This document shows positions 1-64,000 of a stretch of DNA of 64,000 bases, piece by piece. The notes beneath the pieces were generated by a model that had not been told where the DNA came from, did not search any database, and saw nothing but the letters and a program-made list of their open reading frames with translations. The translations under genes and the position numbers were made by a program. Positions within the stretch are counted from its first letter, which is position 1. Each line of letters begins with the position of its first letter. This DNA comes from Pristiophorus japonicus (taxonomy: Eukaryota). The stretch spans positions 203,980,001 through 204,044,000 of the forward strand of contig NC_091985.1 in NCBI RefSeq assembly GCF_044704955.1, read 5' to 3'.

Positions 1-54
1 GTGTCCGCGTTGGTCGAAAAAGAGCTACCCAGTCTAATCCCACCTCCCAGCACT

Positions 55-580
55 GTGTAAAACACTGGTTAGGCCACGGCTGGAGTCCTTACAGGAAAGA
101 TGTGATTACACTATAGAGGGTACAGAGTAGATTTATGAGGATGTTGTCTGGACTGGAGAATTTTGGCTATAAAGAAAGATTGGATAAGCTGCGGTGGTTT
201 TATTTGGAACACAGAAGGATGAGGGGAGACCTAACTGAGGTGTATAAAATTATGAGGGGCCTAGATAAAGTTGATATGAAGGACCTGTTTCCATCATCAG
301 AGGGGGCAACAACCAGGAGGCATAGATTTAAAGTAATTGGGGGAAGGTTTAAAGGAGATATGAGGGGAAATGTCTTCACCCAGAGGGTGGTGGTGGTCTG
401 GAACTCACTGCCTGAAAGGGTGATAGAGGTAGGAACCTTCACCACATTTAAAAAAATGCTTGGATGTGCACTTGAAGTGCTGTAACCTACAAGGCGACGG
501 ACCAAGGGCTGGATAGCTCTTGGTCAGCTGACGCGGACACGATGGGCTGAAAAGCTGTAAATTTCCATGATTCTATGAGT
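55..580 (+). mobile_element. CR1-type LINE 3' fragment (ORF2 C-terminus and 3' UTR)
   Basis: ORF 135-485 reads ...RRMRGDLTEVYKIM...FTQRVVVVWNSLP, the typical CR1 ORF2 C-terminus; ends in a (ATTCTATG)-like tail near 565-578. Confidence 0.85.
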
Positions 581-584
581 CTCA

Positions 585-1219
585 GGTTGATGAAGGTAGT
601 GCAGTAGATGTGTATATGGACTTTCAAAAGGTATTTGATAAAGTACCACATAAATGAGTTAATCGGAAAATAGAAGCACAGGGAATTAAAGGGATGCTGG
701 TAATTTGAGTATATAATTGGCTAATGCATAGGAGGCTGAAGATGTGTTTCTAAATGGAGGGAAGTATGGTGGGGTCCCCAGGGGTTCGTATTAGCACCAT
801 CGCTTTTCTTGTTATATATAAATGACCTGGACTTGGGTTTGGGTGTACAATTCAAAGTTTACAGATGAAACAAAACTTGGCAACATTGTAAATAGTGAGC
901 ATGATAGTAGCAGACGTCAGGAGGACACAGACAGAATGGTGAAATGGTCAGACACATGGCAGATGCAATAAAATGCGGATAAGTGTGAAGTGATGCACTT
1001 TTGGAGAAACAACATGGATAACAGTATAACCTAACTGCAATATTTTGAGGGGGTGCAAGGTAGAGGAACCTGAAGGTGCATATTCACAAATCATTGACAG
1101 TGCAACGGCAAGTTGGTAAGGCAGTTCAGAAAGCATATGAGATACTTGGCTTTACAAATAGGGCCATTGAGTACAAAAGCAAGGAAGTTACACTAAACCT
1201 TTACAAATCACTAGTTAGG
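585..1219 (+). mobile_element. Old CR1 RT fragment, probably continued at 5270-5815
   Basis: Degenerate RT motifs: GATGTGTATATGGACTTTCAAAAG (DVYMDFQK), AAGTTTACAGATGA, GCAGATGCAA...AAGTGTGAAGTGATGCACTTTT; many stops and frameshifts. Confidence 0.75.
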
Positions 1220-1390
1220 ATCATAGGACGGGAGTAGGTCATTCAGCCCCTCGAGCCTGTTCTGTCATTCAATGAGGTCAGGGCTGATCTGCGACCTAAT
1301 TCTACACACCCATCTTTGGTTCATATCCTATAATATCTTTGGTTTTCCAAAAAAAAGTTATCAATCTCAGATTTAACAATTGATCTAGCA
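1220..1390 (-). mobile_element. CR1 3'-end fragment, antisense
   Basis: CATAGGACGGGAGTAGGTCATTCAGCCCCTCGAGCCTG is the reverse complement of the CR1 3' UTR seen at 5190-5240. Confidence 0.7.
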
Positions 1391-4300
1391 TCACCTGGAT
1401 CCACTCTGGAGCATCCGCGATGCTGAGGATGCCGTGAATAGCACGTTGAGTGAGTTGGTCTTACCGCAGGTAAAGGTGACACAAACAGATAAGGAATGGG
1501 AGACCAACAGGAAGAGCAGTGGAAGGAAGGTAGTGCCAGGGTCCCCTGCGGTCATCCCCCTCCAAAACAGATACACTGTTTTGGGTACTGCTGGGGCGGA
1601 TGACTCATCAGGGGAGGCCAGCACCAGCCAAGTCAATGGCATTGTGGGTGGCTCTGCTGCACAGGAGGGCAGGAAAAAGAGTAGGAGAGCTATAGTAGTA
1701 GGGGATTCTATTGTAAGGGGAATAGATAGACATTTCTGCGGCCGCAATCGGGACTCCAGGATGTATGTTGCCTCCCTGGTGCAAGGGTCAAGAATGTCTC
1801 GGAGCAGGTGCAAGGCATTCTGAAAAGGGAGGGTGAACAGTCAGTTGTCGTGGTGCATATACTAACGTGGTACTAACGATACAGGTAAAAAGCAGGATGA
1901 GGTCCTACAAGGTGAATTTAAGGAGCTAGGAGTCAAATTAAAAAGTAGAACCTCAAAGGTAGCAATCTCAGGATTGCTACCAGTGTCACGTGTTAGTCAG
2001 TGTAGGAATCGCAGGATAGCTAAGATGAATATGTGGCTTGAAGAGTGGTGCAGAAGGGAGGAATTCAAATTCCTGGGACATTGGCACCGTTCTGGGGGAG
2101 GTGGAACCAGTACAAACAGGATGGTCTGCACCTGTGCAAGACCGAAACCAATGTCCTTGGGGGACTGTTTGCTAGTGCTGTTGGGGTGGGTTAAACTAAT
2201 ATGGCAGGGAATGGGAACCTATGCAGGGAGACATAGGGAAGTAGAATGGGGGCAGAAGCAAAAGATAGAAAGAAGAAAAGTAAAAGTGGAGGGCAGAGAA
2301 ACCCAAGGCAAAAATCAAAAAGGGCCACATTACAGCAAACTTCTAAAGGGGCAAAATGTGTTAAAAAGACAAGCCTGAAGGATCTGTGCCTCAATGCGAG
2401 GAGTATTTGTAATAAGGAGGACGAATTAACTGCACAGGCAGCAATTAATGAATATGGTATAATTGGCATCACGGACACATGGCTCCAGGGTGATCATGGC
2501 TGGGAACTCAACATCCAGGGGTATTCAACATTTAGGAAGGATAGACGGAAAGGAAAATGAGGTGGGATAACTTTGCTGCTTAAAGAGGAAATTAACGCAA
2601 TAGTAAGGGAGGACATTAGCTTGGATGATGTAGTATTTCTATGGGTGGAGCTGCGGAATAGCAAAGGGCAGAAAACGCGAGTGGGAGTTGTGTACAGACC
2701 ACCAAACAGTAGTAGTGAGGTTGGGGACAGCATCAAACAAGAAATTAGGGATGCGTGCAAAAAGGTACAGCAGTTATCATGGGCGACTTTAATCTACATA
2801 TAGATTGGGCAAACTAAACTGGTAGCAATACGGTGGAGAAGAATTTCCTGTAGTGTATTAGGGATGGTTTTCCAAACCAATATGTCGAGGAACCAACTAG
2901 AGGGCTGGCCATCCTAGACTGGGTGATGTGTAATGATAAAGGACTAATTAGCAATCTTGTTGTGCGAGGCCCCATGGGAAAGAGTGACCATAATATGGTA
3001 GAATTCTTTATTAAGATGAGAGGGACACAGTTAATTCAGAGACTAAGGTCCTGAACTTAAGGAAAGGTAACTTCGACGGTATGAGACGTGAATTGGCTAG
3101 AATAGACTGGTGAATTATACTTAAGGGGTTGACGGTGGATAGGCAATGGCAAACATTTAAAGATCACATGGATGAACTTCAACAATTGTACATCCCTGTC
3201 TGGAGTAAAAATAAAATGGGGAAGGTGGCTCAACCGTGGCTAACAAGGGAAAGTAAGTATAGTGTTAAATCCAAGGAAGAGACATATGAATTGGCCAGAA
3301 AAAGCAGAAAACCTGAGGACTGGGAGAATTTTATAATTCAGCAGAGGAGGACAAAGGGTTTAATTAGAAGGGGGAAAATAGTTGAGAGGAAGATTGCTGC
3401 GAACATAAAATCTGACTGCAAAAGCTTCTATAGATATGTGAAGAGAAAAAGATTAGTGAAAACAAATGTAGGTCCCTTGCAGTCAGAATCAGGTGGAACG
3501 AAGAAATGGCAGACCAATTGAACAAATACTTTGGTTCTGTCTTCACTAAAGAAGACACAAATAACCTTCCAGGAATACTCGGGGACCGAAGGTCTGGTGA
3601 GAAGGAGGAACTGAAGGAAATCCATATTAGTCTGGAAATTGTGTTAGGGAAATTGTTGGGATTGAAGGCCGATAAATCTCCAGGGCCTGATAGTCTGCAT
3701 CCCAGAGTACTTAAGGAAGTGGCTCTAGAAATAGTGGATGCATTGGTGATCATTTTCCAACAGTCTATCGACTCTGGATCAGTTCCTATGGACTGGAGGG
3801 TAGCTAATGTAACACCACTTTTTTTAAAAAGGAGGGAGAATGAAAACGGGGAATTATAGACTGGTTTGTCTGACATCAGTAGTGGGGAAACTGTTGGAAT
3901 CAATTATTAAAGATGAAATAGCAGCGCATTTGGAAAGCAGTGACAGGATGGGTCCAAGTCAGCATGGATTTATGAAAGGGAAATCATGCTTGACATATCT
4001 TCTAGAATTCTTTGAGGATGTAACTAGTAGACTGGACAATGGAGAACCAGTGGATGTGGTGTATTTGGACTTTCAAAAGGCTTTTGACAAGGTCCCACAC
4101 AAGAGATTGGTGTGCAAAATTAAAGCACATGGTGTTGGGGTAATGTATTGACGTGGATAGAGAACTGGTTGGCAGACAGGAAGTAGAGTCGGGATAAACA
4201 GGTCCTTTTCAGAATGGCAGGCAGTGATTAGTGGGGTACCGCAAGGCTCAGTACTGGGACCCCAGCTATTTACAGTATACATCAATGATTTAGATGAAGG

Positions 4301-5242
4301 AATTGAGTGTAATATCTCCAAGTTTGCAGATGACACTAAGCTGGGTGGCTGTGTGAGATGTGAGGAGGATGCTAAGAGGCTGCAGGGTGATGTGGACAGG
4401 TTAGGCGAGTGAGCAAATGCAGTATAATGTGGATAAATGTGAGGTTATCCACTTTGGTGGCAAAAACATAAAGGCAAAATATTATCTGAATGGCGGCAGA
4501 TTAAGAAAAGGGGAGGTGCAACAAGACCTGGGTGTCATGGTACATCAGTCATTGAAAGTTGGCATGCAGGTACAGCAGGCGGTGAAGAAGGCAAATACAA
4601 TGTTGACCTTCATAGTTAGGGGATTTGAGTATATGAGCAGGGAGGTCTTACTGTAGTTGTACAGGGCCTTGGTGAGTGAGGCCTCACCTGGAATATTGTT
4701 TTCAGTTTTGGTCTCCTAATCTGAGGAAGGACGTTCTTGCTATTGAGGGAGTACAGCGAAGGTTCACCAGACTGATTCCTGGGATGGCAGGACTGACCTA
4801 TGAGGAGAGACTGGATCGATTGGGCCTGTATTCACTGGAGTTTCGAAGAATGAGAGTGGATCTCATAGAAACATATAAAATTCTGACGGGACTGGACAGG
4901 TTAGATGCAGGAAGAATGTTCCCGATGTTGGAGAAGTTCAGAACCTGGGATCACAGTCTAAGGATAAGGAGTAAGCCATTTAGGACCGAGATGAGGAGAA
5001 ACTTCTTCACTCAGAGAATTGTGAACCTGTGGAATTCTCTACCACAGAGAGTTGTTGAGGCCAGTTCGTTAGATATATTCAAGAGGGACTTAGATGTGGC
5101 CCTTACGGCTAAAGGGATCAAGGGGTATGGAGAGAAAGCAGGAAAGGGGTACTGAGGTGAATGATCAGCTATGATCTTATTGAATGATGGTGCAGGCTCG
5201 AAGGGCCAAATGGCCTACTCCTGCACCTATTTTCTATGTTTC
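1391..5242 (+). mobile_element. Near full-length decayed CR1 LINE (partial ORF1 with SGNH/GDSL esterase; APE-RT ORF2)
   Basis: ORF1 VVGDSIVRG motif (1434-1823); APE CLNARSI / GITDTWL / VYRPP; [31 protein letters not shown]; 3' tail CCTATTTTCTATGTTTC; broken into many ORFs. Confidence 0.93.
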
Positions 5243-5269
5243 CAATCAGAGCTCTGTATGGCTGCACGG

Positions 5270-5815
5270 TTTTAGCCTCAGCTGGAGACTTGTGTACAGT
5301 TCTTGGCACCACACTTTCGGAAGGATGACAAGGCCTTGGAGAGGGTACAGAGGAGCTTTACCACGATGTTACCAGGGATGGCGGACTTCAGTTATGTGGA
5401 GAGTAGAGAAGCTGGGATTGTTCCCCTTCGAGCAGAGAAGATTAAGGTGAGACCTAATAGAGGTATTCAAAGTTAGGAGGGGTTATGATAGAGCAAGTAG
5501 GGAGAAACTGTTTCCTCTGGCAAAATGGTCAGTAACCAAAGGGCACAGATTTAAAATAATTGCCACAAGAACTAGCGGGGAAATATTTTCACACAGAGGG
5601 ATGTTAAGGTCTGGAATGCACCATCTGAAAGGATGGTGGAATCAGGTTCTATAGGAACTTTCAAACAGCAATTGGGCATGTACTTGAAGGGGACAAGATT
5701 GTAGGGTTATGGGGATAAAGCTGGGGTAGGGGACTAAATTGGACAGCTCTTTCAAAATGGCAGCACAGACATGAAGGGCCGAAGCTCCTCCTTCTGTGCT
5801 GTAGGATTCTATGAT
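5270..5815 (+). mobile_element. Old CR1 3' fragment
   Basis: CCTCAGCTGGAG...GTACAGTTC...GGAGAGGGTACAGAGG of the ORF2 end, then 3' UTR GAAGGGCCGAAGCTCCTCCTTCTGTGCTGTAGGATTCTATGA. Confidence 0.75.
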
Positions 5816-6340
5816 CAGTGTGAACACGCCGGTGTCTCTTAAGGCTCTTGGAGCTTTTAAAGCACTGCCCACAGTCAGAACATTTAAAGGGTCTCTCGTC
5901 AGTGTGAACAGGCTGATGTGACAGGAGGGTGGATGACTAAGTGAATCCCTTCCCATATACGGAGCAGGTGAACAGCCTCTCACCAGTGTGAATGAGCTCG
6001 CGTCTCTTCAGCTCCCCGGAGCTTTTAAAGCTTTCCCACAGTCAGAACATTTAAAGGGTCTCTCATCAGTGTGAACAAGTTGGTGTCTTCAGCATGTATG
6101 ACTCAGTGAATCCTTTCCCACATTCGGAGCAGGTGAACGGCCTCTCCCCAGTGTCCTTTCAATGAACTCGCTAGTGTCCCTTCAACTTCCTGGGTCTTTT
6201 AAAGCTCTTCCCACAGTCGGAACATTTGAATGGCCTCATCAGTGTGAACTCGCTGGTGTCCCTTCAGCTACCTGGGTGTTTTAAAGCTCTTCCCAAAGTC
6301 AGAACATTTAAATGGTTTCTGAACAGTGTGAACAAGCTGC
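5816..6340 (-). pseudogene. Degenerate C2H2 zinc-finger array remnant
   Basis: The reverse strand has repeated CACACTG(G/A).GAGA..CC.TT.A..TG linkers (HTGERPF / HTDERPFKC) like those at 7101-8339, with stops and frameshifts. Confidence 0.75.
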
Positions 6341-7100
6341 TGGTTCTTCTCCTGGACCTTCCCTTGGACCTGGCTAAAACAGCAATTTGTAGGTCCAGGA
6401 TGGCCAGGGGACCAATGGTGGGTGGTTGCTCTGGCTGCCTGCCTATCTTCCGCGGTCTTGTCTGAGTGGCCCTGGAGAATGCAGTGTCCATTGGTACACT
6501 TCATATGTTCCACCTCAGCATACAGAGTGTGTCATAGACACTGGTAACAACATCCTGGTTTAGTTGGGAAGGTTCCCTTTGCTATTGTTGTGACTTTGTT
6601 GCTTATTTTTTCTGCTATTTGTTTGATTGGACCACATGTTTTGGGGAACAAAAGAGGAAAGAATGTTCCATAAATATTAGAATTGTCTGTTCTAACTTTC
6701 TATCCTGTACTTAGTGATGACTTTTGTAAACTCCTTTTACAGGGTATTAGAAGGGGAGAATTTACAGACGGGAAACTTAAACCAAACATCACATCAAGAT
6801 GTGACAGTCACTCGATTCATTGCAACCTGAATATCATCGGACCGTGAAAGTGGAAGGAGAAATGTTTGTTCTGTTTGTGGAAAAAGATTTCAAACATTAG
6901 TGTGACTGGAAAAGCACCAAGACACACACACCCGAGTGAGAGTGTTCCAGTACACTGACTGTGGAAAGAGCTTTAACCAGTTACACAGCCTGAAAAAACA
7001 TCGCACCATTCACAGCGGGGAGAAACTGTATACGTGTTCTGTGTGTGGACGAGGCTTCAACTGATCGTCCAACCTGGAGAGACACAAGGACACCCGCACC

Positions 7101-8339
7101 ATGGAGAAACCGTGGGAATGTGGGGACTGTGGGAAGGGATTCACTCAGTCATCCATTTTGCTGAATCACCAGCGAGTTCACACTGGGGAGAGGCCATTCA
7201 CGTGCTCCGTGTGTGGGAAGGGATTCACTCAGTCATACCACCTGGTGAGACACCAGCAGATTCACACTGATGAGAGACCGTTCAGTTGCTCTCACTGTGG
7301 AATGAGATTCAGGCAGTCATCCACGCTCACGGAACACCAGCGAATTCACACCGGGGAGAGGCCGTTCACCTGCTCCGTGTGTGGGAAGGGATTCACTTTC
7401 TCATCCCGCCTGGTGAGACACCAGCGAGTTCACACTGGGGAGAGGCCGTTCACCTGCTCAGTGTGTGGGAAGGGATTCACTGTGTCATCCCACCTCACAG
7501 TGCACAAGCGAATCCACATTGGGGAGCGGCCATTCACCTGCTCCGTGTGTGGGAAGGGATTCACTCAGTTATCCCACCTCACGTCTCACCAACTTATTCA
7601 CACCAATAAGAGACCTTTTAAATGTTCTGGCTGTGAGAAGAGCTTTAAAAGCACAAGGGATCTGCTGAATCATCAACGCACTCACACTGGAGAGAGGCCG
7701 TTCACCTGCTCAGTGTGTGGTGAACGATTCACTCGGTTATCCAACCTGCTGACACACCAGCGAGTTCACACTGGGGAGAGGCTGTTCACCTGCTCAGAGT
7801 GTGGGAAGGGATTCACTCACTCATCCAACCTGCTGACACACCAGCGATTTCACACTGATGAGAGACCTTTTAAATGTTCTGACTGTGAGAAGAGCTTTAA
7901 AAGCACAAATGAGCTGATGAATCACCAACGCACTCACACTAGGGAGAGACCGTTCACCTGCTCCGTATGTGGGAAGAGATTCAGTCGTTCATCCATCCTG
8001 CTGACACACCAGCGAGTTCACACTGGGGAGAGACCTTTTAAATGTTCTGACTGTGAGAAGAGTTTTAAAATAAAAAATGATCTGCTGACACACCAACATA
8101 CTCACACTGGGGAGTGGCCGTTCACTTGCTCTGTGTGTGGGAAAGGATTCACTCAGTCATCCCAACTGCTGAGGCACACACGAGTTCACACTGGGGAGAG
8201 ACCATTCATCTGCCCTGATTGTGGGAAGGGATTCACTACCTCATCCAACCTGCTGAGACACCAACAAGTTCACACTGGGAGAGGCTGTTCACCTGCTGTG
8301 TGTGTGGGAAAGGATTCAATCAGTCATCTAACCTTCTGA
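7101..8339 (+). CDS. C2H2 (Kruppel-type) zinc-finger protein with 14 intact fingers
   Basis: 412-aa ORF of 14 tandem CxxC..HxxxH fingers with TGERPF linkers; ACCATGG Kozak; likely splice acceptor CTTTTACAG at 6734-6742; degenerate fingers upstream (6860-7090) and a frameshifted 15th finger at the end. Confidence 0.9.
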
Positions 8340-9009
8340 CACTCCAGTGAGTTCACACTGGGGAGAGGCCGCTCTCCTGCCCCAACAATCACATCCAGGA
8401 CTGAACCATGTTCATTCTGACAGTTGGGGTTTGTTTCTGCTGATAACCCCAATAACTGGGCTGGATTTTGTTTCAAACACAATGTGTCATGTCCTTGACA
8501 TCTCCAAGGTAAGAGGAGACTAATTGGTGTCCTGTTACAGACTGTTCCATTTTTGGATCTTTTCTCCTTTTTAACTCTAGATCATTTCAGTTCTCATATC
8601 TTTCATTTCTCTCATGGACAAGTCCCAGATCTCCATACCTTTTAGAGTGCCTCTCCTAGCCTTGGTATCCAGGGATGGTATCGGTAACACGCCTGGGGTC
8701 ACTAAACACAAAACCCAGTCTGTTAATCACTTCCAGCTACTGGACTTAGCGTGTGCCCCACAGCATCTCTCTCACTTTCGATGTGTGGATAGAGAATCAT
8801 GCCTGCAAACCTAGTTTTCAATTTAAATCCACTCAGCAAATGTACTCAACAAAAGTAAACACATCACGGCCCAATAATCCAGCTCTATATTTGCAGGTGA
8901 AAGTCTGTTATCTAACTCCTTGAGTGGACAAAATAAATAACGATCCCAAATGGAAGAACCCCTTGAATTCTTTGTCAATAGTTTTCCAATCCTGACTGGT
9001 TTCTTCCTT

Positions 9010-9126
9010 ACTTTTTAAAAAATTCCTGGTATGTGGGCAGCACTGGCAAGGCCATCATTTATTGCCCATACCTAACTGTCCTTGAGAAGGTGATGGTGAG
9101 CCACTTTCTTGAACGGTTGCAGTCCA
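9010..9126 (-). mobile_element. LINE/SINE 3'-tail fragment, antisense
   Basis: GCACTGGCAAGGCCATCATTTATTGCCCATACCTAACTGTCCTTGAGAAGGTG resembles a reverse-complemented LINE/SINE 3' tail; recognised from memory, not from a database search. Confidence 0.45.
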
Positions 9127-9149
9127 GAAAAGCAGTATATAGCCGAGAC

Positions 9150-9400
9150 AGGGAGGATTTACAGACGGGAAGCTTAAACCAAACATCCCATCAACATCTA
9201 ACAGTCAATGTATTCATTGGAACCTGTATTTCATCAGCCATTGGATATTGAACCTGGAGAAACATGAGGACACCGCCACCATGGAGAAACCATGGAAATG
9301 GGAGTGTGGGAATGAGTTCAGTTCCTCATCCCAGCTGGAAACTCATCGATACTGGGAGAGGCTGATTATCTGCTCCCTGTCTGGCAGGATTCAGTCGGTC
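9150..9400 (+). pseudogene. Remnant paralog of the zinc-finger exon
   Basis: GGATTTACAGACGGGAAGCTTAAACCAAACATC matches 6757-6790, and AACCTGGAGAAACATGAGGACACC...ATGGAGAAACCATGG matches 7071-7115; the fingers are deleted or frameshifted. Confidence 0.8.
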
Positions 9401-10599
9401 ATTAAATCCCATCTGAAAACTGAGTTCCCACAACATTCTAAAAGATGAATCTACAAGATGACAGGACAGAAAATTCTATTATATGACAGGGTCCACTTCA
9501 ACCATCCAGGGCAGTGAGTCCCTGTAATATTGGATTTTAACCTGTGGGAAATATTCTGATGTGTTATTGTCACGGGGCAAAGCAGCATTGTTACTTTAAC
9601 ATCAATTTAGTCAAACTCAATGGGCAATCCGATCTCCAAATGGAAATGTCTCCTTAAAGCTGATAGTGTGGCCAGTTCTGCAGCTCATTTCTCTCTGTGA
9701 GTGAGTCAGAATAAGAAGCTTTAATAACAGCCGATGTTTTACAAAGAGAGACTGGACCAAAGGACATTGGTGGAATTTAATGGGCTACAGGAGGCTATTT
9801 TTAACAGAAGGAAAGCTGGTCACAGCACACAGACAGTTTAACAGACTCCATGGTCCACTCTAACTCCCACCTTCTCTCTCACTATGAACATAGCTGCAGT
9901 AATTGCTCCTCTGACCTTTCCTCTCTTGTTCCTCCTACACCCCTAAAACATGGCCCTACACAATCTCCCTCCCTCCACATCCTCACTGTGCTGGAATCCA
10001 CACCAGTCTCCAAATCTGCTCCTTGTTCTCTCCCTGGATCCTGAAACTACTGAACTCGGTCTGTCCCTCCTGAAGTTTACAGACTCTAAACCTGAAGCTT
10101 GGTGTCCCTCACTCCCTAGTACTTGACTTACCTCCCCTTCTCTCCTTTTTCCCCCTTGGTCGTGTTCCACACTCTGGGCCTTGGGCCTTCCCTGGGGATT
10201 CTCAGTATGAACAGGGGGAATGTGTGTTGAGACAGGATGTCCCAGCTCTCCACCTTTAAAGGGACAAGGACAGGACCCACTGGGCTGAATGGCCCTGCTT
10301 TATGACATCACTGTAGTGCCCAGCAACCAACCTCCCTGAGCCCTGCGCATTATGGACTGGTTTTAGCTCAGTGCTGTGACAGGAAGGGAAACAGCAGGAT
10401 TCAACCCGTGTGGAGCCCAGGATTAATGGGGAGAGGTACAGGATCAATTTATACCTTATTGAGTAAGAAATGTCATTGTCCCGAACACTCTCTGTCCCTC
10501 AGTATCTCTGTTGTGGAGCAGCTGTTGGGTTTATGTTACCCTCTTTCGGTGAATTTTTGTGCTCATCGAGGTGATGGATCTCAGTAAAGTTCCCTCGAC

Positions 10600-10803
10600 A
10601 CTGCCCTGGGAGTATTTGATGGGACATTGTAGAGGGAGCTTTACTCTGTATCTAACACATGTTGTACCTGCCCTGGGAGTGTTTGATGGGACAGTGTAGA
10701 GGGCGCTTTAATCTGGATCGAACCCCGTGCTGTACCTGCATTGGGAGTGTTTGATGGGACAATGTAGAGGGAGCTTTACTCTACGTCTAATCCGTGCTGA
10801 ACC
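10600..10803. repeat. ~68-bp tandem repeat, 3 copies
   Basis: Unit CTGCCCTGGGAGTGTTTGATGGGACAGTGTAGAGGGAGCTTTACTCTGTATCTAAC...GCTGTAC. Confidence 0.85.
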
Positions 10804-10811
10804 TGAAATAA

Positions 10812-10870
10812 TAACTTTTATTTATATAGCGCCTTTAACGTAGTAAAACATCCCAAGGTGCTTCACAACA
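10812..10870 (-). mobile_element. L2-type LINE/SINE 3' tail fragment
   Basis: The reverse complement reads TGTGAAGCACCTTGGGATGTTTTACTACGTTAAAGGCGCTATATAAATAAAAG, typical of L2-derived tails; a related piece lies at ~13862-13905. Confidence 0.55.
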
Positions 10871-11740
10871 ATTTTACAGCATGTTGGATATTGACCATTG
10901 AGGGAAAGAGAGAAAAAGCATGAGAAGGAAGTATAAAAAGAGGTAAATGGCTCGGGTCCAAAGCGCCACAGACATGTTCACCAGTTACTGTTATATGTCC
11001 CTCATTTTCGGAGGAGAGAGAGAGAGACAGAGAGGGTGGAGGGGCGGTGAACTCATAATTTCTATTTTCACGTTAATCAAACATATTTCTGCGTGCGAAC
11101 AATGTAATAACTTAACAGCATATATGGGTTAAGCCACCCCTGCTGTGATTGGCTCCTGCCCCTGAATCTGGGGAACAGACACTGAGAAGCGCCGGCCTCG
11201 GAGTGTTTAACACTTACTGAGCTGGGAAACTACAACTAACCCCGAGAATCGGCAGCACAGGCTGAGCGGAGAGGTAACCCTGTGCTGGGAGCTGTAAATC
11301 TGGGACAGTTTGTGCTGTGAATGTGCAGATGTGAACATTGTGTGAGCGAGAGTGTGTTAAAGGGGCGGGCCGGTGAGATTAATGTCACTGTGTTTGTGTG
11401 TCCGTCTCATCGCCGGATTCCAGAGTCCCTCTTGTGTAAAATTCAAAGATTTTCCTGTCACAGGATCGCCCTGCTGCCCTGCTCAGGTCTAAAGTGGGAA
11501 TTAAACGTTAAGTTTGATGTGATTTCAAATTTCAATCGAAAAACGAAGAAAATGTCCGCGATCGGGTGAGAGAGCGCGATCAGTGCAGCAATGAAACGGG
11601 TTTAAATCCAAATTGTTGCCTTCAATTCGGAGGAAGCTTTCTCGACAACAAACATCCCGGTCTTCGGGACAGAAAGAGGCGAGTCTGGGAATCTGGAGGG
11701 CCCGGGTTGAATTGGAATCGGACAGTTAATGAGGAGAGAG

Positions 11741-11815
11741 AAACACAGAGAGGCTGGAGGGGCGGTGAGCTGACAACAGGATGGCTCCGCCCCGTCCGCT
11801 CGCTGCCTTTAAGTT
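11741..11815 (+). promoter_or_regulatory. H1 promoter (AC box, GC boxes, TATA-like element)
   Basis: AAACACA at 11741-11747 (H1 AC box), then GGGGCGG and CCGCCC, then TTTAA ~80 nt upstream of the ATG. Confidence 0.7.
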
Positions 11816-11889
11816 GCTCTGTGCCGCAGCCTCCCGTTTCATTTCTGACCGAGCTCTGACTGTCAGAGAGATTTTCCAGAGTCGCGGAC

Positions 11890-12603
11890 ATGACTGACAC
11901 TGCAGCCGCCGAAACAGCTCCTCCTGCAGCCGCCGCTCAAACTAAGGCTCCCAGCAAGAAGAAGAAGGCAGCTCCCCGCTCCAAGCCAGCCGGTCCCACG
12001 TTGGGCGAACAGATCCTCAAGGTTGTGGCCGATGGCAGCGATCGCAAGGGGATGTCCCTGGCCGCGATAAAGAAGGCTCTGGCGGCCAAAGGCGTGGATG
12101 TGGAGAAGCGCGGGTCCCAGATCAGGTTCAGTATCAAGAGGAATGTGACAAATGGCTTCCTGGTGCAGACGAAGGGCACGGGCGCCTCGGGCTCCTTCAA
12201 AGTCGCTAAGAAGGAAAACCAGGGGAAAGTGGGAAGGAAGGTGAAGAAACCAGCAGCCAAGAAATCTCCAGCCAAGAAACCAGCAGCCAAGAAACCAGCA
12301 GCCAAGAAATCTCCGACCAAGAAACCAGCAGCCAAGAAATCTCCGACCAAGAAACCAGCAGCCAAGAAATCTCCGGCCAAGAAACCAGCAGCCAAGAAAT
12401 CTCCGGCCAAGAAAACGAACACCAAGAAGGCGCCAACAGTAAAAAAGACAGCGAAAGCTGCGGCTGGGAAGAAGGCGGCAGCGGCGAAGCCCAAGAGCCC
12501 CAAGAAGACCTCGGGCGCAAAGGTGAAGGTGGCCAAAAAGGTGGAAAAACCGAGGGCCAAGGCCAAATCAGCAAAACCCAAGAAAGCAGCGCTCAAAAAG
12601 TAA
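11890..12603 (+). CDS. H1: Histone H1 (replication-dependent), 237 aa
   Basis: Globular domain ...SLAAIKKAL...[14 protein letters not shown]; Lys/Ala/Pro-rich C-terminal tail; downstream stem-loop. Confidence 0.96.
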
Positions 12604-12638
12604 ATAAAAAGTTCAACTTGTAAACATCTGAACCGAAA

Positions 12639-12681
12639 GGCTCTTCTCAGAGCCACCGACGCCTCTCAGAAAAGAGTTGAT
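12639..12681 (+). terminator. H1 3' stem-loop and histone downstream element (HDE)
   Basis: GGCTCT-TCTC-AGAGCC at 12639-12654, followed by purine-rich AGAAAAGAGTTG. Confidence 0.92.
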
Positions 12682-13390
12682 CCCCGAATCAAATGATCCC
12701 TGTCCCGGGGCCGGGCTCAGATTTCAGACAAATCATTGAACATGAAGCCAGGATCCCTGGTGACTCGCTGACATTGGCTGCACTCACCCCTCCCCCAGTG
12801 TCTGCAATAAAACACAGAGAATGGGATGTCCGGCCCGGGCCTCACTGTAACTGGGGATGTGTTCGGCTCCAGTCTCAGTTCCTGGTCATTGTCATTTTCA
12901 GGGGGAGAGTCTGTGAGACGGTGATACTGGCGGAGATACCCCGCCTCACAACTCAAACCCCAAACACCACATTCTCCAAATCAGCTGGAATAAGGTGTTT
13001 GTAAACTGCTGAACCCGTCTGTGAGAGGAAGTGTGGGGAGATGGAACAAGGTCTGAGATTGACAGGGAAGGGGCTGTATGTCGGCGAGAATATTCGCGAT
13101 TGTTAATTGTAACGGGACCTTATTTAAAAGCTTCAGGTTCCTGGAAGCTTTGAATATAAATTCCGAGTCTGTTTTGGTTCTATTGTCGGAAAACGGTTTG
13201 AAATTGGCGGCTGCAGAAAGCTGGAGGCGGAGCTGGAAGATCAGAGGCCGCTCTCTGCTCTGTCTGTCAATCTTGACTATCTCCTCCCCTTCCCGCCTCT
13301 CTCACTCTGCGCTTTCTCAGTCAGGTCGGCTCCGGCTCTATAAAAAGGAACCGGCAGTAGTTACTTCTCATTCAGCAGCTGTTTGAGTGA

Positions 13391-13714
<324 letters not shown>

Positions 13715-13749
13715 ATAACTCGACCCTTTTCCCCCAAACACAACACAAA

Positions 13750-13792
13750 GGCTCTTCTAAGAGCCACCCACCGGCACACAGAGAGAGCAGCG
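13750..13792 (+). terminator. H4 3' stem-loop and HDE
   Basis: GGCTCT-TCTA-AGAGCC at 13750-13765, then ACCCA and AGAGAGAGCAG. Confidence 0.92.
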
Positions 13793-13907
13793 ACCTGGGG
13801 ATCGGAGCGCGGACAGTTTGGTTGGGAAATGGTTTCGGCTGTTTAATTAATGGAAAGAAAGGTTTGGATTTATATAACGCCTTTCACGAACACCGAACGT
13901 CTCAAGA

Positions 13908-13995
13908 CATAGAAACAGAAAATAGGTGCAGGAGTAGAATAGGCCATTCGGCCCTTCGAGCCTGCACCGCCATTCAACAAGATCACAGCTGATCA
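13908..13995 (-). mobile_element. CR1 3'-tail fragment, antisense
   Basis: CATAGAAACAGAAAATAGGTGCAGGAGTAG...GGCCATTCGGCCCTTCGAGCCTGCACC. Confidence 0.8.
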
Positions 13996-14507
13996 ACCAC
14001 TCCAGCACCTCCATTCCCCGACCCCCGCCCCCCCCCCCTCAGCCGCAAGGACCACATCCAACTCCCTCCCGAACACATCCAATGAACAAGACCAATGAAG
14101 TACTTTTGGAGTGTAGTCGCTGTAGGAATATGGGAATTATTAAATATTTTACAACTATTGTAAATATGAGAGATCAAAAACTCCGGCTGACAGTCACAAC
14201 TACCGGGCAGGATACACAGTCCCAGATATTACAGTCTCCCCTCACAGATAATTCCTGTCATGTGCGGTTTCTGTGTGAGAATCGGTTAAATGGGACGGCA
14301 CTGGCGGGATCTTTATGTTTACAGGAAGCAGTGACCGGGGATTTATTCCCGCCCGGTACAGACGGATCAGGGAATGGAACAGAATTCAAACCGGAATGTG
14401 ACAGAATGGGATTGGTGACTTATAATGGGGCACAATCGCCGTTATAAAGAGCGGGATTCTTAAATTGCTGGCGGGAAATTAGATTTTATTTAATCTCTGT
14501 TGGTTGA

Positions 14508-15149
<642 letters not shown>

Positions 15150-15194
15150 NNNNNNNNNNNNNCGGCTCGAAGCTTCAGCACCAAGAGAAACAAC

Positions 15195-15235
15195 GGCTCT
15201 TTTCAGAGCCACCAAATCAGCAAAGGAAAGAGCTG
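15195..15235 (+). terminator. H3 3' stem-loop and HDE
   Basis: GGCTCT-TTTC-AGAGCC at 15195-15210, then AAAGGAAAGAGCTG. Confidence 0.92.
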
Positions 15236-15842
15236 CGATCTCCTGTAACGAGAGCTTCGTGTTGTTCATTAACCCACTGTAGGGACGGGCAGAGGGTGTG
15301 GGACTGATTACTGATCGTGTATTTATATACCAGCTCGGTTCACATGGGAGTTATTGACGATTAACTGATGAGCCCTTTAATATTTTCAGAAACTGACATC
15401 GACTTTGCGTCGCTCTGACCTCGAGTTCCCCGGGGCAGAGCACAGATTTCCCCATTCGGTGTTGTCGGAGAATGGGGGCAGGCAGATCTGGGAAGCACTG
15501 CAATGGACCCGGATCCTGTATGTGTTGTGCATCGCTCGCTGATGCAGTGCGGTCGAAACTGACTGGCTTAGCAGAGAAGCCCGGAGCTCCCGAGAACAAA
15601 ACCAGCATTCAAAATATCTCAAACCAGACCAGAATTAAACTAGGCCCTTTTATTACTACATTAATTTATCATCGCCGACTCTCTCGTTTTCAGACAGATT
15701 AAAGAATATTTAAAGAACCGGTGGCGGTATTTATACAATTGTTGAGTGACAACTGTAGTTCAATTATTCGCTGTTAACGGGAAGAGTATGTGTGAGCAGA
15801 GAACCGTAATGCAGAGACCGTGAACTGAAAACTCCCGCATAC

Positions 15843-16111
15843 GGATAAGGGGTAAGCCATTTAGGACTGAGATGAGGAGAAACTTATTCACTCAAGAGTT
15901 GTTAACCTGTGGAATTCCCTACCGCAGAGAGTTGTTGATGCCAGTTCGTTAGATATATTCAAGAGGGAGTTAGATGTGGCCCTTATGGCTAAAGGGATAT
16001 TGAGAGAAAGCAGAAAAGGGGTACTGAGGGAATAATCAGCCATGATCTTATTGAATGGTGGTGCAGGCTCGAAGGGCCGAATGGCCTACTCCTGCACCTA
16101 TTTTCTATGTT
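15843..16111 (+). mobile_element. 5'-truncated CR1 insertion downstream of H2A copy 1
   Basis: GGATAAGGGGTAAGCCATTTAGG...CCTATTTTCTATGTT; the paralogous H2A flank (20491-20530, reversed) lacks it. Confidence 0.88.
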
Positions 16112-16206
16112 TACAGGTCTAAAACAGGCCAATCTATCCGGCACATGAATTAAAGGGCTCTGACTCCATTAAGACAGTAAGCAGCCCTTTCACAGATACT
16201 GTGGGT

Positions 16207-16222
16207 GGCTCTGAAAAGAGCC
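16207..16222 (-). terminator. H2A copy 1 3' stem-loop
   Basis: Reverse complement GGCTCTTTTCAGAGCC followed by ACCCA. Confidence 0.93.
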
Positions 16223-16252
16223 TTTGGGTTATTAGATTAAATCTTGTCCGCT

Positions 16253-16696
<444 letters not shown>

Positions 16697-16841
16697 TTAT
16701 ACATTCTGGAGGGATGCAGGGAGCGAACTTGTGATTGGTCACTCTGAAGTGGATTTCATTGGTCTTTTCCGCTGACCAATCACCGTCTGTTAAGCCCGCC
16801 AATGAAAAGAGGGCGAAAATTACTGTTCGACTTTCAACGAA

Positions 16842-17168
16842 ACTCTTTTAGCGTCTACCTGCAAAACATAAACATTAAACCGTGCCACCCGACCTGGGTG
16901 ACACACCAGACATTTACAAGGCCCTTTTTTTCCCTTTTTTTTTTGTTTTTTTTTTGTGTTTTTCTTTTTTTTTTTGTTTTTTTTTTGGGCACTGAAATCA
17001 CAATTTTTCCGGTGCCCCCTATAAAAGGGAAGGGGACACTAAAAGCACCGGCAATTAAAACAAATTAAGCTTTAAAACGTAAAATCAAATTAAAATTTGG
17101 TTGCCGGGCGTGATGATGCACTCCAGTCCCTCCGGTGCCCACCTCTCGCGGAAGGCCGCGAGCGTACC
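16842..17168 (-). mobile_element. 5'-truncated Tx1-family insertion with a 14-bp TSD in the H2A promoter
   Basis: Near-identical to 44630-44955; flanked by CGACTTTCAACGAA at 16828-16841 and 17169-17182. Confidence 0.93.
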
Positions 17169-17864
17169 CGACTTTCAACGAATCTTCAATTTCAAAAACC
17201 CCGCCAATTTTTACAATGCGGATTATGTTAATAAATTCACCATTAGCCAAAGATTTCCAAACACTTTTTATTTCCTTTTGCCGTATTCCATATTACCTTC
17301 CAAATTCCAGGATGTTACAATCAGGTTTAAATTCGGGTTCAGTTTCAAACGTTCTGTAACGGGACATATTCCAGCTCAATCTTTGTACAATTTGGGAATC
17401 ACAGACCATGGATCGATCCTCCGCACAGGCGGGAGTGAGACCAGAACTGGGAGTTCTTCTGTGAAAAGAGAAGAGGGACACAGGGTTCAAACTCCCTGTT
17501 CTGGTCTCTGTAAGAACTCCCAGTCTGGGCCGTTGCATTCGGAATCTCGGATTAATAAGCGGGTTGACCCGAACTAGAATTTTTTTTATATTGTAAAGGG
17601 CTTGAGAGAGAATGAGGTGACTAAAGTCTGAGTTTCACCTCCTAAAACAAGATCATAATTCATTGGCAGGTGGCCAGGGACAGTGTGTGCAGTTTACTGG
17701 GAGGGAAATTCATCAGAGAAGCTAAGGTTGAACCGGACAGTAAAACCGCTTGTCTGAGAATTCAAATCTAAATCTACAGCTGGAACTTTAAATGTTGTCA
17801 AACACTTGCTCAGGAAATAACTACAGTAAATTGAGTTAAAAGGGTGATGTGTTTGTGCAGCTCT

Positions 17865-18005
17865 TTCAGCACCTTGTCAATTGCGTTCTGGAAGTCCAAA
17901 TACACCACATCCACTGCTTCCCCATTATCCACCCTGTTCCTGGCATCCTCAAAGAATTCCAGCAAATTTGTCAAACATGACTTTCCCCTTCATAAATCCA
18001 TGCTG
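17865..18005 (-). mobile_element. CR1 RT internal fragment
   Basis: The reverse strand encodes QHGFMKGKSCLTNLLEFFED...DVVYLDFQ. Confidence 0.8.
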
Positions 18006-18588
18006 TTACATCCATGTTACAGCAGTGACAGATAAGAAAGGTGTTGAATTAAACGATGGGAGGAAGGCAGCATCAGGGCGGAAGGACAGTGAGGGTCCCT
18101 TGCCCTCATAGAAGGACTCCCAAGTCCTGATCAGAAGTGACCCTCAGGCAATCTCAGTTACAAACCGGTCAATGTCTCGAACATGCAGAAATGTAGATCG
18201 ACAAACACAGCTGTTCAGATTATTGAATGTATATATAGAAAAAAACGTGAATGAACCTTCCACATAAGTCCGGCCGTCATTAACCATTTTTGCCTGAGAG
18301 CAGAATAGAAACATAAAGAACGGAGTATAAATCGGGAGGGGATGTAATTGATGACCGAATTCAAGAATTTGAGATTGTGGCGAGCAATAAATCTGATTGG
18401 ATGTTTAAAGAGACCAATCAGAGAGATACAGAACAATGGAAATTGACACGCAGCCAATGAACCAATCACAGCCATTGCCTTCACCCATCCCTCATTAACA
18501 TAAGGTTGTGGGCGGAGTGTGAGGCTGTCTATATAATGCGAGCCCGGAGCAAAATTTCCTTCATTTCTGTGCTTAACTGAACAAGGCG

Positions 18589-18948
18589 ATGCCTGAGGAA
18601 AAGAAACCAGCTTCGAAAAAGGGTGCCAAGAAAGTAATCAAGAAAGCACCACCAAAGGGCGGCAAGAAGCGCCGAAAGTCGAGGAAGGAGAGTTATGCTA
18701 TCTACATCTACAAAGTGATGAAGCAGGTTCACCCCGACACCGGCATCTCCTCCAAGGCCATGGGCATCATGAACTCGTTTGTGAACGATATTTTCGAGCG
18801 CATTGCGGGTGAGGCTTCCCGCCTGGCCCATTACAACAAGCGCCGCACCATCAGTTCCCGGGAGATCCAGACCGCCGTGCGCCTGCTGCTGCCCGGGGAG
18901 CTGGCCAAGCACGCCGTGTCGGAAGGGACAAAGGCGGTGACCAAATAA
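18589..18948 (+). CDS. H2B: Histone H2B copy 1, truncated by a nonsense codon (lacks YTSSK); possible pseudogene
   Basis: Full H2B fold ending ...KAVTK*; sequence reads AAA TAA ACC AGC TCC AAG TAA, with the original stop at 18961-18963; promoter CCAAT/CTCATTAACAT/TATATAA elements intact. Confidence 0.9.
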
Positions 18949-19003
18949 ACCAGCTCCAAGTAAAACTCCACGTTGTCCTGACAGAACAAACCCCAAACAC
19001 AAC

Positions 19004-19045
19004 GGCTCTTTTAAGAGCCACCCACAACATCATTGAAAGAGCTGC
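19004..19045 (+). terminator. H2B copy 1 3' stem-loop and HDE
   Basis: GGCTCT-TTTA-AGAGCC at 19004-19019, then GAAAGAGCTG. Confidence 0.92.
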
Positions 19046-19931
19046 ACAATCACATCTCCCTTTAGACTGAATTTACTGTAGTTATTTCCCGAACAAGTGT
19101 GTGTGAGAACCTTTGTAGTTCCAGCTGTCGATTTAGTTTTGAATTCTCATAAAAAGCTTCACTGACCGGCTTGACCTTGGCGTCGCTGGAATTTGCTGCA
19201 GTGAGTAAACTACAAACACGGTCCCTGGTCGCTTTCCCTTTGTTCTCAGACCCGTTCATTCACAGCGCCTGCCGACGAATTTATTTTGGGGGGCGGGGAA
19301 ACTCCGATTTCAGTCACATTCTCACTCAAGCCCTTTTTACATGTTTTTTTTATTCCGTTGCGTTCAGTCCGTTTATTAACTCGAGACTCCCCGCAGTGTA
19401 ACAACCCAGAATGGGAGTTCTTAGAGACTAGAACAGGGGCAGTTTGAACACCCTGTCCCTCTTCTCTTTTTACAGAAGGACTCTCAGTTCTGGTCTCACT
19501 CCCACAGCAGCTCCTGTGAAAACAAGTTCACTTTTACAAAGATGGAGCTGGAATGTGTCTGGTTACATGATCAGTGGGGACTGAGTCCCGCCCGTTACAG
19601 ACAGTTTGAAACTGAATCCAAATGTAATCCTGATTGTAACAGGCTGGAATTTGCAAGAGGAACATGGAATAAGACAAAAGGAAACAAAAAGTGTTTTGAA
19701 GTATTTGGCTAATGGTGAAGTTACTAACATAATCCGCAATTTTCACAATTATTGGCGGGATTTTTGAATTTAAAAAATCATGAGGTTCTGGCTGTTGGGA
19801 ACCAGTAATTTCCGCCCTCCTTTCATTGGTGGACTAGACAGACTATGATTGGTCATCGGAAACAGCCAATGAAATCCACTTCAGAGTGACCAATCACAAG
19901 TTCGCTCCCTGCATCCCTCCAGAAGGTATAA

Positions 19932-20375
<444 letters not shown>

Positions 20376-20807
20376 AGCAGACAAGATATAAACTAATAAC
20401 CCAAAGGCTCTTTTCAGAGCCACCCACAGTATCTGTGAAAGGGCTGCTTACTGTATTAATGGAGACCTTGAGTTCAGGTACCAATAAATTGGTCTATTTC
20501 AGACCTGTATGCGGGAGTTTTCAGTTCCTGGTATCTGCATTATGGTTTTCTGCTCACACAAACTGTTCTAGTTAGCAACTAATAATTAAACTACAGTTGT
20601 CAGAGACTCAAAAATTGTATAAATACCGCAACCGGTTCCCTAAATATTATTTAATCTATCAATGAAAGCTGTATAAAGAAAGTCGGCGGTTATTAAAAGG
20701 GCCTAGTTTAATTCTGGTCTGGTTTGAGAGTTTGAATGCTGGTTCTGTTCCCAGGATCTCCGGTCGTTCCGGGCTGTGTATTTCTCTCCGAGGCCGGTTA
20801 GTTTAGG

Positions 20808-21015
<208 letters not shown>

Positions 21016-21106
21016 TGATATATATTTTTCGACAAGGTCTATATGTTTTAAATCAGCATATGCACGATGGACGGAATATCCTTTTATTTTCAGAATTATA
21101 GACATT

Positions 21107-21405
21107 TATCATAGAAGCTTACAACAGGGAATGAGGCCACTTCGGCCCATCGTGTCCGTGCCGGCCAACAAAAGGCTATCCAGCCGAATCCCACTTTCCA
21201 GCTCTAGGTCTGTAACCCTGCAAGTTACGGCACTTCAAGTGCACGTCCAAGTAGTTTTAAATGTGGTGAGGGTTTCTGCCTCTACCACCCTTTCAGGCAG
21301 TGAGTTTCAGACCGCAGCCACCCTCTGCGTGAAGATATTTCCCCTCTAAATCCTCTACCAATTACTTTAAATTTATGCCTCCTGTGCTAAGGGAAATAGG
21401 CCCTT
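21107..21405 (-). mobile_element. CR1-type 3' fragment, antisense
   Basis: Reverse complement of the family at 330-580 (GGCACTTCAAGTGCAC..., CCTTTCAGGCAGTGAGTT). Confidence 0.75.
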
Positions 21406-21919
21406 TACGGCACAGAAGGTACGGAATATTCCAGGTGAAGGTAACACTGAAACAACTAATGTAGTTACAGCAGTGACAGATAAGAAAGGTGTTGAATTAA
21501 ACGGTGGGAGGAAGGCAGCATCAGGGCGGAAGGACAGGGAGGGCCTTTTGCCCTCATAGAAGGACTCCCAAGTCCTGACCAGAAGTGACCCTCAGGCAAT
21601 CTCGGTTACAAACCGGTCAATGTCTGTCGAACATCTAGATCGATGAAGAACAGAATGTGGCTCGGGAGGGGGTGGAACTGATGACCGAATTCAAGAATTT
21701 GAGATTGTGGCGAGCTGTAAATCTGATTGGATGTTTAAAGAGACCAATCAGAGAATTACAGAACAATAAAAATTGACAACGCTGCGAGTGAACCAATCAC
21801 AATCGTTGTCTTCACCCATCCCTCATTAGCATAGGGCTGTGGGCCGAGTGTGGGGCTGCCTATATAATGCGAGCTCCGAGCTAAGTTTACGTCATGTCTG
21901 GGTCTGATTGAACAAGACG

Positions 21920-22297
21920 ATGCCTGATGAGAAGAAATCAGTTACTGCCAAGAAAGGCGCTAAGAAAGTGATCAAGAAAACACCACCGAAGGGCGGTAAG
22001 AAACGCAGGAAGTCGAGGAAGGAGAGCTACTCCATCTACATCTACAAAGTGATTAAGCAGGTTCACCCCGACACCGGCATCTCCTCCAAGGCCATGGGCA
22101 TCATGAACTCTTTTGTGAACGATATTTTTGAGCGCATCGCGGGTGAGGCTTCCCGCCTGGCCCATTACAACAAGCGATCCACCATCAGCTCCCGGGAGAT
22201 CCAGACCGCCGTGCGCCTGCTGCTGCCCGGGGAGCTGGCCAAGCACGCCGTGTCGGAAGGGACAAAGGCGGTGACCAAGTACACCAGTTCCAAGTAA
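21920..22297 (+). CDS. H2B: Histone H2B copy 2, 125 aa
   Basis: MPDEKKS...[10 protein letters not shown]; octamer-like CTCATTAGCAT and TATATAA upstream; stem-loop at 22338-22353. Confidence 0.96.
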
Positions 22298-22595
22298 AAC
22301 TCCACTCTGTCCTGACAGAATAAACCAGAAACACAACGGCTCTTTTAAGAGCCACCCAGAGATGGCTATCAGAGGGAGCGACAGAGAGACAGACACAGAA
22401 TCAGTCTTAAACTCCCTAACTGTGTCTCCATATTACGCTCAATAATAGTATCACACATTCATGTATAGCACCACCGAAAGATAGGGAGACAGACACATTA
22501 TCAATCTTACACTTGGTATCAGTGTCTCCATATTACGCTCAGTAACAGTGCCACACCGTCATGTATAGCAACAGAGAGAGAAACAGAAACAGTAT

Positions 22596-23208
22596 CATAG
22601 AAACATAGAAAATAGGTGCAGGAGTAGGCCATTCGGCCCTTCAAGCCTGCACCACCATTCAATATGATCATGGCTGATCATGCAACTTCAGTACCCCATT
22701 CCTGCTTTCTCTCCATACCCCTTGATCCCTTTCGCCGTAAGGGCCATATCTAACTCCCTTTTGAATATATCTAACGAACTGGCCTCAACAACTTTCTGTG
22801 ATAGAAAATTCCACAGGTTCACAATTCTCTGAGTGAAGAAGTTTCTCCTCATCTCGGTCCTAAATGGCTTACCCCTTATCCTTAGACTGTGACCCCTGGT
22901 TCTGGACATCCCCAACATCGGGAACATTCTTCCTGCATCTAACCTGTCCAATCCCGTCAGAATTTTATATGTTTCTATGAGATGACCTCTCATTATTCAA
23001 AATTCCAGAGAATATAAGTCTATTCTATCCAGTCTTTCTTCATATGTCAGTCCTGCCATCCCGGGAATCAGTCTGGTGAACCTTTGCTGCACTCCCTCAA
23101 TAGCAAGAATGTCCTTCCTCAGATTAGAAGACCAAAACTGTACACAATAATCAAGGTGTGACCTCACCAAGGCCCTGTACAACTGCAGTAAGACCTCCCT
23201 GCTCCTAT
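22596..23208 (-). mobile_element. 5'-truncated CR1
   Basis: Tail CATAGAAACATAGAAAATAGG; ORFs 22688-22993 and 22997-23182 encode the CR1 ORF2 C-terminus. Confidence 0.92.
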
Positions 23209-23924
23209 TGTGTTGTACTCATAAGTGTTTCCACATCACGCGAAATAACAGAATCCCGCCTTCACAGACAGTACAAGAGAAAGGGGAAAGCGACAGAGAG
23301 AGAAAGAGTGGGCAGAGAGAGAGAGAGAGAGACAGGGGAGTGCGAGGCAGGACGGTGAGACACAGAAACATGCACCGTATCAGTTCTAGACTGACCTGTG
23401 AGGTCCGGTTTTATCCTGAAAGATCCCATTGAAGAGACAGAAGATGCAGTCCCCTCTCTCACTGATATTGTACCACAGACAGACACATTATTAGTCCCAC
23501 ACTGCGGGACAGTGTCAGAGAGTGAGAGAAACAAGGTCCCACATTTAACCTTCGCTTGCCTGTTGTACTCTCTGTAATCTTGCAGCTCAGGCCCGTTCGG
23601 TATTACTCTCAGTGACCGAATGTTTCACTCTGATTAAATTAAACTGGAACAGTTTCTGTCAGATATTAACTCCTGCACAGTTCCAGCAAACACTCCTACT
23701 CCCCCGTCCCTCCGATGTTTCTGCAGGATTGCTTTGTGAGGACAGGCTCACGAAGAGAAAAAACCCTGCACGGAATGATCCCAAATTGAGCATCTTAAAG
23801 GGGCAAGGCCCCCAGCTTTAAACATTCTCTGTCCTTGCCCCCCAGGCCCAGTTCCTTTGCTCAGATTCTGATAAAAGTAAATCGAGAAAAGTGCACTTTG
23901 CTTTTTAAAAGGCTGAATTATTGC

Positions 23925-24085
23925 AGAGCTGCGCATGCGCGAACAAGCCCCGCCCCTCGAGTGAGCAGAAGAGCGCATGCGCCCTCCCCTCCCCCAGCCC
24001 AGCCTGTGAGCGCCATTCACTCAGTGAGCGGAAGAAGATGGTTTAAACAACCGGGAATGGAGACATCGCGGCCCCGGGGTAAGGC
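23925..24085 (+). promoter_or_regulatory. CpG-rich housekeeping-type promoter and candidate first exon
   Basis: Two NRF1 motifs GCGCATGCGC (23931-23940, 23973-23982), Sp1 GCCCCGCCCC, ETS/YY1-like GCGGAAGAAGATGG, and a splice-donor-like GG|GTAAGG at 24079. Confidence 0.6.
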
Positions 24086-24994
24086 AGCGAGCAGCAGCCT
24101 CCTTACAGCAGCACATCGCTTTGGGAGCGTGTCCGCAGATGGGCTCAGAGATCGGCACTGAGTCCGGGGGAAGTCGGACGCTGTGTGTAACAGGCGGAGT
24201 GGAGCAAGAACTGGTCTCAGTGCGTGGAGTGAGTGGGGGAAGGGAGAGGCCATTCTCGGGCTGTGTGTGGACAGCGTGTGTCCCGGGTAAGGGAGACAGA
24301 ATGGGAAGGATCTGCTGTTTACAGTCATTGCTGCTTTCTCCCTGCAAACCAGTAGTGAACGTTCCTGCTTTAGTTCCAGTCTCACCGTGTTTGTTGTCAT
24401 TGGACAGTGAGCAGTGGAAGCAGAGAGGATTTATACAAGGAGCATCTATTGCAGGCACCGGGTGAGAAATGTGAAGGACATGTTTTAAACAGCGGCTCTT
24501 TGTTTTTGATTGAACGGTTAGTGCCCTGGGAGAGGAGAGCAGCAATCTGAGCTGTGGTAAAAGTCCGTGCCCCATCGGGTCGTCCCATTCCTGAAGCAGG
24601 GCAGGGCAGGGGTTGGGTTGTGTCTGGATGTCAGTAAATTGCTGTAAATCTGCCCAACACACTTGGTGTGCAGAAGCTGAGTGCTGCAGTACTGCAGTGG
24701 AGTCAGACACTGACACTGTTTGTCTCGCTGGCTTCCCTTTGTGAATGTTCATAATGAATATTAATTGAACGATTACATTCATCACTTTAGTCTTTTCTAC
24801 CTCTCCTATTCTTGAATGATCAGAGATACCTTCTCCTCCTACAGGCAAGGAATTGAAGGAACCGGAACAAATGTGAAGTTTCCTCCACCTGAGACATAAG
24901 GAACAGTGTAACCAGCTCTTCCTCACACACAGTAGGTACGGTACCGATCACTGTGCGGATACACAGACAGGTTATCCAAATTAAACATGTGTGA

Positions 24995-26670
24995 GGTGCT
25001 GAATGGCCTCCTCCTATTCCTGTGTAACAGGCCCGAGGGGGCTGATGGCCACCTCCTGTTCCTAAATTAACAGACTGGAGATACTGAGTGGCCTTCTCCT
25101 GTTCCTAATGTAATAAACACGAGGGGCTTAATGGCTTCCTCCTGTTCATATGTAACAAGCTCTCAGGGCAGATTGACCTTCCCCTGTACCTTTTGTATCA
25201 GGCTAGAATGGGTTGAATGGCCTCCTTTAGTTCTTATGTAACAGGTTCCAGGGGCTGAATAGCCACTTCTATTCCTGTGTAACAGACTCCAGGGGCTGAA
25301 TAGCCTCCTCCAGTTCCTATGTAACAAGCTCGAGGGGCTGAATGCCCTCCTCCTGTTCCCATGAAACAATCCCGTGGGGATGATTGTCCTTGTCCTATTC
25401 CTATTCCTAATGTGACAGACCCGGGGGACAGAATTGCATCATTCTATTGCTTTTTAATTCCAGTTGCTGAATGGCCCTCTCCAGTTCATAATGTAATCCG
25501 CTCAAGGAGCTGAATGGCCTCCTCAGTTCCTAATGTAATAGGCTCGAGGAGCTGAATGGCCCTCTCCTGCTCCCATGTCACAGGATCAAAGGGCTGAATG
25601 GCCTGCTCATGATCCTAATTTAACATGCTTGGGGGCTGAATGTCCTCCCCCAGTTCCTATACAACATGCTCGAGGGGCTGACTGTCCTCCCCAGTTCCTA
25701 TGTAACATTCAGGAGAGGCTGAATGGACTCCTCCAATTCCTCTGTAACAGGCTCGAGGGGCTGAATGGCCACCTCCTGTTCCTGGTTAACAGTTCCGAGG
25801 GGTGGAATTGGCCTACTCCTGTTCCTATGTAACAGACCTGAGGGACTGAGTGGTCTTCTCCTGTTCCTAATGTAAGAAGCTCGAGGGGATGAAAAACGTC
25901 CTGCTGTTCCCATGTCACACAATCAAAGGCTGAGTGGTCTGCTCATGTTTCTAATGTTAGAGAGGCTGAATTTCCTCTTCCCACGTAACAGAATGGAAGG
26001 GCTGAATGGCATCCTCCTGATTCAATGTAACAGGCTCGAGAGGAAGAATGGCCTCATCCTGTTCCTGTCTAACAACTCTAGGTGTTGAACAGCCACCTCC
26101 TGTTCCTGTGTAATAAGTTAGGTGGGATGAGTGGCCTCCTCCACTTGCGTTATAAGATATGCGACTGGCTTATTGGCTTCTTCCAGTTCCTATAACATTC
26201 TCGGGGGGCTGAATGGTCTCCTCCAGTTCCTACGTAACATGCTTGAGGGTCTGAATGGCCTCCTCCTATTCCGATGTGAAAGGTTCCAGAGTAACAGTAT
26301 CCAGTCGATGCATTGCCTCCACCAATTCCTTTATAGCAAGGCTAAGGTGCTGAATGCCCACCTCCTGTACCTATGCAACAATCTTGAGGGATTGAATGGC
26401 TGCCTGTTCATTTGTAACAGGTTGGAGGGGCTGAATGGCGTCCATCTATTCCTGTAAAGCAGATTCCAAGGCTGAACGGTCAACTCCAGTTTCTAATGTA
26501 ACAGAGTCGAGGGGCAGAATAGCTCACTGTTCCTATGTAACAGGGACTGAATGGGCCTCTTCCTGTTCCTTATGTAACAGGATCCAGGGACTGAATGGCC
26601 TCCCCCTGTTCCTTTTGTAACAGACTCGAAGGGATGATTTGCCTTCAGGTTCCGTGTGCTGAAAGGCCTC
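24995..26670 (+). repeat. ~40-bp minisatellite derived from the CR1 3' tail (roughly 40 diverged units)
   Basis: Consensus ACAGGCTCGAGGGGCTGAATGGCCTCCTCCTGTTCCTATGTA versus CR1 tail CAGGCTCGAAGGGCCGAATGGCCTACTCCTGCACCTAT. Confidence 0.85.
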
Positions 26671-27014
26671 CTCAAATTCCCAGATCCAGGGACTGTTCTT
26701 CCCTCTTGTTTTGGAAATAGCATCGGCAGTAAACAGGAGCTCAATGCTTCTTGCCCACCAGCTCTCTGATCGGGCTCCTCGCGCTGATTATGTTTTCTCA
26801 TCTCGCTCAAACGTCCCCAAATGTTGCTTTCTTTTCCATCACCTCTAGAGTTATTAGTCAAGTTTGCATCGAGCAAATCGTGATCTCACCAGTAACAGCA
26901 CTTTCCTGATGGTTATCTTCGAGGCTGCTTCTGACAATTTCTTCTGCGTAAATGTTAACCACCATAAGTAACTGAAAAGCTTAATTTCTACAGCAACAAC
27001 AAACACTTGCATTT

Positions 27015-28130
27015 ATGACAGATACAGAGTGAATCCCACACTCACTCACTGTACCACAGACTGTCAGATACAGAATAAGTCCCACACTCACTGTACCACA
27101 GACTGACAGATACAGAGTGAATCCCACACTCACTCCCTGTACCACAGACTGACAGATACAGAGTGAATCCCACACTCACTCACTGTACCCACAGACTGTC
27201 AGATACAGAATAAATCCCACACTCACTCACTGTACCCATGACAAATATGATTTATATAACGTATTAATAGCTCGTCTCTACTCCAAATATTTTTGAATCA
27301 CATTTGTCCACTATAATGTTAAAAACTGTTGTCTGTTGGGGCTGTCTCTGATCTGTAAATTTCACAGATATAGGATAAAACACTCTCACATACCAGAAAC
27401 TGACCGGTACAGAATAAAAGCAACACGCAGATACGGAAACTGACAGATACAGAATAAATCCCACACTCACATACCAGAAACTGACAGGTACAGAGGAAAC
27501 ACACACTCGCTTAGCCCAGATTGAGAGATACGGAATGAATCCCACATTCACATAGCACAAACTGACATATAAAGGTAAAAATCCACACTCAGATACCAGA
27601 AACTGACACCCCACACATGTACCACAAACTGACAGGTACAGAAAAAAAACACAATCACATTCCAGAAACTGAGGTACATATTAATTCCTACACTCACACA
27701 GCAGTAGCTGAAATAAAACCCACATTCACATAGCAGAAACTAACAGGTATAGAATTAAACCCACACTCACATATCAGAAACTGATGTACACAATAAAACC
27801 CATACTCACATCTCAGAAATTGACAGGTACAGAATAAACCCCATACTCACATATCAAAACTTGACAGGTACACGATAAATCTCAAATCACATAGCAGATA
27901 CTGACAGGTACAGAATAAATCTCACCTTCACCGCCAAATCTGACAGGTACAGAATAAAATACACACTCAGATAATAGAAACAGAGAGGTACAAAATAAAT
28001 CCCACGTTCACATAGCAGAAACTGACAGGTACAGTATGGAACCCACACCCACGTATCTGAACAATAATATGCAAGTAAAACCCATACTCGCCTATCGGAA
28101 ACTGACAGGGAAACACACACACCAGAGACT
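27015..28130 (+). repeat. ~40-bp satellite array
   Basis: Unit ACTGACAG(G/A)TACAGAATAAATCCCACACTCACATACCAGAA. Confidence 0.85.
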
Positions 28131-28479
28131 ACGGAATGAGTAGAACAGTTTCGGCACTCTTACCCCAGTGTCAGGCTCTCACAATCGTTGTTTCAGTAAT
28201 TTGGATGATAACTAACATGTTCTCAATGTGGCCCATTTAATTAGTGATAAAAGCAACTTGCGAAACAATCCCATTTTTGCTAATTTAATTTGTGACAAAA
28301 AGATGGTCTGAGCGTGAGCTAAAAACATGCTGCTCCTCCCCTCCCCCCACAGTGTTTAAACCGACGGGAAGGGCCCAGGCGAGCTCCCCTCCTCCAGCTC
28401 TGTCGGCGGCTGCCGTTTCCTCTGTGCTGGGCTGATGATCGTTGAACATGTCTGGTTCTACTCTGCGATTGTGGGTTTT

Positions 28480-31400
28480 CGTCTGGCACTGTCAATTTTT
28501 GGTATTTGAGTGTTGATTTTTTTTGTGAGTGCGGTTTTACTCTTTATTTATCAGTGTTTGATGTGTGAGTGTGGGTTGTAATCTGTATCCGTCAGTTACT
28601 GGTGTGTGAGTGTGGTTTTCACTCTCGACCTTTCAGTCTCTGGTATATAGCCACGTGCTAGTCAGAGTAGGAATCGCAGGATAGCGCAGATGAATACGTG
28701 GCTTGAGCAGTGGTGCAACAGGGAGGGATTCAAATTCCTGGGGCATTGGAACCAGTTCTGGGGGAGGTGGGACCAGTACAAACCGGACGGTCTGCACCTG
28801 GGCAGGACCGGAACCAATGTCCTAGGGGGAGTGTTTGCTAATGCTGTTGGGGAGGAGTTAAACTAATATGGCAGGGGGATGGGAACCAATGCAGGGAGAC
28901 AGAGGGAAACAAAAAGGAGGCAAAAGCAAAAGACAGAAAGGAGATGAGGAAAAGTGGAGGGCAGAGAAACCCAAGGCAAAGAACAAAAAGGGCCACTGTA
29001 CAGCAAAATTCTAAAGGGACAAAGGGTGTTAAAAAAACAAGCCTGAAGGCTTTGTGTCTTAATGCAAGGAGTATCCGCAATAAGGTGGATGAATTAACTG
29101 TGCAAATAGATGTTAACAAATATGATGTGATTGGGATTACGGAGACGTGGCTCCAGGATGATCAGGGCTGGGAACTCAACATCCAGGGGTATTCAACATT
29201 CAGGAAAGATAGAATAAAAGGAAAAGGAGGTGGAGTAGCATTGCTGGTTAAGGAGCAAATTAAGGCAATAGTTCGGAAGGACATTAGCTTGGATGATGTG
29301 GAATCTATATGGGTAGAGCTGCAGAATACCAAAGGGCAAAAAACGTTAGTGGGAGTTGTGTACAGACCTCCAAACAGTAGTAGTGATGTTGGGGAGGGCA
29401 TCAAACATGAAATTAGGGGTGCGTGCAATAAAGGTGCAGCAGTTATAATGGGTGACTTTAATATGCACATAGATTGGGTTAACCAAACTGGAAGCAATAC
29501 GGTGGAGGAGGATTTCCTGGAGTGCATAAGGGATGGTTTTTTAGACCAATATGTCGAGGAACCAACTAGGGGGGAGGCCATCTTAGACTGGGTGTTGTGT
29601 AATGAGAGAGGATTAATTAGCAATCTCGTTGTGCAAGGCCCCTTGGGGAAGAGTGACCATAATATGGTGGAATTCTGCATTAGGATGGAGAATGAAACTG
29701 TTAATTCAGAGACCATGGTCCAGAACTTAAAGAAGGGTAACTTTGAAGGTATGAGGCGTGAATTGGCTAGGATAGATTGGCGAATGATACTGAAGGGGTT
29801 GACTGTGGATGGGCAATGGCAGACATTTAGAGACCGCATGGATGAACTACAACAATTGTACATTCCTGTCTGGCGTAAAAATAAAAAAGGGAAGGTGGCT
29901 CAACCGTGGCTATCAAGGGAAATCAGGGATAGCATTAAAGCCAAGGAAGTGGCATACAAATTGGCCAGAAATAGCAGCGAACCCGGGGACTGGGAGAAAT
30001 TTAGAACTCAGCAGAGGAGGACAAAGGGTTTGATTAGGGCAGGGAAAATGGAGTACGAGAAGAAGCTTGCAGGGAACATTAAGACGGATTCCAAAAGTTT
30101 CTATAGATATGTAAAGAGAAAAAGGTTAGTAAAGAGAAACGTAGGTCCCCTGCAGTCAGAATCAGGGGAAGTCATAACGGGGAACAAAGAAATGGCGGAC
30201 CAATTGAACAAGTACTTTGGTTCGGTATTCACTGAGGAAAACACAAACAACCTTCCGGATATAAAAGGGGTCAGAGGGTCTAGTAAGGAGGAGGAACTGA
30301 GGGAAATCCTTATTAGTCGGGAAACTGTGTTGGGGAAATTGATGGGATTGAAGGCCGATAAATCCCCAGGGCCTGATGGACTGATCCCAGAGTACTTAAG
30401 GAGGTGGCCTTGGAAATAGTGGATGCATTGACAGTCATTTTCCAACATTCCATAGAGTCTGGATCAGTTCCGATGGAGTGGAGGGTAGCCAATGTAACCC
30501 CACTTTTTAAAAAAAAAAGGAGGGAGAGAGAAAACAGGGAATTATAGACCGGTCAGCCTGACATCGGTAGTGGGTAAAATGATGGAATCAATTATTAAGG
30601 ATGTCATAGCAGTGCATTTGGAAAGAGGTAATATGATAGGTCCAAGTCAGCATGGATTTGTGAAAGGGAAATCATGCTTGACAAATCTTCTGGAATTTTT
30701 TGAGGATGTTTCCAGTAGAGTGGACAAGGGAGAACCAGTTGATGTGGTGTATTTGGACTTTCAGAAGGCTTTCGACAAGGTCCCACACAAGAGATTAATG
30801 TGCAAAGTTAAAGCACATGGGATTGGGGGTAGTGTGCTGACATGGATTGAGAACTGGTTGTCAGACAGGAAGCAAAGAGTAGGAGTAAATGGGTACTTTT
30901 CAGAATGGCAGGCAGTGACTAGTGGGGTACCGCAAGGTTCTGTGCTGGGGCCCCAGCTGTTTACACTGTACATTAATGATTTAGACGAGGGGATTAAATG
31001 TAGTATCTCCAAATTTGCGGATGACACTAAGTTGGGTGGCAGTGTGAGCTGCGAGGAGGATGCTATGAGACTGCAGAGCGACTTGGATAGGTTAGGTGAG
31101 TGGGCAAATGCATGGCAGATGAAGTATAATGTGGATAAATGTGAGGTTATCCACTTTGGTGGTAAAAACAGAGAGACAGATATTATCTGAATGGTGACAG
31201 ATTAGGAAAAGGGGAGGTGTAAAGAGACCTGGGTGTCATGGTACATCAGTCATTGAAGGTTGGCATGCAGGTACAGCAAGCGGTTAAGAAAGCAAATGGC
31301 ATGTTGGCCTTCATAGCGAGGGGATTTGAGTACAGGGGCAGGGAGGTGTTGCTACAATTGTACAGGGCCTTGGTGAGGCCACACCTGGAGTAGTGTGTAC

Positions 31401-33180
31401 AGTTTTGGTCTCCTAACCTGAGGAAGGACATTCTTGCTATTGAGGGAGTGCAGCGAAGGTTCACCAGACTGATTCCCGGGATGGCGGGACTGACCTATCA
31501 AGAAAGACTGGATCAACTGGGCTTGTATTCACTGGAGTTCAGAAGAATGAGAGGGGACCTCATAGAAACGTTTAAAATTCTGACGGGGTTAGACAGGTTA
31601 GATGCAGGAAGAATGTTCCCAATGTTGGGGAAGTCCAGAACCAGGGGACACAGTCTCAGGATAAGGGGGAAGCCATTTAGGACCGAGATGAGGAGGAATT
31701 TCTTCACCCAGAGAGTGGTGAACCTGTGGAATTCTCTACCACAGAAAGTTGTTGAGGCCAATTCACTAAATATATTCAAAAAGGAGTTAGATGTAATCCT
31801 TACTACTAGGGGAATCAAGGGGTATGGTGAGAAAGCAGGAATGGGGTACTGAAGTTGCATGTTCAGCCATGAACTCATTGAATGGTGGTGCAGGCTAGAA
31901 GGGCCGAATGGCCTACTCCTGCACCTATTTTCTATGTTTCTATGTTTCTATATGTGTGGATTTTATCTGTAAATTTCAATCTCTGGTAGGCGAGTGTGGG
32001 TTTTACTCTCGGTCAGTTTCAGGTAATGTGGGCTTTAATCTGTACTGGTCAGTTTCTGGTACGTGAGTGTGAGTTTTATTTTGTATCCATCAGTCTATGT
32101 GTGAGTATTATTCTGTGAATGTCAGTCTCTGGGATGTGTATGTGGGTTTTCCTCCTGTCAGTTGCTGTTATGTGAACGTGTGTTTTATTCAAGTATGTGA
32201 ATGTAGATTTCACTCTGTACCTGTCAGTCTCTTGTGTGTGAGTGTGGCACTTTTTATCTGTACCTGTCTGTTTCTGTTATGAGTGCAGTTATATTCTATA
32301 CATCACAGTTTCTGTTATGTGAGTGTGGAGTTTACCACATTCTACCTGTCTGTCACTGGTATGTTAATGTGTGTATGTTTTCTGTACCTGTCAATGGCTA
32401 TATGAATGTTGATTTCATTCTGTGCCTTTAAGTGTCTGGTACAGCTGTGGTATTGTGGGTTTGACATTGAATCAGTCAGTCACTTTCAGGTGAGTGTTGA
32501 TTTTACTCTCTACCTGTCACTCTCTGATATGTGACTGTGTTTTATTCTGTATCAGTCCATCTCTGGGAAGTGAGTGTGGGTTTTATTCTGTATCTATCTG
32601 TTTCTGATATTTGAGTAAGGGTTTTAATCAGCACCTGTAAGTTTCTGTTATGGGAGTGTGGCTTTTAGTCTGTATTTCTCAGTCTTTGGCATGTGAGTGT
32701 GGGTATTACTCTGTATCTATCAGTCTCTGGAAAGCAAAAGTGTTTTTTTCTGCACTTGTCAGTTTCTGGTGAATGACTGTGGAGTTCACTATCTATCTGT
32801 CTCTGGTATGCGAGTGTGAGAATTTGTCTGTAGCTGTAAGGGCCTGGTATGGGAGTGTGGGTTTCACTATCAGTCAGTCAATCTCAGGTACTGGAAGTGA
32901 TTGTGATTCTCTCTCAATCTGTCAGACACATTGAATGAGTGTATGAATCATTATGTTTCTCTCAGTCTCTGGTATTGTTTGTGAGCATGGGATTGATTAT
33001 GTATCTGTTAGACTGGTGATGTGTGAGAGTGTGGGATTGATTATGTATCTGTTAGACTGGTGTTGTGTGGGATTGATTATGTATCTGTTAGACTGGTGAT
33101 GTGTGAGTGAGAGATTGATTATGTATCTGTTAGACTGGTGGTGTGTGTGAGTGTGGGATTGATTATGTAATTGACAGTCT
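28480..33180 (-). repeat. Same ~40-bp satellite in reverse orientation, interrupted by a CR1 (28650-31950)
   Basis: Unit TCTGGTATGTGAGTGTGGGTTTTATTCTGTACCTGTCAGT at 28480-28649 and 31951-33180. Confidence 0.8.
28650..31950 (+). mobile_element. Young 5'-truncated CR1 (end of ORF1; nearly complete APE-RT ORF2 with a few frameshifts)
   Basis: 491-aa APE ORF (28944-30419); RT ORF 30570-31190 with FADD; tail TTTCTATGTTTCTATGTTTCTA. Confidence 0.95.
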
Positions 33181-34309
33181 CTTGTACTGAGCTATTCTTG
33201 CTCTGTGTGACTGTTGGATTTGGTTCCGTCTCCACCTGCTGCAGGCGGATGATAGGTTGAGATTATCGATGACTGTCTCAGGAGGAGGTTTGGTTCAGTC
33301 CATTACCTCCATTTCTCTGCTCTTGTAAGTTAGCTGTTGGGTTTGAGAGTCAGTGTACAGACACCAGTGTGAATTGACACCGTGTCAGTGTCTAACTGAT
33401 CGTGGGTGAGAGTAAGGGAGTGAAATTGGATCTGCCTTTCAGTGCGATATGATTGGACTTTGAAATAACATATTATTGTACTACTCCAAGTGACTGTGGG
33501 ATTCATAATATAACTCTGGAAATTCGGATCACTGTGGGACTGACAGCTTCTGCTGCCTGTGACAATATGATTGAGGTCAGTTCTGTGTCTCTGCGCTCTG
33601 TGAGTGATAATGTACTTACTGTGTGTGAGAAGGAGCTGCCGGCACTGTTCCTTGTGTTCCGGGTTGAGGAAAGATCAAATTTATTCTGGCTTGAAGTATT
33701 TTGCTGAGAATAATAATAGGAGAACACTATTAGTTATGATATGGACAGAATATGGAGAGAATATAAAAATAAAGTTATTTATTACAATGCGTTTGTTTGT
33801 AATAAAGTAAAGTATCTGGAGAGAGGAATCCGCGATACAAACGGTGTCATTGCCTGATCTCACTGCAGTGCAGCGGCACTCAGATTCCCCACACCAGGTG
33901 TGTAGGATGGTTCTATAGTAAGTTATCAGCATCCAGACACAACCCCAACCCGGCACTGGTCCATGAATGGGACCACCCGATTGGCACAGTCCAGGTTTAT
34001 ATCTCCCACTCCCATGGGACTACCTGTAAAATTCTGAATTCCTTCCTGGAATATAATCACAGGTACTTGGGCTGTACAACAATTGTTCTCAGTCTATTGA
34101 AACCAAGTTGCGGACCTGTGTCATTAACAGAATGTCACAGTGACCGGATCCTGATGTATCTGAGGGAGTGACAATGTATCTCTCGATCACCAGCAACACG
34201 GTTCTGAGAATTCAACGCACCCAAACAAAATAACCCATTTTTGAAATGTCTCCTTTCACACTCCTCTTCTGGTGCCTGCAATAGATGCACTTTGTGACAC
34301 TCCTCACAT

Positions 34310-34680
34310 CCTCAATCTCAGGCTGTGTTTTCACTGTTCAATGTCCAAGAACAAGCACTGAAATTGGAACTGAATCAGGAACATTCATTACTGATTTGGG
34401 GAAAGAAAGCAGCAATGATTTGAAAGAGCGAGGTGGTTTACTTTCTCTGTTACCTTACACTGTACACACACAGCCCGAGAATGGCCTCGCCCTTCCCCCA
34501 TTCACTCCATGTTCCAGAACTAGTTCCTGCTCCACTCTGCCTCTTACAGACAGCCCCCGACTGCTGCTGAACTTACCCCGACTCAAAGCCCATCTGTGGA
34601 CATAGTCCCAATGCGATGAGCTGCTGTAAGGAGGCTACTGTTTGCTCCCTTACTCGGGCCCGGGATATCTCCGCTCCCTG
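34310..34680 (-). repeat. Diverged inverted paralog of 24050-24440
   Basis: CAGCCCGAGAATGGCCTCGCCCTTCCCCCA is the reverse complement of GGGGAAGGGAGAGGCCATTCTCGGGCTG (24236-24263); similarity continues on both sides. Confidence 0.75.
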
Positions 34681-35039
34681 CAGCAGATAGACAGGCAAAA
34701 ACACTTTTTAAAAAATAAAAAAAAATAAAAATTCAAATTACATTGTAAATAATACAATAAGGAGTATACAATAGTAAAATCACTATAATAAAGATTAATT
34801 ATAATTAAACAAAAATAATATATACCATAATTATAAATTAAGTTAAAATTAGAAACTCAGCAATTGAAGCAAATTAAATCAGTTATTAGCTTTCTTTAAG
34901 ATTCATTCCCTGTCCAGTGATTCAATTAATATTGGAAGAACCAATCTCCATCCTTGTGATGTCCTAATTTTATTACTTTTTATTTCTCATTTCGTCCCCT
35001 TGACAGGACCTGTGTTGGCTCCAGACTCGAGCTGCTTCC

Positions 35040-35510
35040 AGCTGCTCCAGGGTCAAAACTCCCTCCTGCTGCTCCAGGTTCAAAACTCCCTCCTGCTGTT
35101 CCAGGTTCAAAACTCCCTCCAGCTGTTCCAGGTTCAAAACTCCCTCCAGCTGTTCCAGGGACAAAACTCCCTCCTGCTGTTCCAAGTTCAAAACTCCCTC
35201 CTGCTGCTCCAGGGACAAAACTCCCTCCTGCTGCTCCAGGGTCAAAACTCCCTCCCGCTGCTCCAGGTTCAAAACTCCCTCCCGCTGTTCCAGGTTCAAA
35301 ACTCCCTCCCGCTGCTCCAGGTTCAAAACTCTCTCCCGCTGCTCCAGGTTCAAAACTCCCTCCAACTGCTCCAGGGTCAAAGCTCCCTCCTGCTGCTCCA
35401 GGGTCAAAACTCCCTCCTGCTGTTCCAGGGTCAAAACTCCCTCCTGCTGCTCCAGGTTCAAAACTCCCTCCTGCTGTTCCAGGTTCAAAACTCCCTCCAA
35501 CTGCTCCAGG
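35040..35510. repeat. 27-bp minisatellite, ~17 copies
   Basis: Unit CTCCAGG(G/T)TCAAAACTCCCTCCTGCTG. Confidence 0.95.
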
Positions 35511-35554
35511 CACGTGCTGCCTCCGTTGTAAGGGACACGCTTATGTTTAAATAA

Positions 35555-38500
35555 AAATAAAAAATGCTGGAAAAACTTAACAGCGTCTGTGGAGAGAGAA
35601 ACAGTGTTAACATTTTGTTAATCCTTCATCAGAATTGGAAAAAGTTAGAGCTGTAACAGGATTTGAAGCAAGTGTAGAGGCAGGGATATGGGGGGGGGGT
35701 GGTGAGGAAAGAACAAAAGGGAAGGTCTGTGATAGAGTGGAAGGCAGAAGAGATTAAGAAACAAAAGGGATGATGGTGCGAGGCAAAAGGAGATGGTAAG
35801 AAACAAAAGATGAGGACTAAGAGATGATTAAGTGGAGAAAAATAGAGTATGAGAGGAAACTTGCAAGGAACATAAAAAAATGTCTGCAAAAATTTCTATA
35901 AGTATGTAAAAAAACAAGATTAGTGAAGACAAATGTAGGTCCTTTAGAGACAGAAACAGGAGAATTTGTAATGGGAAACAAGGAAATGGCAGAACAATTA
36001 AATAAATACTTCGGTTCTGTTTTCACGGAAGAAGACACAAATAACCTCCCAGAAATGCTAGGGAACAAAGGGTCTAGTGAGCAAGTGGAATTAATGGAAA
36101 TGATTATTAGTAAGAAAATAGTGCTGGAGAAACTAATGGGACTGAAGGCAGACAAATCCCCAGGGCCTGATGATCTGCATCCCAGAGTATTAAAAGAGGT
36201 AGCCATGGAAATAGTAGATGCATTGGTTGTCATCTTCCAAAATTCTATAGATTATGGATCAGTTCCTGCAGAATGGAGGGTGTCAAATGTAACCTCACTA
36301 TTTAAAAAAGGAGGGAGAGAGAAAACGGGGAACTACAGACCGGTTAGCCTGACATCAGTAGTAGCGAAAATGCTAGAGTCTATTATAAAGGATGTGATAA
36401 CGGCACACTTAGATAATATCAACGGGATTAAAGAAAGTCAACATAGATTTATGAAAGTAAAATCACGTTTGACAAACCTACTGGAGCTTTTTTGAAGATG
36501 TAACTGATATAATAGATAAGGGAGAACCAGTGGATGTAGTGTATTTGGATTTTCAGAAGGCCTTTGATAAAGTCCCACATAAGAGGTTAGTGTGCAAAAT
36601 TAAAGCACATAGGATTGGGGGTAATGTATTGGCATGGATTGAAAATTGGTTAACTGACAGGAAACAGTAGGAATAAACTTTTTTGGGGTGGTGGGTAGTG
36701 ACTAGTGGGGTACCACAGGGATCAGTGCTTGGACCCCAGCTATTCACAATATATATATATAAATGATTTAGATGAGGGAACTAAATGTAATATTTTCAAG
36801 TTTGCTGACGACACAAAACTAGGTGGGATTGTGAGTTGTGAGGAGGATGCAAAGACGCTACAAGGCGATTTAGATAGGATGAGTGAGTGGGCAAACACAA
36901 GGCAGATGCAATATAACGTGGATAAATGTGAAGTTATCCACTTTGGTGGGAAAAACATAAGGACAAAGTATTATTTAAATGGTTATGACTTGGGAAGTGT
37001 CGATGTACAGAGAGACCTGGGTGTCCTTGTACACCAGTCATTGAAAGCAAACAAGCAGGTGCAGCAGGCAGTTAGGAAGGCAAATGGTATGTTGGCCTTC
37101 ATTGCAAGAGGATTTGAGTACAGAAGCAAGGATGTTTTACTACAGTTATACAGGGCCTTGGTGAGACCGCACCTGGAGTATTGTGTGCAGTTTTGGTCTC
37201 CTTACCTAAGAAAGGGTATACTTGCCATAGAGGGAGTGCAGCGAAGATTCACCAGACTGATTCCTGGGATGGCAGGATTGTCGAATAGGAGAGATTGGGT
37301 CGACTAGGCCTGTATTCACTAGAGTTTAGAAGAATGAGGGCGGATCTCATAGAAACGTATAAAATTCTGACTGGGTTGGACAGACTGGATGCGGGGAGGA
37401 TGTTTCTCCTGGATGGGAAGTCAAGAACAAGGAGGTCTCAGGATACGGGGTAGGAAATTTAGGACCGAGATGAGGAGAAATTTTTTCACTTGAAGGGTGG
37501 TGAATCTGTGGAATTCTCTACCACAGAAGGCTGTGGAGGCCAAGTCACTGAATATATTTAAGAGGGAGATGGATTGATTTCTAGAAACAAAAGGCATTAA
37601 GGGGTATGGGGAAAAGCAGGAATATGGTGTTGAGATAGAGGATCAGCCATGATATTGAATGGTGGTGCAGCCTCGAAGGGCCAAATGGCCTACTACTGCT
37701 CCTATTTTCAATGTTTCTATGAGTCTTGATAGGGCGTAAATGGAGATGGCAGAATCATCAACAGCTGCCATGGGAAAGACAAAAAAACAGAAAAGAAAAA
37801 AAATATAAGCAGAAGTTCTGGTTTGAAATTGTTGAACTCTTATGTCGAGTCCAGAAGGCCTAAACAGAAGATGAGGTGCTGTTCCTCGAGTTCTGTACTC
37901 AGCTTCATTAGAACAGTGTAGGAGGCCGAGGACAGAGATGTGGGAATGGGAGTGGGCCGGAGACAGGCGACCAGAGGCTCGGGGTCACCCTCGCGGACTG
38001 AATGGAGGTTTTCCACAAAGCAGTCACCCAATCTGTGTTTGAACTCCCCATTGTAGAGGAGACCACATTGTGAGCAGGGAATACATTATAAATTGAAAGA
38101 AGTACAAGTAAATCGCACTGTTTTACCTGGAAGGAGTGTTTGGGGCCCTGGACAGTGGGAATGGAGGAGCGAAAAGGGCAGGTGTTGCAGCTCCTGTGCT
38201 TGCACGGTAAGTTGCCGTGGAAAGGGGAGGGGTGCTGAGGGTGACTGTGGAGTGGATCAGCATGTCTCAGAGGGAGCGATCCCTTCGGAATACTGAGGGG
38301 AGGGGAAGATGTGATTGGTTGTGGGACCACCCTGGAGGAGGCGGAAAGGGTCCAAGATGATCCATTGAATGTGGAGGCTGGTGGGGTGAAAGGTGAGGAC
38401 AAGGGGAACCCCATCGTGGTTCTGGGAGGGCAAGGAAGGGGTGAGAGCAGAATGGCGAGAAATAGAACAGACACGGTCAAGGGCCATGTTAACCACAACA

Positions 38501-39480
38501 GAGGAGAATCCTTGGTTAAGGGAAAAGGGACATATCAGAGGCACTAGTGTGTAAGGTGGCATCATCAGAGCAGATGCGACGGAGATGAGAAATGGGTGAA
38601 TGGAATGGAGTCCTTACAGGAAGCGGGGTGGGAGGAACTGTAGTCCAGGTAGCTCTGGCAGCCAGCAGACAGTCATTGAATGTTTGTCAATAGCCTATCC
38701 CCAGAAATGGAGACAGAGAAGTCAAGGAAGGGAAGGGAAGAGTCAGATATGGACCATGTGAAGGTAAGGGAATGGTGGAAATTGGAAGCAAAGTGAATGA
38801 AATTTTCTAGTTCAGGGCGAGAGCAGGAAACCGCACCGATACGGTCATCGATGTACCAGAAGAAGAGGTGAGGGAAGGAACTGAGGAGGACTGGAACAAA
38901 GAATTTTCCACATATCCCACAAAAAAGCAGGCATAGCTAGGACCCTCGCGGATTCCCATAATTTGGAGGAAGTGAGTGGAGTCAAAGGAGAAGTTGTTCA
39001 ATGTGAGAACAAGTTCAGCCAGGCGCAGGAGGGTGGTGGTGGATGGGGACTGGTTGGGCCTCTGCTCGAGGAAGAAGCAGAGCCCCCTCAGGCTGTCCTG
39101 GTGGGGGATGGAAGTGTAGAGGGATTGGACATCCATGGTGAAAAGGAGATGGTTGGGGCCAGGAAACTGGAAACTGTTAAAATGGCAGAGGGCATCAGAA
39201 GAATCATGGATGTAGGCGGGAAGAGACTGGACAAGGGGAGAACAAATAGAGCTGAGATCAGGGTGAAACGATGGGTCTACCAGGGCAGTCCTGTTTGTGG
39301 ATCTTGGGAAGGAGGTAGAAGCGGGCTGTGCGTGGTTGGGGGTCTTTGAGGTTGGCGGCCGTGGAGGGAAGATCTCCAGAGGCATTGAGATCAGTGACAG
39401 TCTGGGAAACAATGGTTTGATGTTGGGTAGCGGGGTCATGGTCTGGGGGAGGTAGGAGGAGGTGTCAGAGAGTCGGGTGG
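35555..39480 (-). mobile_element. Decayed Penelope-like element (RT and GIY-YIG endonuclease), interrupted by a CR1
   Basis: Minus-strand TMDVQSLYTSIPHQD...LVLTLNNFSF...GPSYAC (PLE RT) and CKHRSCNTCP preceding the GIY-YIG region; terminal segment at 35555-35640 with a CTGATGA-containing motif. Confidence 0.85.
35815..37718 (+). mobile_element. 5'-truncated CR1 nested in the Penelope-like element
   Basis: RT ORFs 35923-36495 and 36705-37307 (FADD); CR1 tail; possible TSD ATGAG at 35810-35814 and 37719-37723. Confidence 0.92.
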
Positions 39481-39772
39481 CACATTCTGTATCGCACTGC
39501 AGGCTGGGTGAGACAGCCGCCATTAAATGTCTTGATCTTCCACCTAACGAGAATGTGATTGGAAGCAGGTGAAATGTGTTTGGAGCAAGGACAACAAAAT
39601 AAACTGAAACCCCAGCACTTGGTGTCATTAAAAACTGTCACACTCAGTGACGACACGCCCACAATTTAGTCAACTCTGGAAAATATTTTTTCCAGTCATT
39701 TTTATTAATTTAGATTTATTGAATGTTGTGACTGACGCCTTCAATTAATGTTTATTTTCCAACTGCAGCTCA

Positions 39773-39967
39773 CTCTGATTCCACTGGTGGATGATAATCG
39801 CCATCAGCCATTCAGAGGGAAGCAGATGCCCCCTTCTTAAAGGGCACAACCCATAAAGACTGGAACTTCACCACAATTAAAAGGAAACTTAGCAGATTAA
39901 ATTAGAGTTCTATTTGCTGGGGTGATGATGCACTCCAGTCCCTCCGGTACCCACCAGTCGCAGAAGG
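39773..39967 (-). mobile_element. 5'-truncated insertion of a second, diverged Tx1 family with a 14-bp TSD
   Basis: Minus strand encodes AFCDWWVPEGLECIITPANRTLI* (compare AFRERWAPEGLECIITPGNQILI*); flanked by CCAACTGCAGCTCA (39759-39772) and CCAACTACAGCTCA (39968-39981). Confidence 0.85.
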
Positions 39968-40292
39968 CCAACTACAGCTCAGGACCACATCTGTTGTGTG
40001 ACACTCTATGGAAAGCCTTCTGGAAGTCTCTAGACAACATCCATTGACAATCTCTTATCTACTTTATTAGTGACCAATAATCATGGAATCATACAGTGCA
40101 GGAGGAGGTTATTCAGTCCATCGAGTCTGTGCCGGCTTTTTGAAAACCTCTCCAATTAGTCCCACATCCCCGATCTTTCCCCAGAATCCCATAACTTCTC
40201 CCCTTCAAGTACATTTCCAATTTCTTCTTGAAAGTAATTTCCACCATTTTTCAAGCAATGCGTTCCACGTGGCTAGGAACAGAGAGCAGTGG

Positions 40293-41070
40293 TTACTAGA
40301 ATTCTTTGAGGATATAACGAGCATGGTGGATAGAGGTGTACCAATAGATGTGGTGTATTTAGATTTCCAAAAGGCATTCGATTAGGTGCCACACAAAAGG
40401 TTACTGCAGAAGATAGAGGTACGCGGAGTCAGAGGAAATGTATTAGCTTGGATAGAGAATTGGCTGGCGAACAGAAAGCAGAGAGTCGGGATAAATGGGT
40501 CCTTTTCGGGTTGGAAATCGGTGGTTAGTGGTGTGCCACAGGGATCGGTGCTGGAACCACAACTGTTTACAATATACATAGATGACCTGGAAGAGGGGAC
40601 AGAGTGTAGAGTAACAAAATTTGCAGATGACACTAAGATTAGTGGGAAAGCGGGTTGTGTAGAGGACACAGAGAGGCTGCAAAGAGATTTGGATAGGTTA
40701 AGCGAATGGGCGAAGGTTTGGCAGATGGAATACAATGTCAGAAAGTGTGAGGTTATCCACCTTGGGAAAAAAACAGTAAAAGGGAATATTATTTGAATGG
40801 GGAGAAATTACAAAATTACAACATGCTGTGGTGCAGAGGGACATGGGGGTCCTTGTGCATGAATCCCAAAAAGTTAGTTTGCAGGCGCAGCAGGTAATCA
40901 GGAAGGCGAATGGAATGTTGGCCTTCATTGCGAGAGGGATGGAGTACAAAAGCAGGGAGGTCCTGCTGCAACTGTATAGGGTATTGGTGAGGCCGCACCT
41001 GGAGTACTGCGTGCAGTTTTGGTCACCTTACTTAAGGAAGGATATACTGGCTTTGGAGGGGGTACAGAGA
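40293..41070 (+). mobile_element. CR1 RT fragment (family B), near-identical to 44066-44629
   Basis: [10 protein letters not shown] and FADD motifs; spans the un-inserted version of the Tx1 target (GTCCTTGTGCATGAA|TCCC at ~40849-40867). Confidence 0.9.
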
Positions 41071-44000
41071 TAAAAAGAGTACAAAAGGCCCAACGCGGCG
41101 GCAGTCGGGAGCAGCGTGTGGAGGTGCGTAGAGGCGCGTGAGTTCCGGGGTTGGCGAGAGGCTTGCAAAAGGCCCAGCCGGTGCAGCTATAGGGAGAAGG
41201 CAAAAAAGAAGTAGAAAGAAACAGAAAGGTGATGTCACAGCCAAGGGGGTAAGTGATTGGCTGGTGATTGGTGAGTAGGTTTTCTTTTTTCTCTTCTATA
41301 ACAGTAAGTAAACTTTAGCATTGTTGTTGCCTATCTAAGGGTTAAGTCATGGCAGGAGAGCTCGGTCATGTGTTATGCTCCTCCTGTACCATGTGGGAAC
41401 TCAGGGACGCCTCCAGTGTCCCTGACAACTACGTGTGCGGGAAGTGTATCCGCCTCCAGCTCCTGACAGACCGCATTGCGTAGTTGGAGCTGAGGATGGA
41501 TTCACTCTGGAGCATCCACGATGCTGAGAATGACGTGAATAGCACGTTTAGTGAGTTGGTCATACCGCAGGTGAAGGGACAACAGCCAGCTAGGGAATGG
41601 AAGACCAGCAGGAAGAGCAGTGCAAGGAAGGTAGTGCAAGGGTCCCCTGTGGTCATGCCTCTGCAAAACAGATACACCGTTTTGAGTACTGTTTAGGGGG
41701 ATGACTCATCAGGGGAGGGCAGCAGCAGCCAAGTTCATGGCACCATGGCTACCTCTGTTGCACAGGAGGGCAGGAAAAAGAGTGGGAGAGCGATAGTGAT
41801 AGGGGATTCGATAGTAAGTGGAATAGATAGGCGTTTCTGCGGTCGCAACTGAGACTCCAGGATGGTATGTTGCCTCCCTGGTGCAAGGGTTAAGGATGTC
41901 TCGGAGCGGGTGCAGGACATTCTGAAAAGGGAGGGTGAACAGCCAGTTGTCGTGGTGCACATTGGTACCAACGATATAGGTAAAAAAAGGGATGAGGTCC
42001 TACGACATGAATTTAAGGAGCTAGGAGCTAAATTAAAACATAGGACCTCAAAAGTAGTAATCTCGGGATTGCTACCAGTGCCACGTGCGAGTCAGAGTAG
42101 GAATCGCAGGATAGCTCAGATGAATACGTGGCTTGAGCAGTGGTGCAGCAGGGAGGGATTCAAATTCCTGGGGCATTGGAACCGGTTCTGGGGGAGGTGG
42201 GACCAGTACAAACCGGACGGTCTGCACCGAGGCAGGACCGGAACCAATGTCCGAGGGGGAGTGTTTGCTAGTGCTGTTGGGGAGGAGTTAAACTAATGTG
42301 GCAGGGGGATGGGAACCAATGCAAGGAGACAGAGGGAAACAAAAAGGAGACAAAAGCAAAAGACAGAAAGGAGATGAGTAAAAGTGGAGGACAGAGAAAC
42401 CCAAAGCAAAAAACAAAAAGGGCCACTGAATGTAAAGGGGCTGCAGGAGGGGTCAAAACTAAAAATCATGGATTAAAAACTAGTATTAAAACATCGAAAT
42501 AAAGTAAATGAGTTGACGGCACAAATCATTACAAATGGGTATGATTTGGTGGCCATTACAGAAACGTGGTTGCAGGGTGGCCAAGACTGGGAATTAAACA
42601 TACAGGGGTATCTGACGATTCGGAAAGATAGACAAGAAGGTGGGGTAGCTCTGTTAATAAAGGATGATATCAGGGCAGTTGTGAGAGACGATATTGGCTC
42701 TAATGAACAAAATGTTGAATCGTTGTGGGTGGAGATTAGAGATAGTAAGGGGAAAAAGTCACTGGTGGGCGTAGTTTATGGGCCCCCAAATAATAACTTC
42801 ATGGTGGGGCGGGCAATAATCAAGGAAATAATGGAGGCATGTGAAAAAGGAACGGCAGTAATCATGGGGGATTTTAACCTACATATCGATTGGTCTGATC
42901 AAATCGCACGGGGTAGCCTGGAGGAGGAATTCATAGAATGCATACGGGATTGTTTCTTAGAACCAGTATGTTACAGAACACTATCTTAGATCTGGTCCTC
43001 TGTAATGAGACAGGAATAATAAACGATCTCCTAGTAAAAGATCCTCTCGGAATGAGTGATCACAGTATGGTTGAATTTGTAATACAGATTAAGGGTGAGG
43101 AAGTAGTGTCTCAAACGAGCATACTATGCTTAAACAAAGGGGACTACAGTGGGATGAGGGCAGAGTTGGCTAAAGTAGACTGGAAACACAGACTAAACGG
43201 TGGCACAATTGAGGAACAGTGGAGGACTTTTAAGGAGCTCTTTCATAGTGCTCAACAAAAATATATTCCAATGAAAAAGAATGGCGGTAAGAGAAGGGAT
43301 AACCAGCCGTGGATAACCAGGGAAATTAAGGAGAGTATCAAATTAAAAACCAATGCGAATAAGGTGCCAAGGTTAGTGGGAAAATAGAAGATTGGGAAAA
43401 TTTTAAACGACAGCAAAGAATGACTAAAAGAGCAATAAAGGGATAGATTACGAAGGTAAACTTGCGCAAAACATAAAAACGGATAGTAAAAGCTTTTACA
43501 GATATATAAAACGGAAAAGAGTGACTAAAGTAAATGTTTGTCCCTTAGAAGATGAGAAGGGGGATTTAATAATGGCAAATGTGGAAATGGCTGAGACCTT
43601 AAACATTATTTTGCTTCGGTCTTCACAGTGGAAGACACAGAAACCATGCCAGAAATTGCTGGTCACAGGAATGTGGGAAGGGAGGACCTGGAGACAATCA
43701 CTATCACTAGGGGGGTAGTGCTGGACAGGCTAATGGGACTCAAGGTAGACAAGTCCCCTGGTTCTGATGAAATACATCCCAGGGTATTAAAAGAGATGGC
43801 GGAAGTTATAGCAGATGGATTCTACCAAAATTCTCTGGACTCTGGGGAGGTACCAGCGGATTGGAAAGCAGCTAATGTAATGCCTCTGTTTAAAAAAAGT
43901 GGGCACACAAAAGGCAGGTAACTATAGGCCGGTTAGTTTAACATCTGTAGTGGGGAAAATGCTTGAAACTACACTAAGGAAGAAATAGCGGGACATCTAG

Positions 44001-44629
44001 ATCGGAATAGTGCAATCAAGCAGACGCAGCATGGATTAATGAAGGGGAAATCATGTTTAACTAATTTACTGGAATTCTTTGAGGATATAACGAGCATGGT
44101 GGATAGAGGTGTACCGATGGATGTGGTGTATTTAGATTTCCAAAAGGCATTCGATAAGGTGCCACACAAAAGGTTACTGCAGAAGATAAAGGTATGCGGG
44201 GTCAGTGGAAATGTATTAGCATGGATAGAGAATTGGCTGGCTAACAGAAAGCAGAGAGTCGGGATAAATGGGTCCTTTTCGGGTTGGAAATCGGTGGTTA
44301 GTGGTGTGCCACAGGGATCGGTGCTGGGACCACAACTGTTTACAATATACATAGATGACCTGGAAGAGGGGACAGAGTGTTGTGTAACAACATTTGCAGA
44401 TGACACAAAGATTAGTGGGAAAGCGGGTTGTGTAGAGGACACAGAGAGGCTGCAAAGAGATTTAGATAGGTTAAGTGAATGGGCTAAGGTTTGGCAGATG
44501 GAATACAATGTCGGAAAGTGTGAGGTCATCCACCTTGGGAAACAAAACAAAAAAAGGGAATACTATTTGAATGGGGAGAAATTACAACATGTTGCGGTGC
44601 AGAGGGAGCTGGGGGTCCTTGTGCATGAA
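41071..44629 (+). mobile_element. CR1 with 5' UTR, ORF1 (zinc finger and esterase) and ORF2, interrupted by the Tx1 array
   Basis: ATG at 41349 gives MAGELGHVLCSSC...CGKC; GDSIV and HIGTND esterase motifs; APE AITETWL; RT FADD; breaks at GVLVHE. Confidence 0.92.
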
Positions 44630-44871
44630 ACTCTTTTGAGTTTACCTGCGAAAACATAAACATTAAAGAGTGCCACCCGACCTGGGTGACACTCCAGACA
44701 TTTACAAGGCCCTTTTTTTCCCCCCCTTTTTTTTGTTTTTTTTTGTGTTTTTCTTTTTTTGGTTTTTTTTTTGGGCACTAAAATCACAATTTTTCCCCAG
44801 TGCCCCCTATAAAAGGGAAGGGGACACTAAAAGCACCGGCAATTAAAACAAATTAACTTTAAAACGTAAAA

Positions 44872-47800
44872 TCAAATTAAAATTTGGTTGCCGGGCGTGA
44901 TGATGCACTCCAGTCCCTCCGGTGCCCACCTCTCGCGGAAGGCCGCGAGCGTACCGGTGGACACCGCGTGCTCCATCTCCAAGGACACCCTGGACTGGAT
45001 GTAAGAGCGGAAGAGAGGCAGGCAGTCAGGTTGAACGACCCCCTCGACCGCCCGCTGCCTGGACCGGCTGATGGCACCCTTGGCCGTGCCCAGGAGCAGT
45101 CCTACGAGGAGGCCTTCGGACCTACCCGCTCCCCTCCGCACAGGGTGCCCAAAGATCAGGAGAGTGGGACTGAAGTGCAGCCAGAATTTCAGGAGCAGCC
45201 CCTTCAAATAATGGAACAGGGGCTGCAACCTTGTGCATTCCATAAAAACATGGAACACGGACTCCTCCAGACCGCAGAAATTGCAGGCGGCCTGGGAGTC
45301 CGTGAACCGGCTTAAAAATTTGTTGCACGGCACTGCTCCGTGCACCACCCTCCAGGCCAAGTCCCCGATGAATAGTGGGAGGACCCCTGCGTAGAGTGCC
45401 CTCCATCGGGGACCCCCGCCTCCTCCGGACGGCAAGATGGTACGCCATGGCGTGTCCGGACGGCCGGCGAGGATGGCAAAGTTGAGGGTGTGCAGGAGCA
45501 GCCCGTACAGGAAACCCCTCCGTGCGGAACTGAAAGGCACGGAGGGGATTTCCCCGAGGCGGCTCAAGTTGTGAGGCGCCGGCCCCCGAGGGAGGTTCCG
45601 GAGTTTGGCGCCGATGAGGAATTCCGTCCGGACGGGGGTCAGTTCGGACGGGATCTCCCCACGTGCTTGAGCCTCCTCGATGCACCTAACGGAGTCAGGG
45701 CCCAGAGCTGTTTTTAGCGACTCGATGGCATCGGCCGCGTGGCGGACGTTGGCAGAGTTTAGGCGCCGCGCCAGCGTGTCTGGCGCCATCCAGCCCGCTC
45801 CTCCGCCATCGAGCAGGTCCCTGACCCTGGTCACCTCACCAGCCACAGCCCTCTCTTCCGACCGCCACATGAAGCCTCGGCCGTGGAGGTACGGATTCCC
45901 GAGCAGCGGCTCCTGCAGGACGGCCGCCACTCCAGCCGGCGGAGAGCTGCGCTTGGTGGAGACTTTGTTCCAGACCCTGATGAGTTCCCTGTAAAAGACA
46001 GGCAGCTCCCGGAGGGCGGTCCTGGCACCCCCCAAGTTCACAAACAGGAGCTGCGTGTCATAATTGAGGTCGAGCTGCTGGCGGAAGAAATACCTCGCCA
46101 GAGCGCACCACCTAGGAGGGGGCTCGACGTAAAGGTATCTCTGCAGGGTCTGAAGACGGAAAGTCGCGAGCTGGGCGCTGACGCACACCAACGACTGACC
46201 GCCCTCCTCAAGCGGGAGACTCAAGACCGCGGCAGAGACCCAGTGCTTCCTGTTGTTCCAGAAGAAGTCCACCAGCTTCTTCTGTATCTTGGCGACAAAC
46301 GCAGGGGGAGGGGTCAAAGTGACCAGCCGGTACCACAGCATTGCGGCCACCAGCTGGTTTATGACTAGCGCTCGACCCCTGTAGGACAGCACTCGGAGCA
46401 GTCCTGTCCAGCGCCCTAGGCGAGCGGCGACCTTGGCCTCCAGCTCCTGCCAGTTCGCCGGCCAGGCTCCCTCGTCGGGGCTAAGGTAGACTCCCAGATA
46501 GAGGAGATGGGTCGTGCTCCAGGCAAAAGGCCTGAGCTCCTCCGGCAGGGAGTCCACCCGCCACTGACCCACCAGGAGTCCGGAACATTTCTCCCAGTTG
46601 ATCCTGGCGGAGGACGCGGCCGAGTAAATCTCCTGGCACTCACGCATCCTCCGCAGGTCAGCGGGATCCTCTATCGCGAGGAGCACGTCATCGGCGTAAG
46701 CCGAGAGGACGACCTCCACGCCCGGCCCTTGCAGAGCCAGTCCCGTCAACCTCGTCCGCAAGAGGCGCAGGAAAGGCTCCACGCAAACGGCGTATAACTG
46801 GCCGGACATGGGGCATCCCTGGCGCACCCCTCTCCTAAAGCGAAGGGGCGCCGTCAAGTACCCGTTAACCTTAATCAGACACTCCGCGGCGGCGTACAAA
46901 AGTCGGATCCGGGCGACGAAATGCGTCCCGAACCCGAAAGCGCGCAGAGTTCCGAGCAGATAGTCGTGATCCACCCTGTCGAACGCCTTCTCTTGGTCGA
47001 GGGATAGGAAGGCGACCGACAGACCAGCCTCCTGGGAACAATGGATGAGGTCCCGGACCAGATGGATGTTATCGTGGATTGTCCGGCCCGGGACCGTGTA
47101 GGACTGGTCGGGGTGGATCATGTGGTCCAGCACGGCACCAAGGCGAGCAGACATCGCCCTGGCGAAGATTTTGTAGTCCGTGCTGAGGAGGGAGACCGGG
47201 CGCCAGTTCTTAAGGAGGCGGAGATCGCCCTTCTTAGGCAGCAGGACGATGACTGCCCTGCGCCAAGAGAGGGGCATCTCCCCGGTCGCCAGACTTTCCC
47301 CCAGGACCCGCGCGTAGTCGCCCCCCAGGACGTCCCAGAACGCCCTGTGGAACTCCACGGTCAGCCCGTCCAGCCCCGGGGATTTTCCCCTCGAGAGCCG
47401 GGCGAGGGCACCGGTCAGCTCCGCCAGGCTTAGCGGAGCTTCCAGATTTTCGGCGCCCTCCGGGCCGACCTTCGGCAGGTCCTCCCACAAAACTCTACGC
47501 GCTTCCTCGCTGGACGGATCCGGAGAGAACAGAGCCCCGTAATATTCACGGACCCTGTTGTTGACGCCCTCCGGATCCGAGACGAGAGAGCCGTCGTCGG
47601 CCAGCAGCGTCAAGAGCTGCTTACGGACACTCTGCCTTTTTTCCAGCGAGTAGAAGAAGGGGGAGCCGCGGTCCAGATCCCGCAGGAACCGGATCCGCGA
47701 CCTCACGAACGCGCCTCGGGACCCGACGAGCTGCAGGTCCTTCAGCGCGGCCTTCTTCGCTTCGTACACCGTCCGCAGGGCCGGGTCCTGGACGACTTGA

Positions 47801-48771
47801 CCGAGACGGCCTTCCAGGTCGAGCACCTCTTTTTCTAGGCGCCCGACTCTGGCCGCCCGCCTCTTGGTCGACCCCCTCGCGTACTCTTGACAGAAGACGC
47901 GGACGTGAGCCTTGCCCACGTCCCACCATAGCCTCAAGGAGGGGAAGCCCCCCTGCTTCCTTCTCCAGTCGGACCAGAATCGACGGAACGAGTCCTGGAA
48001 CCGCACGTCCTCCAGCAGCCGGTTGTTAAAGTGCCAGTACGCGGACCCCGTCCTCGCGCGGAGCGAAGCGAGCTCCGCCCACACCAGGTGGTGGTCCGAA
48101 CACGGCACCGGCCGCATGGAGGCCGCCGGGACGCAGGAAACGTACGCCCGAGACACGTAAAGGCGGTCGACTCTAGACCATCCAACTCCAGGCCTCACCC
48201 AAGTAAAGGCGCTGGAGTCGGGGTGGAGATTTCGCCAGACGTCCACCAAGTCGAAGGACCCGACCAGGTCCCTCAACTTCTCCATCGCCGTCATGCACTG
48301 CGGGGCACCGGAGCGGTCCCTCGCCTCGAGGGTGCAGTTAAAATCCCCCCCGAGGACAATGCAGTCGCCGACGTCGACGGAGCCAAGAAGAGCGGACACC
48401 TCTTCAAAGAAGCGCGTTTGCTGCGGGCCGGGATGAGGGGCGTACACGTTCACGAGATGGAGCGGCACGTCCCCCAGGCGAACCGTTACGTGCAGCAAGC
48501 GGCCTGGCACGGGCTCCTCGACCCCCAAGATCTCCGGCTGAAAATGCGGGCCCAGCAAGATGGCCACCCCACTAGAAATGGCGGTGAGGTGGCTCATGCG
48601 GACCTCTCCTTGCCATTCCAGGAGCCACGTGGCTTCGTCTCCCGGAACGGTGTGGGTTTCTTGCAGGAAGCACACCGCATATTTCCCCTCCCGCAGGAGC
48701 GAAAAATTGTCAAATCTACGGCGTGCCCCTCTGCCGCCGTTGATGTTGAGGCTGGCTATGGTTATCTTCAT
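44872..48771 (-). CDS. Tx1 ORF2p, unit 1 (intact, 1299 aa from the ATG)
   Basis: APE SLNING / LQETH / GDFN / SDH; RT KSPGLDG / QGCPMS / YADD; C-terminal CNFC...H...C. Confidence 0.95.
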   Translation of the reverse strand: MKITIASLNINGGRGARRRFDNFSLLREGKYAVCFLQETHTVPGDEATWLLEWQGEVRMSHLTAISSGVAILLGPHFQPEILGVEEPVPGRLLHVTVRLGDVPLHLVNVYAPHPGPQQTRFFEEVSALLGSVDVGDCIVLGGDFNCTLEARDRSGAPQCMTAMEKLRDLVGSFDLVDVWRNLHPDSSAFTWVRPGVGWSRVDRLYVSRAYVSCVPAASMRPVPCSDHHLVWAELASLRARTGSAYWHFNNRLLEDVRFQDSFRRFWSDWRRKQGGFPSLRLWWDVGKAHVRVFCQEYARGSTKRRAARVGRLEKEVLDLEGRLGQVVQDPALRTVYEAKKAALKDLQLVGSRGAFVRSRIRFLRDLDRGSPFFYSLEKRQSVRKQLLTLLADDGSLVSDPEGVNNRVREYYGALFSPDPSSEEARRVLWEDLPKVGPEGAENLEAPLSLAELTGALARLSRGKSPGLDGLTVEFHRAFWDVLGGDYARVLGESLATGEMPLSWRRAVIVLLPKKGDLRLLKNWRPVSLLSTDYKIFARAMSARLGAVLDHMIHPDQSYTVPGRTIHDNIHLVRDLIHCSQEAGLSVAFLSLDQEKAFDRVDHDYLLGTLRAFGFGTHFVARIRLLYAAAECLIKVNGYLTAPLRFRRGVRQGCPMSGQLYAVCVEPFLRLLRTRLTGLALQGPGVEVVLSAYADDVLLAIEDPADLRRMRECQEIYSAASSARINWEKCSGLLVGQWRVDSLPEELRPFAWSTTHLLYLGVYLSPDEGAWPANWQELEAKVAARLGRWTGLLRVLSYRGRALVINQLVAAMLWYRLVTLTPPPAFVAKIQKKLVDFFWNNRKHWVSAAVLSLPLEEGGQSLVCVSAQLATFRLQTLQRYLYVEPPPRWCALARYFFRQQLDLNYDTQLLFVNLGGARTALRELPVFYRELIRVWNKVSTKRSSPPAGVAAVLQEPLLGNPYLHGRGFMWRSEERAVAGEVTRVRDLLDGGGAGWMAPDTLARRLNSANVRHAADAIESLKTALGPDSVRCIEEAQARGEIPSELTPVRTEFLIGAKLRNLPRGPAPHNLSRLGEIPSVPFSSARRGFLYGLLLHTLNFAILAGRPDTPWRTILPSGGGGGPRWRALYAGVLPLFIGDLAWRVVHGAVPCNKFLSRFTDSQAACNFCGLEESVFHVFMECTRLQPLFHYLKGLLLKFWLHFSPTLLIFGHPVRRGAGRSEGLLVGLLLGTAKGAISRSRQRAVEGVVQPDCLPLFRSYIQSRVSLEMEHAVSTGTLAAFRERWAPEGLECIITPGNQILI

Positions 48772-48797
48772 GGCAAAAGCATAGTGCAACCTCTACC

Positions 48798-50897
48798 TTA
48801 ACCTATTGTGGGGGAGGGAGCGGAGTCTTTTGTTGAACTCCGCTCCCTCCGCAGCCCAGCGAGGAGTCCCTCGAGCTCGCGCAGCTCAAGGTGCTGCTCC
48901 TTTGTCAAGGGCCCGCCCGCGGCCAAGGTTTTAACGGCGGCGCGGACGGACCCCTTGATCAGCTCCGGCTCGGACCATTTATCCAGGGCCAGTCGGGCTT
49001 GGTCGCGGCGACCCCGGCTCTGGGCCAAAAAGTCCCGGAGTTCCTTTGCAGGAACGAGGAGGGCCTCAGCGGCGGCCGCGAGCAGATCCACCGCCTCGCT
49101 GGCGGTGGTCTCTAGGTCTTCACCCGCGTCCCCCACCGAGTCCCTGTCCTCCTCCGGGAGGTGGCCGCCAGCAGCCGGCCCATCGACCGCACAAGGTACG
49201 GCAAATGAACCGGCCGCTCCAACCGGCCCTGGCACTGCCCCGATCCCACCCCCAGGATCGTCGGCAGAGGAGTCCCCACTGGGCTCTTTTAAAAATGGTG
49301 CTGGGTCGGGAAATGACAGCGGAAGGGGTTCCCCCTCCGCCCCAGGAACCGGAGAACAAGGAGAGACCCGGCCATAGGAAATCCCCAGGCCCTCCAAGTG
49401 CTCCAGCTCCAAAGTAAGGGGCGAGGGTGGGTGTTCCTCCCCCTCCCCGCTGCCACCCCCCGGCCCAGCGTCTACAGTTTCATTAAAATCAATATATTTT
49501 GTTTCTGCCGGGTCGAGCAACTCCCGGGGGAAGTTGGGTAATAGCTGGGCGGGCTCAGGTTCGGCCTTTTCGGCCTCGCCCGCCTCAGTCCCCCGGACGC
49601 CCGGCCCGGCGGCTACGCATTCCTCCGCGGTCCCCACGCCCCCCACGACAGGCAGATCTTCCACTCCATCCCCGGGAGGCAGAGGCTGGGCAGCCTCAAC
49701 TGTCTCACCCTCCCCGGGGAAAGACTCCTCGCGCCTGCAGCGCAATTTGGGGGCGCTGGTGGGGGACGCGGGACACGCGGCGGGCACCGCCTCCTCCGCG
49801 GAGGGATGTTGTTCCCCCTCCGCCTCATTGGGGCGGTGCCTCTTTTTGTTCCTGGGGGCGCGCGGAGTCAGGGAGACCTCCATGTCTGCCGAGGCCTCCC
49901 GCTCCGCCCCCCCCTTTTCCTTTTCTTGCCCGCGCCTGGGCCCCTCTGTGGTGGTATTCAAGGGCCCGGGCACGGGCTCGGGGCACCCCGCGCTCGCCGG
50001 TGACTGGGTTGGGCTGAGCGCGGTGGTCAGACTTTCCGGCGCACCGAGGGGACCCGCCTCTAGATGTTTCTCCTTCTTCCGCGCCTTCTTTCCGCTCGGA
50101 CGCTCTCCCTCCCCCCCGCCGGAGGCCCTGAAAACAAAGGCCTCCGACGATGCCCGCGCACCCATGGCTCCCGGCACGCGGACGCAACTAGGGGGAGGGG
50201 TGGCGGCAGCGCCAGCCTTGGCCGCCTTCGGTGGTTTGGCGGCCTTGGAGGCGGGGCAGTTCTTACGAACATGCCCCACCTCCCTGCAGGCATGGCACCG
50301 CACGCCGTCCGACGTCCAGAAGACGCGGTAGGCAGTCCCCTCGTGCACCACATTAAAGTGCCCTTCTGTCACGTCCTCCCGCGCCAGCCGGACAAAGAGC
50401 TGGCGGCGGAAGGAGAACACGTGGCGCAGGCTGTTCTCCCTGAGGCCGAGCGGTATGGGGTTGATCCCTGACCTTACCTCCCCCAGTTGTTGTAGGTGAG
50501 GGAGGAGGAGCTCAGCGGGAACAAAGGGCGGGACGTTCGACACGATGACCCTCTGCGTGGTGGCCTCGAGAGGATCCACCGGCAGGAACGTCCCGCCCAC
50601 CGTGAGCCCCTTTTCGAGGGCCAGGGACACCGCCCGCTCCGACCCCAGGAAGAAAACAGCCTTCCCAGACATCTTGGAGGCTGCGACAATGGCCTAGGGG
50701 CCGACTACCCCAGCCATCGCCCGCACGCACTCCTCGATGCTCATTGTGGGGTGAGTGTAGCTCTTGACCCCGTGTTTTTTTGTTATAAGTGTAAATGGTG
50801 GCAGGGCAGCGGGTGGCGCAGGAGGTGCTGTGGAAGCGGTTGCCACCTGCGCATACGTCCTTGCTGGCCCTGCCACCGGCGTGGATGGGGTCGCCAT
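48798..50897 (-). pseudogene. Tx1 ORF1, unit 1, with a nonsense codon
   Basis: TCG>TAG at 50694-50696 relative to unit 2; CHACREVGHVRKNC knuckle retained; a downstream ATG at 50672 could give a 624-aa product. Confidence 0.88.
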
Positions 50898-52074
50898 CAC
50901 GGGGTCCCTTTAAGGGCTACACCCACCCCAAAGTCACAGGCCTTAATGGTCTTTAATGGCCTCGTGTATTTAACTGAGCAGAGGAGCCCTTAACGAGGCA
51001 CCTCTCCCCTCGTTGACAATTGGGGAGAGGCCTTGCTCCCTCTGCTCAGTTGTCTTAATTGTTTTTTTTTAAATTTGGAAGGAAAGGGTTCTCAGAGAGA
51101 GAGGGGAGAAACAGAGTAGCAGAGAAAGAGAGAGGGGGGTGGGAAGAGGGGGGGGCTGCGAGGGCAGGTCTCCCCTCGCAGCTGTGGGTGGGTGCACTCC
51201 CCAGATGGCAAAACACAAAAGTCTTTGGGGTGGTCTTCAGGTGGGGGGAGAAGATGTCTTCACCTGGGGTAGCTGGAGCCACCAGGCACTCCTAACGATC
51301 CCTAATTGGGTGATTAATGAAAATCTTCAGCCTGGTAGCTCCAGCTATCCCAGGCTAGGCAAATGTGGGGGGGGGTGGGGGGGGTTCCAATTGTGGGGGG
51401 GGGCCTAGTTGTAAGCACGGCCCCCACGCACACTACCACACACACACACACCCCCCGCGATGTTCCGGCCCTCAGTGGTCTTCTTTCCTCCCCCCACCGA
51501 TACAACAAAGTCTTTTGGGAAATGCACCCACACCCACCTGTAGAGTAGTTGAGTCTCCCTCCTTCCACACTGGATGGTTGTTGTGGTTTTTCCCCCTCTC
51601 TCCAACTCCTTGCAGAATGGTAAAGTTGTTTAAAAGTTTTCTTTTCTCCTCCTCTCCCTCTGGATAAAAGTTGGGATGAAGCCCCTTCCTTCCTTCTCTT
51701 CCTGGGCTGGTCTCAGGGCTCTCCAGGCAGGAGCTCAAGTTGCTAGCTGCTCTCCTCACTGCTCACAGCTCCAACTGAGCAGGACACGCCTCCACAGCTC
51801 CACGATTGGTCCTTGTTCCTGAAACTCTTTTGAGTTTATCTGTGAAAACATAAAACATTAAACGGTGCCACCCGACCTGGGTGACACTCCAGACATTTAC
51901 AAGGCCCTTTTTTTCCCCCCTTTTTTTTTTGTGTTTTTTTTTTGTGTTTTTCTTTTTCTTTTTTTGTTTTTTTTTGGGCACTAAAATCACAATTTTTCCC
52001 CAGTGCCCCCTATAAAAGGGAAGGGGACACTAAAAGCACCGGCAATTAAAACAAATTAACTTTAAAACGTAAAA

Positions 52075-55000
52075 TCAAATTAAAATTTGGTTGCCGGGCG
52101 TGATGATGCACTCCAGTCCCTCCGGTGCCCACCTCTCGCGGAAGGCCGCGAGCGTACCGGTGGACACCGCGTGCTCCATCTCCAAGGACACCCTGGACCG
52201 GATGTAAGAGCGGAAGAGAGGCAGGCAGTCAGGTTGAACGACCCCCTCGACCGCCCGCTGCCTGGACCGGCTGATGGCACCCTTGGCCGTGCCCAGGAGC
52301 AGTCCTACGAGGAGGCCTTCGGACCTACCCGCTCCCCTCCGCACAGGGTGCCCAAAGATCAGGAGAGTGGGACTGAAGTGCAGCCAGAATTTCAGGAGCA
52401 GCCCCTTCAAATAATGGAACAGGGGCTGCAACCTTGTGCACTCAATAAAAACATGGAACACGGACTCCTCCAGACCGCAGAAATTGCAGGCGGCCTGGGA
52501 GTCCATGAACCGGCTTAAAAATTTGTTGCACGGCACTGCTCCGTGCACCACCCTCCAGGCCAAGTCCCCGATGAATAATGGGAGGACCCCTGCGTAGAGT
52601 GCCCTCCATCGGGGACCCCCGCCTCCTCCGGACGGCAAGATGGTGCGCCATGGCGTGTCCGGACGGCCGGCGAGGATGGCAAAGTTGAGGGTGTGCAGGA
52701 GCAGCCCGTACAGGAAACCCCTCCGCGCGGAACTGAAAGGCACGGAGGGGATTTCCCCGAGGCGGCTCAAGTTGTGAGGCGCCGGCCCCCGAGGGAGGTT
52801 CCGGGGTTTGGCGCCGATGAGGAATTCCGTCCGGACGGGGGTCAGTTCGGACGGTATCTCCCCACGTGCTTGAGCCTCCTCGATACACCTAACGGAGTCA
52901 GGGCCCAGAGCTGTTTTTAGCGACTCGATGGCATCGGCCGCGCGGCGGACGTTGGCAGAATTTAGGCGCCGCGCCAGCGTGACTGGCGCCATCCAGCCCG
53001 CTCCTCCGCCATCGAGCAGGTCCCTGACCCTGGTCACCTCACCAGCCACAGCCCTCTCTTCCGACCGCCACATGAAGCCTCGGCCGTGGAGGTACGGATT
53101 CCCGAGCAGCGGCTCCTGCAGGACGGCCGCCACTCCAGCCGGCGGAGAGCTGCGCTTGGTGGAGACTTTGTTCCAGACCCTGATGAGTTCCCTGTAAAAG
53201 ACAGGCAGCTCCCGGAGGGCGGTCCTGGCACCCCCCAAGTTCACAAACAGGAGCTGCGTGTCATAATTGAGGTCGAGCTGCTGGCGGAAGAAATACCTCG
53301 CCAGAGCACACCACCTAGGAGGGGGCTCGACGTAAAGGTATCTCTGCAGGGTCTGAAGACGGAAAGTCGCGAGCTGGGCGCTGACGCACACCAACGACTG
53401 ACCGCCCTCCTCAAGCGGGAGACTCAAGACCGCGACAGAGACCCAGTGCTTCCTGTTGTTCCAGAAGAAGTCCACCAGCTTCTTCTGTATCTTGGCGACA
53501 AACGCAGGGGGAGGGGTCAAAGTGACCAGCCGGTACCACAGCATTGCGGCCACCAGCTGGTTTATGACTAGCGCTCGACCCCTGTAGGACAGCACTCGGA
53601 GCAGTCCTGTCCAGCGCCCTAGGCGAGCGGCGACCTTGGCCTCCAGCTCCTGCCAGTTCGCCGGCCAGGCTTCCTCGTCGGGGCTAAGGTAGACTCCCAG
53701 ATAGAGGAGATGGGTCGTGCTCCAGGCAAAAGGCCTGAGCTCCTCCGGCAGGGAGTCCACCCGCCACTGACCCACCAGGAGTCCGGAACATTTCTCCCAG
53801 TTGATCCTGGCGGAGGACGCGGCCGAGTAAATCTCCTGGCACTCACGCATCCTCCGCAGGTCAGCGGGATCCTCTACCGCGAGGAGCACGTCATCGGCGT
53901 AAGCCGAGAGGACGACCTCCACGCCCGGCCCTTGCAGAGCCAGTCCCGTCAACCTCGTCCGCAAGAGGCGCAGGAAAGGCTCCACGCAAACGGCGTATAA
54001 CTGGCCGGACATGGGGCATCCCTGGCGCACCCCTCTCCTAAAGCGAAGGGGCGCCGTCAAGGACCCGTTAACCTTAATCAGACACTCCGCGGCGGCGTAC
54101 AAAAGTCGGATCCGGGCGACGAAATGCGTCCCGAACCCGAAAGCGCGCAGAGTTCCGAGCAGATAGTCGTGATCCACCCTGTCGAACGCCTTCTCTTGGT
54201 CGAGGGATAGGAAGGCGACCGACAGACCAGCCTCCTGGGAACAATGGATGAGGTCCCGGACCAGATGGATGTTGTCGTGGATCGTCCGGCCCGGGACCGT
54301 GTATGACTGGTCGGGGTGGATCATGTGGTCCAGCACGGCACCAAGGCGAGCAGACATCGCCCTGGCGAAGATTTTGTAGTCCGTGCTGAGGAGGGAGACC
54401 GGGCGCCAGTTCTTAAGGAGGCGGAGATCGCCCTTCTTAGGCAGCAGGACGATGACTGCCCTGCGCCAAGAGAGGGGCATCTCCCCGGTCGCCAGACTTT
54501 CCCCCAGGACCCGCGCGTAGTCGCTCCCCAGGACGTCCCAGAACGCCCTGTGGAACTCCACGGTCAGCCCGTCCAGCCCCGGGGATTTTCCCCTCGAGAG
54601 CCGGGCGAGGGCACCGGTCAGCTCCGCCAGGCTTAGCGAAGCTTCCAGATTTTCGGCGCCCTCCGGGCTGACCTTCGGCAGGTCCTCCCACAAAACTCTA
54701 CGCGCTTCCTCGCTGGACGGATCCGGAGAGAACAGAGCCCCGTAATATTCACGGACCCTGTTGTTGACGCCCTCCGGATCCGAGACGAGAGAGCCGTTGT
54801 CGGCCAGCAGCGTCAAGAGCTGCTTACGGACACTCTGCCTTTTTTCCAGCGAGTAGAAGAAGGGGGAGCCGCGGTCCAGATCCCGCAGGAACCGGATCCG
54901 CGACCTCACGAACGCGCCTCGGGACCCGACGAGCTGCAGATCCTTCAGCGCGGCCTTCTTCGCTTCGTACACCGTCCGCAGGGCCGGGTCCTGGACGACT

Positions 55001-55974
55001 TGACCGAGACGGGCTTCCAGGTCGAGCACCTCTTTTTCTAGGCGCCCGACTCTGGCCGCCCGCCTCTTGGTCGACCCCCTCGCGTACTCTTGACAGAAGA
55101 CGCGGACGTGAGCCTTGCCCACGTCCCACCATAGCCTCAAGGAGGGGAAGCCCCCCTGCTTCCTTCTCCAGTCGGACCAGAATCGACGGAACGAGTCCTG
55201 GAACCGCACGTCCTCCAGCAGCCGGTTGTTAAAGTGCCAGTACGCGGACCCCGTCCTCGCGCGGAGCGAAGCGAGCTCCGCCCACACCAGGTGGTGGTCC
55301 GAACACGGCACCGGCCGCATGGAGGCCGCCGGGACGCAGGAAACGTACGCCCGAGACACGTAAAGGCGGTCGACTCTAGACCATCCAACTCCAGGCCTCA
55401 CCCAAGTAAAGGCGCTGGAGTCGGGGTGGAGATTTCGCCAGACGTCCACCAAGTCGAAGGACCCGACCAGGTCCCTCAACTTCTCCATCGCCGTCATGCA
55501 CTGCGGGGCACCGGAGCGGTCCCTCGCCTCGAGGGTGCAGTTAAAATCCCCCCCGAGGACAATGCAGTCGCCGACGTCGACGGAGCCAAGAAGAGCGGAC
55601 ACCTCTTCAAAGAAGCGCGTTTGCTGCGGGCCGGGATGAGGGGCGTACACGTTCACGAGATGGAGCGGCACGTCCCCCAGGCGAACCGTTACGTGCAGCA
55701 AGCGGCCTGGCACGGGCTCCTCGACCCCCAAGATCTCCGGCTGAAAATGCGGGCCCAGCAAGATGGCCACCCCACTAGAAATGGCGGTGAGGTGGCTCAT
55801 GCGGACCTCTCCTTGCCATTCCAGGAGCCACGTGGCTTCGTCTCCCGGAACGGTGTGGGTTTCTTGCAGGAAGCACACCGCATATTTCCCCTCCCGCAGG
55901 AGCGAAAAATTGTCAAATCTACGGCGTGCCCCTCTGCCGCCGTTGATGTTGAGGCTGGCTATGGTTATCTTCAT
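52075..55974 (-). CDS. Tx1 ORF2p, unit 2 (intact)
   Basis: Same APE-RT-zinc motifs as unit 1, with a few amino-acid differences. Confidence 0.95.
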   Translation of the reverse strand: MKITIASLNINGGRGARRRFDNFSLLREGKYAVCFLQETHTVPGDEATWLLEWQGEVRMSHLTAISSGVAILLGPHFQPEILGVEEPVPGRLLHVTVRLGDVPLHLVNVYAPHPGPQQTRFFEEVSALLGSVDVGDCIVLGGDFNCTLEARDRSGAPQCMTAMEKLRDLVGSFDLVDVWRNLHPDSSAFTWVRPGVGWSRVDRLYVSRAYVSCVPAASMRPVPCSDHHLVWAELASLRARTGSAYWHFNNRLLEDVRFQDSFRRFWSDWRRKQGGFPSLRLWWDVGKAHVRVFCQEYARGSTKRRAARVGRLEKEVLDLEARLGQVVQDPALRTVYEAKKAALKDLQLVGSRGAFVRSRIRFLRDLDRGSPFFYSLEKRQSVRKQLLTLLADNGSLVSDPEGVNNRVREYYGALFSPDPSSEEARRVLWEDLPKVSPEGAENLEASLSLAELTGALARLSRGKSPGLDGLTVEFHRAFWDVLGSDYARVLGESLATGEMPLSWRRAVIVLLPKKGDLRLLKNWRPVSLLSTDYKIFARAMSARLGAVLDHMIHPDQSYTVPGRTIHDNIHLVRDLIHCSQEAGLSVAFLSLDQEKAFDRVDHDYLLGTLRAFGFGTHFVARIRLLYAAAECLIKVNGSLTAPLRFRRGVRQGCPMSGQLYAVCVEPFLRLLRTRLTGLALQGPGVEVVLSAYADDVLLAVEDPADLRRMRECQEIYSAASSARINWEKCSGLLVGQWRVDSLPEELRPFAWSTTHLLYLGVYLSPDEEAWPANWQELEAKVAARLGRWTGLLRVLSYRGRALVINQLVAAMLWYRLVTLTPPPAFVAKIQKKLVDFFWNNRKHWVSVAVLSLPLEEGGQSLVCVSAQLATFRLQTLQRYLYVEPPPRWCALARYFFRQQLDLNYDTQLLFVNLGGARTALRELPVFYRELIRVWNKVSTKRSSPPAGVAAVLQEPLLGNPYLHGRGFMWRSEERAVAGEVTRVRDLLDGGGAGWMAPVTLARRLNSANVRRAADAIESLKTALGPDSVRCIEEAQARGEIPSELTPVRTEFLIGAKPRNLPRGPAPHNLSRLGEIPSVPFSSARRGFLYGLLLHTLNFAILAGRPDTPWRTILPSGGGGGPRWRALYAGVLPLFIGDLAWRVVHGAVPCNKFLSRFMDSQAACNFCGLEESVFHVFIECTRLQPLFHYLKGLLLKFWLHFSPTLLIFGHPVRRGAGRSEGLLVGLLLGTAKGAISRSRQRAVEGVVQPDCLPLFRSYIRSRVSLEMEHAVSTGTLAAFRERWAPEGLECIITPGNQILI

Positions 55975-56000
55975 GGCAAAAGCATAGTGCAACCTCTACC

Positions 56001-58100
56001 TTAACCTATTGTGGGGGAGGGAGCGGAGTCTTTTGTTGAACTCCGCTCCCTCCGCAGCCCAGCGAGGAGTCCCTCGAGCTCGCGCAGCTCAAGGTGCTGC
56101 TCCTTTGTCAAGGGCCCGCCCGCGGCCAAGGTTTTAACGGCGGCGCGGACGGACCCCTTGATCAGCTCCGGCTCGGACCATTTTTCCAGGGCCAGTCGGG
56201 CTTGGTCGCGGCGACCCCGGCTCTGGGCCAAAAAGTCCCGGAGTTCCTTTGCAGGAACGAGGAGGGCCTCAGCGGCGGCCGCGAGCAGATCCACCGCCTC
56301 ACTGGCGGTGGTCTCTAGGTCTTCACCCGCGTCCCCCACCGAGTCCCCGTCCTCCTCCGGGAGGTGGCCGCCAGCAGCCGGCCCATCGACCGCACAAGGT
56401 ACGGCAAATGAACCGGCCGCTCCAACCGGCCCTGGAACTGCCCCGATCCCACCCCCAGGATCGTCGGCAGAGGAGTCCCCACTGGGCTCTTTTAAAAATG
56501 GTGCCGGGTCGGGAAATGACAGCGGAAGGGGTTCCCCCTCCGCCCCAGGAACCGGAGAACAAGGAGAGACCCGGCCATAGGAAATCCCCAGGCCCTCCAA
56601 GTGCTCCAGCTCCAAAGTAAGGGGCGAGGGTGGGTGTTCCTCCCCCTCCCCGCTGCCACCCCCCGGCCCAGCATCTACAGTTTCATTAAAATCAATATAT
56701 TTTGTTTCTGCCGGGTCGAGCAACTCCCGGGGGAAGTTGGGTAATAGCTGGGCGGGCTCAGGTTCGGCCTTTTCGGCCTCGCCCGCCTCAGTCCCCGGGA
56801 CGCCCGGCCCGGCGGCTACGCATTCCTCCGCGGTCCCCACGCCCCCCACGACAGGCAGATCTTCCACTCCATCCCCGGGAGGCAGAGGCTGGGCAGCCTC
56901 AACTGTCTCACCCTCCCCGGGGAAAGACTCCTCGCGCCTGCAGCGCAATTTGGGGGCGCTGGTGGGGGACGCGGGACACGCGGCGGGCACCGACTCCTCC
57001 GCGGAGGGATATTGTTCCCCCTCCGCCTCATTGGGGCGGTGCCTCTTTTTGTTCCTGGGGGCGCGCGGAGTCAGGGAGACCTCCATGTCTGCCGAGGCCT
57101 CCCGCTCCGCCCCCCCCTTTTCCTTTTCTTGCCCGCGCCTGGGCCCCTCTGTGGTGGTATTCAAGGGCCCGGGCACGGGCTCGGGGCACCCCGCGCTCGC
57201 CGGTGACTGGGTTGGGCTGAGCGCGGTGGTCAGACTTTCCGGCGCACCGAGGGGACCCGCCTCTAGATGTTTCTCCTTCTTCCGCGCCTTCTTTCCGCTC
57301 GGACGCTCTCCCTCCCCCCCGCCGGAGGCCCTGAAAACAAAGGCCTCCGACGATGCCCGCGCACCCATGGCTCCCGGCACGCAGACGCAACTAGGGGGAG
57401 GGGTGGCGGCAGCGCCAGCCTTGGCCGCCTTCGGTGGTTTGGCGGCCTTGGAGGCGGGGCAGTTCTTACGAACATGCCCCACCTCCCTGCAGGCATGGCA
57501 CCGCACGCCGTCCGACGTCCAGAAGACGCGGTAGGCAGTCCCCTCGTGCACCACATTAAAGTGCCCTTCTGTCACGTCCTCCCGCGCCAGCCGGACAAAG
57601 AGCTGGCGGCGGAAGGAGAACACGTGGCGCAGGCTGTTCTCCCTGAGGCCGAGCGGTATGGGGTTGATCCCTGACCTTACCTCCCCCAGTTGTTGTAGGT
57701 GAGGGAGGAGGAGCCCAGCGGGAACAAAGGGCGGGACGTTCGACACGATGACCCTCTGCGCGGTGGCCTCGAGAGGATCCACCGGCAGGAACGTCCCGCC
57801 CACCGTGAGCCCCTTTTCGAGGGCCAGGGACACCGCCCGCTCCGACCCCAGGAAGAAAACAGCCTTCCCAGACATCTTGGAGGCTGCGACAATGGCCGAG
57901 GGGCCGACTACCCCAGCCATCGCCCGCACGCACTCCTCGATGCTCATTGTGGGGTGAGTGTAGCTCTTGACCCCGTGTTTTTTTGTTATAAGTGTAAATG
58001 GTGGCAGGGCAGCGGGTGGCGCAGGAGGTGCTGTGGAAGTGGTTGCCACCTGCGCATACGTCCTTGCTGGCCCTGCCACCGGCGTGGATGGGGTCGCCAT
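56001..58100 (-). CDS. Tx1 ORF1p, unit 2 (699 aa, gag-like)
   Basis: N-terminal RRM-like region (VIVSNVPPF), CCHC knuckle, and a long acidic/Pro-rich tail. Confidence 0.93.
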   Translation of the reverse strand: MATPSTPVAGPARTYAQVATTSTAPPAPPAALPPFTLITKKHGVKSYTHPTMSIEECVRAMAGVVGPSAIVAASKMSGKAVFFLGSERAVSLALEKGLTVGGTFLPVDPLEATAQRVIVSNVPPFVPAGLLLPHLQQLGEVRSGINPIPLGLRENSLRHVFSFRRQLFVRLAREDVTEGHFNVVHEGTAYRVFWTSDGVRCHACREVGHVRKNCPASKAAKPPKAAKAGAAATPPPSCVCVPGAMGARASSEAFVFRASGGGEGERPSGKKARKKEKHLEAGPLGAPESLTTALSPTQSPASAGCPEPVPGPLNTTTEGPRRGQEKEKGGAEREASADMEVSLTPRAPRNKKRHRPNEAEGEQYPSAEESVPAACPASPTSAPKLRCRREESFPGEGETVEAAQPLPPGDGVEDLPVVGGVGTAEECVAAGPGVPGTEAGEAEKAEPEPAQLLPNFPRELLDPAETKYIDFNETVDAGPGGGSGEGEEHPPSPLTLELEHLEGLGISYGRVSPCSPVPGAEGEPLPLSFPDPAPFLKEPSGDSSADDPGGGIGAVPGPVGAAGSFAVPCAVDGPAAGGHLPEEDGDSVGDAGEDLETTASEAVDLLAAAAEALLVPAKELRDFLAQSRGRRDQARLALEKWSEPELIKGSVRAAVKTLAAGGPLTKEQHLELRELEGLLAGLRRERSSTKDSAPSPTIG

Positions 58101-59025
58101 CACGGGGTCCCTTTAAGGGCTACACCCACCCCAAAGTCACAGGCCTTAATGGTCTTTAATGGCCTCGTGTATTTAACTGAGCAGAGGAGCCCTTAACGAA
58201 GCACCTCTCCCCTCGTTGACAATTGGGGAGAGGCCTTGCTCCCTCTGCTCAGTTGTCTTAATTGTTTTTTTTTAAATTTGGAAGGAAAGGGTTCTCAGAG
58301 AGAGAGGGGAGAAACAGAGTAGCAGAGGAAGAGAGAGGGGGGTGGGAAGGGGGGGGGCGCTGCGAGGGCAGGTCTCTCCTCGCAGCTGTGGGTGGGTGCA
58401 CTCCCCAGATGGCAAAACACAAAAGTCTTTGAGGTGGTCTTCAGGTGGGGGGAGAAGATGTCTTCACCTGGGGTAGCTGGAGCCACCAGGCACTCCCAAC
58501 GATCTTTAATTGGGTGATTAATAACAATCTTCAGCCTGGTAGCTCCAGCTATCCCAGGCTAGGCAAATGTGGGGGGTGGGGGGGGTTCCAATTGTGGGGG
58601 GGGGCCTAGTTGTAAGCACGGCCCCCACACACACTACCACACACTCACACACCCCCCGCGATGTTCCGGCCCTCAGTGGTCTTCTTTCCTCCCCCCACTG
58701 ATACAACAAAGTCTGTTTGGGGAAATGCACCCACACCCACCTGTAGAATGTTGGGTCTCCCTCCTTCCACACTGGTTTGTTGTTGGTCTTTTCCCCCTCT
58801 CTCCAACTCCTTGCAGAAATGATAAAGTTGTTCAAAGTTTTCTTTTCTCCTCCTCTCCCTCTGGATAACAGTTGAAGGTGAAACCCCTTCCTTCCTTCTA
58901 TTCCTGGGCTGGTCTCAGGGCTCCCCAGGCAGGAGCTCAAGTTGATAGCTGCTCTCAGCACTGCTCACAGCTCCAACTGTGCAGGACACGCCTCCACTGC
59001 TCCACAATTGGTCCTTGTTCCTGAA

Positions 59026-62000
59026 ACTCTTTTAGAGTCTACCTGTGAAAACATAAAACAATAACGGTGCCACCCAACCTGGGTGACACTCCAGACATTT
59101 ACAAGGCCCTTTTTTTCCCCCCCTTTTTTTGTTTTTTTTTTGTGTTTTTCTTTTTTTTGGTTTTTTTTTTGGGCACTAAAATCACAATTTTTCCCCAGTG
59201 CCCCCTATAAAAGGGAAGGGGACACTAAAAGCACCGGCAATTAAAACAAATTAACTTTAAAACGTAAAATCAAATTAAAATTTGGTTGCCGGGCGTGATG
59301 ATGCACTCCAGTCCCTCCGGTGCCCACCTCTCGCGGAAGGCCGCGAGCCTACCGGTGGACACCGCGTGCTCCATCTCCAAGGACACCCTGGACCGGATGT
59401 AAGAGCGGAAGAGAGGCAGGCAGTCAGGTTGAACGACCCCCTCGACCGCCCGCTGCCTGGACCGGCTGATGGCACCCTTGGCCGTGCCCAGGAGCAGTCC
59501 TACGAGGAGGCCTTCGGACCTACCCGCTCCCCTCCGCACAGGGTGCCCAAAGATCAGGAGGGTGGGACTGAAGTGCAGCCAGAATTTCAGGAGCAGCCCC
59601 TTCAAATAATGGAACAGGGGCTGCAACCTCGTGCACTCAATAAAAACATGGAACACGGACTCCTCCAGACCGCAGAAATTGCAGGCGGCCTGGGAGTCCG
59701 TGAACCGGCTTAAAAATTTGTTGCACGGCACTGCTCCGTGCACCACCCTCCAGGCCAAGTCCCCGATGAATAGTGGGAGGACCCCTGCGTAGAGTGCCCT
59801 CCATCGGGGACCCCCGCCTCCTCCGGACGGCAAGATGGTACGCCATGGCGTGTCCGGACGGCCGGCGAGGATGGCAAAGTTGAGGGTGTGCAGGAGCAGC
59901 CCGTACAGGAAACCCCTCCGCGCGGAACTGAAAGGCACGGAGGGGATTTCCCCGAGGCGGCTCAAGTTGTGAGGCGCCGGCCCCCGAGGGATGTTCCGGG
60001 GTTTGGCGCCGATGAGGAATTCCGTCCGGACGGGGGTCAGTTCGGACGGGATCTCCCCACGTGCTTGAGCCTCCTCGATACACCTAACGGAGTCAGGGCC
60101 CAGAGCTGTTTTTAGCGACTCGATGGCATCGGCCGCGCGGCGGACGTTGGCAGAATTTAGGCACCGCGCCAGCGTGACTGGCGCCATCCAGCCCGCTCCT
60201 CCGCCATCGAGCAGGTCCCTGACCCTGGTCACCTCACCAGCCACAGCCCTCTCTTCCGACCGCCACATGAAGCCTCGGCCGTGGAGGTACGGATTCCCGA
60301 GCAGCGGTTCCTGCAGGACGGCCGCCACTCCAGCCGGCGGAGAGCTGCGCTTGGTGGAGACTTTGTTCCAGACCCTGATGAGTTCCCTGTAAAAGACAGG
60401 CAGCTCCCGGAGGGCGGTCCTGGCACCCCCCAAGTTCACAAACAGGAGCTGCGTGTCATAATTGAGGTCGAGCTGCTGGCGGAAGAAATACCTCGCCAGA
60501 GCACACCACCTAGGAGGGGGCTCGACGTAAAGGTATCTCTGCAGGGTCTGAAGACGGAAAGTCGCGAGCTGGGCGCTGACGCACACCAACGACTGACCGC
60601 CCTCCTCAAGCGGGAGACTCAAGACCGCGACAGAGACCCAGTGCTTCCTGTTGTTCCAGAAGAAGTCCACCAGCTTCTTCTGTATCTTGGCGACAAACGC
60701 AGGGGGAGGGGTCAAAGTGACCAGCCGGTACCACAGCATTGCGGCCACCAGCTGGTTTATGACTAGCGCTCGACCCCTGTAGGACAGCACTCGGAGCAGT
60801 CCTGTCCAGCGCCCTAGGCGAGCGGCGACCTTGGCCTCCAGCTCCTGCCAGTTCGCCGGCCAGGCTTCCTCGTCGGGGCTAAGGTAGACTCCCAGATAGA
60901 GGAGATGGGTCGTGCTCCAGGCAAAAGGCCTGAGCTCCTCCGGCAGGGAGTCCACCCGCCACTGACCCACCAGGAGTCCGGAACATTTCTCCCAGTTGAT
61001 CCTGGCGGAGGACGCGGCCGAGTAAATCTCCTGGCACTCACGCATCCTCCGCAGGTCAGCGGGATCCTCTACCGCGAGGAGCACGTCATCGGCGTAAGCC
61101 GAGAGGACGACCTCCACGCCCGGCCCTTGCAGAGCCAGTCCCATCAACCTCGTCCGCAAGAGGCGCAGGAAAGGCTCCACGCAAACGGCGTATAACTGGC
61201 CGGACATGGGGCATCCCTGGCGCACCCCTCTCCTAAAGCGAAGGGGCGCCGTCAAGGACCCGTTAACCTTAATCAGACACTCCGCGGCGGCGTACAAAAG
61301 TCGGATCCGGGCGACGAAATGCGTCCCGAACCCGAAAGCGCGCAGAGTTCCGAGCAGATAGTCGTGATCCACCCTGTCGAACGCCTTCTCTTGGTCGAGG
61401 GATAGGAAGGCGACCGACAGACCAGCCTCCTGGGAACAATGGATGAGGTCCCGGACCAGATGGATGTTGTCGTGGATCGTCCGGCCCGGGACCGTGTATG
61501 ACTGGTCGGGGTGGATCATGTGGTCCAGCACGGCACCAAGGCGAGCAGACATCGCCCTGGCGAAGATTTTGTAGTCCGTGCTGAGGAGGGAGACCGGGCG
61601 CCAGTTCTTAAGGAGGCGGAGATCGCCCTTCTTAGGCAGCAGGACGATGACTGCCCTGCGCCAAGAGAGGGGCATCTCCCCGGTCGCCAGACTTTCCCCC
61701 AGGACCCGCGCGTAGTCGCTCCCCAGGACGTCCCAGAACGCCCTGTGGAACTCCACGGTCAGCCCGTCCAGCCCCGGGGATTTTCCCCTCGAGAGCCGGG
61801 CGAGGGCACCGGTCAGCTCCGCCAGGCTTAGCGGAGCTTCCAGATTTTCGGCGCCCTCCGGGCCGACCTTCGGCAGGTCCTCCCACAAAACTCTACGCGC
61901 TTCCTCGCTGGACGGATCCGGAGAGAACAGAGCCCCGTAATATTCACGGACCCTGTTGTTGACGCCCTCCGGATCCGAGACGAGAGAGCCGTCGTCGGCC

Positions 62001-64000
62001 AGCAGCGTCAAGAGCTGCTTACGGACACTCTGCCTTTTTTCCAGCGAGTAGAAGAAGGGGGAGCCGCGGTCCAGATCCCGCAGGAACCGGATCCGCGACC
62101 TCACGAACGCGCCTCGGGACCCGACGAGCTGCAGGTCCTTCAGCGCGGCCTTCTTCGCTTCGTACACCGTCCGCAGGGCCGGGTCCTGGACGACTTGACC
62201 GAGACGGGCTTCCAGGTCGAGCACCTCTTTTTCTAGGCGCCCGACTCTGGCCGCCCGCCTCTTGGTCGACCCCCTCGCGTACTCTTGACAGAAGACGCGG
62301 ACGTGAGCCTTGCCCACGTCCCACCATAGCCTCAAGGAGGGGAAGCCCCCCTGCTTCCTTCTCCAGTCGGACCAGAATCGACGGAACGAGTCCTGGAACC
62401 GCACGTCCTCCAGCAGCCGGTTGTTAAAGTGCCAGTACGCGGACCCCGTCCTCGCGCGGAGCGAAGCGAGCTCCGCCCACACCAGGTGGTGGTCCGAACA
62501 CGGCACCGGCCGCATGGAGGCCGCCGGGACGCAGGAAACGTACGCCCGAGACACGTAAAGGCGGTCGACTCTAGACCATCCAACTCCAGGCCTCACCCAA
62601 GTAAAGGCGCTGGAGTCGGGGTGGAGATTTCGCCAGACGTCCACCAAGTCGAAGGACCCGACCAGGTCCCTCAACTTCTCCATCGCCGTCATGCACTGCG
62701 GGGCACCGGAGCGGTCCCTCGCCTCGAGGGTGCAGTTAAAATCCCCCCCGAGGACAATGCAGTCGCCGACGTCGACGGAGCCAAGAAGAGCGGACACCTC
62801 TTCAAAGAAGCGCGTTTGCTGCGGGCCGGGATGAGGGGCGTACACGTTCACGAGATAGAGCGGCACGTCCCCCAGGCGAACCGTTACGTGCAGCAAGCGG
62901 CCTGGCACGGGCTCCTCGACCCCCAAGATCTCCGGCTGAAAAGCGGGCCCAGCAAGATGGCCACCCCACTAGAAATGGCGGTGAGGTGGCTCATGCGGAC
63001 CTCTCCTTGCCATTCCAGGAGCCACGTGGCTTCGTCTCCCGGAACGGTGTGGGTTTCTTGCAGGAAGCACACCGCATATTTCCCCTCCCGCAGGAGCGAA
63101 AAATTGTCAAATCTACGGCGTGCCCCTCTGCCGCCGTTGATGTTGAGGCTGGCTATGGTTATCTTCATGGCAAAAGCATAGTGCAACCTCTACCTTAACC
63201 TATTGTGGGGGAGGGAGCGGAGTCTTTTGTTGAACTCCGCTCCCTCCGCAGCCCAGCGAGGAGTCCCTCGAGCTCGCGCAGCTCAAGGTGCTGCTCCTTT
63301 GTCAAGGGCCCGCCCGCGGCCAAGGTTTTAACGGCGGCGCGGACGGACCCCTTGATCAGCTCCGGCTCGGACCATTTTTCCAGGGCCAGTCGGGCTTGGT
63401 CGCGGCGACCCCGGCTCTGGGCCAAAAAGTCCCGGAGTTCCTTTGCAGGAACGAGGAGGGCCTCAGCGGCGGCCGCGAGCAGATCCACCGCCTCACTGGC
63501 GGTGGTCTCTAGGTCTTCACCCGCGTCCCCCACCGAGTCCCCGTCCTCCTCCGGGAGGTGGCCGCCAGCAGCCGGCCCATCGACCGCACAAGGTACGGCA
63601 AATGAACCGGCCGCTCCAACCGGCCCTGGCACTGCCCCGATCCCACCCCCAGGATCGTCGGCAGAGGAGTCCCCACTGGGCTCTTTTAAAAATGGTGCCG
63701 GGTCGGGAAATGACAGCGGAAGGGGTTCCCCCTCCGCCCCAGGAACCGGAGAACAAGGAGAGACCCGGCCATAGGAAATCCCCAGGCCCTCCAAGTGCTC
63801 CAGCTCCAAAGTAAGGGGCGAGGGTGGGTGTTCCTCCCCCTCCCCGCTGCCACCCCCCGGCCCAGCATCTACAGTTTCATTAAAATCAATATATTTTGTT
63901 TCTGCCGGGTCGAGCAACTCCCGGGGGAAGTTGGGTAATAGCTGGGCGGGCTCAGGTTCGGCCTTTTCGGCCTCGCCCGCCTCAGTCCCCGGGACGCCCG
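59026..64000 (-). mobile_element. Tx1-clade retrotransposon, unit 3 (continues beyond the window)
   Basis: 3' UTR, ORF2 and the C-terminal part of ORF1 (63195 onward). Confidence 0.95.
59270..63168 (-). pseudogene. Tx1 ORF2, unit 3, with a 1-nt frameshift in the APE domain
   Basis: CTGAAAATGCGGG (units 1 and 2) versus CTGAAAAGCGGG at ~62936-62947; the ORF splits into 62884-63186 and 59270-62926. Confidence 0.85.

Follow-up and report, generated by a model that had tools for sequence, protein, structure and literature searches.

A Tx1-clade LINE inserted in CR1 of Pristiophorus japonicus, with arrays that may grow by target-primed insertion and homology-completed 5' junctions

Our analysis of a 64,000-nt stretch of the Pristiophorus japonicus genome (the window) points to an antisense Tx1 LINE whose arrays probably grew by repeated target-primed insertion, with the 5' junction completed by homology. 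Judging from sequence comparison, we place the probability of this reading at roughly 0.68. Up to 42 head-to-tail copies (275 kb) likely result from this kind of finishing, which would use either the neighbour's end or an RNA-carried piece of the target.

The array and its element

The relevant features of the window are the following.

16828..17182, minus strand: solo 5'-truncated Tx1 copy, off-target, serving as internal control (copy body 16842-17168)
40293..41070, plus strand: un-inserted CR1 paralog, empty site at 40848-40867
41497..44629, plus strand: 5' part of the host CR1 LINE, RT gene interrupted at the GVLVHE codons (RVT_1 at 43967-44656)
44614..44629, plus strand: target 16-mer, host allele GGTCCTTGTGCATGAA; first-strand nick presumably after 44629
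44630..51807, minus strand: Tx1 unit 1 (founder), ORF2 at 44872-48792 open for 1306 aa
44630..44641, minus strand: 3' end of unit 1, precise and without a poly(A) tail
51808..51823, plus strand: junction 1, GGTCCTTGTTCCTGAA, an allele foreign to the host site
51824..59009, minus strand: Tx1 unit 2, ORF1 at 56001-58112 (703 aa), ORF2 at 52075-55995 (APE, RT, weak zf-RVT)
59010..59025, plus strand: junction 2, allele GGTCCTTGTTCCTGAA as at junction 1
59026..64000, minus strand: Tx1 unit 3, ORF2 open for 1232 aa

The original prediction described three Tx1 units within a CR1 RT gene. The location inside CR1 was borne out, but the array comprises 42 units (38 full-length and 4 truncated) over 275 kb, running another 255 kb beyond the window and terminating in the 3' part of a CR1. 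The Tx1 units are 98.6-99.4% alike, and the 1306-aa ORF2 is open in 32 of the 38 full-length ones; the open stretch of ORF1 in the founder is only 631 aa. The CR1 site and both internal junctions share the GAA|ACTCTTT register (44627, 51821 and 59023), as had been noted, and this motif is also found at 16839 in the solo copy, which has a plain 14-bp TSD (16828-16841 and 17169-17182) without the 16-mer. GGTCCTTGT starts at 40848, 44614, 51808 and 59010, and the un-inserted paralog does read ...GTGCATGAA|TCCC. At the far end of the array, where TCCCAAAAAG had been expected, TCCTTGTGCTTGAA|TGACAGAAGG was found instead.

ORF2 carries PF03372 (APE) at residues 13-234 and PF00078 (RT) at 519-768. 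Its closest named relative over the full length is ORF2 of Xenopus laevis Tx1 (Tx1L), with 49% identity across 1297 aligned residues and 99% coverage, and pairwise similarity thus places the element as a Tx1-clade LINE. The motifs ETH, GDFN, SDH and YADD are visible in the alignment with Tx1L. In the 703-aa ORF1 a CCHC knuckle (C-x2-C-x4-H-x4-C) was recognized by eye, and a Pfam search of ORF1 gave no match. A terminal ACTC-loop-GAGT inverted repeat was present at the 3' end in 22/22 of the commonest 3' variants. A splice-acceptor-like YAG lies 17 nt before the 3' end. Regarding a ribozyme for the RNA 5' end, an Rfam search returned sub-threshold matches only, while our own descriptor of HDV-like ribozymes, which has no positive control, gave 0 hits in 4 contexts.

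Shared 5' ends and array growth

Similarity between neighbouring units is strongly polar in the window's array (C9). Across 38 units, the ratio of adjacent to mean divergence was 1.00 for the 3' 100 nt (p=0.48), 0.64 for positions 6000-7000, 0.37 for the last 187 nt (p<0.0005) and 0.08 at the junction. Only the 5' tip is shared (median run 194 nt), and the bulk of each body hence came from outside; block 1 bodies diverge by 0.62% from their block-mates and by 0.61% from 51 units elsewhere. Units are therefore composed of 3' bodies from a genome-wide pool and 5' ends common with the neighbour. The junctions follow the same pattern. The GTTCCTGAA allele is block-specific, occupying 22 consecutive junctions. 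In 5.9 Gb there are 38 occurrences of the junction 16-mer (22 in the window's array and 9 in one C5 array) compared with one of a reversed control, a recurrence that is not due to chance. The junction identity pointed out earlier was confirmed, but within arrays it stems mainly from copying of the resident neighbour, and GTTCCTGAA is both rare and local; elsewhere the plain CR1 allele is found at most junctions.

Truncated units behave similarly, since neighbours share one breakpoint at 9 of the 11 informative loci (18 sampled). Six same-breakpoint pairs have 5-23 differences in the 3' 60 nt against 0-1 in the last 40 nt; further truncation points are shared at 453 (four times), 2363 (five times) and 960 (six times). 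At a zinc-finger-gene site on C23, a new unit shows 88 differences from its left neighbour and is then identical for ~750 nt, the identity continuing across the junction and along 2,630 bp of flank as far as the nick; this 2.6 kb flank was duplicated with zero substitutions. The C23 unit had been considered as proof of RNA carriage and was set aside, being copied from the neighbouring array. Locus L145 was likewise dropped as an off-target founder after CR1 with a short insert was found on its left. Unit age showed no significant trend with position in the array (Spearman -0.23, p=0.16), which leaves growth at the far end unsupported.

It could be argued that unequal exchange expanded the arrays and that target-primed gene conversion later swapped 3' parts without net gain, an explanation that we regard as unlikely. 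Unequal exchange is known for R1 arrays, according to the available part of one account (10.1101/158386), and the C5 array, which is weakly polar (0.74 at the 3' and 0.77 at the 5' end), contains whole-unit and 4-unit duplications, among them a block of four units that is repeated and three units that are nearly identical. Pairs of a full-length and a short unit are also repeated at L180, L187, L188 and L189, and the chimera head matches a resident unit at L179 and L183. However, neighbours sharing both unit ends, as unequal exchange alone would leave them, were absent from C9 and seen in part in C5. C9 bodies are mostly of outside origin with sharing at the 5' tip only, the C23 case combines net gain, a new body and a duplicated flank stopping at the nick, and the foreign founder alleles and the +32 tract described below are left unexplained. 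In our preferred reading, unequal exchange would add whole-unit duplications to arrays grown by insertion.

Target preference and carried CR1 sequence

The insertion site is TCCTTGTGCATGAA^TCC in the CR1 RT gene, with the element antisense. Genome-wide, 15,987 3' ends adjoin the target site, and 6,844 of these junctions are CR1-first. By eye, the target 14-mer with at most 2 mismatches precedes 79 of the 100 3' ends listed, and 21/100 are off-target, a share obtained with a search pattern that left out canonical CR1 founders. Tx1 families are considered target-specific when more than 20% of flanks are one sequence (available part of PMC4494074), a proportion exceeded here. In 18 junction rows with at least 4 mismatches (16 true off-target sites and 2 junction variants), the last four positions of the 14-mer match in 11, 16, 16 and 18 of 18, and the other positions in 1-7 of 18. 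Off-target sites thus agree with the target at the last 3-4 nt only.

These data bear on the proposal, made in the original prediction, that 3' read-through RNA pairs over up to 16 nt with the nicked strand like a primer-binding site and thereby chooses the target. The 3' junctions are precise and tail-less, the 16-mer stands directly behind the 3' end in most donors, pairing has been proposed for R1 (PMC2718515) and 3' target pairing raises the efficiency of R2Ol (PMC6530143), as far as the available parts of these reports go. Nevertheless, we consider guidance of this kind quite improbable. About a fifth of the listed 3' ends are off-target, at sites sharing just those 3-4 nt, the 16-mer was copied onto unique DNA in 0/18 sampled junctions, and the Tx1L endonuclease alone is site-specific according to the accessible text of PMC1950540. 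Pairing as a requirement thus found no support. The donor pool is also independent of the junction allele, and donors from the genome-wide pool entered one site ~20 times despite its mismatches at -5 and -7. RNA pairing over 3-4 nt, or pairing that merely boosts efficiency, may still take place.

Self-insertion with a carried target, on the other hand, held up. The family re-enters the CR1 site, and 98 of the first 100 full-length ends listed are followed by the 16-mer (by eye). That the junction 16-mer is not a plain TSD of the host proved true for full-length founders, with an allele differing internally from the host left site in 3/3 clear cases, but in truncated founders the local site is simply duplicated as a TSD of 11-15 bp. 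The allele at junction 1 was likely brought in by unit 1.

A CR1 stop-codon variant (TGACAG tract) directly after GAA was found at 351 loci, and Tx1 adjoins 19 of the 20 fetched. Linked CR1 markers are present in 18/23 at +25 and 8/23 at +32 and then fall to background, compared with 0/13 in controls; automatic empty/occupied labels were unreliable in this comparison and hence not relied on. Two observations run counter to this pattern. A marker at +186 is enriched in the TGACAG class (19/23 vs 4/13), and the tract follows truncated units at four loci without a full-length unit (L174, L175, L191 and L218), which requires array collapse or another route; the rule that a full-length unit must accompany TGACAG does not hold there. 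An active CR1 subfamily was rejected as the source, given the stop codon in the RT frame, the clustering of markers at the nick and the lack of a clade beyond +40. In a target-deleting Tx1 class with 272 matches, 95 of the first 100 uniformly lack the 16-mer and 18 nt more; copies are solitary in 18/20, and a +31 marker occurs in 9/20. Because this subfamily is older (~92% identity), the effects of age and target loss cannot be told apart. The carried CR1 piece reaches ~32 nt further into CR1, and its likely job is therefore 5' joining. From the carried alleles we infer that the template RNA would include upstream target sequence.

Plain R1-type re-insertion into the TSD, with odd alleles as TSD point mutations copied onward and TGACAG as a favoured CR1 subfamily, seems very improbable to us. 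It fits a minority of stacks, such as L140 and L141 with their independent breakpoints, and the truncated founders at L216, L219, L229, L232 and L233 that copied the host allele. Most stacks contradict it, since it cannot yield shared truncation points or 5' ends shared over 0.1-2 kb, and neither one rare allele on two chromosomes nor the stop-codon variant with markers up to 32 nt from the nick is accounted for. A collapsed or duplicated repeat in this single assembly, conceivable for the near-identical C5 units, is scarcely credible as a general explanation, considering that C9 units are ordered mosaics 1-4% apart and that many loci, spread over several contigs, repeat the same patterns.

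Proposed mechanism and related systems

In the mechanism that we favour, the APE domain would nick after GAA, the observed site, and reverse transcription would start at the exact 3' end. Microhomology joining could then produce the truncated copies with 11-15 bp TSDs that are seen. Alternatively, with an RNA that likely starts ~33 nt past the nick in the CR1 flank, the cDNA end would anneal to the far half of the target, importing the 16-mer allele of the donor and replacing host CR1 over as much as ~32 nt; the carried markers are observed, the leader RNA is putative. Where a resident copy adjoins the nick, a switch of synthesis between this resident and the new cDNA is likely, which would give the observed mosaic of a new 3' body with the neighbour's 5' end and junction. 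Since a target is present at the far end whichever way the insertion was completed, the cycle could repeat.

The closest parallel is Drosophila R1 in 28S rDNA. In the available part of its description (PMC2718515), R1 is an APE LINE with a 14-bp TSD, tandems arise by insertion into the TSD at the resident's 5' end, truncated copies have TSDs, and a lineage with upstream target on its RNA deletes the target uniformly and forms tandems rarely or not at all. Likewise, a TSD-sized target copy separates our units, and the class without the TSD is without arrays. R1, however, belongs to the R1 clade, targets rDNA and reaches 2-3 copies per unit, and copying of a neighbour's breakpoint or flank is not described in that part (PMC2718515), whereas the present Tx1-clade element has a dispersed LINE target of ~30,000 sites and up to 42 units. 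The element works like R1 but is not R1, with a CR1 RT gene as host and a Tx1-like protein.

R2 possesses a restriction-like endonuclease. In the accessible text of PMC3774820, annealing of 9-36 nt of upstream 28S target gives R2 uniform 5' junctions, and junction variants and deletions are propagated, as may be the case here; R2 has an HDV-like ribozyme, of which neither Rfam nor our unvalidated descriptor found an example in the Tx1 element. In contrast to R2, a dispersed, polymorphic target exposes the overwritten tract. Within the Tx1 clade, Tx1L, Keno, Kibi, Koshi and Tx1-Mar likewise have a target preference, including for other transposons, and tandem SINEU-3 copies sandwich a TSD via sequential insertion (PMC4494074). 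The targets listed in the available part of that survey are piggyBac, Mariner, Harbinger and LTR elements, snRNA genes and microsatellites; neither CR1 nor another LINE is among them, and long arrays built from intact elements are not described there (PMC4494074). TE-derived satellites similarly begin as TSD-separated dimers and later expand into higher-order repeats, but there the dimers differ in truncation, and exchange accounts for the expansion (available part of 10.1101/158386). Here, most growth adds new bodies and keeps the neighbour's end. Chimeric L1 insertions, in which L1 cDNA recombined with an endogenous L1, are reported to be rare events of cultured cells; they too join cDNA to a resident copy by homology, here the common outcome of re-insertion. 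Neither a CR1-targeting Tx1 nor neighbour-templated completion was found in the literature covered, which was mostly open-access and without Repbase.

Overall, we lean towards a picture of a LINE homing into a LINE, in which a CR1 5' leader of ~50 nt would have rewritten hundreds of host sites, re-inserted copies would normally be completed on the neighbour, and retrotransposition, not unequal crossover, would build satellite-sized arrays of intact elements and kilobase flank duplications. The joining of the 5' end is the least understood step of non-LTR retrotransposition, and homogenisation of rDNA erases its traces. With a dispersed, polymorphic target and ~16,000 junctions, the donor or host origin of each base becomes readable, and the subfamily without the target provides a natural control. 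The array (275 kb) would also illustrate how a LINE can turn directly into a satellite, and how local duplications can arise. Finally, a vertebrate APE LINE with a site preference, whose full-length insertion appears to be directed by homology, is of interest for gene-insertion tools.

The element, its CR1 target and its arrays

The Tx1 element lies on the minus strand and encodes an ORF1 of 703 aa and an APE-RT ORF2 of 1306 aa, the latter sharing 49% identity along its whole length with ORF2 of Xenopus Tx1L; partial matches of 68-70% identity were obtained in ray and shark. The array host appears to be the plus-strand RT gene of a CR1-type LINE, a label taken from sequence without a named match. 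The 16-mers at 44614-44629, 51808-51823 and 59010-59025 and the empty CR1 paralog at about 40848-40867 lie where the original prediction placed them. The head-to-tail arrangement inside CR1 also held, but not the count of three units: a contig walk gave 42 units over 275 kb, 38 of them full-length and 4 truncated, and the array's far end lies in the 3' part of a CR1. The open 1306-aa ORF2 is retained in 32 of the 38 full-length units, and no age gradient was found along the array. Junction alleles are grouped in blocks, namely GGTCCTTGTTCCTGAA (22 copies), GGTTCCTTGTGCATGAA (14), the CR1 allele (1) and GTGCTTGAA (5, far end included). The window's junction allele occurs 38 times genome-wide: 22 in this array, 9 in the C5 array, 1 at a further junction on C5 and 6 where no element lies close by.

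C5 array: 19 units, 9 copies of the window's junction allele
Window 5800-8400, 24993-26650, 27016-28110, 31939-33190: degenerate tandem repeats and several more CR1 copies

One tandem-repeat set has an 84-bp period and a 424-aa, zinc-finger-like open frame. The 3' 100 nt of the units are their most variable stretch (about 10% between units), yet a pyrimidine run, a CAG some 17-20 nt from the end and a terminal ACTC/GAGT hairpin persist in it (window 59026-59075, minus strand, all units). In arrays the next unit follows shortly downstream of this stretch, which resembles a splice acceptor.

Genome-wide, 15,987 3' ends are preceded by CTTGTGCATGAA and 6,844 by the canonical CR1 left side, so that up to 9,143 are tandem or have a variant left side. 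Canonical CR1 right halves number 29,798, about 86 of 100 among the matches listed being empty CR1 (by eye). By a rough estimate, with about a quarter of sites occupied, independent site use would yield 1,000-2,000 tandem junctions and no array as long as 42 units. For one 3' variant (3,480 matches), 79 of 100 among the matches listed stand behind the 14-mer with no more than two mismatches, 46 of them after a full-length 5' end; the remaining 21 are off target, a share that is overstated because the search pattern left out canonical CR1 founders (all by eye).

Probable copying of the 5' end from neighbours

Similarity within the main array is polar, and its units form haplotype blocks. Across the 38 units, adjacent 3' ends are no closer than average (ratio 1.00, p=0.48, 2,000 permutations), while 5' ends are much closer (0.64 at 6000-7000 and 0.37 in the last 187 nt, p<0.0005). 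In the ORF2 region, block 1 diverges by 0.61% from 51 units of other loci vs 0.62% between non-adjacent block-mates. Unequal crossover predicts that neighbours have both unit ends in common, and cannot import new bodies. It does act too: the C5 array repeats a 4-unit block and has weak polarity, and repeated groups occur at L179, L180, L183 and L187-L189. Beyond the window, three adjacent units of the main array on C9 (12-14) have in common an ORF2 disruption with an open stretch of 1035 aa, a dead mutation that reached neighbouring units.

Among 18 loci drawn from matches to one 3' variant, 11 hold two or more truncated units, and the breakpoint is repeated at 9 of these; six such pairs differ at 5-23 positions in the first 60 nt vs 0-1 in the last 40. 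Breakpoint 453 occurs four times at the main array's far end, with differences ceasing by column 221 of 476. Further series are 960 (six copies) and 2363 (five), the latter fetched owing to its repeated appearance. On C23, a zinc-finger-gene site 2.6 kb past an array holds an insertion with 88 differences from the array's last unit, followed by an exact match over about 750 nt that continues through the junction and 2,630 bp of flank and stops at the nick. We suggest that APE nicks the target, that a template switch would occur between the new copy and the resident neighbour, and that arrays would grow at the far end.

Duplicated and carried target at the 5' junction

Plain TSDs and carried target both occur. 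Truncated founders duplicate the local site over 11-15 bp, on target and off target alike, and copied unusual host alleles at L216, L219, L229, L232 and L233; the truncated solos L089, L149 and L150 have no duplication within the viewed sequence.

Window 16828-17182: truncated founder with local duplication
L085, L087, L088, L090, L092, L141, L148, L151: truncated founders with 11-15 bp local duplication

The 16-mer stands behind a full-length 5' end in 98 of 100 among the matches listed of 1,736 (by eye). The junction allele is internally unlike the host left site in three clear founder cases (the window, the C13 array and the C1 array at L145), and differs at the edge only, hence ambiguously, for founders on C5 and C8. 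At L143-L144 and L167-L168 units stand behind junctions shortened to GGAA or GAA; thus the full 16-mer is not in every stack junction. Units with about 12-60 nt of 3' end between TSDs, sometimes repeated beside a longer unit (L224, L146, L082), represent insertions that aborted or else 5' tags derived from an upstream neighbour. Five copies of about 270 bp, with one common truncation point and a 4-5 bp target remnant ahead of TCCC, represent either a non-autonomous derivative carrying its own junction or local duplications.

C1: 307759, 896775, 1308324, 1991017, 3179389: the about-270-bp copies
L145:386-926: insert of 541 bp in the CR1 target, flanked by a TSD of its own

The L145 insert starts with 8 nt from the 3' end of Tx1, followed by a pair of SINE-like repeats, and has a tRNA at its own 5' end (852-923, minus strand, Rfam 55.7 bits); it is likely a template-switch retrocopy made by this Tx1 element; a 10-unit array later grew behind it.

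The carried tract reaches into CR1. A GAA|TGACAGAAGGATAG variant, which interrupts the CR1 RT frame with a stop codon, was found at 351 loci, and a Tx1 end adjoins 19 of 20 fetched, one being empty. Markers beyond the positions used for selection accompany it, +25 in 18/23 and +32 in 8/23, each 0/13 in canonical sites. Beyond +40 these loci are as distant from each other as from controls, except at +186 (19/23 vs 4/13). In a deletion class the 5' end joins CR1 +19 directly (95 of 100 among the matches listed of 272), a uniform target loss confounded with age, the class being an older subfamily. It is mostly solitary, with a single unit in CR1 at 18 of 20 fetched loci, and 9 of the 20 have a +31 marker in common. 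Both classes are consistent with an RNA leader that would reach about 33 nt past the nick and anneal to the target's far half, as proposed for melanogaster-type R1 (PMC2718515) and R2 (PMC3774820). At four loci the TGACAG tract lies behind truncated units only, so the leader model needs a later collapse or template jump. Five loci, spread over three contigs, carry one and the same shortened junction (5' tip, GGTTGAA, TGACAG), indicating that the whole junction travelled as a unit.

C1:364421294, 383462107, 424167434; C2:53893429; C3:43957596: shortened-junction loci

No ribozyme was found in element contexts by an Rfam search or by our own HDV descriptor, used without a positive control.

Target selection and precedents

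It had been proposed that 3' read-through RNA selects the site by pairing. In 18 junction rows with four or more 14-mer mismatches (16 truly off target), the last four positions match in 11, 16, 16 and 18 rows, and the other ten in 1-7. The 16-mer on unique DNA, a sign of 3' read-through reported for R1, was present at 0 of 18 sampled junctions, and about 20 insertions from a genome-wide pool entered a site that does not match at -5 and -7. Long pairing is therefore not required. Since the terminal hairpin is extendable by two target bases, a short 3' extension pairing with the target is possible, as for R2Ol (PMC6530143). The Tx1L endonuclease is described as site-specific on its own (PMC1950540).

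Tandems driven by TSDs, upstream target carried along by the element and Tx1 families that target TEs have each been described before (PMC2718515, PMC3774820, PMC4494074, 10.1101/158386). A literature search whose coverage excluded Repbase and most subscription journals returned no CR1-targeting Tx1, no case in which an overwritten tract is visible within a dispersed target, and no neighbour-templated completion as the usual outcome. Such completion has a precedent in chimeras between L1 cDNA and resident copies.
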